Translations under genes and position numbers: made by a program
In this document: piece by piece, positions 1 to 32,000 of the stretch
How positions within the stretch are numbered: position 1 is the stretch's first letter
Layout of the letters: each line of letters begins with the position of its first letter
Source: Nostoc punctiforme PCC 73102
Lineage (GTDB): Bacteria; Cyanobacteriota; Cyanobacteriia; Cyanobacteriales; Nostocaceae
Length of the DNA: 32,000 bases
Reading direction: 5' to 3'
NCBI RefSeq assembly: GCF_000020025.1
Contig: NC_010631.1
Location: 60,001-92,000, forward strand
The notes under the pieces: model-generated
What the model was told of the DNA's origin: nothing
What the model saw: only the letters and a program-made list of their open reading frames with translations
The model's database searches: none

Positions 1-971
1 TACCAAAACTACCATGCTTAACTGCGAACTGAGAATTGCTTACACTATCTCACAAACAGCAATGACAAAGAAATAGATAAAAGTACGATTTTAATCAGTA
101 CTTCCGTCTCTTTATTTTTAATCAATCATCGTTATATTTTGTCGGATCAAGTAGAGAGCAATGCAACAGGCGATCGCACACTTGGCGGGCGGGTACGCCA
201 TCGCTTGACTGCCATTAACTTAGCAGATGACTAAACCTTGTATTGAAGCTAAATTTGATGACGTTAACAGAAACATTTCTTCACATCTATTTTAGGCTCT
301 AGCCCATGAACAGCTTTCATCGCCCAAGGAGATTCTTTAGAGTTCGTAAGCCAATTAGATTTTCGATTTGAGACGATGAGTTAGCTTTAGAGCTACCCTT
401 GTAGAAGAACAGAATCTCTTAACTACTCTTTGACTCATGATCAGGCTCCTTCAAGTCGAAAAATTCCCGATTCTGATGTTGCCGGAAATCGAGGCGTATT
501 TAGAAAGTGGACTATTTCGTGGGATTGGCAAGAAAACTGCTCAAACTTTGGTCAATTGCTTTGGAAGTGAGACTTTATCGATATTAGATAACAACCCCGA
601 AAAACTTTACACTGTTCCCGGACTAACTCAATATCGTATTGATGGTATTACCAAAGCTTGGTCAGAGAGTAAAAAGAATCCGAACTTGGGAGTGATTACC
701 CAACTTTTGGCTGTGGGAACTTCATTGAAGTTAGCTTTGAAAATTTGTGACTATTACGGACACAAAACTGCAAATGTACTTCAGAACAACCCTTACAGAT
801 TAATTGATGATATTGATGGCATCGGTTTTAAGACTGCTGATGAGCTAGCAATATCTCTTGGTATCCCACTATACAGCGATACTCGTTATATCTCAGCTTT
901 AATCCATGTTTTAAAATCCGGCTTGCGTGAAGGGAATTGTTTTTTACCGTTTGAGCAATTAGTAAGGCATC

Positions 972-994
972 ATGTAAAAATAACTTGAACAATT
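972..994 (+). repeat. Left terminal inverted repeat of the IS (atgtaaaaataacttgaacaatt)
   Basis: The reverse complement of 2271..2293 is atgtaaaaataaattgaacaatt, a single mismatch. Confidence 0.85.
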
Positions 995-1040
995 TGCTGA
1001 ATGGTAAGATGATCAGAATGTAACCGAATTAAAGGCTTAT

Positions 1041-2272
1041 ATGTCTGATAAGCAGGTAGTAGAAAGCATTCAAGACAAGTACGATTCGTTATCGCCTTAT
1101 TTGAATGAGAAAACACGGCGTATTTGGGCAGCAATTGAAGCCCGAAGCCTGGGCTGGGGAGGCGTGAGTCAGGTTGCGCTCGCAACTGGACTATCCCGGA
1201 CTACAATCCATGCTGGGATACGGTTATTGTTAGACGCTTCGGGGGAAAAAACCTCGAATGATGATAGTAATCGAATTCGTTCGTCAGGTGCTGGACGTAA
1301 ACTACTTGAAGAAAAAGACGCAATGCTGCTATCAGATTTAGAATCGCTGATTGAACCAGTGACACTGGGAGACCCAGAATCTCCTCTAAAATGGACTTCT
1401 AAAAGTGTTGTGAAACTGGCTGCGGCATTAAACATTGGGGGACATAGGACTAGTCCTAAAAGTGTTTATAACTTACTTGAATCGCTTGGCTACAGCTTAC
1501 AATCAAATCGTAAAACCCGTGATGGCTCATCTCATCCAGATAGAGATGATCAGTTTTTACATATTTCCAACCAAGTCTTGCACTTTCAATCCCAGAACGA
1601 ACCCGTAATTTCAGTTGATACAAAAAAAAAGAATTAATTGGAGATTTTAAAAATTCTGGAACCGAGTGGTGTGAAAAGGAACAGCCAATTGAGGTGAAAA
1701 TGCATGATTTTGTTGACCCCAAGTTGGGCAAGGCAATTCCCTACGGAATTTATGACTTAACCTCAAATCAAGGATGGGTAAATGTTGGCATTGACCACGA
1801 TACCGCAGAGTTTGCAGTCGAGTCTATTCGTCATTGGTGGTACTCAATGGGTAAACAAGTTTATCCCAGCAGTGAGCATATAATGATTACGGCTGATTGC
1901 GGTGGTAGCAATAGTTATCGCTCACGATTGTGGAAATTGAAGTTACAAGAATTAGCAACTGATACTGGTAAAACTATTCATGTGTGTCATTTTCCTCCAG
2001 GCACAAGTAAATGGAATAAGATTGAGCATCGCTTGTTTTGTCACATTACCCAAAACTGGCGAGGCAGACCATTAACTAGCTTGCAAGTTGTGATTAATCT
2101 AATTCGCAATACTACCACCACACAAGGATTAGAAGTTGAAGCTAGATTAGATCCAAATCTCTACAAAACGGGAATCAAGGTTACAGACCAAGAGCTTGAT
2201 ACTATCGCAATCGAACGAAATTCTTTTCATGGTGAGTGGAACTATATTATCAAACCCAAAGTAGTCAGTTAA
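1041..2272 (+). CDS. ISAzo13-family DDE transposase, encoded in two frames joined by a -1 shift at an A9 run (1622..1630)
   Basis: ORF 1041..1637 (frame 3) stops at 1635..1637 just after the A9 run. Frame 2 is open from 1622 (KKKELIGDFKNSGTEW...) into ORF 1694..2272. The joined string VDTKKKELIGDFKN and HFPPGTSKWNKIEHRLF match my memory of ISAzo13-type transposases. Confidence 0.8.
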
Positions 2273-2293
2273 TTGTTCAATTTATTTTTACAT
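2271..2293 (+). repeat. Right terminal inverted repeat of the IS (aattgttcaatttatttttacat)
   Basis: Pairs with 972..994 (22/23). Confidence 0.85.
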
Positions 2294-4024
2294 AACTCCT
2301 AAGTATTGCCACTGACCTGCTTTCTTCACCACAGCATACGCCCGATGTTCAATTTTTAAATACAATCATTCAACAGTTACTCGAAAAGGGGACTTTAGTT
2401 TCGGGTGATGTTGGTAATAGTGTTTATCTCAAAGCTGCTTATCGGGCTGAACTTTCTGTGACTTTGAAGATTCTTGCTCTCCTTGAGCAACCAACTCACC
2501 CCACTGAACATTTAGAACACTGGTTAGCCCAATTCCAAACTACTGACTATCGCCAACTTTCACGTTTAAGTGATGAACAAATTAGTGCCTTGATGATGGC
2601 AGCCAAACATCCAATTAGCATTATCACTGGTGGCCCTGGTCGAGGGAAAACTTATGTACTGAAAACCATTATTGAATGGTTCATGCATACTGATAAAGCG
2701 ATTGCACTTGCCGCTCCAACAGGGAAAGCTGCTAACCGGATGAAAGATGCTACAGGCATTGAAGCAACTACTATTCACCGTTTATTGCAATGGCAGGGAA
2801 ACAATGCGGTTTTTCTTTATAACGAGGATAATCTTCTAAATCTTGATTGTCTAATCATTGATGAATTTTCAATGGTTGACATTTTTCTGTTCAATTCGCT
2901 GCTCAAAGCCTTGGACAAAAAAACCAGAATTGTACTGGTAGGGGACTTTGATCAATTACCCAGTATTGGCGCGGGAATGGTCTTGCGGGATTTAATTGTT
3001 TCTGAACTCGTGCCAACAACTTTCTTACAGACGATTTATCGCCAACGGCACGAAAGCCCGATTATTTATGCTGCTAATGATGTCAATTCTGGCATAGTCC
3101 CTACACTGCACAATTTTAATCAAGTTTCTGATTGGATGGATGTCGGTGACTGTGCAATGATTCAAAAAGACTCGCCCCAAGCGACCTCCCAAGCCATCGT
3201 TGAGTTGGTTAAAGCTATTGGCCAGTCAGGTGTTGATTTAAATCAACAACTAATAATCTTAGCGCCCCAAAAACAAGGAGACTGTGGAGTTCACAATCTC
3301 AATCAGCTTCTTGCGCCTATCTTTAATCCAAAACTTGAAAATCAACCACAAGTTGTCTCTGGGTCAGTTATCTACCGTGTGGGCGATCGCGTAATCCAGC
3401 TGAAAAACCGTTATGAAACTGTCCCGCCCGTAATGAATGGCGAGATCGGTCAGGTTATTGCTGTGGAGCCGGAAAAATTTTTGGTTACGATCTCTTGGGA
3501 GGGCGGTGCTATTGTTAATTATTATCCTGGAGACTTCGAGCAAATTATGCACTCGTTTTGTATAACTTGTCACAAGAGTCAAGGTAGCCAATTTCCTTAT
3601 GTGATTTTCCCATTGGTTAGGGCTAATTACCGGATGTTAACCCGTCAGCTGCTCTACACGACTATGACTCGCGCAATGGGTACATTCATCGCAGTTGGAC
3701 AGCATGAAGCATTGAAAACTGCTGTCGCTACTGATAAACCCGCCCAGCGTTTTACTGGACTAACCAATCTCCTCATTTCACCTGTTGAGCAACTTAGTGA
3801 AATCTGGCAGAGTTTGAGCAACACCAGAAAAACCACTTGTACGACAACATCTTCCCCTACTGTTACTGTCGCTTCTAGGCTACAACAACGTCAACTGACT
3901 GCAACGCAAGGACAGATGACTACTATTGGTAGTCTTGCACTACAAATGTATGAATCCAAGTATGGTTATCGTCCGTCAAAACAGCCCGAACTTGTAGGTA
4001 AGTTTCGCTTTAATACTTATCACT

Positions 4025-4390
4025 ATGAAACTACCGCAATTGACGAGATTGATTCAGCAATTGACGCAGTTCTGCTCCAATAATAAAACCCATGCCCAAA
4101 ATGAGAACAACGGTCGCATCCAACCAGACTACTGCTTAACTTACACTTTTAACATTTATGGTATTCCAGCAACACAGTTAAAGATCGGCCAATCAGTGAA
4201 GTATCTGATCGGGACTCGAAGCGGCATGAGTGCGGCAATAACCGATATCAGCAAATCATCTCTTAGTCTCAAAAATACTCATATTGTTACTTTGACCTTT
4301 GATGATGATTCACTACCAAATCACTTAAAAACACAACAACTAACCGTTTATGACGAATTGCTTGAAGGTTGTGAAATAATCACATTTTAA
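4025..4390 (+). CDS. Hypothetical protein (weak call; start uncertain, overlaps the helicase 3' end)
   Basis: 121-codon ORF only. No recognisable motif and no in-frame ATG just after the helicase stop. Confidence 0.25.
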   Translation: MKLPQLTRLIQQLTQFCSNNKTHAQNENNGRIQPDYCLTYTFNIYGIPATQLKIGQSVKYLIGTRSGMSAAITDISKSSLSLKNTHIVTLTFDDDSLPNHLKTQQLTVYDELLEGCEIITF

Positions 4391-4453
4391 AAAATTAAAG
4401 TTGGCAACAGCAGAACGTACATTCGCCGCTACAAGTTGGAATTAATCAAAATA

Positions 4454-5158
4454 CTAACTTGCCGGCTGATATAATCCCGTATTTTCGTTAAATTCCCACC
4501 CCAACCCTGCTCTATCCTTCGCCTTACACCATGCTACAAAAAGCGGTGCGGGAAGATTAATTCGCTCCTTGCGTACACTTTCAGGACTTACACCAAGTCT
4601 TTTAGCTAAACCTTCTTCAGTTAACGGTTGCATTCGGGGAGTATGCCCCGGATAGGATGAATTGTTGTAGTACGATTTTTGGCCTCGCTTTTGTTGGTTG
4701 TTGAGATAGTCTTGAATTTTAATGATCGCCTCAGCCAACTGTGTCATTCGGGCTGTCATCTTTTCAATTTTTTGTTCTAAATTGGCGAGATTATCAATTA
4801 CTGTGGTTTGGTTGCTATTAGATCCATTAGATTCATTTGAAAACTCTGACTCCAGCTTATCAAGTCTTTCGCAAATAGCTATTATTGTTTCGTTGGTCGG
4901 ACTGGCGTTACTATTGTTACTCGTAACTAAGTACTTCTCAACACTTGCCTTAATCTGAGAATCTAAGCGTTTGTCTAAATTATTACCACCTATTGCATCA
5001 AGCTGATCTTGAGAATCGTCTAAGTAGAGTTTGATAAATTCGAGCAGCGTGGCTGTTGCGGTCGTCCCTTTTGACTTACAACGGGCGATAAACTGCTCCC
5101 AAATCCTTTGATCGCAGTTGAAAGATGCCAGTTTTTTATTACGCCCTGTCTTGCTCAT
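4454..5158 (-). CDS. Hypothetical plasmid protein with an N-terminal ribbon-helix-helix-like segment, a coiled-coil middle and a C-terminal HTH-like tail
   Basis: The N-terminus KLASFNCDQRIWEQFIARCKSKGTTATATLLEFIKLYL fits a beta-strand/helix/helix RHH pattern. The C-terminus is GLAKRLGVSPESVRKERINLPAPLFVAWCKAKDRAGLGWEF. ATG at 5158 is preferred; the track start at 5164 is GTG. Confidence 0.6.
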   Translation of the reverse strand: MSKTGRNKKLASFNCDQRIWEQFIARCKSKGTTATATLLEFIKLYLDDSQDQLDAIGGNNLDKRLDSQIKASVEKYLVTSNNSNASPTNETIIAICERLDKLESEFSNESNGSNSNQTTVIDNLANLEQKIEKMTARMTQLAEAIIKIQDYLNNQQKRGQKSYYNNSSYPGHTPRMQPLTEEGLAKRLGVSPESVRKERINLPAPLFVAWCKAKDRAGLGWEFNENTGLYQPAS

Positions 5159-5208
5159 GTTCACGTGTCATCTAGGTAAACTCGGACTGTACACGCTTAT
5201 TAAATCGT

Positions 5209-5230
5209 GTAATTCATCATGATGAATTAC
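5209..5230. promoter_or_regulatory. Perfect 22-bp palindrome gtaattcatcatgatgaattac, candidate operator upstream of the RHH-like gene
   Basis: Perfect dyad, 51-72 nt upstream of the ATG at 5158 on the minus strand. Confidence 0.45.
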
Positions 5231-6254
5231 CTTGATGTTATCATCGCCAAATGTGTCAGCGCATTCTTCAAGCGATGGTTTTTGTAAAGAGATGCTACTG
5301 CCAACGGCTACCATTGGCGATCAACAATTATCTCAGGCTTAAACACTTGCAGGATTCCTTTATCTAATTTTTGCTCATCGAAACAGTGCTGAGTACCTAG
5401 TTAGATTGCTGAGTAAGAAAGCAATAATTGCATCCAGTACAGTAAGTCTGTACCCCTACGGGGATCTTGCTACGCATAGCGTAGCGTCTCTAAAAGTTGC
5501 CCCTGCTTTTAAGCCCTGGTGTCCGAAAAGTTTGAGTTTTTGGCACGCAAGTTTTACCCGTTTCTTGAAGAATTTTTTATAGAGGAATCAAGCCACTCTC
5601 AAAAAATAAACTAAAAATGACTCTATAATTTTATGGCGTGATAGCGATTAAATAGCGGGCTATTCGGATAAGGCTTCATTTGGCACTGAAGCAGGGGGAA
5701 ATTTTGTACAAGTTTCTTAAAATAAGCACCTTTGCCTGTTTTCTTTAACCCAAACCTACACCTGTAATATTTGTGTATTTAAATGCTATGAGTATGCTCT
5801 TTGACCTGATGCATCACTTATTAACTATAAAGTCATTATCGGTTTATTTTTTCACTTATTTTTAGGTTTTTCTTTTAGAGGTGTATTTTTAGGGGGAACC
5901 ACAAAAAAAAGATACCAGCCTTGTTCTTAATTGCTCGTTGTGTGGCGTGGATCTGGATCGTACTTTCGTATCTTTATGAGCGGGTAGTGCTTTACCACCC
6001 AAATCGGGAAAATTGACTTGCCTGAAGACGAACCGATCACTTACTTGGGTAGGTACCTACACGTTGAAAACACATTGTAATTTCAGACATCAAAAACTAA
6101 CTTTCCATTCGGTAAAGTCCCTTTGACAGTTTCTGCATTGTTATCAATCAATATTGATATTGGCTAACCACAACAACTGGTGCTTTCAGGTGAAAGCTGC
6201 GGCGATTGCACGGAGCGCAACTGTCCATTGGCGATTGCAACGCCATATAGACAT

Positions 6255-6383
6255 CACCCCGTAGCAATTCCAGCATCAATCATCTTCGCCAGACATTGAG
6301 TATTAAATATCCTCAGTGATGACGCGAATCGCTGAAAATACCCATACTGCATAGCTGCGAAAATTGCACCCCGTAGCAATTCC
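6255..6383 (+). repeat. Two copies of the 17-bp direct repeat caccccgtagcaattcc (6255..6271 and 6367..6383)
   Basis: Exact 17/17 identity, 112 nt start-to-start. Both lie immediately upstream of, or overlapping the longest-ORF 5' end of, the tyrosine recombinase gene. Confidence 0.7.
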
Positions 6384-6438
6384 TGTCCCGTGGACTGGGA
6401 TAATAAGAACAGGGCGGGGTGTTGATGGGACAGCAACC

Positions 6439-7101
6439 TTGAAAATTGATAGGCATGGTCGAGCAAAGATTCTGTCTTTGCAGGATATCCAACTTCTGTT
6501 CTCGCAGGGGGTAGATTCACTGCGAGACAAAGCGCTGTTTGCGGTGATGCTTTACACAGCGTGTCGGGTGAACGAAGCAGTGACGTTGCTTAAGCGGGAC
6601 GTATATGATGCCAAAGGAAAAGTCAGAGCCAAAATCATCTTTCGCAAAGGTAACACGAAAGGGAAACTGGCTACCCGTGCCATCCCGGTAATTCAAGAAT
6701 TGCGAGTCAGGTTGCAAGCATATAACCCGCGTGATGATTCTCCTTGGCTGTTCCCTGGAAATGCTGACCACTCAAGAGCCAATAACCACCTGCACCGAGA
6801 TTCGGCACTGTGGATATTGCGAGTCGCTTGCAAAAAAGTAGGAGTTGAAGGCGTAAGCTCTCACAGCTTTCGGCGCACAGCACTCACCTCGATGAGTAAT
6901 GCCGGGATTCCCTTAAGAGTGATTCAGGAAATTTCTGGGCATCGCACGTTGGACGAGCTGTACAAGTACCTGGAGGTAAGAGAAGATCAAGTATTGGGAG
7001 CGGTATCATCTTTAGCACTACTTGCTCCGGTCGATGAAGACGACTTCGGGAAACCCAACTTTGTCGAAGTGACCGATAATTCAGTAAAGAAAAGGCATTG
7101 A
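6439..7101 (+). CDS. Small tyrosine recombinase/integrase (catalytic domain only)
   Basis: Catalytic residues in order: Arg in ACRVNEAV, H-x-x-R in SSHSFRRTALT, and His...Tyr in GHRTLDELYKYL. The longest ORF starts at TTG 6364. I prefer the in-frame TTG at 6439 (KIDRHGRAKILSLQDIQLLF...) because the 17-bp repeat lies inside the longer version. The start is not certain. Confidence 0.8.
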   Translation: MKIDRHGRAKILSLQDIQLLFSQGVDSLRDKALFAVMLYTACRVNEAVTLLKRDVYDAKGKVRAKIIFRKGNTKGKLATRAIPVIQELRVRLQAYNPRDDSPWLFPGNADHSRANNHLHRDSALWILRVACKKVGVEGVSSHSFRRTALTSMSNAGIPLRVIQEISGHRTLDELYKYLEVREDQVLGAVSSLALLAPVDEDDFGKPNFVEVTDNSVKKRH

Positions 7102-7203
7102 CCCCATTTTACCAAAAAATCGATTTAGCAAAGCAGCATCAGCACAATTGCTGAAAGCAAAAGTAGAAATTACTTCAATGATGCGGTTAGTTATGACGAA
7201 AGT

Positions 7204-10200
7204 TTAGGAGAACTCCATCGGCAACACCTCTTCACTTAGCAAGCTGTAAAATTCAGGAACAAGAGATTCCACAAGTCGCAGTTCATTTGCCGCGATCGCT
7301 TCAAGTTCCAGCACCGTCTCCCAACGCAAATCCTCAACCCATCGCTTGAGAATGCCTTTAATTGCGTCTACTCCACGAGAAATACCAGAGCGAAGTATTT
7401 CTACGCAATGAAGTAGAGTAATCCGGTCTGTTTGGGGCGACTCAAATTCGGTAGTATCCTCCCCTTGGCAATGGGAGTTCCCTATAGCATTAGGGGGGGG
7501 TGTGGATACGGCCTGCTGATTGGGGTTTACATTATACGCAGCAGGGGTTTGAGCAGCATAAGAGGTTCGATTTTCTTTTTGATTACGCTTCGTTTCACGA
7601 TGAGCAATTACATGCATTGCAAATTCTAATTCCTCTTTAGATAAAGAAAAAAGTTTCACCTGTTGCCCCCGTTTACCTTGCTTGCGGAAAGTCAACTTTA
7701 GCCCCAGCTGCTCTACTAAAGTCGCCAGCAACCAAATAGGTTTACAGTCTAGGGGAATAGTAAACCCAAGAATTGCTTTAACATGAGCAGCACAATGTAT
7801 AGCGATCTCCGTCATCTTGAGTAAGGTGGAATCGTCGGCAGTAACTTCATCACCCGCAACTAAAGAAGTGAGAATCTGATGCAGCCCCAGGTTAAATCTA
7901 GCCAACCATCGAGCTGAGTAATTGCCCCAGTCGATGCACAAAGGTAGATTGTCGCGCTCGGTGCGGTCTTTTTGGGTGACAATTGTTGGTGGCGTAGGAT
8001 AAGTTTGCCCAGTTTTGGGGTCAGTAAACGATTCTTCGGGTGGGGCTAAAATGGCCTCAAGTCCAGCAATTGCCCTAATTAAGCGACCACCTTTATCCAT
8101 TTCTACGAGTGATTCGGTTACTTCGATGCCGTAAGAATCAGAAATGCGGAATTTTTCGCATTCAAAAATTTCATTAGGGTCAAGGTAATCTTTGCTCTGA
8201 CGGGCACGGTACTCGCTCAAAGTAATATTCTTAGCCTTGGCAACAGCCGAATTGTGGGCACTATCCAAAGCTTGTGCTGCTGCTTTTAGACTTTCAAGAG
8301 ATTGAGGATCTGAATCACTGCCCACATATATAAATGTATTGCCCATTTCGGTGAGCAGCGATCGCAGATCATCGCGGAGATTATTGAGAGAATAGTGGCG
8401 GTTAGCCATGATTTGGCAGTAAGCCTCAAGCGCCCAATCTTTCTCTGCGCCCCTTGAACCTGTTTTTCGGTCGATCCGTAACAGAAAAGCAGTCATTTCA
8501 TTGGTTTGGAGCGAGCGTTCCTTGATTTTGGATGCGTTTGTATCTTTGTAACCAAAGGGAGGACGCTTTGCCACCCAAATATGAAACGGAACTTTCGGGC
8601 GATAGCGGTACAACTGCTGGGCGCACTCAGTTGCAGTTTGGGAAACCGCATGAAATACCCCAAATACTAAGTCAAAATGATACTGGGAAATATCTACACC
8701 AGTCCCCAGGCTGGGAGAGGTGAACAAGGCATCAAAGTTTTTGACGGCGTTGGTGATATCTTTAATGAAAGCGACATTCTCTTCACTGCCAGAATTATCG
8801 GAGTGAATAGACCAAATGCGCCATTTTTGTGGTGTATGGGATGGGTCAGAGTTAGATTGTTCGCACTTAATAGTAAAGGATTTGTCGAGTTTCTTGATGA
8901 AACGCTTAGAGTCACTTGCAACCATGACTTTCAGACCTTGCATGAGCGCCGCCGAGATTTGGGCAACTAGGGCGCTTGAGTTAATGCCTTCGTACCAATA
9001 AATTGTGCGTGAACCGTTTCGCCACTCGTTCTTGATAATGTACGGGATTTCATCTGTTGGTCGCATGGAGCGAAAGAAATCCACGGTCAAATCATCCATG
9101 TGTGCATCGGCAATCACCACTAACGGTGCGTTATACACTATATATTCCAGTACCTCCAAAATTGCTGCACGGTGCTGTTTGCAAGTATTACTGTGTAGTA
9201 GGTGGGTGAGGTATTGGCAGGCTTCATCTATAAATATGCAGCCGTAGCTGAGAGACTGAGTATTCAGCTTATGCAAGCTGTCAATGGTAATACTAAGGGC
9301 TTGTGCCTGGGCTAAACCTGTGTAACCCAAGTCTGAGTACATCGCCGTCTGCAAGCGTTCGGCAAGATTTTTGAGCAAATTTACGCGATGCCCATTGTTG
9401 AGAAATCTGGCGTGAGGATTTTGGTCACGCCACCAGCGCATTAACTCGGTTTTCCCTGTACCCATATCGCTCCAGAGTACAACCAGTCCTTTCTCTGGAA
9501 AACGGAAAGATTTTTTGGGATTTTGGGTACTGGGTTTGGGGTTAAAGGAGCTAGAATCTGTTAACTCTTGTTTTCCTTCTCCCTGCCCACAGCTTGTAGA
9601 GCTAACACAAGGTGTGAACAATTGCTCTTGTGAAATATCGTAAAGTGGCGGGACAGACGAACATTTTTCCTCCAGATCCGGAATGCAGAGTGCTTGGGTC
9701 AAATATTTAATATTGACTGTGACATCCGGTTTGTACTTAGAGAGTCCCCATTTCTTAGCTCGATACGAGCGCTGGTAATCAGCAAGTGATTTAGCATCAT
9801 CGATGATTGCGGTCAGTAGAGCGTTAGCATCTTCGCCCCGCGCCACAACAAAATCATCTACACCTTTCTCTGGGCCTGGCAACAGCGCAACTTCACAAGT
9901 ACAGCCTACTGCTTCAATCGCTTTGGCAGTGCGAACAGTGGCTTGAAACACCGACCAACGAGTTTTCAATTTAGTTTCGTAGTCGAACAAAATAATGAAC
10001 TTGCGTCCCGCCTGAGCCATTGGTACTAAGTCAGGATGCAGTCGCTCATCGAAATCTTGTTTGCCCACGCGCCCATTCCAAATTCCTGGAAGTGCGATCG
10101 CTACAAACCCTAAACTCAGCAAGCAAGCGGCTTTCTTCTCACCCTCGCATAAGATAATCGGAATCTCTGGATGCTGCCGAACCCACTCCCAGAATATTAA

Positions 10201-10677
10201 TGGATTGAGTTGATCCAGCAAGCGCAATGCTAAAAGCGAATGATAGCGCTTAATTAAATAACGCTTTGCAACTTTGCCCCAGATGGGGTTAGCGACATCA
10301 AAGTAGGTAACGCGGTTGGCTGTCTTAGGTGGTGACTCGTATTTAACTGGTTTACAGGAGTGCCAATCAAAGCGCGGGAAGTTCGGCTTAATCCGCCCCC
10401 AATCCATCGGTTGCCAGTTTTTGAATGGGTCAAGTGATTGAATCCACGTCCCACCCAGTAATAGGTGCTGATACATTTTGATGTATCCATCTGTTACCCG
10501 ACCCGCATTCTTGCGTGGGATTTTATCAGATATGAACAGGAAATCATAAACTGATTCTCCCTCTACATGGAAAAAGTTGCGCTTAATCAACGCCGGATGA
10601 ATGGCGCTACCAGCTAACAACTCATGGTATTCCGCTGCCGTGAGGTTGTTTGGGTATTCAATTGTCGCTGAATTCAT
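7204..10677 (-). CDS. Plasmid replication protein, CyRepA-like: N-terminal DUF3854/Toprim-type primase domain + P-loop helicase domain
   Basis: Toprim-like IILCEGEKKAACLL and GVDDFVV, then Walker A VVLWSDMGTGKTE and Walker B CIFIDEACQYL. The 1157-aa size and domain order match the cyanobacterial CyRepA family as I remember it. Confidence 0.8.
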   Translation of the reverse strand: MNSATIEYPNNLTAAEYHELLAGSAIHPALIKRNFFHVEGESVYDFLFISDKIPRKNAGRVTDGYIKMYQHLLLGGTWIQSLDPFKNWQPMDWGRIKPNFPRFDWHSCKPVKYESPPKTANRVTYFDVANPIWGKVAKRYLIKRYHSLLALRLLDQLNPLIFWEWVRQHPEIPIILCEGEKKAACLLSLGFVAIALPGIWNGRVGKQDFDERLHPDLVPMAQAGRKFIILFDYETKLKTRWSVFQATVRTAKAIEAVGCTCEVALLPGPEKGVDDFVVARGEDANALLTAIIDDAKSLADYQRSYRAKKWGLSKYKPDVTVNIKYLTQALCIPDLEEKCSSVPPLYDISQEQLFTPCVSSTSCGQGEGKQELTDSSSFNPKPSTQNPKKSFRFPEKGLVVLWSDMGTGKTELMRWWRDQNPHARFLNNGHRVNLLKNLAERLQTAMYSDLGYTGLAQAQALSITIDSLHKLNTQSLSYGCIFIDEACQYLTHLLHSNTCKQHRAAILEVLEYIVYNAPLVVIADAHMDDLTVDFFRSMRPTDEIPYIIKNEWRNGSRTIYWYEGINSSALVAQISAALMQGLKVMVASDSKRFIKKLDKSFTIKCEQSNSDPSHTPQKWRIWSIHSDNSGSEENVAFIKDITNAVKNFDALFTSPSLGTGVDISQYHFDLVFGVFHAVSQTATECAQQLYRYRPKVPFHIWVAKRPPFGYKDTNASKIKERSLQTNEMTAFLLRIDRKTGSRGAEKDWALEAYCQIMANRHYSLNNLRDDLRSLLTEMGNTFIYVGSDSDPQSLESLKAAAQALDSAHNSAVAKAKNITLSEYRARQSKDYLDPNEIFECEKFRISDSYGIEVTESLVEMDKGGRLIRAIAGLEAILAPPEESFTDPKTGQTYPTPPTIVTQKDRTERDNLPLCIDWGNYSARWLARFNLGLHQILTSLVAGDEVTADDSTLLKMTEIAIHCAAHVKAILGFTIPLDCKPIWLLATLVEQLGLKLTFRKQGKRGQQVKLFSLSKEELEFAMHVIAHRETKRNQKENRTSYAAQTPAAYNVNPNQQAVSTPPPNAIGNSHCQGEDTTEFESPQTDRITLLHCVEILRSGISRGVDAIKGILKRWVEDLRWETVLELEAIAANELRLVESLVPEFYSLLSEEVLPMEFS

Positions 10678-10898
10678 CGGTTCTCCCCTCGGGATTCCTT
10701 AGAGAAAACTCTTTCAAGCTGCGAAACTCTTGCTCTAGCCTGGACATTCCGAAAATTTCCCTTCGTCACAGCACAAAATTGCCGTGCGAAAGCTGCACTC
10801 GACCCCATGCGCTCTAACACTGCGCTCTTGGGGCGTTCTCTATTTGTCATGATATCTTCCCCTGATAACTCGGTTGACAAGTTCAGAGGGGGTTGCAT
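10674..10898 (-). CDS. Small ORF translationally coupled (ATGA overlap) to the replication gene
   Basis: Its stop TGA overlaps the rep ATG (plus-strand tcat at 10674..10677). ATG at 10898, with an alternative ATG at 10850 (MTNRERPKSAVLERM...). No recognisable motif. Confidence 0.5.
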   Translation of the reverse strand: MQPPLNLSTELSGEDIMTNRERPKSAVLERMGSSAAFARQFCAVTKGNFRNVQARARVSQLERVFSKESRGENR

Positions 10899-10945
10899 CA
10901 GTTATCAGTTATCTAATCTTGGACTCTACTCCCAACTGATAACTG
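10899..10945. promoter_or_regulatory. 12-bp inverted repeat (cagttatcagtt / aactgataactg, 23-nt spacer) abutting the start codon of the rep-operon leader ORF
   Basis: Perfect 12/12 complementarity between 10899..10910 and 10934..10945. The core AGTTATC/GATAACT recurs again at 10863..10870. Confidence 0.5.
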
Positions 10946-11701
10946 GTAACTATTATTCGCGCTACTACTGCTTTTAACTACAAAATTCGGGATATTTCTT
11001 AACCAAACTTAACTTTACCTAAAATTTATGAATTTCGACAGCAAAAACACACCGCAGGGAATGGACTTTCCAGGCGGCAGACCCTATAATGGATCTGGTA
11101 GCGCGGTAAAAACTCTCGGACAATTTAGTAGTCGCACCAGTGGCCAAACTTTAGCGACAACTTCTTTTGTTCCTTCGAGATCAAACCCGCTCTAGATCAA
11201 TATGAAATTTGCAATACGTAGAAAGCGCGACTCCTTAGTGGCGCTTTCTGCATTAAACAGTCGTACTGTTGTATCTTCACCTCCATGCCTCCTTTCAATT
11301 AGCTTGATTTTACAGAAGTTCTGGTCGTCTTACTCGGTCGAGGTAAGAGCTTTCATTCAAATGTATTCGCAGAAGATACTTGGTTTAGGTTAAGATACCT
11401 AAACACAAGCTTTTCAAAACAAACCCATTGAATTAATCAGTGATCAAAAATACCCGCAGGCGGTGTTCCTTGGTTGACGTTGGTCAACTTCTTTCACACT
11501 TTTATGCTCAAGCTAGACCGGATAATGTACTAGAGATGCGTTAAATCTCCCTATTAAGATGTAGCATTTAAATCAATATAGCCTAGAAAGGTAATTTGAG
11601 AACCTAGCTTCAGTTAATAATTGTGAATTTTGTAGATATTTTAAGTACTAAGGAGTAAAATTTAACTTCATGTATACCTACTTACGTAAGGAAAAGTCGG
11701 C

Positions 11702-13144
11702 ATGAATTCAAGCCAAGTTTTAGACGTAAAAAGAGTATTAGCTGTATTAGAAGAACAAGTATTTCAATCTACGGGAAGGTATTTAACAGAAGTAGAAAAA
11801 GTTCTTATTAAGGGAGTTTGGGATAGTAAAGATTATAAAGAGATGGCAAGTGATTCGGGGTATAACGCATACTATTTGCAGCAGAAAGTAGCTCCACCAC
11901 TATGGAGTATGCTTTCAGTAATTATTGGTGATGGAGTGAAAGTAACAAAAATATCTTTGAAATCTATTTTGCTTAAGCTAGCAAAGAGCGATTATCGGAA
12001 GGAAGAGGCATCCAGATTGGATAACGATAGTTTCGTTGGCAATATTAGAATTCATGGGGAACTACCTAAAATAAAATCTTTTTATGGACGAAAGGATGAA
12101 ATTAACTATTTTAAGAAACAAATTACTCTATTTAAAGAACGCTGTATAGTTTTTACTGGAGTTGGAGGAATAGGAAAAACTTTATTAGCCTCTAGATTGG
12201 TTGAAGAAATAACTTTTGATTCTTTAAGTAGTATATATGAATGTATAATCTGGAAAACAATTAATCATTCTTTGTCAATTGATGAGTTAGTCATTGATTT
12301 AAATAAAATTTTTCAAGTAGACATAGAAGCAAGTGAAAACTCTTTTATAGATAGCATATCTTTACTATCAAAACAGCTTCACTTACATCGTTGTCTACTA
12401 GTAATTGATGGATTTGAAAAGCTATTGTTAGCCGATGATTTTGGAAAAAGATTACAATATGAAAAATTCCTTTTAAAACTTACAGAAGGGAAGCATGAAA
12501 GCTGCATTATTATAACAAGTCAGTTGCCTTTAAAAGAATTTGCTTCTGTGACTACAAAACTACCTATTCGCTCTTTCAAATTAGAAGGTTTAGATGTAAA
12601 CGCTGGAATGCAAATATTACAAGAAAAAGGTTTAACTGGACAGGAATGTAAGCGATTAATTGAAAATTACTCTGGGAATCCATCAAGTTTAGAAGCGTTG
12701 GCTGATAGAATTAATCGTTTTTTTGAGGGGAGTGTGAAAACATTTTTTAGATATCAAACTACTATGATTGATCCTCAACTTGAAACAATGCTACATCAGC
12801 AATTTGGACAAATTGGACTTTTAAGTAATCTTCAAAGGCAAATAATGATTTATTTGGCAGAAGAAATGTCAGAAAACTCGACTCCTATTCAATTCTCTAA
12901 ACTCATTGATAATTTAAAAGAGCGAGTAGATTTCAAGTTGTCAGTTTTTGAACTAATAACAGCAATAGAAGTTTTAGAACAACGCTCGTTAATTGAAATT
13001 GCTGGTAAATCAAACAAACGAGAAGCTAGTTATAGTTTACAAGTATCTATTAAGAAGTATATTTTAGTTGATCCATTGGGATTAGTGCATAAAATACCAG
13101 ATACAATACAAACAAGGGAAGTTACCTTGTGGGCTACTGCATAA
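11702..13144 (+). CDS. STAND-class P-loop NTPase (NB-ARC/NACHT-like) with the N-terminal HTH-like module common in cyanobacterial STAND proteins; no sensor repeats
   Basis: The N-terminus LTEVEKVLIKGVWDSKDYKEMASDSGYNAYYLQQKVAPPLWSMLSVIIGDGVKVTKISLKSIL matches the module seen at the front of many Nostoc NACHT/NB-ARC/WD40 proteins. Walker A FTGVGGIGKTLL, Walker B CLLVIDGFEKLL, and a winged-helix-like C-terminal part. Confidence 0.8.
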   Translation: MNSSQVLDVKRVLAVLEEQVFQSTGRYLTEVEKVLIKGVWDSKDYKEMASDSGYNAYYLQQKVAPPLWSMLSVIIGDGVKVTKISLKSILLKLAKSDYRKEEASRLDNDSFVGNIRIHGELPKIKSFYGRKDEINYFKKQITLFKERCIVFTGVGGIGKTLLASRLVEEITFDSLSSIYECIIWKTINHSLSIDELVIDLNKIFQVDIEASENSFIDSISLLSKQLHLHRCLLVIDGFEKLLLADDFGKRLQYEKFLLKLTEGKHESCIIITSQLPLKEFASVTTKLPIRSFKLEGLDVNAGMQILQEKGLTGQECKRLIENYSGNPSSLEALADRINRFFEGSVKTFFRYQTTMIDPQLETMLHQQFGQIGLLSNLQRQIMIYLAEEMSENSTPIQFSKLIDNLKERVDFKLSVFELITAIEVLEQRSLIEIAGKSNKREASYSLQVSIKKYILVDPLGLVHKIPDTIQTREVTLWATA

Positions 13145-15087
13145 ATCCTCTTTGTACCCAACGTTATAATCCTGATAGCGCTGAAAATTGTTTAGCATGT
13201 GGAAATCCATTGATAATAAACGGGCGTATTCGTTTGCTACGCCCGTTGCGTTCCTTGGAGCAAAATCCATATACTTACACAGATGTCTTTGAAATTGAGG
13301 ATATTGGCACAGAAGAACATCCTCAGCCTCAAATAAGAGTAATGAAAGTATTAAGATGGATTGATGATTCTAAGTTAGTTGAGCTACTTAAAAGAGAATC
13401 ACTCATATTACAAATCTTAGACCATCCTGGAATTCCCAAGTCTAATAGGGAAGATTATTTCACATTTAGGCTGAATGATAATCTTCTAGAACTACATTGT
13501 CTAGTTATGCATAAGTTTGAAGGAGAGAATTTAACTCAGTGGGTACAATCTTATGGACGAATTAGCCAAGAAATGGCTTATGAATGGTTATTGCAGTTGA
13601 TGGAGATTCTTGATTTAGTTCATCGGTCTGGTTTCTTCCACAGAGATATCAAACCAGAAAACATTGTTCATCAACCCGACGGGAATTTAGCACTTGTTGA
13701 TTTTGGTGGAGCAAGACAGCTTAGTAGAACCTACTTTGCCAAAGTCAGTACCAGTGGAGGAACTACTACAGGATTCGGTAATGGTTACGAAATAACTGCT
13801 GTTAGGACAGCTTGTTACTCTCCCTTAGAGCAAATTCATGGACAAGCCGTACCACAGTCAGACTTTTACGCTTTAGGTAGAACTTTTGTTTACTTAGTCA
13901 CAGGTATTTCTTTAATTGAAATCATAATGGACGAGCAGACAGGAAGACTAATTTGGAGAGATAAAGCACTTCACATAGATAAATTTCTGGCTGATTTACT
14001 TGATGATATGATGGCTCCTTTTGTTGGGCAGCGCCCACAAAGTACTCAAATAATAATACAGCGTTTGGAGCGCTTACCTAATCAATCAAAGTTTAATCGA
14101 GTAATTAAATCAAAGCCGTTTCAACTGAGTGTGTTTGTATTAGGTTTATTAAGTATTGTTGGTTTGATATATGCATCCCTACCTCTAGTAGCAAAATATT
14201 ATTTAGATTCCGGTAAAAAAGCTTATAAAGAAAATCAAATTGACCAAGCTGAGAACGATTTTCAAAAAGCAGTATATTTGAATACTAGCTTAAAATACAC
14301 AGTAGCAGATTATTTTTTAAATCAAGGTAAAGAAGCTTATAAAGAAAATAGGATTGCTGATGCTGAAAAAGACTTTCAAAGAGCAATAAAGTATGGACAT
14401 AATTTAAATAATTCAGTCTCAATTTTTTACTTTGAGAAGGGTTTACAGCATCAAAATAACCCTAAAATTGCTAGAAAAAATTACGAGCTAGCTATAAAGT
14501 ACAACCCGAAAGACGATACTGCGTATAATAATTTAGCAATTGCGTGTCAGCAGTTATATGACTATAATTGTGTTAACAAAACTTACGAAATAATTTTTAA
14601 GTTAAAACCTAATAAATGGGAATCGCATTACGGATTAGGTGATTTTTATGATGAACAGGGAGAATATGATTTAGCAGAAAAGCAATATGAAATTGCTATT
14701 AGAAGTAGCGATCAAGCTATATTTGCTGTTGCGGCTTTAGCAAGATTGAAAAATAAAAAAGGGGATCATACAGCAGCAGCTACTTTAGCTTTAAAAGGTT
14801 TGCAGAAAACTAACAATCGGGAATTACAAGCATCCCTGTATAAAGATTTAGGATGGGCAAGGTTAATGGAAAATAAGTTAACTGAAGCCGAAAGATATCT
14901 AGAAAAAGCAACAAAGTTAGATAGCGAAAGAACAGATGCATATTGTTTGCTATCTCAAATAGAAGAATCATTAGGTCAACTTAATTACGCCAGAGCTTAT
15001 ATAGATGCTTGTATCTTGACTAAATCTAGCCTACCAGAAGTGTTTCGCTGGAGACAAGAACTGCTAGATCGGATACTTGATAAATGA
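13129..15087 (+). CDS. Ser/Thr protein kinase with N-terminal 4-Cys zinc ribbon, one TM helix and a C-terminal TPR region
   Basis: CINPLC...CLACG zinc ribbon. Kinase motifs RVMKVL (Lys), HRDIKPEN, VDFGGAR and YSPLEQ. TM helix FQLSVFVLGLLSIVGLIYASLPLV, followed by ~290 aa of TPR-like repeats. The GTG start at 13129 overlaps the upstream stop by 16 nt. Confidence 0.9.
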   Translation: MGYCINPLCTQRYNPDSAENCLACGNPLIINGRIRLLRPLRSLEQNPYTYTDVFEIEDIGTEEHPQPQIRVMKVLRWIDDSKLVELLKRESLILQILDHPGIPKSNREDYFTFRLNDNLLELHCLVMHKFEGENLTQWVQSYGRISQEMAYEWLLQLMEILDLVHRSGFFHRDIKPENIVHQPDGNLALVDFGGARQLSRTYFAKVSTSGGTTTGFGNGYEITAVRTACYSPLEQIHGQAVPQSDFYALGRTFVYLVTGISLIEIIMDEQTGRLIWRDKALHIDKFLADLLDDMMAPFVGQRPQSTQIIIQRLERLPNQSKFNRVIKSKPFQLSVFVLGLLSIVGLIYASLPLVAKYYLDSGKKAYKENQIDQAENDFQKAVYLNTSLKYTVADYFLNQGKEAYKENRIADAEKDFQRAIKYGHNLNNSVSIFYFEKGLQHQNNPKIARKNYELAIKYNPKDDTAYNNLAIACQQLYDYNCVNKTYEIIFKLKPNKWESHYGLGDFYDEQGEYDLAEKQYEIAIRSSDQAIFAVAALARLKNKKGDHTAAATLALKGLQKTNNRELQASLYKDLGWARLMENKLTEAERYLEKATKLDSERTDAYCLLSQIEESLGQLNYARAYIDACILTKSSLPEVFRWRQELLDRILDK

Positions 15088-15120
15088 TAAGATGCTCAAA
15101 CAAATTATGTTTGTAAAACA

Positions 15121-16125
15121 ATGAAAAAGCTGATGTTTTTTGGGGGAATGTGCTGTTTAACTTCTCTAATACTAATTCATCTACCATTGCTAGCAAATGT
15201 ACCGCTCATAAGAGTAAGAAGAAATCAGGTTCATTGTGATCCACAAATGGGAAGAATAATAAGTAAGGGTCACAAGCACTTGTCAGCAGGGAGCTTAATT
15301 TGTAAGGGAGATACGATAGAAGTTGTGAATGGTGATTATGTAGAATTTTTATGCTTTAGTTCTGGAAACATTTTAAATTTATCTAGTGGAACTATTCCTC
15401 TTGATAAATGTGCAGAACCTGACGAAGCCTTATCCACTTGCAATCCAACCAATACTAATGCGTGTCACATACGAAAAGGTGGCACAGAAGGGAGCGATGA
15501 GCCAACAATCATTTCTCCTTATAGCACATCAACATTGAATTCCCGTCCAGAAATAACTTGGACTGCTGTTAAGGGTGCTACTTCTTACAAAGTCAAAGTA
15601 AAAAGTTACGAGTTTGGATGGGAAAAAGTTGTAAATCAAACTCGGCTTGCCTACCCAAGTGATGAAAAAGAATTTCAGCCGGGTACTCCATATACAATAG
15701 ATGTCTTTGCATATATTGATGGTCAAGCTTTTAGCTATGATGAAACGTTTGTGGACGTATTGTCTGTAGCAAAGCAAGAACAAATTGCACAAAAGATTAA
15801 ACGCATCAAAGACTTAGGGCTACCTCCAGATGAAACTATTCTTGACGTAGATGCTATTTATACGGCAGAAAATCTTTTAAATGAAACAATTGAGATGTTA
15901 AAAATGGCAACAGCAACTAATAGCCAAAATCCGACTCTTTACAGAGTACTGGGCGATCGCTATCTCTTGGCCAAGTTGCCAAAGGAGGCGAAATCCGAAT
16001 ACATCAAGGCATCTGAGTTAGCGAAAAGCAGCAATAATTCCAAAGAGTTCCAAAAAGCCCAATCAGGGCTACAAGTAGTGGAATTTTACAACCAGCTTCC
16101 AACCAGGAGGAACCCACCCCAATAA
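15121..16125 (+). CDS. Secreted Cys-rich protein with a DUF928-like/FN3-like beta domain and a TPR-like C-terminus
   Basis: Hydrophobic N-terminal signal MKKLMFFGGMCCLTSLILIHLPLLA and seven Cys in the next ~100 aa. The segment RKGGTEG...IISPYS..RPEITWTAVKGATSYKVKVKS...FQPGTPYTIDVFAY...AIYTAENLLNE parallels the DUF928 layout as I recall it. The C-terminus is TPR-like (YRVLGDRYLLAKLPKEAKSEYIKASEL). Confidence 0.6.
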   Translation: MKKLMFFGGMCCLTSLILIHLPLLANVPLIRVRRNQVHCDPQMGRIISKGHKHLSAGSLICKGDTIEVVNGDYVEFLCFSSGNILNLSSGTIPLDKCAEPDEALSTCNPTNTNACHIRKGGTEGSDEPTIISPYSTSTLNSRPEITWTAVKGATSYKVKVKSYEFGWEKVVNQTRLAYPSDEKEFQPGTPYTIDVFAYIDGQAFSYDETFVDVLSVAKQEQIAQKIKRIKDLGLPPDETILDVDAIYTAENLLNETIEMLKMATATNSQNPTLYRVLGDRYLLAKLPKEAKSEYIKASELAKSSNNSKEFQKAQSGLQVVEFYNQLPTRRNPPQ

Positions 16126-18590
16126 TAAGCCTTCTTATATTTAGGATTTGACAGTAAACTTAATTGCGCCTGACGTAGTGCTTCTGCTTTTGGCAAGCCA
16201 TTGTTCAAACCTTTATAAAATTCTTGCATAAGCAAAGCGGTAGAATCGGCATCCACGCGCCACAAAGTAGCAACAGTACTACGCGCTCCAGCTTGTGCAG
16301 CCATTCCTGCAATACCCATTGCTGACTGCTTGTTGCCTTTAGCTGTTTCGCAGGCGCTGAGAACAAGTAACTCAATTGCATCTTGACTATTTTCAGTTTT
16401 ACCTCTGATTAAGCTGTCAAAGTCTCTAATATTAATTAGCTTGTCATAGGCAACCAGTACTGTTTTGAGTGGGTCAGAACTAAATTGACCGTGGGTAGTA
16501 ATATGTACAATAGGAAAATTATTTTGAGTTAGTTCTTCTTTAAACCTTTTAAGGGTAAACTTCTTGTCTAACAAGGCAACTGACGATTTAGTTTGTTTTT
16601 CTACATTTTCTATTTCTTGTTTAGATGGGAGCAAATTCTCCATATTTTTAGGTGCATTTGGATCTATAGAACTGGGGCTTAGTTTTGATAGTCCAGCTAT
16701 TAAAGCTATCATCTGGTTTTCATGTAAGACTCTAGGTTGTCTAATTCTGGAACCTAAAGTTTCTGCAATACTGTAACGCTCTATTAAATAATGTTTTCCA
16801 TCATATAACAATGCCATTGGTATGCTTTGGAAAGATTTATCTAAAGTGAATACGAGTGTTCCTGATAGGGGTAGATATGTTTTTATTGGTGCAATTAGCT
16901 TTTCATAAATTACTTGAGAAGAAGTAGTAATGCTACTTTCGCCTACTTCAGAAAAATTTTCATTTTGTAAAGCTTCTAAAAGATGATCTATCTGGAATCG
17001 AACTAGTTTAGATTCAATAGAATGGTGGTGAAGTGAGCCATCTGTTGACTGAGCAATTACTTCTATAGTATCCCCTAAATCAATAATGTGAATTACTGTT
17101 GGGGCGCTCTTGAGGTTCTGAAGCTGATTCAAAGCAACAAGGTCAAGCTTGCCACATCTGAGAAAGTTTTCTAAGCGTGCTATCTGCAATCCTTCATTTA
17201 TCTCTATTACTCTTTTTAAATCAGGATTAGGTGATGTTAAGAGTAATCGCATATAATTACGATATGTCGGCTCCATTTCTGACTGAAAAGAGAACTGCAA
17301 ATCTCCGTTAGTTGACAAAAGACTATCACGCACTTCAGTCATGTTTGCGATCGCAGCATTATAGTTCTGAATCGCTAACTCAGTTTTTCCCTGCTTTTGG
17401 TAAATTAGTCCTAACTGCTGCTGCCATTCGTAAGCAATATCCGAAGCCCGAATTGATTGAGCGAATCCTAAAGCCTTCGTAAAATATGCCTGTTTTTGTT
17501 CTGTTTGAGTTGATACTTTACCCAAAGTACCAAAACTATAGGATAACCATCGGATACTATTAATAGTTTCAGCCATTTTCAATGCTAATTTAGCATATCG
17601 AATCGCTACTGATTTCAATTGTTCATCTGGGATCTGGCTGAGGTTATTAGCAAAATTCAACCGAGCATGAATAGATGGCTCAAGTGATAACTCCAAAAAG
17701 GCAGAAGAATTGCCATCTATTTGATTTACCAATGCTCTAATTTGTTGATTAACTTTCTGATGGATGTTCGCTTGATTTGGTTGATGACTGAGCCATTTTT
17801 CCCAACTGATCAGTAAAGTTAAGTGATTCAACTGAGCTTGCAGTTTAGCTGATTTTGAGATATTTGGGATGTTTTCTAGTGTTTGGTAATACCAGAGTGA
17901 TTTTTGCGCTTTTTGTGGAATAATGTTAGCAATCTGCTCTCGAAAAAGTGGTTCCTCTATCCAAGAATATTTATCTTGTAATTGCTGATAAATTGTCTGT
18001 TCAATATTACCTAGAGACAGATAAATCCCACTAATCTTTGATGAAGATACAAGTTTTGCTAGCGTTAACGTTTCTTGTAGAACTGTTTCAGATTCATTTA
18101 ACTTTCCCAAAATCCGCAAGACTTCTCCGAGATTCTGTAATCCAAGTAAGTTAACCGATGTTGCTTCCTGCTTACCAATTAATGTCGTGAGTTGCTCTTT
18201 TTGAGTAAGAGCAGGTTGCTGCAAAGTCGTGTCGCAAATACCTAGAATTGTATTAAAGTTTAAAGCTTCTAAAAGTGTATTGCAAGCTTGTTTATGTAAT
18301 CCTAATGCTTGAAAAGCAAGGTTTTGATTAATCAGGCTTTCCGTAATTCCCTCTTGGTCGTTTAGTTGGCGATATATTTTGGTAGATTCCTGCCAAGTTT
18401 TTAAAGCTTCATTCGCCTGATCTAGAGCTAATTGTTCGTGACCTGATGAAGTCAGGGATGCCGCTTGATTTTTGAGAAATTCTTTTTCTTTTTTTACAGT
18501 CTGGGCAGGGGAAGAGGATTGAATTAAAATTAAAGACAGCCCTAGAATGCCTGAGAAAAGATATTTAAAGCAACATTGAAGTGAGATCAT
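16086..18590 (-). CDS. Secreted TPR + CHAT domain (caspase-fold) protease
   Basis: Signal peptide MISLQCCFKYLFSGILGLSLILIQSSSPAQ, N-terminal TPR-like helices, and a CHAT His/Cys dyad VHITTHGQF and LVLSACETAKG with the YYWGGFLLVG tail. Starts 12 nt after the upstream gene's stop. Confidence 0.9.
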   Translation of the reverse strand: MISLQCCFKYLFSGILGLSLILIQSSSPAQTVKKEKEFLKNQAASLTSSGHEQLALDQANEALKTWQESTKIYRQLNDQEGITESLINQNLAFQALGLHKQACNTLLEALNFNTILGICDTTLQQPALTQKEQLTTLIGKQEATSVNLLGLQNLGEVLRILGKLNESETVLQETLTLAKLVSSSKISGIYLSLGNIEQTIYQQLQDKYSWIEEPLFREQIANIIPQKAQKSLWYYQTLENIPNISKSAKLQAQLNHLTLLISWEKWLSHQPNQANIHQKVNQQIRALVNQIDGNSSAFLELSLEPSIHARLNFANNLSQIPDEQLKSVAIRYAKLALKMAETINSIRWLSYSFGTLGKVSTQTEQKQAYFTKALGFAQSIRASDIAYEWQQQLGLIYQKQGKTELAIQNYNAAIANMTEVRDSLLSTNGDLQFSFQSEMEPTYRNYMRLLLTSPNPDLKRVIEINEGLQIARLENFLRCGKLDLVALNQLQNLKSAPTVIHIIDLGDTIEVIAQSTDGSLHHHSIESKLVRFQIDHLLEALQNENFSEVGESSITTSSQVIYEKLIAPIKTYLPLSGTLVFTLDKSFQSIPMALLYDGKHYLIERYSIAETLGSRIRQPRVLHENQMIALIAGLSKLSPSSIDPNAPKNMENLLPSKQEIENVEKQTKSSVALLDKKFTLKRFKEELTQNNFPIVHITTHGQFSSDPLKTVLVAYDKLINIRDFDSLIRGKTENSQDAIELLVLSACETAKGNKQSAMGIAGMAAQAGARSTVATLWRVDADSTALLMQEFYKGLNNGLPKAEALRQAQLSLLSNPKYKKAYYWGGFLLVGSWL

Positions 18591-18602
18591 TTTTATATCT
18601 TT

Positions 18603-20858
18603 TTACCACTGAGATCCTGAAAAACAAGAACTTGCAGACAGTGAAGCATTATCCCAGGTTGGATTTGCTTGGTCTGTTGTCAAAACTAAATTTCCTTGAG
18701 AATCCCGAATCAAAACGTTGGCTTCTATGATTTGTGTAGCTTGGTTACTTCTTAATGATTTTGGATTATGTGAATTATTCAAAGCTGGAACTGGAACAGA
18801 GTTACTTTGCTCAACATTGTTAAACATCAGGTTATTAGGCTTAGATTGGAGATTGCGAGTACTACTAACTCGAAAACTATTTACTTCTGTGCCTGCTCGT
18901 GCCTGACAAACTGGGGTGATTTCAGGAGTTATTGGAATTACTTCTGCTTTTAGTTGAGTAGGGTAAATGTTAGTATCAGCGATGTTATATTTAACAGTAC
19001 CGTTAATTCCGTACTTGGAACTAGCTGTTATTAAGCTATTAAGGGAAAGGAATAGTCCCCTAGCATTAATTGTGATATTCCCACCACGGCCCTCAAAGGC
19101 ATTTGCGGTGATGCTGCTATTTTTTATTGCAACTAAGATATCTGTGTTGATAGTGATGTTGCCGCCGTCGCCATTACCCCCAGCAGTCGCAGTAATGATA
19201 CTGTCACGTAATTGTAAGTCACCAGAGTGTAAGAAAATGTCGCCTCCTTCGCCCTTGGTGCCGCCTTCTGTGCCAGCTGTGATAGTACCTCTGTCTAGAT
19301 TGATACTGTCTGCGTTGATTCGGAGGGTTCCTGCATTTCCTTGTCCTGGCTGAAAGTTGAGATTTTTTGGAATTTTTTCACCACCAATATTTACTCTCCC
19401 ACCATCAGTGACAGTTAATCGTTCTGCTTCGATTGTCAGATTTCCGGCCTTTCCAGTTCCTCCAGTTCGAGCTGATATTCTGCTAGGAGAATTACCAGTT
19501 AATGACTTTCCGGTTACTTGCACTTCTTCGTCAGCAGTTATAGATACGTTGCCTCCCGAACCCTGCCCAAATGTGCCTGATGATATCACTCCTCCAGAGC
19601 GTAGACTTAAGCGCGCAGTTTCAATCTTGATGTTACCGCCAGAACCGGTAGATCCTCGTTGGGCCAAACTTGTTATGGAACTGCCTGCATTCGCTGTTGG
19701 TTTTCGCAGCACTTCTACTGAATCATGAGCTAAGACCTCTATGGAACCAGCATTTCCGAAGCCATACGTACCAGCAGCGATCCCTGCTCCATCCCGGATA
19801 TTTAACCGCCCAGTTTCAATATTGATGTTGCCACCAGATCCGGTAGCTCTTGGGTAAACTAGGCTCGATATACCAGTGTTGAAAAACGAATCAACTTCTG
19901 GTAATCCCACTAGGTTCACTGAATCTGAAGCATTAATTTTCAATGTTCCCCCCGTTCCTGCTCCTAATGTGCTGGACTCAATCTGAGAACCACCGTCTAG
20001 CATTAGCTTCATGGCTTGTATTTGAATATTGCCACCACCATCACCACTGGCATCAACTGCTGCTGCTCCAGACAACTGGATCTCTCCAAAGGCTGAGATG
20101 CCTGAATATCCCAACGTCCAGCCTTTATCTGTAGGAATCAGGTTGACCAAACCCGCTCCAGCCACGCTGCCTAATTCAATCTGTCCCCCTGTTGTTTTAA
20201 GCGTTCCACGTGAGAGTAATATATCACCGCCCACCAAAGCTAAGGTTTGATTTGGCTGCACGCGTAGACCAGAACTAGTATCTATGAGGTCTGAAGTTTT
20301 TCTTATACCTTGACCGTCTCCAAAGACGTGAATATTTCCAGCATTTGTCCCAAATCCTAATCCCACAGGCACGCTCACTGTCAACAGAGGTTCTGCACCA
20401 CTAAGGGGTTTAGCATCGAAGGAGATGCCATCAGCAAATTTAATATTACTAGCAGTAGTGCCGAAGAACGAGCCGCCAATATTCAGTGAAGCATTCGGCC
20501 CAAAAATAATCCCATTGGGATTAATAAGAAATACGTTGGCTATGCCGTTAGCTCGAATTAAACCATCAATATTAGATATTGAGCTACCCGTCACTCTTGT
20601 CAAAATGTTTTGGATGTCTAGGGCATTTTTGAAGTAAACTGTGCTTCCTGTGGGCACAGAAAACTGTCCAAAGCTATGGAACAAATTGCTTCCGAATTGG
20701 GTTCCTCCCGTTATCGCACTGGTATTATTACCCTCTCGTGTGACGCTGGAGTTAACTCTTAGGGTTGCATCGGGAACAATTTGTGCCGCAATTGGCTCCC
20801 AAGGCAATAGACAAAACAAGGTGCTGCCCTTGATAAGCCAGGATAAAGCTTTTGTCAT
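18603..20858 (-). CDS. TpsA-like exoprotein: filamentous-haemagglutinin N-terminal (TPS/haemagg_act) domain + parallel beta-helix repeats
   Basis: Signal peptide, then the TPS motifs NLFHSFGQFSV and FLINPNGIIFGPNASLNIGGSF. Downstream are repeated G-rich units (TGSGGNINIETGRLNIRDGAGI / TGSGGNIKIETARLSLRSGGVI / GRGGNITINARGLFL). Confidence 0.9.
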   Translation of the reverse strand: MTKALSWLIKGSTLFCLLPWEPIAAQIVPDATLRVNSSVTREGNNTSAITGGTQFGSNLFHSFGQFSVPTGSTVYFKNALDIQNILTRVTGSSISNIDGLIRANGIANVFLINPNGIIFGPNASLNIGGSFFGTTASNIKFADGISFDAKPLSGAEPLLTVSVPVGLGFGTNAGNIHVFGDGQGIRKTSDLIDTSSGLRVQPNQTLALVGGDILLSRGTLKTTGGQIELGSVAGAGLVNLIPTDKGWTLGYSGISAFGEIQLSGAAAVDASGDGGGNIQIQAMKLMLDGGSQIESSTLGAGTGGTLKINASDSVNLVGLPEVDSFFNTGISSLVYPRATGSGGNINIETGRLNIRDGAGIAAGTYGFGNAGSIEVLAHDSVEVLRKPTANAGSSITSLAQRGSTGSGGNIKIETARLSLRSGGVISSGTFGQGSGGNVSITADEEVQVTGKSLTGNSPSRISARTGGTGKAGNLTIEAERLTVTDGGRVNIGGEKIPKNLNFQPGQGNAGTLRINADSINLDRGTITAGTEGGTKGEGGDIFLHSGDLQLRDSIITATAGGNGDGGNITINTDILVAIKNSSITANAFEGRGGNITINARGLFLSLNSLITASSKYGINGTVKYNIADTNIYPTQLKAEVIPITPEITPVCQARAGTEVNSFRVSSTRNLQSKPNNLMFNNVEQSNSVPVPALNNSHNPKSLRSNQATQIIEANVLIRDSQGNLVLTTDQANPTWDNASLSASSCFSGSQW

Positions 20859-21099
20859 AAATCATGGTAAAAGTTTCTCGGTTGGTCTCTGAATTATTTT
20901 TAGTACAGACTTGCACCCTGCACCCGAATGATTACCAATTATACAGATTAATAGTAACGGTAGCGTCTTGTCAAATTGGATTGGAGACAGAGGCTTTCCT
21001 CTAGTAGTAAAGCTTTTCTCTAGTAGTAAAACTGTTAATATTTACTAAAATCCGAGCGAAAGTGATCGGGAGTAAAATACGTTTGTGGATTTATCAGTG

Positions 21100-21876
21100 A
21101 TGAACAGAAAACGTAGTGAGTCCTTTAATGAAGTTGCAGAAATCTATGATGCAGCACGCCCTAGTTATCCATCTCAATTGATTGAAGATGTAATTGAGAT
21201 GGCTAATCTTACGGATTCAGCTTCAATTTTAGATATTGGAACCGGGACAGGTAAGGGGACTGTTCCATTTGCTGAAAAGGGCTACGCTATCTACTGTTTA
21301 GAGCCAGGTGAAAGACTTATTGCAATAGCATCTCAAAATATGCGCTTATATCCAAAGGTGATATTTGAGACAGTTACTTTAGAGGATTGGAACTTACGCC
21401 CAAGCGCCTTTGATTTAGCAATATCTGCCCAAGCTTTTCATTGGGTAAATCGTGAAAAAGGGTATCCAAAAGTTGCACAAGCTTTAAAAGAAAAAGGTTA
21501 TATTGCGTTTTTTTGGAATTTCTCTATTTTACCAGATACTTCAATATTTCAGGCGCTCAAAGAAACGTTTCAAAAATATGTACCTACAATATCTAATGCT
21601 AAACCATCCTCAGTTGAATCACTAATAAAAAAAAGAGAAAACTGGATATTAAATAGCTTTTATTTCAAAAACCTAGTGGTCAAAAAATATCCTTGGTCTA
21701 TTAATTATGATGCAGAAGGATATCTAGGTCTTCTGAAAACTCAAACTGCTTATCAAAAATTTACTGGAACTGAAAAGCAGGATTTTTCTGATGCTATTAT
21801 ACAGATATTAAATGCTCACGGAGGATATGTTACTAAACCCTATTTATCGGTTCTTTTCTTTGCTCAAAAAATTTAA
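21100..21876 (+). CDS. Class I SAM-dependent methyltransferase
   Basis: Motif I ILDIGTGTGKGT and a downstream acidic/aromatic pattern (FDLAISAQAFHWV). ATG at 21100 is preferred over GTG at 21085. Confidence 0.85.
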   Translation: MNRKRSESFNEVAEIYDAARPSYPSQLIEDVIEMANLTDSASILDIGTGTGKGTVPFAEKGYAIYCLEPGERLIAIASQNMRLYPKVIFETVTLEDWNLRPSAFDLAISAQAFHWVNREKGYPKVAQALKEKGYIAFFWNFSILPDTSIFQALKETFQKYVPTISNAKPSSVESLIKKRENWILNSFYFKNLVVKKYPWSINYDAEGYLGLLKTQTAYQKFTGTEKQDFSDAIIQILNAHGGYVTKPYLSVLFFAQKI

Positions 21877-22305
21877 ATCAGCCCCTTCATTCTAAATAAA
21901 ACTCAATGTCGAGTGTGGGTTACAACTCATCTCAAACCCGATACGGAAAAACTACGGGTTTAAACCTAGATGAGATTTATATAGTCACACCAAATCCAAT
22001 ACCCTCTGTCAAATAATCAAGCTTTAACCGTTGTTTTACACGTCTGTTGAAGAGGGTATTTCTAGAATACACCCAAACAGTATTTTGTTTTTGTGGTGAC
22101 TCTGGTGTGGTGTTTTTTTTTGATAATTGCTCTATGAGATTTTTTAATGAGTTTTATATTTGGTAGTGCTTTAAGGCTGCAAAATATAAAAAGCAATGAA
22201 AAACCCCAACCTATTTAAAGGATGGGGACATAAATAAAAATTCTATATTTCCATGATGACACAATTCAATATTTGTTCAACTGCTGTCAGCCTGGAGGTG
22301 GAATA

Positions 22306-23247
22306 ATGAACAAACCACCATCCAGACGCAAGAAAGTTATCCCTGGGGCATCTGAGGAACCAAAGCCAGCCGCCGACTCTGCAAAGGAAAATAATTCTGG
22401 GCAGGATAACCCAGCCTCAGCAACAATTACGGTGACGGCTGTTGAAGTAAGAGAGTTGACCGACCAAGAACAAAGCTTACGCTTGCAATTGGAACGTCAG
22501 GTAGAAAGGGCATTTTTGTCAGCAGGTCAGGCGCTTATGGAGTTGAGGGACAGACGGCTATACCGTTCCACGCACCGGACTTTTGAAGAATACTGCCGCG
22601 AACGCTTCAATTATAGTCGTGACGCGGCGTACTTGAAGATTTCAGCGACTGTGGTTTATGAGAATCTTCAAAAGTTTTTGCCGACCATTGGTCGGCAAAT
22701 TCCAATGCCGACCAACGAACGACAATTGCGGTTTTTGGCGAAAGCCGAGTTGGAACCGGCTGTGCAAGCGGATGTCTGGCAACAGGCAGTAGAGCAAGCT
22801 GGCAATAAGATTCCATCTGGTCGCATAGTGAAAGACGTAGTGGATAGGATACGCGAAAGGACGAAAGTACCCAATCCTTACCACATCGGAGAAATATGCA
22901 TTCTTCTGCCCAAAGATGACCCAGACTTGAGGGGTAAAGCGGGTTATTGGGGAGTGGTAAGTCACGTTGGAGACTATAGCTGTACAGTTCAAACCTGGGA
23001 TGGCGACTATACCGTGAAGATTGAACACCTGAAGTTACTGGAATTGCTTGATGAAGATTGCCAATTCATGCAGCAGTTATGTGTGAGGTTACGGCAGTTG
23101 CATCAAGTGGCCAGCCGTGACTCTTCTGTGGATTGGCTGTTGCAGGGGTTGGGTAAGCAAGCTAAACCTTATTTATCTTCGTTGCAGGCAAAATTGCTGG
23201 GGACTGTGGAACGGGAATACAAAATCGAGTGGAGGCAACAGAAATGA
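22306..23247 (+). CDS. Hypothetical protein with a ParB/KorB-style HTH segment and a small beta-barrel-like C-terminal part
   Basis: GGAGG lies 8 nt upstream of ATG 22306. RLYRSTHRTFEEYCRERFNYSRDAAYLKISATVVYENL resembles the HTH segment seen in many plasmid/phage ParB-like proteins. GEICILLPKDDPDLRGKAGYWGVVSHVGDYSCTVQTWDGDYTVKIEHL looks SH3/Tudor-like. Confidence 0.6.
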   Translation: MNKPPSRRKKVIPGASEEPKPAADSAKENNSGQDNPASATITVTAVEVRELTDQEQSLRLQLERQVERAFLSAGQALMELRDRRLYRSTHRTFEEYCRERFNYSRDAAYLKISATVVYENLQKFLPTIGRQIPMPTNERQLRFLAKAELEPAVQADVWQQAVEQAGNKIPSGRIVKDVVDRIRERTKVPNPYHIGEICILLPKDDPDLRGKAGYWGVVSHVGDYSCTVQTWDGDYTVKIEHLKLLELLDEDCQFMQQLCVRLRQLHQVASRDSSVDWLLQGLGKQAKPYLSSLQAKLLGTVEREYKIEWRQQK

Positions 23248-23288
23248 TGGTGCAGCGAGGAAACAATAATTTAATGCAACAAAGTTTA

Positions 23289-23657
23289 CTAAACTCGTTT
23301 AGTTTCAAATATTTCTCGCCACAATTCAAATTCCGGACAATTGCACCAAAGGGTAACGAACCCATCAAAAAGTTTAGTTTCTGAATTTTGAACTCCCCTT
23401 GGGAGAACTTGGATCAAGATAGGAATATCCAAATCACATTTCCAATTTTCTATTTCTTTTTGAATTTGGGCAATAGTGTCTTGATGGAATCCTCGGTCGT
23501 TGTTGGAACACTGAACAAGTAAACATCCATTATCAGAATCTTTGACTCGCTTGAGCGAGAAATTAATCTGCGTCCACATTGATTGGACTTCATTGAAAAT
23601 ATTAGGCAAACCATAGTGATTGCCTAATATTACCTTTCGGCGTTTTGATTCACCCAT
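23289..23657 (-). CDS. Hypothetical protein (122 aa)
   Basis: Clean ATG-initiated ORF convergent with the previous gene. No recognisable motif. Confidence 0.45.
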   Translation of the reverse strand: MGESKRRKVILGNHYGLPNIFNEVQSMWTQINFSLKRVKDSDNGCLLVQCSNNDRGFHQDTIAQIQKEIENWKCDLDIPILIQVLPRGVQNSETKLFDGFVTLWCNCPEFELWREIFETKRV

Positions 23658-23746
23658 AAGTCCCCCTCAGCAATACAAATTTTGACAAGGATGACGAAGA
23701 AGATAAGGAATCTCCTGACGACGAGTAAGCTCAATAGCGCTCAGAT

Positions 23747-23763
23747 TAACCCTCTGAGGGTTA
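23747..23763. promoter_or_regulatory. 17-bp perfect palindrome taaccctc-t-gagggtta upstream of the 122-aa gene
   Basis: Perfect dyad, 90-106 nt upstream of the start at 23657 (minus strand). Confidence 0.35.
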
Positions 23764-24421
23764 TTAACTACTAATCCCATTGTAACGATAAATCAAGGGT
23801 TTCAAGTATTTTGCAGTTGCAAGGATTGGGGATTTTGCTTTCACCGTATCTGTCATTCTTGCACGCTTTGCTGCTGGCGGCTGTTGAGATAGAGTACAAC
23901 CTGGTTTGTCAGCAGCAGAAGTGACGATACAGCTAGTAAACAATAGGTTAATCCAACAAATACACAATGCAACACCGCAATAAATAACTCGTTGTATGAA
24001 AACGGTAAGCGTACCACTCTGTGGAAGCAAGCGATCGCCCAGCGTCTGGTAGAGTTGCCATGCCGGAATGGCTTATCGCTTCAAAAAGAAATCTGAGTAG
24101 GTCATAGGGAGTGTCCTTAAAAAGCCGCCATTAACGGACAGTTAGGGACTTCCAAATAAATGACGACCCAGCCGCTACTAGTTAGCCAACTTTATTTTGA
24201 CAGGTAGTGTTCTAAGTGGGAATTTAGTCAAATTGAGAAGGATAGGAAACAACTTGCTTCTTTGGTCTTGGCGATCTCCCGCCTTGAAAGCCACATTGAG
24301 CAGTTGGTGCTTTCTTTAAATCTTCAAGTCGATGGCGAAGGAAATTCTGACAATGATAGCCACTGGCTTTTTAGGGAAAGCTCCGGTAGTGTGGGAGAAA
24401 AAGATATATAGGATGCAGGAA

Positions 24422-26605
24422 TCAATTAACCTCGAAAGCGATCGACAAAGTAGCCATATCAGAATTGCTCACTGGTGTGGCTACAATACCACCACCACGT
24501 ACATCTCTCAAATCATTCAGCAAATCACCAATCACTTCATCTGGACTTGTGGATGAACCTTTTAACTCTACTACTCCAGCATCACGCTTTTGTTCTGCTG
24601 CTAAAGCTCTCATTGTTTTGACAGCATTCTTTAGTGGTTTGCGACTGACAATAATTAATGCTTCCCCACTACCTTTCTCGATCGCCTGTAATTTTAGCTC
24701 TTGTGGATTGCCAACTACTAGTGTTTGCTGTGGCGCTAATTGCATTGACTCCTCAGGTGCTGACCATTTATAGGGAAATATCACCAATAAATCACCACTG
24801 GAATCAAATAGCAAGATAGAAATATAGACAGAAGTCGATTCATTATTGGTCACTTGAAATTGAAACAGTTGTTGCAGAGGTAATTTGTGCGAATAAATTT
24901 TTTGTGAGACTTGACGATTCTTTTGGCTCCGTGATGTGGCAGTTTTAGCTATAATTTTGCTAGGTTGCTCTACTAAATTCAGGCAAACTTCCACATCTAG
25001 TTCTGACGAATTGGTATTCAAAGTTTTTTTGAGAATACGAGTTGCTAGCAAAGACTTGAGTTTAGGTTCTAAACGCTGGACAGCATCTTTTACTGCTTCT
25101 CTTGCGTCACCAAAAGATTGTAATACTAGTTCCTGTCCTGCGGTAAACAAACCAAGACTATTAACCACAGGCAAGTTTTCTGTAACTTGTTGCTGCAATT
25201 GTCTTCGATAGCTATCTGTCATGCGACTGAAGATGTATTGCACACCATTTGGATATGGTGGTTTTTGATTCTGCGCTGTTATAGCTGCGATACGATTGAT
25301 AGCTTCTACAAATTCTTTTGCTGCATTTGTATCACCAGCTAGAGAAGGATCTAAACCAATACTTAACTTTAAGTCAGCCGGAATTACACGAGTTGATTCT
25401 TGCAACAGCATTCCTGGACGCAGAGAATTTATCCCTCTGTTGTCTACCAGTTCTGCTTCTGCTATTAAGCCACGACGAGGGGATATCAACTTTACGGTTG
25501 CTGAGGTTTGTCCTTGATTGTTGATGACTGTAAAAGTAGCTCCTGGTGTAAATGCTTCTAAACTTTCTTTGTCTATTCCTCCCAACCATAATGTTGCTTT
25601 TTTACCTTCACTTTTAATAACAACTGCATCAGTAGGGAAAACTTTATTTTTAATAAAATAGACTGGTTTATTTTCATCACCATCTATTAAAGGCTCTTGC
25701 CGTGAAAGTGATTTAATGCTGGAAGTAATTTGAGAAATCATACTCCCAGCACTACCAGTTTGTTGCCAAAGATACTGCGTCATCAAGTAAGTAAATGCAC
25801 CAGCCGAAAAGCCATCAAAAGTGGCATCTGCTGCTATTTGTTCCCTTTTAGCCGCAGCAAAAACTATTCCTTTTCGCTCACTAGCACAGCGAAGACTGAT
25901 AAGTTTTTCTAAGGGGATATTCAACTGTTTGATCCAATGTTCTTGATAAGCAATTTCCTCTGGAGATGGCTGCAAATTATCATTAGATGCAGCACGCACA
26001 ATAAAGTTACCTCGTGTACCACCGCCGGAGAAGCAACTGTCTAAAACTACAGTGACATTTTCGGTTTTTAAAGCCGATATTAACAAAAACAGGGTACGTC
26101 CCATAATGTCCTGTGTGACACCATTGGCACCATCATCAGATGGTACTAGGGTGCTGTTATAGTTATCATTTCTGCATTGCTGAATGGGGTCAGGGTCTGG
26201 TAGTCGAGAACCATGACCAGAAAAATGGAAAACTACTACATCTCCTGGTTTAGCTTGCTTAATTAGATGTTCTTCAAATGCTTCTAGAATATTTTTTCGG
26301 GTGGGTTGTTTATCGGCTGGGTCACTTGTTAATTTCAGGATATTGTTGGGTTCAAAACCAAAGCGATGGGTTAAAAGTTTTTCCTGTAAATCTACATCGG
26401 TGATACATCCTCTCAAGTTATCACCTCTCTCATTGTTTAGATAATTATTAATTCCCACTAAGAGTGCTAATTTTCGAGGGGTGCTTTGTGATAAAACTTG
26501 AGCGTAGCGGTTTCCCTTTTGCATGATATCGATTTGGCTTAAACCCAAAGTGGCAAAGGTTGAAGAAGCAAATTGGATAAAATGACGGCGTTTGATAAGG
26601 TACAT
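24422..26605 (-). CDS. Orthocaspase (peptidase C14 caspase domain) with a twin-arginine signal and C-terminal DUF4384-like domain
   Basis: Tat-type N-terminus MYLIKRRHFIQFASSTFATLGLS. Caspase His/Cys dyad FHFSGHGS and VVLDSCFSGGG. DUF4384-like YISILLFDSSGDLLVIFPYKW. ATG at 26605 is preferred; the track start at 26653 is TTG. Confidence 0.9.
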   Translation of the reverse strand: MYLIKRRHFIQFASSTFATLGLSQIDIMQKGNRYAQVLSQSTPRKLALLVGINNYLNNERGDNLRGCITDVDLQEKLLTHRFGFEPNNILKLTSDPADKQPTRKNILEAFEEHLIKQAKPGDVVVFHFSGHGSRLPDPDPIQQCRNDNYNSTLVPSDDGANGVTQDIMGRTLFLLISALKTENVTVVLDSCFSGGGTRGNFIVRAASNDNLQPSPEEIAYQEHWIKQLNIPLEKLISLRCASERKGIVFAAAKREQIAADATFDGFSAGAFTYLMTQYLWQQTGSAGSMISQITSSIKSLSRQEPLIDGDENKPVYFIKNKVFPTDAVVIKSEGKKATLWLGGIDKESLEAFTPGATFTVINNQGQTSATVKLISPRRGLIAEAELVDNRGINSLRPGMLLQESTRVIPADLKLSIGLDPSLAGDTNAAKEFVEAINRIAAITAQNQKPPYPNGVQYIFSRMTDSYRRQLQQQVTENLPVVNSLGLFTAGQELVLQSFGDAREAVKDAVQRLEPKLKSLLATRILKKTLNTNSSELDVEVCLNLVEQPSKIIAKTATSRSQKNRQVSQKIYSHKLPLQQLFQFQVTNNESTSVYISILLFDSSGDLLVIFPYKWSAPEESMQLAPQQTLVVGNPQELKLQAIEKGSGEALIIVSRKPLKNAVKTMRALAAEQKRDAGVVELKGSSTSPDEVIGDLLNDLRDVRGGGIVATPVSNSDMATLSIAFEVN

Positions 26606-26696
26606 AGCAGAATTTTTAACTCTTTGAAATTGATAGAAATTAAGTAAGTTCAAGAGAAGTTTATTTTCTTAATAAACTTTGATAAATGGATATATT

Positions 26697-29213
26697 TTAT
26701 TTTGATATTAAAGGATTATTTGTACTTCCAATAATTTTGAATGAAGCCCAGTAGTGTGGATGCCTCCATTTAGGATTTTTAATCATTTTTATTTGAGCTT
26801 GGCGTAGGGCAGTCGCTACATTTTTACCTTGGAGCAATTCCTTATAAAATTCCATCATCAAATCTACTGTTGCATTATCTGAGATTTGCCATAGGGTAGA
26901 ACCAACAGTATTAGCTCCTGCAACTAAAAAAGCGTTGCTAAGTCCGATGGTACTATCAGGATGAGAAACACCTAAAGCTGTTTGACAGCTACTCAATATA
27001 ACCATCTCAAATCTCACACCAGGGTCATTCTCGTAAAGAAAACGAGCAGTAATTTTGCCTTCAGATAAAGCAACAAATGATTCTTCAGGAGCTTCAGAAA
27101 ACAAAATGCCATGACTAGCAATATGAAGTAGAGGCAATTTTTGTGGTATAGGAATATCAAAAAATGTTGTTTGATTGATAGAATCTAATAATACTTTTAA
27201 ATTTGCATCTTTACCCAAAATGGGTTTAACATTCAATAGTTCAGCAATAGATTTAACTTCTGTTTCAGTACCTGGTAAGCGGGAAAAATTTAATTGATGC
27301 TTGCGACCATTAAAAATAACTGTGTATGGATTTGAGAATAGAGGATTTCCTATTAAAAATATATTTCTCTGTGTTTCATTATTGTTAATGTCAGGAAGTT
27401 GAACATTACTTACACGTTCGTCATCTTCAATCAGTAATTGAGCCGTAACTGATGGTAGGTAAAAAATTTCATATTTTTCAATTAGGTATTGTCCATCATT
27501 TGTACGTAAAGCACTAAAAGGAATAAAATCTAGAGTATTATCAGTCACAATCGCTATTCTATTTGCTTTCAGTTGAATAAGACCTTCTTGAATTACCTGA
27601 GGTAAAAGAATTTTATAAAGTTTGTTTAACTCAATATCTAAATCTTCATTGCTTAATTCCGATTTTTGGGTGACTTGAAAGATACTTCTGCTTGCACCTT
27701 GTAGAGCATTAATATCTTTATCATTTGAAGCGTAAGGTAGTTGTTGTAATATTCTATCTATTACTTTATCTGGGTTTTCTATACGTGAATTAAAAAATTC
27801 ACCATTCTCCCCTAATAACCAAACCGAGTATCCATATTGGTCTTTGCTATATATTAACAAAGGTGCATTGATCCTTTTTGCAGTTAAAATAGTTTCATCA
27901 TATGAAGCTGGATAAACCTCCCCTACACTACCAGACATTGATGGATTTAATGAAAGACGACTATTTGGATGAGTGCGTCCCATCCAGTCAACCAATGCTC
28001 TAGAACGTATTTCTTCAGAAATCTGCATGGCTTCTTGGTGATAACCCGCTTTTCCAAAAATAAAGACTAAATCTCGACCAATAGGTTGCAAAAATTCGGA
28101 AACAATATATGACGACCTATGTCCAAATGAACCACCTGCTCTTACAGTATTTGAACGAAGATATTGAAAATTTAATAGTGCAAAATTTAACCTTGGTAAA
28201 AATTGTGATGGTTCTACTTGGTCAAGGTTTTTCCTATATTTAAGATAAAGTTGCCAAATTTGCTTAAATTGTTTTAAGCTTAAATCTTTTTCTACAATCA
28301 TTCCCTCTGCTGCAAAAACTTCCAGAATTGAAGTTTGAGCAAATTCATCAATAATAGCCTTGAGTAATATTCTTTCTTGCTCTGGATTCTGTGCTAATGA
28401 TACCATCTGATTCAAACTTGCTATCCGCTCAGAATTATTACTAGCTAATGCAGCAAGCCTGTGAATTAATAATAACAAATATATTTGTTCATCTTTATTT
28501 GTTAAAGGCAATTTTTCTTTGATTTGCTTTAGCCTTAAAAGAAGTGCTTTGCTGTCTTCTGAAACAAGTCTTTGAATAGGTGCTAAATCTTGACCAGCCT
28601 GATTTTGCTGCCTCAATTCATCTTGTTGTAAACGCAATGCTACAGCTTTCCCTCTCTTGTGATAATTTAGCTCTTGTAATAAATACCATATATTAGTTGA
28701 AACAACATCAATTCCTTTAGTATCTTGATAATAAGTAGCAACTAACAATGCAAATCGATAGAAATTGTATGCTTTTTTATAATTTTCCTCTGTTCGTTTT
28801 TTGACTCCTATACCTCCTACTTCTCTAGCAATTGTAAGTAAATCACTAGCAGATATTTTTCGCAATTTCCTGTCTTCCTCCAGAATTCTCATTAAATGGG
28901 GATTTTCCAAATCAATAATTACTAATTCGGAAATACTCTCAGCAATAAAAACATGAGCTTCCTCTTGATTTTGGATAAGTACTATTCCTTTTTTATTTCT
29001 ACGTACCAACTCTTGAAGCTCATTAATCAATCTTTGATTTGTTTGAGGAGTAATACTTTGTGCTATTTTTGGCTCATGTGGTTTATTAATTTTTACATCT
29101 ACATTATTAACAATGTTATAACTTTTGGATTGTCCGAATACATCATCGAAACATAAAAAGATAGAGGAGGTTACACTAAAAATTGCTACTAATAAAATTT
29201 TATTTGTTTTCAT
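26697..29213 (-). CDS. Secreted CHAT domain protease with a long unassigned N-terminal region
   Basis: Signal peptide MKTNKILLVAIFSVTSSIFLCF. CHAT dyad LHIASHGILF and ILSSCQTALG with the HYWASFKIIGS tail. I recognise no motif in the first ~500 aa. Confidence 0.85.
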   Translation of the reverse strand: MKTNKILLVAIFSVTSSIFLCFDDVFGQSKSYNIVNNVDVKINKPHEPKIAQSITPQTNQRLINELQELVRRNKKGIVLIQNQEEAHVFIAESISELVIIDLENPHLMRILEEDRKLRKISASDLLTIAREVGGIGVKKRTEENYKKAYNFYRFALLVATYYQDTKGIDVVSTNIWYLLQELNYHKRGKAVALRLQQDELRQQNQAGQDLAPIQRLVSEDSKALLLRLKQIKEKLPLTNKDEQIYLLLLIHRLAALASNNSERIASLNQMVSLAQNPEQERILLKAIIDEFAQTSILEVFAAEGMIVEKDLSLKQFKQIWQLYLKYRKNLDQVEPSQFLPRLNFALLNFQYLRSNTVRAGGSFGHRSSYIVSEFLQPIGRDLVFIFGKAGYHQEAMQISEEIRSRALVDWMGRTHPNSRLSLNPSMSGSVGEVYPASYDETILTAKRINAPLLIYSKDQYGYSVWLLGENGEFFNSRIENPDKVIDRILQQLPYASNDKDINALQGASRSIFQVTQKSELSNEDLDIELNKLYKILLPQVIQEGLIQLKANRIAIVTDNTLDFIPFSALRTNDGQYLIEKYEIFYLPSVTAQLLIEDDERVSNVQLPDINNNETQRNIFLIGNPLFSNPYTVIFNGRKHQLNFSRLPGTETEVKSIAELLNVKPILGKDANLKVLLDSINQTTFFDIPIPQKLPLLHIASHGILFSEAPEESFVALSEGKITARFLYENDPGVRFEMVILSSCQTALGVSHPDSTIGLSNAFLVAGANTVGSTLWQISDNATVDLMMEFYKELLQGKNVATALRQAQIKMIKNPKWRHPHYWASFKIIGSTNNPLISK

Positions 29214-29321
29214 TTTTTTAATTATCCAATGTCCTAATTGTTTATACTCAAAAATCAGATTCTAAGCTTTATTAGCTGTTAGCTGCAACAATACTAGTTA
29301 AGGAATCTTACTTTTTACTGA

Positions 29322-31775
29322 TCATTCTGCTTCACCAATGAGTGTGAAAGCTGCCCAATTTAGGGGTTTATTGGGATATTGTTCTTTGATTTTGAGCATG
29401 GCTTGGCGTAAGGCTTGGGCTTTATCAAGTTTATTTTGGTTGAAATTGGTATAAAATTCGGTCATCAATTCGGTGGTGGGTGAATCAGGAACAGACCAGA
29501 GGGAAACAATTACACTAGGAGTGCCGGCAATAAATAGCGATCGCGATAACCCAATCACGCCATCACCAGTAATCCGACCTCTACCAGTATTGCAAGCACT
29601 GAGGACAACTAAATCTGCATTCAGTTTTAGGCTGAGAATTTCTTCGGCAGTGAGTAAGCCATCATCCTGACTGCTCGGTGCAAGCGCGATCGCACTTTGC
29701 AAACCTTGGAAGCCATCAAATAAACCATGTGTTGCTAAATGGATGATTCTGGCTTGGGATAGTTTGGCTTTAATGGCGGTTTCAGTGGCTTCATTACCAG
29801 TCAATGCTTTTGTATTTAGGATGGGTGCGATCGCTTCTGCTTCACGTTTAGCACCTGGTAGAGTTGCTAATTTTTGCGGTTTTTCGCCAATTTTAGGTGC
29901 AAAGCTGGGCATGGTGGGATTACCCACGACTAAAGCTTCGGAGACAGAGGCTTGCTTGACTTTATCTCGTTGCTGGTGTGTGAGTTCTAATACTTGAATT
30001 GATGGAGAAGTAAGGATAGTGTGTTTTTCAATTAAGTATTTGCCCTGTTCATCTTGTAGTGCAGGGAAGGGAATGAGGAACAAGTTATCTTGAGGGACGA
30101 AAATAACACGCTGATTTGGGTCAGTGGGTAAAAGGTCAGCAATGGGTTGAATGAGAAGTTTATGTAGTGTTTGTAAGCTTTTTTGCTGTACTTTTTCATC
30201 AACAGGATTAATAACTTTTGCTTCAATAATACTACGGCTTTTATCATCAATACCGAGAGATGCGCGAGTAGTGGTAATTAGGCCTTTTAGAGAGGTATTT
30301 TGTTTTTGCCACAGTGGTTTGAGGTCAGTTTTCTGAAATCCTACTTCACCTGTGGGTTTGATTACCCAGATAAAAAGTTCTGATTCTTTAGTTGTTTGTT
30401 TACCTGCAATTTTGAAATCATCAAAAATAATTGAATATTGAACCAAGGTTGCATTTTGCACCTTGGCAATTTTTTTAATTTTCTCAATTGTTGCTCTTGG
30501 AATCTCTTCCTCGCTTTGTAAGTTAGGTGACAATCGAGATTGAAGTAATTGCACAAATGCCCTAGCGCGACTGCGTTCAGATATTTCTAGTGCATCATTG
30601 CTTTTATTCTGGGCAATCAAAACTTTTTGTAGCAATTGATAAGTGACAGTTTGTGTTTCAAAAATTGAAATTTTATTAGCGTCACTTAATCTTGGTCGTA
30701 GAGACTCTAAAAGCTTAATTCCATCCTGGAGAGTTTTTTCTGCTTCCACAAACTTGCCAGATTGATAAAACGTACTACCTATATATCTAAGAGTTCGTGC
30801 TTCACCCACCTTGTCACCAATTTCTTTAAAAATAGCTAAAGCTTCTCCAAAAAATTTCAGCGCTTGAGGAAACTGACCCTGATAATTGTAAACTCTGCCG
30901 ATGTTGCTAAGAGCAACTCCTTTACCCTGTCGATCGCCAACTTCTTTAAAAATGGCTAAGGCTTGCTGAAATAACTCTTGTGCCTGCGGATACTCGCCTT
31001 GATTGCGCCGAAAATCTCCAATGTTGTTGAGAGAAGTTCCTTCACCGCGACGCTCCCCAAGTTTTTTAAAAATAACGAAGGCTTGTTGATAATATTCTAG
31101 AGCTTTAGGATACTGATCTATAGTCCTGTAATAAACGCCAATGCCATTGAGGGTTAATGCTTCTTGCTTCTGGTTGCCAATTTGTCTGAAAATATCTAAA
31201 GATTGCTGTAAGAAATTTAGCGCCTGGGGATACTGCCCTAGACTAGTATTGATATATCCCAGTTCGGCGAGGGTAAAGCCTTCGCCAGAGCGATCGCCTA
31301 CTTGTCTGCGAATAACTAAAGCCTGTTGATAAAACTCTAGGGCTTGAGGATATTGCCCCAAACCTTCATAAACTTTTCCAATATTATTGAGAGCAGTTCC
31401 TTCATTCAAGCGATCGCCTAGTTCTCGGAAAATATTTAAAGCTTGCTTGTAAAAGTTTAGCGCTTGAGTATAGTCACCTAGTGCGCGTTCAACTATGGCA
31501 ATGTAGTTGAGACTCAACGCTTCGCCATTGCGATCGCCAATTTCTTGATAGATAACTAGTGCTTGTTGAAAGAATTGTAGTGCTGCTTTAGGTTGACCAA
31601 TCTGAATCTGCTGATCGCCTTCTTGATAAAGACGTTCTGCTTCTGCTTTGCGGTCAGCAGGAGTTTGCGCCAGTACTTGTTCTACTTGAGTCTGAGCTTT
31701 GAAGCTGATTGGTGACTGTGAAAAAGTAGTAATGAAAGTGGCGATCGCAATTAAACAAAACCTTCTAAGGTACAT
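29322..31775 (-). CDS. Secreted TPR (8 x 40-aa repeats) + CHAT domain protease
   Basis: Signal-like MYLRRFCLIAIATFITTF, with ATG 31775 preferred over GTG 31823. Eight 40-aa TPR units (QALxFYQQALxIxxEIGDRxGEG...). CHAT dyad IHLATHGLF and VLSACNTGRG, with the NWAAFTLIGE tail. Confidence 0.9.
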   Translation of the reverse strand: MYLRRFCLIAIATFITTFSQSPISFKAQTQVEQVLAQTPADRKAEAERLYQEGDQQIQIGQPKAALQFFQQALVIYQEIGDRNGEALSLNYIAIVERALGDYTQALNFYKQALNIFRELGDRLNEGTALNNIGKVYEGLGQYPQALEFYQQALVIRRQVGDRSGEGFTLAELGYINTSLGQYPQALNFLQQSLDIFRQIGNQKQEALTLNGIGVYYRTIDQYPKALEYYQQAFVIFKKLGERRGEGTSLNNIGDFRRNQGEYPQAQELFQQALAIFKEVGDRQGKGVALSNIGRVYNYQGQFPQALKFFGEALAIFKEIGDKVGEARTLRYIGSTFYQSGKFVEAEKTLQDGIKLLESLRPRLSDANKISIFETQTVTYQLLQKVLIAQNKSNDALEISERSRARAFVQLLQSRLSPNLQSEEEIPRATIEKIKKIAKVQNATLVQYSIIFDDFKIAGKQTTKESELFIWVIKPTGEVGFQKTDLKPLWQKQNTSLKGLITTTRASLGIDDKSRSIIEAKVINPVDEKVQQKSLQTLHKLLIQPIADLLPTDPNQRVIFVPQDNLFLIPFPALQDEQGKYLIEKHTILTSPSIQVLELTHQQRDKVKQASVSEALVVGNPTMPSFAPKIGEKPQKLATLPGAKREAEAIAPILNTKALTGNEATETAIKAKLSQARIIHLATHGLFDGFQGLQSAIALAPSSQDDGLLTAEEILSLKLNADLVVLSACNTGRGRITGDGVIGLSRSLFIAGTPSVIVSLWSVPDSPTTELMTEFYTNFNQNKLDKAQALRQAMLKIKEQYPNKPLNWAAFTLIGEAE
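30683..31640 (-). repeat. 120-nt periodic coding repeat (TPR units) inside the TPR-CHAT gene
   Basis: Recurrent ...cgatcgcc(a/t)a(c/t)ttct...aaaat(a/g)...ctaa(a/g)gc(t/c)tg(c/t)tg every 120 nt. It is in frame and encodes the 40-aa TPR unit. Confidence 0.85.
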
Positions 31776-32000
31776 GGCTATGACTGAGTAGGGAAGATGA
31801 ACCTGATTGTATATATCTCCCACAGGAGGAAGGTTATGTAAATATATGGTAACTGCCTAGCTAGTAGGATTTGAGAAAAGCAAAAGAGAGACATTACCAA
31901 GTAACGCATCAGTAATAACTAGAATAAGCTAATCGGCACATAAGTTGCATAATAAGAAGATGAAGCCGTTCAAAAGCAACTATGCCGCCACCAGCCAAGA

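Follow-up and report, generated by a model that had tools for sequence, protein, structure and literature searches.

A Five-gene Cassette on Cyanobacterial Plasmids with the Appearance of an Envelope-spanning Signaling Pathway

The Cassette and Its Plasmid Setting

The window, a stretch of 32,000 nucleotides from Nostoc punctiforme PCC 73102, carries five contiguous genes at 11702–20858, and the ORF listing places each exactly where the first-pass annotation had drawn it. The plus strand encodes a STAND NTPase with HTH and NB-ARC domains (11702–13144, 480 aa), a 4-Cys Ser/Thr kinase with one transmembrane (TM) segment and TPR repeats (13129–15087, 652 aa), and ORF3, an exported FN3-TPR protein (15121–16125, 334 aa); the minus strand encodes an exported TPR-CHAT protease (16086–18590, 834 aa) and a TpsA-like exported β-helix protein, TPS (18603–20858, 751 aa). 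The kinase start and the NTPase stop overlap by 16 nt, and 12 nt separate the TPS stop from the CHAT start downstream; these last two genes thus probably form one operon. The ORF3 and CHAT coding regions converge with a tail-to-tail overlap of 40 nt (16086–16125); their 3′ ends overlap by 26–59 nt in 55 of 81 loci and by exactly 40 nt in 37, Acaryochloris and Leptolyngbya among them. Because the two halves of the cassette are convergent, they represent separate transcription units.

A linked neighbor outside the cassette proper is a plasmid replication gene of the CyRepA1 family on the minus strand (7204–10677), which matches DUF3854 in Pfam (E 1e-43) and whose homologues in relatives are annotated CyRepA1. 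The 1-kb intergenic region between it and the NTPase gene (10678–11701) holds only small ORFs and no Rfam family; the stretch 11000–11330 is kept in other Nostoc plasmids (megablast, 80–88% over query positions 1–327), and the region could have promoter or origin functions. The block, earlier seen as compositionally distinct from its neighbors, is not a single uniform island, the GC content being 0.315 in the NTPase gene, 0.351 in the kinase, 0.389 in ORF3, 0.370 in CHAT, and 0.443 in TPS, with 0.461 in CyRepA1.

The plasmid-type replicon is indeed a plasmid, the region being 98.8% identical over 10 kb to pC052_D of Nostoc sp. C052. Every complete record with the cassette is a plasmid, and ORF3 is found on 52 plasmids in PLSDB. 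CyRepA1 adjoins the cassette in 52 of 53 informative loci; of 37 Nostocaceae plasmids, about 34 have it 4–8 kb away from ORF3. ParB adjoins the cassette in Acaryochloris and in one further locus (L086). There are also CyRepA1 plasmids that have no cassette, and it is therefore not needed for replication. Within the Nostocaceae there is one divergent copy per plasmid, and single strains hold several divergent copies. Since a distinct, divergent copy lies beside the replication or partition genes of each plasmid, the cassette may act for its plasmid and not in general cell physiology; it might, for instance, sense or enforce the status of the envelope or of neighbors in filaments. Such a role is put forward with considerable doubt.

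Domains and Topology of the Five Proteins

Domains were assigned by Pfam and NCBIfam profile searches with cut-offs, and signal peptides and the TM segment by a hydropathy heuristic and reading of the sequences as opposed to a trained predictor. The NTPase consists of an N-terminal HTH (about residues 1–105, window 11702–12016), an NB-ARC domain (32.5 bits, cut-off 23.5, E 7e-8), a helical domain, and a winged helix; MCM4_WHD was also matched in Pfam. Family PF26355 (HTH_VMAP-M9) is precomputed on P0053, which is 99% identical to the NTPase; the helices of the AF2 model (pLDDT 84) are compatible with a tri-helical HTH, and the best PDB sequence matches of this domain, weak at E 0.33, are the LuxR-type HTHs of response regulators. 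The domain is predicted to be a LuxR/sigma-r4-like HTH. Gly153, Gly156, Gly158, and Lys159 of Walker A and Asp236 of Walker B are invariant among homologues, and the top Foldseek matches of the model are plant NLR resistosomes, Apaf-1, CED-4, and ORC/Cdc6. However, NLRs have an effector or adaptor domain at the N terminus, whereas the NTPase has an HTH in that slot, and no C-terminal sensor repeats were found in it by Pfam search or in the AF2 model. By the hydropathy heuristic and sequence reading the protein has no hydrophobic N terminus, in agreement with its earlier assignment as lacking a signal peptide.

The kinase has a 4-Cys zinc-ribbon-like prefix (4Cys_prefix_kin of NCBIfam, 30.3 bits, cut-off 24), a Hanks-type kinase domain (Pkinase, 70.2 bits, cut-off 31.7), a single TM-like segment at about residues 330–360 (window ∼14116–14209), and about 290 aa of TPR, for which several Pfam families score above cut-off. 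This arrangement, already proposed from the sequence, recurs in homologues by the hydropathy heuristic, the full-length ones having a single TM-like segment at 316–337. The TPR domain is predicted to face the periplasm, with the catalytic domain inside; the latter looks active, the VMK, HRDxKPxN, DFG, and PxE motifs being kept in 38 homologues. It should be noted that alr7232 is the only cassette member that appears in a kinase catalogue and that in PCC 7120 a TnpB insertion with no known phenotype splits the kinase gene.

ORF3 has a signal peptide, a small Cys-rich β domain, an FN3-like sandwich (residues 130–213), and three TPR-like repeats (residues 216–325), and six cysteines (Cys39, Cys61, Cys78, Cys97, Cys107, and Cys115) are invariant. 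Its AF2 model (pLDDT 82) matches the C-terminal domain of MtxA (4z29, E 1e-6), FN3 domains, and TPR chaperones of the SycD/IpgC type in Foldseek searches. ORF3 had been described as DUF928-like, which is not borne out by sequence; there is no Pfam match even at E = 10, hhalign against a true DUF928 protein gave a probability of 0.5%, and the correspondence to DUF928 is one of position only. With no NCBIfam or PADLOC family either, ORF3 is a new, previously unnamed FN3 + TPR family, which has 205 clusters at E ≤ 1e-30.

The CHAT protein has a signal peptide, a TPR-like region of about 500 aa (TPR_12 and TPR_1 in Pfam), and a caspase-fold CHAT domain with a His/Cys dyad (residues 557–832, window 16095–16922; 176 bits, E 1e-51). 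Alignment of 32 nonredundant homologues shows conserved H..TH[GA] and LSAC[QE]T motifs, with SGC for SAC in one of them, and most of the 32 have signal-like N termini by the hydropathy heuristic. In the TPS protein a signal peptide is followed by a TPS secretion domain (residues 25–280, with an NPNGI motif; 218 bits, E 3e-64 in Pfam; adhes_NPXG in NCBIfam) and a Gly-rich β-helix passenger, the part of the cassette that diverges most. The protein ends in a motif, Cys...[IV][IV]EA-x-G...L-x-A...Cys (window ∼18666–18737), that is present in 32 of 32 homologues and also in TpsA proteins of Planktothrix, Pseudanabaena, and Calothrix. A TpsB outer membrane transporter is the sixth gene in many relatives, often between CHAT and TPS; no TpsB gene is present in the window, and the transporter must therefore be supplied in trans.

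All of the Pfam assignments proposed earlier pass threshold apart from that of ORF3, including those of the NTPase and kinase, whose catalytic motifs are conserved. As anticipated, ORF3, CHAT, and TPS start with segments that resemble signal peptides and end in A-x-[QNS] sites, and the same topology pattern of the five proteins is found by the hydropathy heuristic in 32–38 nonredundant homologues. The predicted topology is, with good confidence, correct.

The TpsA/TpsB pair, its location on a plasmid next to maintenance genes, and the strong diversification of TpsA might suggest contact-dependent inhibition or a polymorphic toxin, in which TpsA would deliver a toxin to neighbors, the other proteins would act in processing, immunity, and regulation, and the plasmid would be stabilized by killing cells that lose it. 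Contact-dependent inhibition loci can stabilize mobile elements. However, the cassette TpsA is short (751–898 aa) and has a variable passenger and a conserved C terminus, the opposite of CdiA; Pfam search and sequence reading revealed no recognizable toxin domain or VENN-type demarcation in it, and the gene that follows it is CHAT and not a small immunity gene. Toxin delivery is therefore highly improbable.

Conservation and Linkage of the Genes

A scan of 185,579 species genomes anchored on the NTPase gave 79 loci, in which the partners were present in 75 of 75 (kinase), 70 of 73 (ORF3), 61 of 64 (CHAT), and 54 of 54 (TPS). The three exceptional loci are disrupted; two of them (L037 and L077) have transposase genes right behind the kinase gene, and the third (L021) has a truncated kinase match. 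Look-ups anchored on ORF3 recovered the set in a Chroococcidiopsidales MAG, Halotia, pREB6 of Acaryochloris, a plasmid of Leptolyngbya boryana, a Fischerella plasmid, and pCC7120alpha, with identities down to 24–46% in relatives that include Acaryochloris, Leptolyngbya, and Fischerella. Thus the trio on the plus strand and the pair on the minus strand, which the first-pass annotation had joined in one system, co-occur almost without exception from either anchor, three other cyanobacterial orders included. Absence of this co-occurrence, of the TM segment and signal peptides, or of significant HMM matches for the NTPase and kinase domains had been named beforehand as refuting the system; none of these was found, the TM segment and signal peptides being judged by the hydropathy heuristic.

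The set survives inversion of the NTPase gene (type B loci, n = 37), placement of TpsB between CHAT and TPS, and insertion of IS elements or integrases; divergent copies show inversions and TpsB insertions with catalytic residues and topology conserved. In type B loci the NTPase and kinase genes are transcribed divergently, with a conserved inverted repeat between them; no shared operator was found in type A promoters. One locus (L002) has the NTPase at 93% but CHAT at 57%, another (L005) CHAT at 91% but the NTPase at 54%, and in a third (L008) the TPS passenger alone is swapped. Extensive recombination therefore reshuffles the parts, and the partners need not all be strictly co-adapted pair by pair.

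It could be argued that there is no functional link and that the NTPase-kinase-ORF3 and TPS-CHAT halves were co-inherited in a slow-changing backbone beside the replication gene of one lineage: most loci are on Nostocaceae plasmids whose CyRepA1 genes are related at 65–93% identity, the halves are convergent transcription units, and recombination uncouples their sequence histories. Against this, the five or six genes are together without an adjacent CyRepA1 in Acaryochloris, Leptolyngbya, and Fischerella (a Rep homologue is 127 kb away), and the set persists despite internal inversions and insertions. The cassette proteins also diverge (35–55%) more than Rep, yet the genes are intact with their catalytic residues, and sibling clusters, described below, rebuild the same layout from nonhomologous parts. 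Such co-inheritance without a functional link is largely refuted already and has only the slightest probability, and it is very likely that the five genes are functionally linked.

Sibling Clusters and the Proposed Pathway

A cluster in Planktothrix (p1), with TPS, TpsB, and CHAT on one side and DUF928, AAA_35-CHASE2, and AAA_35 on the other, has the layout of the cassette, and its AAA_35 NTPase has an N-terminal HTH in common with the cassette NTPase (hhalign 98.6%, E 6e-16). In pC052_D itself and in Anabaena cylindrica, DUF928, CHASE2, DUF1822, and ECF sigma genes lie next to CHAT and TPS; in pCC7120alpha they lie by a TPS gene only, CHAT not being annotated and an IS being nearby. A Pseudanabaena sibling has a CHASE2-histidine kinase. 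In these clusters CHASE2 sensors replace the kinase-TPR protein and an ECF sigma factor or HTH-AAA_35 protein replaces the HTH-NTPase, while the layout is kept. This interchangeable filling of the membrane-sensor and cytoplasmic DNA-binding slots points to signaling with a transcriptional output, and the CHASE2 membrane sensors in the kinase slot support the earlier proposal that the kinase links two compartments.

These comparisons bear on another reading, in which TPS-CHAT is an ordinary operon for a secreted adhesin or exoprotein, CHAT serves as maturation protease, and kinase and HTH-NTPase are a dedicated local regulator pair; ORF3 would then be an accessory periplasmic protein, the cytoplasmic genes would only tune expression, and nothing would be sensed by way of the exported proteins. 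The 12-nt spacing of TPS and CHAT in one operon and the frequent position of TpsB between them are as expected from it, as are the divergent type B genes with their inverted repeat, and maturation of TpsA by a dedicated protease is known for FhaB (PMC4542190). However, the kinase retains a large conserved TPR domain, predicted to be periplasmic, the kinase slot of the siblings is always filled by an extracytoplasmic sensor protein (CHASE2), which is hard to explain without periplasmic sensing, and ORF3 or DUF928 always lies between the sensor gene and CHAT; confinement to plasmids, one copy each, is also left unexplained. The adhesin operon is rather improbable.

The same components could instead form a conflict or abortive-infection system, in which the NTPase or kinase senses phage or a foreign plasmid and raises an inside-out or bidirectional alarm, exported CHAT and TpsA serving as effectors at the envelope by which the cell is killed or isolated, as in the NTP-dependent cell-death systems that multicellular bacteria have. 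Predicted conflict systems typically contain STAND, caspase-fold, and kinase parts (PMC7159879; PMC8195603), and an immunity function has been proposed for the EACC2-caspase/ECF-sigma triad of sibling clusters (PMC8195603). The cassette is carried by plasmids in multiple diversifying copies, has a hypervariable surface part, and is near further caspase-fold genes; PADLOC PD-T4-6 models, which are generic kinase profiles, match the kinase (E 1e-89). However, the NTPase lacks sensor repeats and matches PADLOC models at noise level (VakA, E 7e-4), ORF3, CHAT, and TPS have no PADLOC model, the location is a plasmid backbone by the rep gene and not a defense island, and the HTH at the N terminus of the NTPase, together with a sigma factor there in siblings, argues for transcription rather than killing. 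A conflict system is considered unlikely.

The reading preferred here, held with modest confidence, is that the five genes constitute one envelope-spanning signaling unit. No description of the cassette was found in the searchable literature; it looks like a pathway that starts at the cell surface, passes through a caspase-like protease and a membrane kinase, and ends at an NLR-like cytoplasmic switch protein, and its genes stay together on dozens of plasmids of cyanobacteria. From the arrangement of the parts we infer the direction of signaling and the substrates of the protease and kinase. A TpsB supplied in trans would present the exported TpsA-like protein at the outer membrane, and the CHAT protease and the ORF3 adaptor would be exported to the periplasm, where three TPR modules may read the state of the surface protein, the Cys-bracketed C-terminal motif of TPS being the best candidate for a periplasmic handle. 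CHAT would turn this reading into a cleavage event, the kinase ectodomain would sense the cleavage product or a freed partner, and the kinase would then phosphorylate the HTH-NB-ARC protein, which may switch by nucleotide-dependent oligomerization and so change transcription. This specific route, outside-in through CHAT proteolysis to a transcriptional output, is proposed tentatively, at a little under even probability. There are precedents for its steps: the C-terminal prodomain of FhaB is retained in the periplasm and undergoes regulated degradation (PMC4542190), and caspase autoprocessing has been predicted to be the signal in EACC2-caspase-CHASE2 systems with ECF sigma and DUF1822 (PMC8195603).

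It should also be noted that exported caspase-fold proteases are not unusual in the Nostoc host, three further ones being present in the same window.

Gene Content and Predicted Topology

The cassette comprises five open reading frames, each at exactly the position that the first-pass annotation had assigned to it. ORF1 (11702-13144, plus strand) encodes an NTPase of 480 residues with an NB-ARC match above threshold and a winged-helix match, and ORF2 (13129-15087, plus strand) a kinase of 652 residues that combines an N-terminal 4-Cys prefix and a Hanks kinase domain with several TPR families above threshold. ORF3 (15121-16125, plus strand; 334 residues) cannot be assigned to a family of Pfam, NCBIfam, or PADLOC, even at E = 10. 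On the minus strand, ORF4 (16086-18590; 834 residues) encodes a TPR and CHAT protein (CHAT E value 1e-51) and ORF5 (18603-20858; 751 residues) a TPS protein with a TPS secretion domain (E value 3e-64) and an NPNG adhesin signature. Profile searches above thresholds thus uphold four of the five labels first proposed, those of the NTPase, kinase, CHAT, and TPS proteins. The NTPase and kinase genes share a 16-nt overlap, by which they appear to be translationally coupled; the gap from kinase to ORF3 is 33 nt, and the TPS stop lies 12 nt from the CHAT start. The gene directly upstream of the cassette (7204-10677, minus strand) contains DUF3854, and its relatives are annotated as CyRepA1-family plasmid replication proteins. 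The description of the block as compositionally distinct holds for four cassette genes, with GC contents of 0.32-0.39, but not for the TPS gene (0.44), which is close to this replication gene (0.46).

A hydropathy scan and a reading of the translations are both consistent with the trans-envelope topology proposed for the five proteins, with which the predicted TM segment and the signal-like N termini agree; the N terminus of the NTPase is not hydrophobic, as expected of a protein said to lack a signal peptide. The single TM segment of the kinase and the signal-like N termini of the ORF3, CHAT, and TPS proteins are conserved in 32-38 non-redundant homologues, outgroups included. When compared with the defense models of PADLOC-DB 2.0, the ORF3, CHAT, and TPS proteins have no match and the NTPase matches at noise level, so that the cassette does not appear to correspond to the components of any one known anti-phage system in that database. 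We file the cassette as a TPS-linked kinase/STAND version of sensor-plus-regulator conflict/signaling systems. A role in defense or conflict is itself unlikely. PADLOC recognizes the kinase alone and does so through generic PD-T4-6 kinase models.

The NTPase and the Kinase

The NTPase scores 32.5 bits against NB-ARC (PF00931; cut-off 23.5) and also matches MCM4_WHD in Pfam. Gly153, Gly156, Gly158, and Lys159 of Walker A and Asp236 of Walker B are invariant, and both motifs are kept in 32 homologues. The top Foldseek matches of its AF2 model (pLDDT 84) are plant NLR resistosomes, Apaf-1, and CED-4 (E values 1e-11 to 1e-9), which, with the profile match and motifs, places the protein in the NB-ARC/AP-ATPase STAND clade with a predicted NBD-HD1-WHD fold. 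Neither profiles nor the model reveal C-terminal sensor repeats (TPR, WD40, or LRR), and the chain ends past the winged helix at residue 480; TPR are present in more distant relatives of 770-820 residues. Residues 1 to ∼105 are helical in the AF2 model. The Pfam family HTH_VMAP-M9, whose model is missing from the local Pfam copy, is precomputed on a database protein 99% identical to the NTPase, and the best PDB sequence matches of the HTH profile are the LuxR-type HTH of response regulators, a weak similarity (E 0.33). An hhalign comparison of the NTPase family with a "sigma-70 family" protein of pC052_D, a near-identical plasmid of Nostoc sp. C052, found nothing, so that the HTH cannot be shown to be a sigma region 4. 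NTPase relatives at ≤30% identity (Okeania, Roseofilum, and others) lie in other gene contexts, so they do not extend the system. It should also be noted that one metagenome contig (L092, 5602-9235) has an NB-ARC gene and, directly behind it, a gene for a Ser/Thr kinase to which a periplasmic-binding-protein domain (Peripla_BP_6/ANF_receptor) is fused; this may be the same NTPase-kinase dyad with a different ectodomain and without TPS and CHAT.

ORF2 scores 70.2 bits against the Pkinase profile (threshold 31.7), and its motifs VMK, HRDIKPEN (HRDxKPxN), DFG, and SPLE (PxE) are kept in 38 homologues, features that identify it as a putative Hanks-type Ser/Thr kinase. The profile match begins at model position 28, and by reading, the sequence upstream has no clear GxGxxG. 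One TM-like segment is predicted at ∼330-360, followed by ∼290 residues of TPR. On pCC7120alpha of PCC 7120 (245494-248706), the kinase gene is split by a TnpB/IS element into a 50-residue fragment with the 4-Cys prefix and alr7232, and PCC 7120 is therefore probably a natural mutant for the cassette kinase.

The Putative Exported Proteins

The labeling of ORF3 as DUF928-like has no sequence support: DUF928 (PF06051) gives no match even at E = 10, and hhalign against a DUF928 protein returns a probability of 0.5%, so that ORF3 is a positional analogue of DUF928 only. In its AlphaFold model (pLDDT 82), a small β domain with six invariant cysteines is accompanied by a separate sandwich of the FN3 type and by three repeats resembling TPR; Foldseek matches are the MtxA C-terminal domain, FN3 domains, and peptide-binding TPR chaperones of the SycD/IpgC type. 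A first search gave 52 clusters, all cyanobacterial, and an exhaustive profile search 205 clusters at 50% identity (E ≤ 1e-30), a number that indicates a genuine family, so far without a name.

ORF4 scores 176 bits against the CHAT profile and also contains TPR, and the motifs HITTHG (His) and LSACET (Cys) are kept across 32 homologues; profile and dyad together identify it as a putative caspase-fold protease of the CHAT type. Among the matches listed in the CHAT homologue search, only members of the family at ≥50% identity were found, and no outgroup contexts. ORF5 scores 218 bits against PF05860 and 91 bits against TIGR01901, and its translation reads LINPNGIIFG, so that it has the features of a predicted TpsA, an N-terminal TPS domain with NPNG(I) behind a predicted signal peptide. 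The β-helix passenger is the most variable portion of the cassette, and a C-terminal motif, Cys...[IV][IV]EAQGW-x5-G-x-[IV]-x-L-x-A...Cys, is common to all TPS proteins compared. The window and the near-identical plasmid both lack a TpsB gene (POTRA and ShlB barrel); one lies within or near the cassette in many relatives. Beyond the TPS gene, the sub-lineage of the window (14 loci) has a class I SAM methyltransferase gene (21085-21876, plus strand), and other sub-lineages have a glycosyltransferase or FkbM methyltransferase gene at the same site; these genes might serve modification of the exported protein.

Linkage and Gene Order across Genomes

Six Nostoc plasmids picked by DNA similarity all have the same five genes beside CyRepA1. 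Their NTPases were aligned and searched for in one genome per species (185,579 species), which gave 79 loci, nearly all in Nostocaceae and often as several divergent copies per genome. The window proteins were mapped onto these loci, a locus being informative for a partner where the contig is long enough. The kinase was present in 75 of 75 informative loci, ORF3 in 70 of 73, CHAT in 61 of 64, TPS in 54 of 54, and CyRepA1 in 52 of 53, and the co-occurrence of the plus-strand trio with the minus-strand pair, set beforehand as a test of the proposal, is borne out by the counts for the four cassette partners. The three loci without ORF3 and CHAT, at which NTPase identity is 36-41%, are all disrupted, two (L037 and L077) having transposase genes straight after the kinase gene and the third (L021) a truncated kinase match. 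Two gene orders occur, the NTPase gene being either co-directional with the kinase gene, as in the window (type A), or inverted (type B; 37 loci), and in a sub-variant a TpsB gene of the ShlB/FhaC type lies between CHAT and TPS.

When the linkage test was repeated from ORF3, the least generic of the proteins, all three of the distant family members looked up were in the same gene set. A tblastn search of PLSDB locates ORF3 on 34 plasmids of Nostoc, 7 of Acaryochloris, 6 of Leptolyngbya, 2 of Trichormus, and a single one each of Halotia, Nodularia, and Fischerella, 52 in total. The order on pREB6 of Acaryochloris marina is ParB, ParB / NB-ARC, kinase, ORF3 / CHAT, TpsB, TPS; the full set is also on Leptolyngbya boryana plasmid 1 and, with an integrase inserted within it, on Fischerella NIES-4106 plasmid 2, and the set on pCC7120alpha has the split kinase gene. 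The proteins of outgroup plasmids are 24-46% identical to those of the window. Retention of the set at such identities, over four orders and despite inversions and insertions, argues that the five genes are very probably a functional unit and not a neighborhood accident.

Sibling Clusters

Plasmid searches for TpsB and DUF928, that is, for CHAT and TPS outside the cassette family, revealed clusters with the same layout and other parts. On Planktothrix agardhii p1, TPS, TpsB, and CHAT genes are followed by convergent genes for a DUF928 protein, an AAA_35-CHASE2 membrane protein, and an AAA_35 NTPase, the layout of the window with different parts in three slots; the N-terminal HTH domain of this NTPase is common to that of the window (hhalign 98.6%, E 6e-16). 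In a Pseudanabaena cluster, the sensor slot holds a CHASE2-histidine kinase. Elsewhere on pC052_D (3710-19763, with a TPS protein of 1681 residues) and on Anabaena cylindrica pANACY.04, genes for sigma-70/ECF-family, DUF1822, caspase-CHASE2, and DUF928 proteins converge on CHAT and TPS. The same sigma/DUF1822/caspase-CHASE2/DUF928 set lies beside a TPS gene on pCC7120alpha, where CHAT is not annotated and an IS element is nearby. A sibling-system sigma factor resembles the NCBIfam III-E sigma model weakly, below cutoff (29.6 bits; cutoff 100).

The recurring plan, as predicted from these sequences, has an exported part, consisting of TpsA (plus TpsB), a TPR-CHAT protein, and a small β-rich protein, and an inner part, consisting of a membrane protein with an extracytoplasmic sensor and a variable cytoplasmic signaling domain, together with a cytoplasmic protein of DNA-binding or transcription type. 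A constant TPS-CHAT core combined with sensors and outputs that can be exchanged is the pattern expected of a signaling pathway. The cytoplasmic triad of the sibling clusters, EACC2-caspase, ECF sigma, and DUF1822, is present in all three designated L103-L105 and matches systems for which signaling to a sigma factor through autoprocessing of the caspase has been predicted (Kaur et al. 2021, eLife 10:e70394, PMC8195603), a paper in which TPS, exported CHAT, and DUF928 partners do not occur. The sibling clusters tie these predicted "conflict" systems to TPS, CHAT, and DUF928 genes, which suggests that the EACC2/ECF-sigma systems also own an overlooked extracytoplasmic half.

Plasmid Backbone and Recombination

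The assignment of the block to a plasmid-type replicon is confirmed by the 98.8% identity over 10 kb between the cassette region and pC052_D. All complete records with the cassette are plasmids. The distance to CyRepA1 is 4-8 kb in about 34 of the 37 Nostocaceae plasmids, and in Acaryochloris and one further locus (L086), the cassette adjoins ParB genes. Several divergent intact copies may be present on separate plasmids of a single strain, as with the four of Nostoc sp. C052. The cassette is part of the plasmid backbone. It is not a replication factor, since CyRepA1 plasmids without it occur, mostly small ones and those of other genera. The plasmid-only records, the proximity to CyRepA1 or ParB, and the multiple divergent copies suggest that it serves the plasmid; surveillance or recognition as the form of this service is possible and is put forward tentatively. 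One locus (L102, 6531420-6553924) with the cassette, CyRepA1, and integrase fragments lies inside an 8.33-Mb JGI contig, and is either a chromosomally integrated plasmid or an assembly join. The non-coding segment at 11000-11330 recurs at 80-88% identity, unannotated, on three other Nostoc plasmids; it contains only small ORFs, has no Rfam match, and might be an origin or copy-control sequence.

Identities to the window are discordant within single loci. In L002, the NTPase is 93% and the kinase 89% identical, but ORF3 is 51% and CHAT 57%; in L005, CHAT is 91% and the NTPase 54% identical. Sliding-window DNA comparison places breakpoints at ∼14400 in the region of the kinase ectodomain, where the window resembles a left half of the L002 type joined to a right half of the type of another locus, L040; at ∼15500 within ORF3; and at ∼19000 within TPS, where L008 has an exchanged passenger and the C-terminal ∼150 residues remain with CHAT. 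The cassette therefore diversifies through recombination, most strongly in its surface-exposed part, and the resulting mosaic makes it less likely that all partners are strictly co-adapted one to one. A mirror-tree analysis of partner co-evolution is confounded by recombination and physical linkage, and only the breakpoints are reported.

The convergent 3' ends of ORF3 and CHAT overlap by 26-59 nt in 55 of 81 loci among L001-L097 (16086-16125 in the window), by exactly 40 nt in 37 of the 55, Acaryochloris and Leptolyngbya included. The terminal parts of the two transcripts must thus be mutually antisense, which could couple expression of the two genes. In type-B loci (L046-L083), the divergent kinase-NTPase intergenic region has a conserved block with GAAATTTNTAT and the inverted repeat AGTAAC-N19-GNTACT. 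In 20 non-redundant loci this block precedes the NTPase start by ∼200 nt, and it could be an operator or promoter. An operator shared by all cassettes upstream of the NTPase gene was rejected: the repeat occurs in type B only, type-A upstream regions, that of the window included, did not align, and the search revealed nothing convincingly similar ahead of the NTPase gene of the window. There is no Rfam match in the whole window, and a promoter and terminator scan, in which promoter-like sites were fewer than in shuffles, does not define transcription units.

Comparison with Described Systems

All domains of the cassette are already known, and the closest described systems share parts or logic only. 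With two-partner secretion (type Vb; Bordetella FhaB/FhaC) it has in common the TPS domain, NPNGI motif, and β-helix passenger, as well as the ShlB/FhaC-type TpsB embedded in or near many of its relatives. The C-terminal prodomain of FhaB is periplasmic and proteolytically controlled (PMC4542190), and the conserved C-terminal region of the cassette TPS protein could likewise stay in the periplasm under proteolytic control. However, the cassette TpsA is much shorter than FhaB, the window is without TpsB, and the partner protease is a caspase-fold TPR-CHAT protein. The cassette pair is also tied to a membrane kinase, a STAND NTPase, and an FN3-TPR protein, which to our knowledge are in no described TPS system. 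A role as a regulated adhesin is improbable. The contact-dependent inhibition model CdiA/CdiB/CdiI was rejected: the TPS C terminus is conserved and the passenger variable, there is no toxin domain, and the next gene encodes CHAT, not an immunity protein.

The EACC2-caspase systems (Kaur et al. 2021) are related through the sibling clusters, in which their triad lies beside DUF928, CHAT, and TPS on the same plasmid family in the gene order of the cassette; the shared logic is that of a membrane protein with an extracytoplasmic sensor and a cytoplasmic transcription-type output. In the cassette of the window, however, a Ser/Thr kinase-TPR protein and an HTH-NB-ARC NTPase take the place of the three proteins that define those systems, none of which (EACC2-caspase, ECF sigma, DUF1822) was detected there in profile searches. 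FecA-FecR-FecI cell-surface signaling connects a component in the outer membrane, by way of an inner-membrane transducer that has a periplasmic domain, to a DNA-binding output in the cytoplasm. The three-compartment relay proposed here for the cassette is alike in logic only, and the output of sibling clusters is an ECF sigma; unlike the Fec system, the five cassette proteins include no TonB-dependent transducer, anti-sigma factor, or ECF sigma domain detectable with Pfam and NCBIfam profiles. In AfsK-AfsR of Streptomyces, a Hanks kinase phosphorylates a STAND-family transcription regulator, AfsR, whose DNA-binding domain is of the SARP type and whose TPR are C-terminal. In the cassette, the genes for a eukaryote-like Ser/Thr kinase and for a predicted DNA-binding NB-ARC/STAND protein are likewise paired, but the HTH is of the VMAP-M9 type, the TPR are on the kinase and predicted to lie outside the membrane, and phosphorylation is a supposition.

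In Craspase (type III-E CRISPR), the TPR-CHAT protein Csx29 cleaves Csx30, controlling an RpoE-like sigma factor. HetF is reported to act as a protease on PatU3 (PMC9457339). Both are precedents for TPR-CHAT as a specific signaling protease upstream of transcription or development, but these proteases are cytoplasmic, whereas the cassette CHAT protein has a predicted signal peptide and TPS partners, and there are no CRISPR components. With CED-4, Apaf-1, and plant NLR, the cassette shares the NTPase fold and genetic linkage to a caspase-fold protease, and CED-4 and the cassette NTPase are both without sensor repeats. The N-terminal domain of the cassette NTPase is, however, an HTH rather than CARD, CC, or TIR, and because the predicted topology puts the caspase-fold partner across the membrane, direct apoptosome-style activation would be excluded. 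Full-text searches of literature outside subscription journals, which included the gene set, PCC 7120 locus tags, and DUF928/CHASE2/CHAT/TPS, found no description of the cassette; the only mention of alr7232 found is as a TPR kinase entry in a 2007 catalogue, and Kaur et al. 2020 (PMC7159879) do not mention hemagglutinin, two-partner, or secreted components.

Proposed Mechanism and Role

From the observed gene content, conservation, catalytic motifs, and folds, and from the predicted topology, we infer a relay in which TpsA would be displayed at the outer membrane, its conserved disulfide-bracketed C-terminal motif being reachable in the periplasm like the FhaB prodomain (PMC4542190). The TPR modules of the kinase ectodomain, ORF3, and the CHAT N terminus, all three in the periplasm, would bind this motif or one another, and a change at the surface would license cleavage by CHAT. 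The kinase ectodomain would register the cleavage, and the kinase would phosphorylate the HTH-NB-ARC protein, which may oligomerize upon nucleotide exchange and alter transcription. The relay could also run in the reverse direction, cytoplasmic sensing controlling the exported proteins.

If this signaling reading, outside-in or inside-out, is correct, the cassette and its TpsB would be a conserved six-part bacterial system joining a type Vb pair, a periplasmic caspase-fold protease, a eukaryote-like kinase, and an NLR-type switch; no study covering this combination of NB-ARC, caspase fold, and Hanks kinase was found. Most large Nostocaceae plasmids, many of which coexist in a cell, have this block in their backbone, and the reading would provide a first candidate for its function. 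A new kind of plasmid function is a possible reading. In its most specific form, each large cyanobacterial plasmid would have its own envelope-spanning surveillance device that monitors, and perhaps enforces, the presence of itself or its kin in neighboring cells of a periplasm-sharing filament, a hypervariable surface TpsA and the periplasmic caspase-like protease reporting by way of the membrane kinase to the NLR-like HTH switch that adjoins the replication genes; we regard this as rather doubtful. Were surveillance nevertheless the role, the cassette would represent a new sort of plasmid-addiction or kin-recognition mechanism, in which a bacterial NLR would be connected with a caspase-fold protease outside the cell. 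Genetic tests are feasible, since the PCC 7120 copy has a disrupted kinase and intact copies are on sequenced plasmids of related Nostoc and Acaryochloris.

Other Genes of the Window

A RecD2-like helicase gene at 437-4083 (plus strand) is apparently interrupted: an HHH_RecD2 fragment (437-988) and the RecD2-like helicase core (2458-4083) flank a DDE_Tnp_ISAZ013 transposase split into two ORFs (1041-1637 and 1694-2272), all on the plus strand. Three further caspase-fold genes lie in tandem on the minus strand (24422-26653, 26697-29213, and 29322-31823), encoding a peptidase C14 and DUF4384 protein with a Tat-like (twin-arginine) N-terminal KRRHFIQF and two CHAT proteins with signal-peptide-like N termini. 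Exported caspase-fold proteases therefore seem to be common on the plasmid.

Follow-up and report, generated by a model that had tools for sequence, protein, structure and literature searches.

The locus raises the question of what a gene for a TpsA-type exoprotein and a gene for a caspase-like protease are doing side by side when no gene for a TpsB transporter accompanies them. It lies in a 32,000 nt stretch of Nostoc punctiforme PCC 73102 (NC_010631.1, positions 60,001–92,000, forward strand; assembly GCF_000020025.1), referred to here as the window.

Composition of the cassette

An earlier note described a triad of DUF928-like, TPR-CHAT and TpsA-like genes, and the three open reading frames are as it gave them (15121–16125, +, 334 aa; 16086–18590, −, 834 aa; 18603–20858, −, 751 aa). 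All three genes are present, but the unit also takes in an NB-ARC gene (11702–13144) and a kinase gene (13129–15087) immediately upstream, which had been overlooked. The three genes are part of a larger conserved cyanobacterial plasmid cassette. Its complete form has six genes: those for an HTH-NB-ARC STAND ATPase, a transmembrane Ser/Thr kinase with a 4-Cys prefix and the small exported protein P334 on one strand, and, convergent to this trio, tpsA, tpsB and the TPR-CHAT protease gene. The window holds the TpsB-less five-gene form. The features are as follows.

7204..10677, − strand: CyRepA1-family plasmid replication protein, a context neighbour (NF042913, 321 bits against a cut-off of 200; Pfam DUF3854)
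11702..13144, + strand: STAND ATPase with a probable N-terminal HTH, 480 aa (Pfam NB-ARC, 6.8e-8; NACHT; nSTAND1; C-terminal winged helix, MCM4_WHD, 3e-6)
13129..15087, + strand: 4-Cys-prefix Ser/Thr kinase, 652 aa (Pkinase, 2.4e-19; HRD at 171, DFG at 191)
15121..16125, + strand: P334, predicted exported protein of an unnamed family, 334 aa
16086..18590, − strand: TPR-CHAT caspase-like protease, predicted to be exported, 834 aa (CHAT PF12770, 1.2e-51, residues 557–832)
18603..20858, − strand: TpsA-type exoprotein, 751 aa (TPS PF05860, 3.2e-64; TIGR01901 adhesin N-terminal domain)
20019..20786, − strand: TPS secretion domain of TpsA, the part recognised by TpsB (residues 25–280; 252/252 profile positions matched)
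18606..18938, − strand: C-terminal tail of TpsA (residues ~641–751; from the tail alignment and Cys positions)
21085..21876, + strand: class I SAM methyltransferase beside tpsA (Methyltransf_11 and Methyltransf_25, ~5e-12)

Gene content and domain make-up are clear, as is the predicted topology of three exported proteins and an external kinase TPR domain, in which signal peptides were called from hydrophobicity alone. Membership of the methyltransferase is uncertain; its slot is that of a variable 'modifying enzyme', filled elsewhere by a glycosyltransferase, monooxygenase, TauD dioxygenase, gamma-glutamyltranspeptidase, cytochrome P450 or VOC protein.

The NB-ARC protein has its Walker A motif (GVGGIGKT) at residue 153 and no C-terminal repeat sensor, and it is predicted to be cytoplasmic because it has no hydrophobic segment. 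The N-terminal HTH is probable, given a precomputed PF26355 HTH_VMAP-M9 match at the N-terminus of a 34%-identical orthologue (locus L005); it was not reproduced in the Pfam search, and the same orthologue has a weak sigma70_r4 match. The NB-ARC and kinase genes share 16 nt. In the kinase (NF045510 4Cys_prefix_kin, 30.3 bits against a cut-off of 24), a zinc-ribbon-like prefix and the kinase domain are followed by one TM helix, the only hydrophobic segment (329–356), and a TPR domain (matches at 448–627) predicted to be extracytoplasmic.

On the opposite strand, the identification of the 834-residue protein as TPR-CHAT holds, with weak TPRs and a full CHAT domain. His696, His700 and Cys747 (HITTHG ... 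SACE) are invariant in 50 orthologues, and the catalytic dyad is intact; 51 of 52 orthologues have a hydrophobic, signal-like stretch at the N-terminus. A caspase gene and two more CHAT genes also lie in the window. The 3′ end of the cassette CHAT gene overlaps the P334 gene convergently by 40 nt, and at its other end its start lies 12 nt from the tpsA stop in the same reading frame, as the earlier note had said of the spacing. Co-transcription of the two is plausible because of this short gap.

The protein in the DUF928 position

The proposed DUF928 assignment of 15121..16125 fails. An HMM check of the window protein gave no PF06051 match even at E ≤ 10, none of 26 family members matched DUF928 at E ≤ 1, and hhalign of the family profile against a real DUF928 protein (from Planktothrix, PF06051 at 7e-45) returned a probability of 0.65%. 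By profile comparison P334 is assigned to a different, unnamed family in the DUF928 position. The cluster of DUF928, CHAT, TpsB and TpsA genes to which the earlier note referred does exist, and its description was right in outline (examples are on Planktothrix agardhii plasmid p1 and pC052_D); the window genes share its layout, with P334 filling the DUF928 slot.

P334 is predicted to consist of a signal peptide, a six-Cys beta domain (~38–118), a conserved, flexible linker (KGG..E...EPTIISPY), an Fn3 domain (~128–213) and three TPRs (216–324). Cys39, Cys61, Cys78, Cys97, Cys107 and Cys115 are invariant in the alignment of 26 members, and the N-terminal hydrophobic segment occurs in 62 of 63 orthologues. 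With the AF2 model (pLDDT 80.2, pTM 0.78), Foldseek matched the MtxA C-terminal domain, Fn3 domains and the T3SS class II TPR chaperones SycD, IpgC and PcrH. A profile search found 197 representatives at E ≤ 1e-30 among 1.84 billion, and the homologues on 52 plasmid records are all cyanobacterial.

TpsA and its C-terminal tail

The 751-residue protein is TpsA-like, as proposed. A signal peptide, a TPS domain (NPNG at 113) and Gly-rich beta-helix-type repeats precede the C-terminal tail, and the protein has a weak PDB match to EtpA. TpsA has no recognisable toxin domain and no VENN motif, its last 132 residues match nothing in Pfam, and the Pfam search gave no family for the tail itself. The only two Cys residues of the mature protein (C651 and C745) bracket the tail, whose family motifs are F.V..G.GG(I/L)P..P and (I/V)VEAQGW....G.V.L.A. 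In the window subgroup, which has the shortest TpsAs (750–753 aa against 790–900 aa), the copies are degenerate, with IIEANVL for VEAQGW and STRNLQSKP for G.GGIP.SP. The tail dN/dS is 0.7–0.9, a value derived from just 7–9 non-synonymous and three synonymous changes. AF2 gave the tail a pLDDT of 34 with a hairpin at the second motif alone, and the tail is probably disordered.

Absence of TpsB and possible supply in trans

The missing TpsB is real, because none was found on pC052_D, in the 11 kb beyond tpsA or in most related loci. In the window, tblastn with cassette-type TpsBs gave a best E of 0.6, and the ORFs longer than 236 aa are otherwise assigned, which agrees with the earlier note. A tpsB gene just outside, which would make this an ordinary complete cluster, was not found either: the 11 kb beyond tpsA lie inside the window, and the closest complete replicon, the nearly identical pC052_D (Nostoc sp. 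C052, 278.8 kb), has no TpsB anywhere. Of the 42 related loci whose sequence extends 3 kb or more past tpsA, 33 also lack TpsB. Its absence is widespread and the usual condition in Nostoc, not something particular to the window, whose copy, like most Nostoc copies, has lost its own TpsB. Acaryochloris, Leptolyngbya and some Nostoc plasmids do have the gene; it sits between CHAT and TpsA in L006, L007, L056, L061, L063, L065 and L066, adjoins CHAT in L057, where tpsA is cut off, and lies a few kb away in four loci.

The tpsA gene is nevertheless under purifying selection without tpsB, with dN/dS of 0.23–0.31 against close TpsB-less orthologues and 0.20 for the TPS domain in the TpsB-less lineage. 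Four strains (C052, C057, UHCC 0302 and N. flagelliforme CCNUN1) have paralogous tpsB genes on co-resident plasmids, those of C052 on pC052_B and pC052_C; the plasmids of two other strains yielded none. No cassette TpsB was seen in a search of the plasmids of N. edaphicum, the Lobaria cyanobiont and PCC 7120, which have TpsB-less cassettes. The window TPS domain is 69% identical to that of the TpsB-linked orthologue in L006, 50% to that on pC052_C and 48% to that on pC052_B; cross-recognition is not assured at the 48–50% identity to same-strain TpsB-linked domains. TpsB promiscuity is documented in other systems (review PMC5422565; PMC10449530), where some TpsBs serve more than one TpsA (PMC5422565).

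Spread and reshuffling

The order (CyRepA1)-NB-ARC-kinase-P334, convergent with CHAT-(TpsB)-TpsA, recurs in ~65 loci, including Acaryochloris pREB6, Leptolyngbya pLBX and Nostoc PCC 7120 pCC7120alpha. Within this frame the parts have been reshuffled between plasmids and diverge much faster than the neighbouring RepA. In mosaics (L026, L004, L033 and L002/3), the kinase TPR domain, P334, CHAT and the TpsA tail stay together as a block, while the kinase domain and NB-ARC are swapped at one end and the TpsA shaft and TPS domain at the other. The shaft is the most variable part, with 36% identity where CHAT has 95% (L033).

A proposed surface-to-cytoplasm relay

We tentatively favour, at somewhat less than even confidence, a device in which regulated proteolysis passes signals from the surface to the cytoplasm and TpsA is secreted in trans. 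TpsA would cross the inner membrane by Sec and then the outer membrane through a paralogous TpsB, leaving its C-terminal tail (~110 residues) in the periplasm, where the TPR-CHAT protease would bind or cleave it. P334 could act as an adaptor, chaperone or regulator of this step. The periplasmic TPR domain of the kinase would read the event, and the kinase would relay the signal to the cytoplasmic HTH-NB-ARC regulator; the output might be defence or control of cell fate, or a regulation linked to the plasmid. We infer all of these steps from gene content, predicted topology, synteny, the paralogous TpsBs, the coupling of tail and CHAT and the parallel make-up of the DUF928-type cassette. This coupling is supported by the mosaic blocks, the 12-nt gap, the existence of one natural TpsA-CHAT fusion, and the tail motif and two Cys residues common to the TpsAs of P334-type and DUF928-type cassettes, which have just CHAT, TpsB and TpsA in common. 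Co-inheritance of tail and CHAT may, however, reflect physical adjacency alone. Counted against the mechanism were the degenerate tail motifs of the window, the high tail dN/dS and the low tail pLDDT.

Alternative explanations

The same anatomy could serve an anti-phage or conflict system signalling from the inside out, a reading that we consider possible but unlikely. The STAND ATPase and the PD-T4-6-like kinase would sense infection, and CHAT and TpsA would form an envelope effector or decoy, for example by shedding or remodelling a surface protein used by phage. Conflict systems often contain STAND ATPases and CHAT or caspase proteases, and the window itself holds the caspase and two further CHAT genes noted above. 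The fast divergence and reshuffling of parts, with the exposed shaft varying most, and the several cassette paralogues per genome are consistent with such a role. The kinase matches the PADLOC PD-T4-6 model at 1.2e-89 and has weak matches to MAD6 and PglW kinases; the PD-T4-6 models, however, are broad kinase clusters, and the match therefore shows kinase family, not defence. PADLOC has no model for P334, CHAT or TpsA and gave only a marginal match (7e-4) for NB-ARC, which lacks a repeat sensor domain, and the predicted export of the protease is unlike known Avs or CHAT effectors. In favour, a phage-resistant Nostoc 7120 substrain is mutated in a filamentous-haemagglutinin N-terminal-domain protein (PMC10811720).

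It is less probable that the cassette serves the plasmid backbone. It might then act in surface or entry exclusion or in competition between co-resident CyRepA1 plasmids, or tie replication or copy number to a signal from the envelope by way of the HTH-NB-ARC regulator. A CyRepA1 homologue lies near NB-ARC in 37 of the 40 loci with at least 3 kb beyond that gene (median gap 1167 bp), an adjacency that persists where the cassette proteins are down to 35–50% identity, and four of the large plasmids of C052 each have their own diverged copy. ParB genes adjoin the cassette in Acaryochloris and one Chroococcidiopsidales contig, and a FinO-like gene often lies between RepA and NB-ARC. Such adjacency can, however, be inherited backbone order without a functional tie. 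RepA is absent from three loci with enough flank, the 1-kb spacer between RepA and NB-ARC has no iterons or repeats beyond short inverted repeats, and no known replication, partition or exclusion component is found among the cassette proteins.

We regard an ordinary adhesin or exoprotein locus, in which CHAT merely trims TpsA and the neighbouring genes for the kinase, NB-ARC and P334 are unrelated, as distinctly improbable. The TPS domain and beta-helix-type repeats do resemble the adhesin EtpA, and variable modifying enzymes such as the glycosyltransferase adjoin tpsA; glycosyltransferases that modify TpsA adhesins are known elsewhere (EtpC, HMW1C). Periplasmic processing of TpsA proteins is also well known, for example in FhaB (PMC5422565). 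Unrelated neighbours would sit poorly with the five- or six-gene order and convergent overlap kept from Nostocales to Acaryochloridales and Leptolyngbyales, with the P334/CHAT overlap of ~35–40 nt in most loci and with the DUF928-type cassette, which repeats the sensor, ATPase and small-protein arrangement with unrelated proteins.

A decaying remnant, in which tpsA and CHAT ceased to function once tpsB was lost and are drifting to pseudogenes, would account for the absent tpsB, the short TpsAs with degenerate tail motifs and the PCC 7120 kinase gene split by a TnpB element, but is very improbable and largely refuted by five ORFs intact in more than 12 near-identical genomes and in 33 TpsB-less loci spanning 35–99% identity, by dN/dS of 0.10–0.46 across the five genes and the low value in the TPS domain, and by retention of the catalytic dyad and all structural Cys residues.

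Comparison with known systems

The proposed relay recalls several known systems in part. The likeness to PD-T4-6 lies in the kinase, which matches over its prefix and kinase domain; PD-T4-6 is a stand-alone single gene, whereas the window kinase has a TM helix and an external TPR domain and belongs to a five- or six-gene cassette. In FecA/FecR/FecI-type systems a proteolytic relay, set off by an outer-membrane component, leads to the cytoplasm, but the cassette has no anti-sigma factor. The TPR-CHAT protease Csx29 (type III-E CRISPR, Craspase) cuts a neighbour-encoded protein and so switches a transcription regulator. The window protease differs in being predicted to be exported, not cytoplasmic or RNA-guided, and its sequence does not match that of Csx29; a weak match elsewhere in the window comes from another CHAT gene (26697–29213).

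Streptomyces AfsK is a Ser/Thr kinase whose substrate, AfsR, is a transcription factor of the HTH-NB-ARC type. In the cassette, likewise, a Ser/Thr kinase gene adjoins and overlaps the gene for a small NB-ARC protein that probably has an N-terminal HTH. The HTH is of another type (VMAP-M9-like, seen just in the orthologue), the NB-ARC protein has no TPR, and the window kinase spans the membrane with its TPR domain outside.

CdiA of the CdiA/CdiB/CdiI systems is also a TpsA-type exoprotein, and its C-terminal half stays in the periplasm until a trigger releases it. The window TpsA, however, has no VENN or pre-toxin motif or polymorphic toxin, there is no CdiB, its C-terminus co-varies with the CHAT gene instead of forming a toxin-style variable end, and the gene downstream encodes a protease rather than immunity. 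With type Vb FhaB/FhaC of Bordetella it shares a TPS domain with NPNG, a Sec signal and beta-helix-type repeats, and, as in FhaB, a C-terminal segment proposed to be periplasmic and to be taken off by proteases there; the prodomain of FhaB stays inside the cell, according to Noel (2012) as cited in PMC5422565. The tail is ~110 residues in the window and ~1200 in FhaB, no TpsB is supplied in cis, and the protease is a caspase-like CHAT, not of the subtilisin, DegP or CtpA type. A kinase and STAND regulator are attached, on a cyanobacterial plasmid and not a pathogen chromosome.

The DUF928-type clusters (P. agardhii plasmid p1; pC052_D, 3.7–19.8 kb) are annotated but uncharacterised. They too have tpsA-(tpsB)-CHAT on one strand, a small exported protein convergent to the CHAT 3′ end, and a membrane sensor and ATPase behind it, and the cluster on pC052_D is also TpsB-less. 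Their sensor is CHASE2 and their ATPase AAA_35 (with a sigma factor in place of the ATPase on pC052_D), where the window cassette has a Ser/Thr kinase with TPR and NB-ARC; the window cassette differs further in having P334 as its small protein and in its tie to CyRepA1. The Planktothrix CHAT is 32.5% identical to that of the window over 864 residues, the Planktothrix TpsB is 42–51% identical to the TpsBs of P334-type cassettes, and the DUF928-type TpsA tail has the same architecture (Cys ... G.GGLP ... (A/E)(T/Q)GW..G.V.L.A ... Cys).

A conserved plasmid cassette

The analysis points to an uncharacterised, conserved plasmid cassette of five or six genes. The window is a segment of a Nostoc plasmid, and its positions 15000-21000 are 98.3% identical to plasmid pC052_D of Nostoc sp. 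C052. The earlier note had described a triad of DUF928-like, TPR-CHAT and TpsA-like genes. That observation is largely correct: the TpsA and CHAT members stand, the DUF928 label does not (the gene encodes a 334-residue exported protein, here P334), and the unit is larger, with NB-ARC and kinase genes upstream on the + strand. The cassette genes and the adjoining replication gene are as follows.

Genes of the cassette and the adjoining replication gene
7204-10677: CyRepA1 replication gene (NF042913, 321 bits)
Upstream gene 1, + strand: NB-ARC STAND ATPase, 480 aa; Walker A GVGGIGKT, C-terminal winged helix
Upstream gene 2, + strand: Ser/Thr kinase, 652 aa; 4-Cys prefix (NF045510), HRD, DFG, C-terminal TPR domain
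15121-16125, + strand: P334, 334 aa
16086-18590, − strand: TPR-CHAT protein, 834 aa; PF12770 at 1.2e-51, 287 of 289 profile positions
18603-20858, − strand: TpsA-type protein, 751 aa; full-length TPS domain (PF05860, 3.2e-64)

The NB-ARC and kinase genes overlap by 16 nt, and the 3′ ends of the P334 and CHAT genes overlap convergently by 40 nt. The 12 nt reported earlier between tpsA and the CHAT gene are confirmed, with both genes in the same frame.

Loci were annotated by tblastn in one-genome-per-species contigs, plasmid hits and two contigs with P334 relatives (individual loci are given L-numbers). The order NB-ARC, kinase and P334, convergent with CHAT, an optional TpsB and TpsA, holds throughout the 54 annotated loci (about 65 overall) and recurs on Acaryochloris marina pREB6, Leptolyngbya boryana pLBX and Nostoc PCC 7120 pCC7120alpha. 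P334 homologues occur in 52 plasmid records, all of them cyanobacterial. Of the 40 loci whose flank spans 3 kb or more, 37 have a CyRepA1 homologue, and the median gap is 1167 bp; outside Nostocales, the cassette adjoins ParB genes.

Several genomes carry more than one copy, at about 35-45% identity within a genome. Four of the large plasmids of Nostoc sp. C052 (NZ_CP040273-6) have one diverged copy each, and multiple diverged copies are present in N. flagelliforme FACHB-838 (L021, L031, L035 and L059) and Nostoc sp. FACHB-892 (L045, L049 and L055). The cassette on pCC7120alpha (L074, 7615-10827) lacks TpsB and adjoins CyRepA1; a TnpB element divides its kinase gene into a 50-residue 4-Cys-prefix ORF and a kinase ORF, and the same TnpB occurs a second time, between the rep and NB-ARC genes.

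A FinO-like (ProQ/FinO) gene lies between CyRepA1 and NB-ARC in L004, L007 and others, in those cassette variants that have NB-ARC on the opposite strand; the window has no gene at this position, and a small ORF elsewhere (4025-4390) has a weak ProQ_C match. A tyrosine recombinase gene (6364-7101, + strand) adjoins CyRepA1, and its position is conserved in pC052_D, p057_A, pNe_5 and the UHCC 0302 plasmids. The gene by the tpsA start (21085-21876 in the window) differs from lineage to lineage and encodes an enzyme that modifies small molecules or proteins: a SAM methyltransferase, glycosyltransferase, monooxygenase, gamma-glutamyltranspeptidase, TauD dioxygenase, cytochrome P450 or VOC protein (compared in the window, L002, L003, L004, L005, L008, L065, L066 and L074). 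Promoter-like sites in the window are no more frequent than the shuffled expectation, no Rfam family matches it, and the RepA/NB-ARC spacer has no direct repeats.

P334 represents a protein family outside Pfam

The DUF928 label was assessed with the PF06051 profile (gathering score 26 bits). The product of 15121-16125 gave no match at E ≤ 10, and a genuine DUF928 protein scored 153.5 bits in the identical search. None of 26 diverse P334 relatives matched PF06051 at E ≤ 1; their weak profile matches are to TPR and fn3. Comparison of the P334 family profile with a true DUF928 protein gave an hhalign probability of 0.65%. On these PF06051 and hhalign negatives, DUF928 homology was rejected.

P334 instead belongs to an unnamed protein family outside current Pfam. 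A word-indexed search recovered 52 clusters, and 197 representatives, mostly full-length at 300-370 aa, were found at E ≤ 1e-30 among 1.84 billion; at 50% identity the family forms no fewer than 197 clusters. The aligned members have a signal peptide, and six of their cysteines are invariant. In the confident AF2 model of P334 (pLDDT 80, pTM 0.78), a conserved flexible linker joins a small Cys-rich beta domain to an Fn3 domain, which is followed by three TPRs. Foldseek matched it to the MtxA C-terminal domain and to Fn3 domains, and further to the peptide-binding TPR chaperones SycD, IpgC and PcrH. Since a Leptolyngbya member lacks the TPRs, the core of the family is the Cys-rich domain plus Fn3.

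The CHAT, kinase and NB-ARC proteins

The CHAT protein has the domain and the catalytic His and Cys expected of a caspase-like protease, and is predicted to be one; all 50 orthologues compared retain His696, His700 and Cys747. A PDB sequence search with this protein gave no match. A hydrophobic N-terminal segment with an A-x-A-like end is present in 51 of 52 CHAT and 62 of 63 P334 orthologues.

The kinase has one transmembrane helix (residues 329-356) with the TPR domain on its far side, and its residues 1-363 match the PADLOC PD-T4-6 profiles at 1.2e-89. An orthologue of the NB-ARC protein has a precomputed HTH_VMAP-M9 match; the HTH of the window protein is putative. For the kinase domain and the NB-ARC protein, the predicted location is the cytoplasm. 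Given the signal-like segments and the transmembrane topology, P334, CHAT and TpsA are predicted to meet the kinase TPR domain in the periplasm.

TpsA and its tail

The TpsA-type protein combines a signal-like N-terminus with a TPS domain, as in type Vb secretion; it also matches TIGR01901 (2.7e-26) and has NPNG at position 113. A PDB sequence search returned a weak match to EtpA only. No toxin-like domain had been recognised in this protein before, and it indeed has no VENN or VDNN motif and a tail without a Pfam domain.

In all cassette TpsAs, the last beta-helix-type repeat is followed by a C-terminal tail of about 110 residues. It is bracketed by two cysteines, the sole ones in the mature protein (C651 and C745 in the window), matches no Pfam family, and contains the motifs F.V..G.GG(I/L)P..P and (I/V)VEAQGW....G.V.L.A, both of which are degenerate in the window subgroup. 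The same tail is present in DUF928-type TpsAs. AF2 modelled it with low confidence (pLDDT 34) as disorder plus a hairpin at the second motif, and a tail profile search returned 11 short fragments that are uninformative on its distribution.

In one draft genome, Nostoc sp. PA-18-2419 (L019, 13395-13470), tpsA has lost its stop codon (CAT CGG GAA in place of CAG TGG TAA), so that tpsA and CHAT read as one in-frame fusion of 1590 residues. The CHAT start and signal peptide persist inside the fusion, which may reflect a sequencing error.

Absence of TpsB

The earlier note had seen no TpsB gene in the 32 kb, and this is borne out: tblastn with cassette-type TpsBs gave a best E of 0.6, and every large ORF of the window is assigned to something else. 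A TpsB gene just beyond the window edge is ruled out by the related loci and by the whole of pC052_D. TpsB is absent from 33 of the 42 loci that reach at least 3 kb past tpsA, and all 278.8 kb of pC052_D contain no TpsB at E ≤ 1e-3 despite two tpsA-CHAT pairs. The absence is therefore real, old and common rather than a window-edge effect, and the window's missing TpsB is genuine but typical.

Where TpsB (POTRA_2 plus ShlB) is present, it lies between tpsA and CHAT in the metagenome contig L006, in pC052_B and pC052_C, in L056 and L061 from the genome survey, and in Acaryochloris and Leptolyngbya. It adjoins CHAT in L057, a truncated Pseudanabaenales locus, and four loci have it shifted by 1.5-4.3 kb.

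The genes of TpsB-less cassettes are not decaying. Their ORFs are intact across loci of 35-99% identity and dN/dS is 0.10-0.46 for the five cassette genes, and pseudogenisation was rejected on these grounds. (The CHAT comparison between the window and L022 was left out: at 93% identity, a dN/dS of 0.84 with 696 non-synonymous differences does not fit, and it was treated as a threading artefact.) For the TPS domain of the TpsB-less lineage dN/dS is 0.20; to our knowledge, TpsB recognition is the sole role of this domain.

Among the C052 plasmids, cassette TpsBs are on pC052_B and pC052_C, and they are likewise plasmid-borne in C057, UHCC 0302 and N. flagelliforme CCNUN1 (the search covered plasmids). 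Together with the TPS-domain dN/dS, these TpsBs on co-resident plasmids give indirect evidence that TpsA may be exported through a TpsB. The TPS domains of the TpsB-linked C052 paralogues are only 48-50% identical to that of the window. In other systems, one TpsB is documented to serve more than one TpsA (PMC5422565). The survey shows that tpsA genes without a TpsB in cis are the rule in this lineage, which bears on the true specificity of TpsB transporters.

Mosaic evolution

Recombination blocks are visible in the segment-wise identities to the window. In L026 and L004 the kinase TPR, P334, CHAT and TpsA tail stay window-like (54-91%); NB-ARC and the kinase domain have been replaced (37-60%), as has the TpsA shaft (32-39%). 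L033 is 95-100% identical apart from the tail with the last repeats (81%), the TpsA shaft (36%) and the TPS domain (57%). The opposite half is conserved in L039. In these blocks the predicted periplasmic parts travel together, and the exposed shaft is the most exchangeable segment. The co-travel is compatible with functional coupling; physical linkage alone could also explain it.

Other genes in the window

Two further regions were annotated. An apparently split RecD2-like helicase gene (437-4083, + strand) contains a transposase between its halves, and a second caspase-like protease group (24422-31823, − strand) comprises three genes whose products all have hydrophobic N-termini.

Other annotated genes
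437-988, + strand: RecD2-like half, HHH_RecD2 N-terminal
1041-1637 and 1694-2272: ISAzo13-family DDE transposase, two ORFs
2458-4083, + strand: RecD2-like half, AAA_19/AAA_30/UvrD_C
24422-26653, − strand: Peptidase_C14 caspase with DUF4384
26697-29213, − strand: CHAT protein
29322-31823, − strand: TPR-rich CHAT protein

The N-terminus of the caspase contains RRHFIQF, which resembles a twin-arginine signal. The 24422-31823 region matches a plasmid of Nostoc sp. HK-01 and not pC052_D.

A possible mechanism

TpsA may be exported by Sec and then by a TpsB supplied in trans, with the Cys-bracketed tail remaining periplasmic, as the FhaB prodomain does. TPR-CHAT might bind or cleave the tail, helped or restrained by P334, and the kinase TPR domain could sense this event and signal to the HTH-NB-ARC regulator. 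The output may be defence, plasmid control or surface remodelling: the strong PADLOC PD-T4-6 match of the kinase and the fast diversification favour a role in conflict, and the fixed position beside rep favours a plasmid role. A more far-reaching reading, to which we give only a small chance of being right, is a plasmid-backbone trans-envelope device with one diverged copy per large plasmid. The TpsA filament would report contact with phage, a neighbour or a host, CHAT would cut the periplasmic tail, and the kinase TPR would relay this to the HTH-STAND regulator and on to plasmid replication or cell fate, in a pathway running from surface receptor to protease, kinase and STAND protein.

If the mechanism of tail processing and kinase signalling holds, the cassette would represent a new accessory logic for type Vb secretion, with a dedicated exported caspase-like protease and a kinase/STAND relay. 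It would also open the many orphan CHAT, DUF928 and 'filamentous haemagglutinin' genes of filamentous cyanobacteria to functional study for the first time, and would be a fast-evolving, reshuffled backbone module of large Nostoc CyRepA1 plasmids, including those of symbiotic strains and PCC 7120.

Comparison with known systems

The window TpsA differs from type Vb systems in having no cognate TpsB encoded alongside, although orthologous cassettes elsewhere have one. It differs from CdiA of contact-dependent inhibition in lacking VENN, in having a tail motif that is family-wide and in being followed by a CHAT gene; the absence of VENN and the conserved tail rule out a CDI toxin system. PD-T4-6 is a stand-alone kinase that protects against phage; the window kinase has a transmembrane helix, a TPR domain and a fixed five- or six-gene context. 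In Nostoc PCC 7120, one study reports a phage-resistant substrain mutated in a filamentous-haemagglutinin N-terminal-domain protein, and another with a mutation in the CHAT gene all2170 (PMC10811720). The earlier note had called the function of the DUF928/CHAT/TpsB cluster uncharacterised, and literature searches found no description of either cassette variant.

The second tpsA-CHAT pair on pC052_D belongs to a DUF928-type cluster (L068, 3710-19763). It has CHASE2, DUF1822 and sigma-70 factor genes, followed by DUF928, which converges with genes for CHAT, a TPR protein and a TpsA of 1681 residues, and it has no TpsB. In this TpsA, the N-terminal part of the TPS domain shares 65% identity with residues 25-178 of the window TpsA.

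With the DUF928-type cassette of Planktothrix p1 and pC052_D, the window cassette shares the tpsA-(tpsB)-CHAT arrangement and a small exported protein convergent at the CHAT 3′ end. On Planktothrix p1, the tpsA, tpsB and CHAT genes converge on those for DUF928, an AAA_35-CHASE2 membrane protein and an AAA_35 ATPase, and the CHAT protein is 32.5% identical to that of the window over 864 residues. The window has P334, a transmembrane Ser/Thr kinase with TPRs and NB-ARC in place of DUF928, CHASE2 and AAA_35. The variant is new, and the architectural class is already known but unstudied. As the plan is the same and the sensor, ATPase and small protein are different, the window cassette is a second variant of one architectural class.

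Follow-up and report, generated by a model that had tools for sequence, protein, structure and literature searches.

A plasmid-borne block of three caspase-fold protease genes with conserved export signals in Nostoc punctiforme, and a candidate role in the cell envelope

The window analysed here, a 32,000-nucleotide stretch of Nostoc punctiforme plasmid DNA, carries three consecutive minus-strand genes (hereafter the trio) whose products are a TPR-CHAT protease, a second CHAT protease of a rare family (CHATmid) and an orthocaspase with a twin-arginine (Tat) signal (OC); the coordinates of these genes and of the features around them are collected in Table 1. An earlier note on this DNA had described three such genes, each encoding a caspase or CHAT fold with an intact His/Cys dyad, separated by short gaps and situated on a plasmid-type replicon, and this description is borne out throughout: the ORFs are confirmed, the gaps measure 108 nt between TPR-CHAT and CHATmid and either 43 nt (from the TTG ORF) or 91 nt (from the ATG start) between CHATmid and OC, and the dyad motifs are exactly as quoted. 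The window also encodes a DUF3854 protein, whose counterpart on a 95%-identical Nostoc plasmid is annotated as the CyRepA1 plasmid replication protein. The plasmid is a mosaic: it carries IS elements and a split recD2 gene, and its breakpoints lie at 23924 and 31849. Downstream of the trio, collinearity with plasmid pC052_D stops at 23924 and likeness to other OC loci stops at about 24380, while at the upstream edge likeness to the DUF928/TPR-CHAT intergenic region of chromosomal relatives breaks off at an IS66-family fragment. The IS66 repeat is also the break point of public assemblies upstream of the trio. A literature search found no paper naming the presumed locus tags Npun_AF003-AF010 (numbering extrapolated from Npun_AR019).

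Table 1. Features of the window discussed in the text (positions are those of the whole stretch).
Feature	Position	Strand	Remarks
Convergent arm	11702..16125	plus	STAND NTPase (NB-ARC), Ser/Thr kinase (one TM helix, TPRs), secreted DUF928-like p334
16-kb exported CHAT protease	16086..18590	minus	834 aa; 12 nt downstream of the TpsA gene
TpsA-type exoprotein	18603..20858	minus	TPS domain aa 25-280
Downstream junction	23925..24421		starts where collinearity with pC052_D ends
Trio block, three genes	24422-31775	minus	TPR-CHAT, CHATmid, OC
Tat-signal orthocaspase (OC)	24422..26605	minus	727 aa from true ATG 26605; TTG ORF 24422..26653
CHATmid with flanking spacers	26597..29314		segment precisely missing in some relatives
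Spacer CHATmid/OC	26606..26696	minus	91 nt
CHATmid, second CHAT protease	26697..29213	minus	838 aa; rare family
Spacer TPR-CHAT/CHATmid	29214..29321	minus	108 nt
TPR-CHAT protease gene	29322..31775	minus	817 aa from likely ATG 31775; ORF to GTG 31823 (833 aa)
IS66-family fragment	31849..31920		upstream edge of trio block

The 817-aa TPR-CHAT product corresponds to the gene called in public assemblies, and its Pfam matches comprise five copies of TPR_12 and a CHAT domain (E 1e-79 to 1e-78) that spans aa 531-815 (Pfam 547-831 on the 833-aa GTG ORF) and holds the dyad H683 (codon 29729-29727) and C728 (29594-29592) within the motifs HLATHG and LSACNTG. In CHATmid the CHAT domain occupies aa 529-830 (PF12770, E 1e-73), with the dyad H701 (27113-27111) and C743 (26987-26985) in the motifs HIASHG and LSSCQTA, and it is preceded by a region of helical repeats in an AF2 model built from five sequences (pLDDT 55, too low for a fold search, the N-terminal part moderately confident). 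In the Csx29 chain of PDB 7x8a, the counterparts of the two CHATmid dyad residues are at positions 585 and 627, which we take to be the catalytic His585 and Cys627 of Craspase.

OC, annotated by NCBI at a length of 727 aa, matches Peptidase_C14 (PF00656; E 1.3e-22, 81 bits against a cut-off of 21.4) over aa 60-323 of the 743-aa TTG ORF, and reaches 26.8 bits against the Pfam model DUF4384, marginally under the 27-bit cut-off. The architecture comprises a metacaspase-like domain (aa 44-325), a beta-barrel, an alpha/beta domain and a DUF4384 beta-sandwich (aa ~538-727). Its AF2 model (pLDDT 82, pTM 0.81; the N-terminal 41 residues of low confidence) matches AtMC4, AtMC9 and Yca1 in Foldseek at about E 2e-15 to 6e-9, which identifies the caspase/hemoglobinase fold. 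The model aligned with complete metacaspases over 300-380 columns, and by this comparison OC may contain a p10-like portion, unlike a strict orthocaspase, which has p20 only. The dyad residues H131 (26215-26213) and C191 (26035-26033), in the motifs FSGHGS and LDSCFSGG, are invariant together with D70 and D189 in an alignment of 35 sequences, and the dyad as such is kept in 57 of 62 family members; R198 and R204 of OC are likewise invariant. Judged by metacaspase structures, D70 and D189 presumably line the S1 pocket, and the acidity of this pocket predicts cleavage after Arg or Lys. A conserved 'RK' that follows the signal peptides was considered as a cleavage site for the orthocaspase and rejected, since in OC these residues simply open the first beta-strand of the C14 domain.

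That each of the three proteins bears an N-terminal export signal, one of them with the twin-arginine motif RRHFIQF, was also claimed at the outset, and both points are upheld by conservation of the motifs across dozens to about a hundred homologues; the calls are based on this conservation and on crude hydrophobicity. In OC the twin-arginine signal covers about aa 1-39 (MYLIKRRHFIQF…AQVLS↓QS) and its motif reads KRRHFIQF, an instance of the near-invariant family form RR-x-F-L/I-Q-F (RR in 61 of 62 homologues, F in 59). The h-region is weakly hydrophobic, with a Kyte-Doolittle value of 1.07 compared to 2.7-2.8 in Sec-type signals, and a basic c-region (K30, R33) leads to the site V-L-S↓Q (V-L-A/S↓Q in the family). 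TPR-CHAT begins with a Sec-type signal peptide of about 27-36 aa (MYLRRFCLIAIATFITTF...VLA↓QT), and the TPR-CHATs that neighbour other orthocaspases have conserved Sec signal peptides that end in V-L/V-A-Q-T; CHATmid has its signal peptide at aa 1-27 (site DDVFG↓QS), and one is present in all five of its relatives. A positive n-region, a hydrophobic h-region of 10-15 aa and small residues at -3/-1 are found in both of these proteins and in the further CHAT protease encoded near 16 kb, and no internal TM segments were detected in the proteases. The export signals accord with the proposed action of the proteins in the periplasm or outside the cell, but these compartments are not the sole destinations open to them, since in cyanobacteria the thylakoid lumen too can be reached by way of Tat and Sec signals. 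Nor can exported caspase homologues be presented as a departure from a cytoplasmic view of these proteins, as extracytoplasmic bacterial homologues had already been raised by Asplund-Samuelsson in 2012 (PMC3501461) and by Klemencic in 2019 (PMC6426788). A search of the literature for published exoproteome evidence on the proteases found nothing usable.

The linkage of OC to CHAT genes is far above chance. Of the 39 loci that have 3 kb or more of DNA to either side, 17 show a same-strand CHAT gene adjoining OC, and where OC identity is at least 55% this holds for all nine loci; CHAT genes take up 18% of OC-adjacent positions versus 1.1% of positions at least four genes away, in loci that are not phylogenetically independent. 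The OC/TPR-CHAT pair recurs in many genera, adjacent and co-oriented though in either order. Of the more distant OC homologues (40-49% identity), about half lack a CHAT neighbour and occur in housekeeping-like surroundings. One contig (L057), assigned by binning to the non-photosynthetic Sericytochromatia, perhaps wrongly, also bears a homologous pair. Calothrix brevissima NIES-22 and the metagenome loci L071-L073 keep the full order of the trio in collinear form; in L068 and L071/72 the match extends over 6.1-6.3 kb at about 75% nucleotide identity. The trio is mobile as a block. As the gene order is conserved, the alternative posed in the earlier note, that these are independently distributed paralogues without conserved linkage, fails. 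CHATmid and its flanking spacers, by contrast, are absent from otherwise collinear TPR-CHAT/OC pairs in Nostoc sp. HK-01 (plasmid2), Nostoc sp. NIES-4103 and Amazonocrinis CENA67. The low GC content of CHATmid (0.32-0.33) hinted at a recent foreign insertion unique to this plasmid, a notion we rejected on finding the same three-gene order in Calothrix and on metagenome contigs; this collinearity indicates instead that the difference reflects an old insertion or repeated loss. Identity between the CHAT domains of the trio is only about 28%, and C14 is a family apart from them.

On the chromosomes of relatives, the genes that precede the pair encode a protein of about 460 aa (no Pfam or NCBIfam match), DUF1822, a membrane caspase-CHASE2 protein and a secreted DUF928 protein; Nostoc sp. 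NIES-4103 is one strain with the full chromosomal cluster. Genes of the CHASE2-caspase and DUF928 types occur in 12 related loci, half of which (6/12) also have DUF1822, and in six loci (L002, L003, L008, L021, L059 and L062) the TPR-CHAT/OC pair follows immediately after caspase-CHASE2/DUF1822-type genes of its own strand. Kaur et al. 2021 (PMC8195603) have described gene neighbourhoods in which a caspase-CHASE2 protein occurs with an ECF sigma factor and DUF1822, by which the protein of about 460 aa may be a sigma factor. The window itself holds no caspase-CHASE2, DUF1822 or sigma-factor genes, and the upstream sensing genes are missing because the IS66 fragment cuts the block. Further neighbours in the relatives are signal-peptide-bearing S8, C11 and reprolysin peptidases and TpsA/TpsB genes, the latter lying between OC and TPR-CHAT in L048. 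A distant CHATmid relative (L074) is surrounded by signal-peptide-bearing C11, reprolysin and C14 peptidases and a large outer-membrane barrel.

The earlier count of four exported caspase-fold proteases in 16 kb brings together two modules that are independent of each other. The fourth, the CHAT protease near 16 kb, belongs to a separate cassette of STAND, kinase, p334, CHAT and TpsA genes, which pC052_D carries at 95% identity although it has no trio. This protease matches Pfam CHAT at E 1e-52 to 1e-51 and has the dyad H700/C747 (motifs HITTHG and LSACETA) and a signal peptide with the site SSSPA↓QT, and a signal peptide is present in 95 of 112 homologues of its family. No TpsB gene was found in the window or in the related locus L078, though TpsB is present in the relatives L079, L080 and L071.

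Taken together, we consider it probable (about 0.6) from the sequence comparisons that the trio is a co-inherited and probably co-transcribed unit whose exported and presumably active clan-CD cysteine proteases would function jointly in the cell envelope, that is, in the periplasm, as a module of regulated extracytoplasmic proteolysis. The two CHAT proteins would leave the cytoplasm by their Sec-type signal peptides and the metacaspase-like OC by its twin-arginine signal, which implies that OC would cross the membrane already folded. The core of the module would be a pair broadly distributed among filamentous cyanobacteria, in which a Sec-exported TPR-CHAT accompanies a Tat orthocaspase with DUF4384; one sub-lineage has a third, rare CHAT gene between the two. 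From the position of the chromosomal pair downstream of DUF1822, caspase-CHASE2 and DUF928 genes, we infer that the exported proteases may be the output of, or signal generators for, an envelope-sensing or conflict circuit. Co-transcription is hinted at by the short spacers, by the lack of a terminator-like site in either of them and by two terminator-like hairpins 3' of the last trio gene on the minus strand (24175-24163 and 24141-24125); the underlying promoter and terminator scans returned a number of sites at or below the shuffled-sequence expectation, and serve here only to note that the spacers, scanned on the minus strand, are terminator-free. The sequences show the domains and dyads, the conservation of export signals and linkage, and the block-wise mobility of the unit; co-transcription, periplasmic location, TPR-mediated choice of substrate, any activation among the proteases and the biological role are inferred. 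A more ambitious version, which is speculative and which we would hold improbable, is that of a proteolytic cascade in the periplasm, a compartment continuous along the filament, in which Sec-exported TPR-CHATs and a Tat-exported, Arg-specific OC would activate one another or make peptide signals that caspase-CHASE2 would read and relay to a sigma-like factor. Were this true, filamentous cyanobacteria would have an extracellular analogue of the caspase cascade of apoptosis, serving filament-wide decisions on death, differentiation or defence.

Other readings have to be weighed against this one. The proteases might be a secreted arsenal that acts at the surface or in the medium, possibly via two-partner secretion, on competitors, grazers, phage particles or host tissue and not on the cell's own envelope. 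TpsA/TpsB genes do recur beside exported CHAT genes, and in L048 even between OC and TPR-CHAT; the distant CHATmid relative in L074 lies amid exported peptidases and an outer-membrane barrel; and many of the carriers are plasmids of symbiotic Nostoc strains. However, no trio protein has a TPS domain or a recognisable outer-membrane secretion signal, the window lacks TpsB and its TpsA cassette is inherited independently of the trio, and the TPR scaffolds and the CHASE2/sigma-like link look regulatory rather than degradative, so that we regard an arsenal as unlikely. Delivery by Tat and Sec to the thylakoid lumen, for the biogenesis or turnover of photosynthetic complexes, seems to us a little more doubtful still. 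It would fit with the occurrence, within the OC family, of pseudo-variants (YS, YK and YR) that share its Tat-like N-terminus and for which a lumenal or periplasmic role has been proposed (PMC6426788), and with the housekeeping-like neighbourhoods of many distant OC homologues, but it sits poorly with a mobile, plasmid-borne block of patchy distribution whose recurrent neighbours are envelope components (the CHASE2 sensor, DUF928, TpsA/TpsB and the S8 peptidase). The pair on the Sericytochromatia contig weighs against it weakly, given the possible mis-binning.

Chance juxtaposition of paralogues without functional coupling, by duplication and plasmid mosaicism, might be expected where CHAT and caspase genes are as hugely expanded as in Nostocales, where IS elements, the split recD2 and the two breakpoints attest to mosaicism, where CHATmid is dispensable in the closest relatives and where the 16-kb CHAT is an unrelated module. 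We nonetheless think this very unlikely: with so little identity between their CHAT domains, and with C14 of another family, the trio did not arise by recent duplication, the two genes of the pair stand side by side on one strand in many genera, and the order of the trio persists at 75% nucleotide identity in distant hosts. Least probable of all, to our mind, is that these are cytoplasmic death effectors whose N-terminal segments are anchors or non-functional and whose catalytic domains face the cytoplasm. Most of the literature does place orthocaspases and CHAT proteins (HetF, Csx29) inside the cell; yet with a positive n-region ahead of the h-region the C-terminal domains end up outside the membrane even when the signal stays uncleaved, and the small-residue cleavage sites are conserved, the RR is near-invariant and there is no second TM segment. 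With export signals and unit both conserved, these supposed cell-death enzymes most likely do their work in the envelope and not in the cytoplasm.

The role of bacterial caspase homologues has usually been framed as one in cytoplasmic programmed cell death, and the findings on OC move the question to the envelope. A large and widely conserved orthocaspase family with an intact dyad carries a Tat signal formerly thought typical of inactive pseudo-enzymes, and this family is genetically tied to signal-peptide-bearing TPR-CHATs; many genomes also link it to a CHASE2-caspase sensing module. As the trio is small and plasmid-borne in a genetically tractable model strain, Nostoc punctiforme, the predictions as to localisation, co-transcription and mutual processing are testable.

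Among known systems, the closest are the YS pseudo-orthocaspases (e.g. SyOC; Klemencic et al. 2019, PMC6426788), which are of the same protein family as OC. The YS, YK and YR variants align with the OC family over their full length at about 40% identity and the same overall length, and share with OC the RR-x-F-L-Q-F N-terminus and the Asp residues of the S1 pocket; the His/Cys dyad and the motif GGG(T/K)RGNxxxR, by contrast, are kept by OC and 57 of the 62 homologues and are lost in the pseudo-variants. In that work the Tat-like extension was a mark of pseudo-variants as opposed to active enzymes, a lumenal or periplasmic role was proposed for the YS forms, and CHAT linkage went unreported. 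MaOC1 of Microcystis and the metacaspases AtMC4, AtMC9 and Yca1 have in common with OC the C14 fold, the His/Cys dyad and an acidic S1 pocket, but they are cytosolic, lack the signal peptide, the beta-rich C-terminal extension of about 400 aa and DUF4384, and are only some 21% identical to it. The EACC2-caspase-CHASE2/ECF sigma/DUF1822 neighbourhoods (PMC8195603) have their like upstream of related pairs though not in the window, and the account of them does not mention downstream genes for exported DUF928, TPR-CHAT or Tat-orthocaspase proteins.

Csx29 of the type III-E Craspase resembles TPR-CHAT in having TPR repeats followed by CHAT, with catalytic His and Cys that align. The NCBIfam Csx29 model, however, reaches 35 bits against a cut-off of 300, the window contains no CRISPR-associated or gRAMP genes, and Csx29 is cytoplasmic and RNA-activated whereas the CHATs of the window carry signal peptides. 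Two-partner secretion with a maturation protease (FhaB/FhaC with SphB1) likewise unites a TpsA gene with an exported protease, as does the 16-kb cassette; SphB1 is a subtilisin autotransporter where the cassette encodes a CHAT cysteine protease, a role in TpsA maturation would be no more than an analogy, and the cassette lies outside the trio. Last, the gingipains (C25) and clostripain (C11) are clan-CD His/Cys proteases that act outside the cytoplasm, as is proposed for the trio. They belong to other families, follow other secretion routes (T9SS or Sec only) and have neither TPR nor DUF4384, yet they show that the clan-CD fold is compatible with an extracytoplasmic location.

The three minus-strand genes considered here encode clan CD proteases with intact catalytic dyads, they bear two types of conserved export signal, and their order is conserved. 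Pfam places five TPR_12 repeats and a CHAT domain (E 1e-78) in the first protein (TPR-CHAT), a CHAT domain (E 1e-73) in the middle one (CHATmid), and Peptidase_C14 (E 1e-22) in the third, an orthocaspase (OC) whose DUF4384 match of 26.8 bits falls slightly below the 27-bit cut-off. The dyads quoted in the earlier note were recovered in the translations as H683/C728 (TPR-CHAT), H701/C743 (CHATmid) and H131/C191 (OC), and its gene spacing likewise holds at 108 nt and then 91 nt (43 nt from the TTG start). The ATG start adopted for OC agrees with the NCBI-annotated length and with the starting point of all orthologues. The CHATmid dyad aligns to positions 585/627 of the solved Csx29 protease, which we take from the Craspase literature to be its catalytic residues. 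A terminator scan found the spacers inside the trio, which are short, to be without terminator-like sites, and placed hairpins 3' of the last gene. The GC content of CHATmid is 0.32-0.33 (window 27001-29000), against 0.37-0.42 in both neighbours; recent acquisition does not account for this, since distant hosts carry CHATmid in synteny.

Positions of the trio, the CHAT cassette and flanking features in the window
Feature	Position	Strand	Remarks
HHH_RecD2 N-terminus	437-988		split helicase gene
ISAZ013-family transposase	1041-1637 and 1694-2272		two frames, inside split recD2
RecD2 helicase core	2458-4083		split helicase gene
DUF3854 protein	7204-10677		counterpart on a 95%-identical Nostoc plasmid annotated as CyRepA1 plasmid replication protein
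16-kb CHAT cassette	11702-20858	convergent arms	STAND NTPase, kinase and p334 against CHAT and TpsA
OC gene	24422-26653	minus	true ATG 26605, 727 aa; ORF listing and translation
CHATmid gene	26697-29213	minus	838 aa; ORF listing and translation
TPR-CHAT gene	29322-31823	minus	likely ATG 31775, 817 aa; ORF listing and translation
IS66-family fragment	31849-31920		72 nt; 96% identical to a transposase region of a Nostoc sp. UHCC 0870 plasmid

Export was judged by N-terminal conservation among homologues, and on this basis the predicted signals claimed for the trio are conserved in the relatives of all three proteins. The motif [K/S/N]-R-R-[H/Q]-F-[L/I]-Q-F occurs in 64 of 65 OC homologues (66 loci, filamentous cyanobacteria), followed by a weakly hydrophobic stretch rich in Gly/Ser/Thr, a basic c-region and V-L-A|Q, the last a few residues ahead of the caspase domain's first strand. 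Of the twin-arginine motif attributed to OC, RR is kept in 61/62 full-length members and F in 59/62 (MAFFT alignment). Residues 1-41 are of low confidence in an otherwise well-scored AF2 model (pLDDT 82, pTM 0.81), which fits the expectation for a signal peptide. TPR-CHATs that adjoin OC elsewhere show a basic n-region, a hydrophobic core of 12-15 residues and a conserved V-(L/V)-A-Q-T, while all five CHATmid relatives have a signal peptide ending V-x-G|Q. Full-length relatives of the separate CHAT gene near 16 kb carry a signal peptide in 95 of 112 cases, and the exceptions inspected (e.g. P0229, P0239) are gene calls beginning within it. A crude hydrophobicity scan gave KD values of 2.6-2.8 for the h-regions and 1.07 for the Tat type, distinct from the window's cytoplasmic proteins, and detected no additional transmembrane segments in the proteases. 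Judged from these N-termini, all four are very probably exported soluble proteins.

In an alignment of 35 OC sequences reaching down to 47% identity, H131 and C191 are invariant, as are D70 (motif GCxxD) and D189 (motif DSC). On the basis of established metacaspase structures, we assign the two aspartates to the acidic S1 pocket, which predicts that OC cleaves after Arg/Lys. Its model matches Arabidopsis metacaspases 4 and 9 and yeast Yca1 (E 2e-15 to 6e-9); the C-terminal 400 residues are modelled as a small beta-barrel, an alpha/beta domain and a beta-sandwich (DUF4384), with weak Ig-like matches. The loop directly after the catalytic Cys, near-invariant as GGG(T/K)R198GNxxxR204, is of low confidence in the model. 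In five family members the dyad is replaced by YS, YK or YR; both arginines are gone in four of them and R204 in the fifth, while the Tat signal and pocket aspartates are kept in all five. These are the YS pseudo-orthocaspases of Klemencic et al. 2019 (PMC6426788), who proposed a lumenal or periplasmic role for variants with a Tat-like N-terminus and took that extension as a mark of inactive forms; it is also present on the family members that retain the dyad, which are the majority. The pseudo-orthocaspase loci are L023 (7545-12232), L043 (1494-10252), L046, L051 and L066. A dyad-intact copy lies beside the pseudo-variant in L023, in direct tandem, and in L043, with a TPR-CHAT gene between; a TPR-CHAT gene adjoins the pseudo-variant in L043, L051 and L066.

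Where OC is flanked by 3 kb or more on each side (39 loci), a CHAT gene on the same strand lies directly next to it in 17, in either order; this is also so in all nine loci whose OC shares 55% identity or more with that of the window. CHAT genes occupy 18% of OC-flanking positions against 1.1% of those at least four genes away; as the loci are phylogenetically non-independent, the p-value serves as a rough guide only. The CHATmid family is rare (five clusters at 90% identity across the entire database), and it sits exactly between TPR-CHAT and OC in Calothrix brevissima NIES-22 and three metagenome contigs, which are collinear with the window over 6.1-6.3 kb at ~75% nucleotide identity. In the nearest OC relatives (Nostoc sp. 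HK-01 plasmid2, Nostoc sp. NIES-4103 and Amazonocrinis CENA67) the pair is present and CHATmid cleanly absent, the gap corresponding to window 26597-29314. The earlier note had allowed that the genes might be paralogues lacking conserved linkage; as linkage is conserved for both the pair and the trio, that objection falls. In the C. brevissima trio (L068 12632-14531), OC is broken into two products, 425 and 224 aa long, probably a frameshift or pseudogene, and the strain has a further intact copy (P0054). On a 4.4-kb contig binned as Candidatus Sericytochromatia (L057), an orthocaspase gene with a Tat signal comes after a CHAT gene; provided that the contig is correctly binned, the host is a non-photosynthetic cyanobacterial relative, in which the export target cannot be the thylakoid lumen.

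The window is Nostoc punctiforme plasmid DNA. The fourth CHAT gene lies 12 nt 3' of a TpsA gene in a cassette whose STAND NTPase combines HTH_VMAP-M9 with NB-ARC and whose Ser/Thr kinase has one TM helix (aa 329-356) with TPRs C-terminal to it. The third member of the arm that converges on CHAT and TpsA is p334, a DUF928-like protein that is secreted. The cassette is kept on many Nostoc plasmids (among them L078-L081), several from plant or lichen symbionts. Some of these plasmids have a divergent TpsB; L079 and L080 carry TpsB, and the window and L078 lack it. Plasmid pC052_D (L081) of Nostoc sp. C052 is collinear with window 8860-23924 (15 kb, 95% identical), a stretch that takes in the CyRepA1-type replication gene; it has the cassette and lacks the trio, homology stopping at 23924, just before the trio block. 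As such, the trio assorts independently, as a block of ~7.9 kb (23925-31849). Of the earlier count of four exported caspase-fold proteases in 16 kb, predicted export stands for all four, but the fourth belongs to a separate module, and the count is in part coincidental, the plasmid being mosaic. The trio and TpsA-CHAT-TpsB modules adjoin in L071 and L072 as well. Elsewhere in the window (437-4083), a RecD2-type helicase gene is disrupted by an insertion sequence. We assume from position that its core is Npun_AR019, in which case that recD lacks its N-terminal domain. In a 2025 paper, the recD of the plasmid (Npun_AR019) is discussed as the sole component of RecBCD that N. punctiforme has.

In 12 related loci the pair lies 3' of, and on the same strand as, genes for a CHAT-like caspase-CHASE2 membrane protein and a secreted DUF928-type protein, with a DUF1822 gene also in 6/12 and a gene for a ~460-aa protein in 5/6. 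A sensing system in which caspase-CHASE2 proteins go together with DUF1822 and an ECF sigma factor was described by Kaur et al. 2021 (PMC8195603), without description of downstream exported genes. Neighbours in other relatives include signal-peptide-bearing S8, C11 and reprolysin peptidases and TpsA/TpsB pairs. The caspase-CHASE2, DUF1822 and DUF928 genes are absent from the upstream side of the trio in the window, where the match to chromosomal relatives ends at ~31849 with the start of the IS66 fragment. The block's upstream breakpoint is marked by this fragment, at which public short-read assemblies are interrupted too. The most distant CHATmid relative (37% identity; L074, JGI metagenome 3300044808) lies amid signal-peptide-bearing proteases (C11, reprolysin, C14, two TPR-CHATs) together with a 1251-aa outer-membrane barrel protein, in what looks like an analogous exported protease cluster.

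We favor, at a probability of roughly 0.6, the reading that the trio is an exported, functionally coupled envelope protease module. The genes would be co-transcribed, both CHAT proteins would cross the membrane unfolded via Sec and OC folded via Tat, and the three may act in the cell envelope on shared targets or on one another, with the TPR arrays selecting partners. The recurrence of caspase-CHASE2, DUF1822 and DUF928 genes suggests that such proteolysis is coupled to a circuit for envelope sensing or conflict. A true activation cascade among the three proteases is unlikely, and the rival explanations appear less probable than either the envelope module or the cascade.

The extracytoplasmic setting is less novel than the earlier note implied. 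Asplund-Samuelsson et al. 2012 (PMC3501461) reported many prokaryotic metacaspases with N-terminal helices, probably signal peptides, and speculated on extracellular roles; Tat-like YS variants followed in 2019 (PMC6426788), and the orthocaspase-DUF4384 architecture is already catalogued. The searchable literature yielded no account of a Tat signal on those OC family members, the majority, that retain the dyad, the conserved operon-like pairing of OC with a Sec-exported TPR-CHAT, the three-gene variant, or the location of the pair downstream of a caspase-CHASE2 module. Type III-E CRISPR systems are a known setting of TPR-CHAT proteases; no CRISPR genes occur near the trio, and CHATmid, the sole CHAT scored, reaches 35 bits against the 300-bit cut-off of the NCBIfam model for type III-E Csx29.
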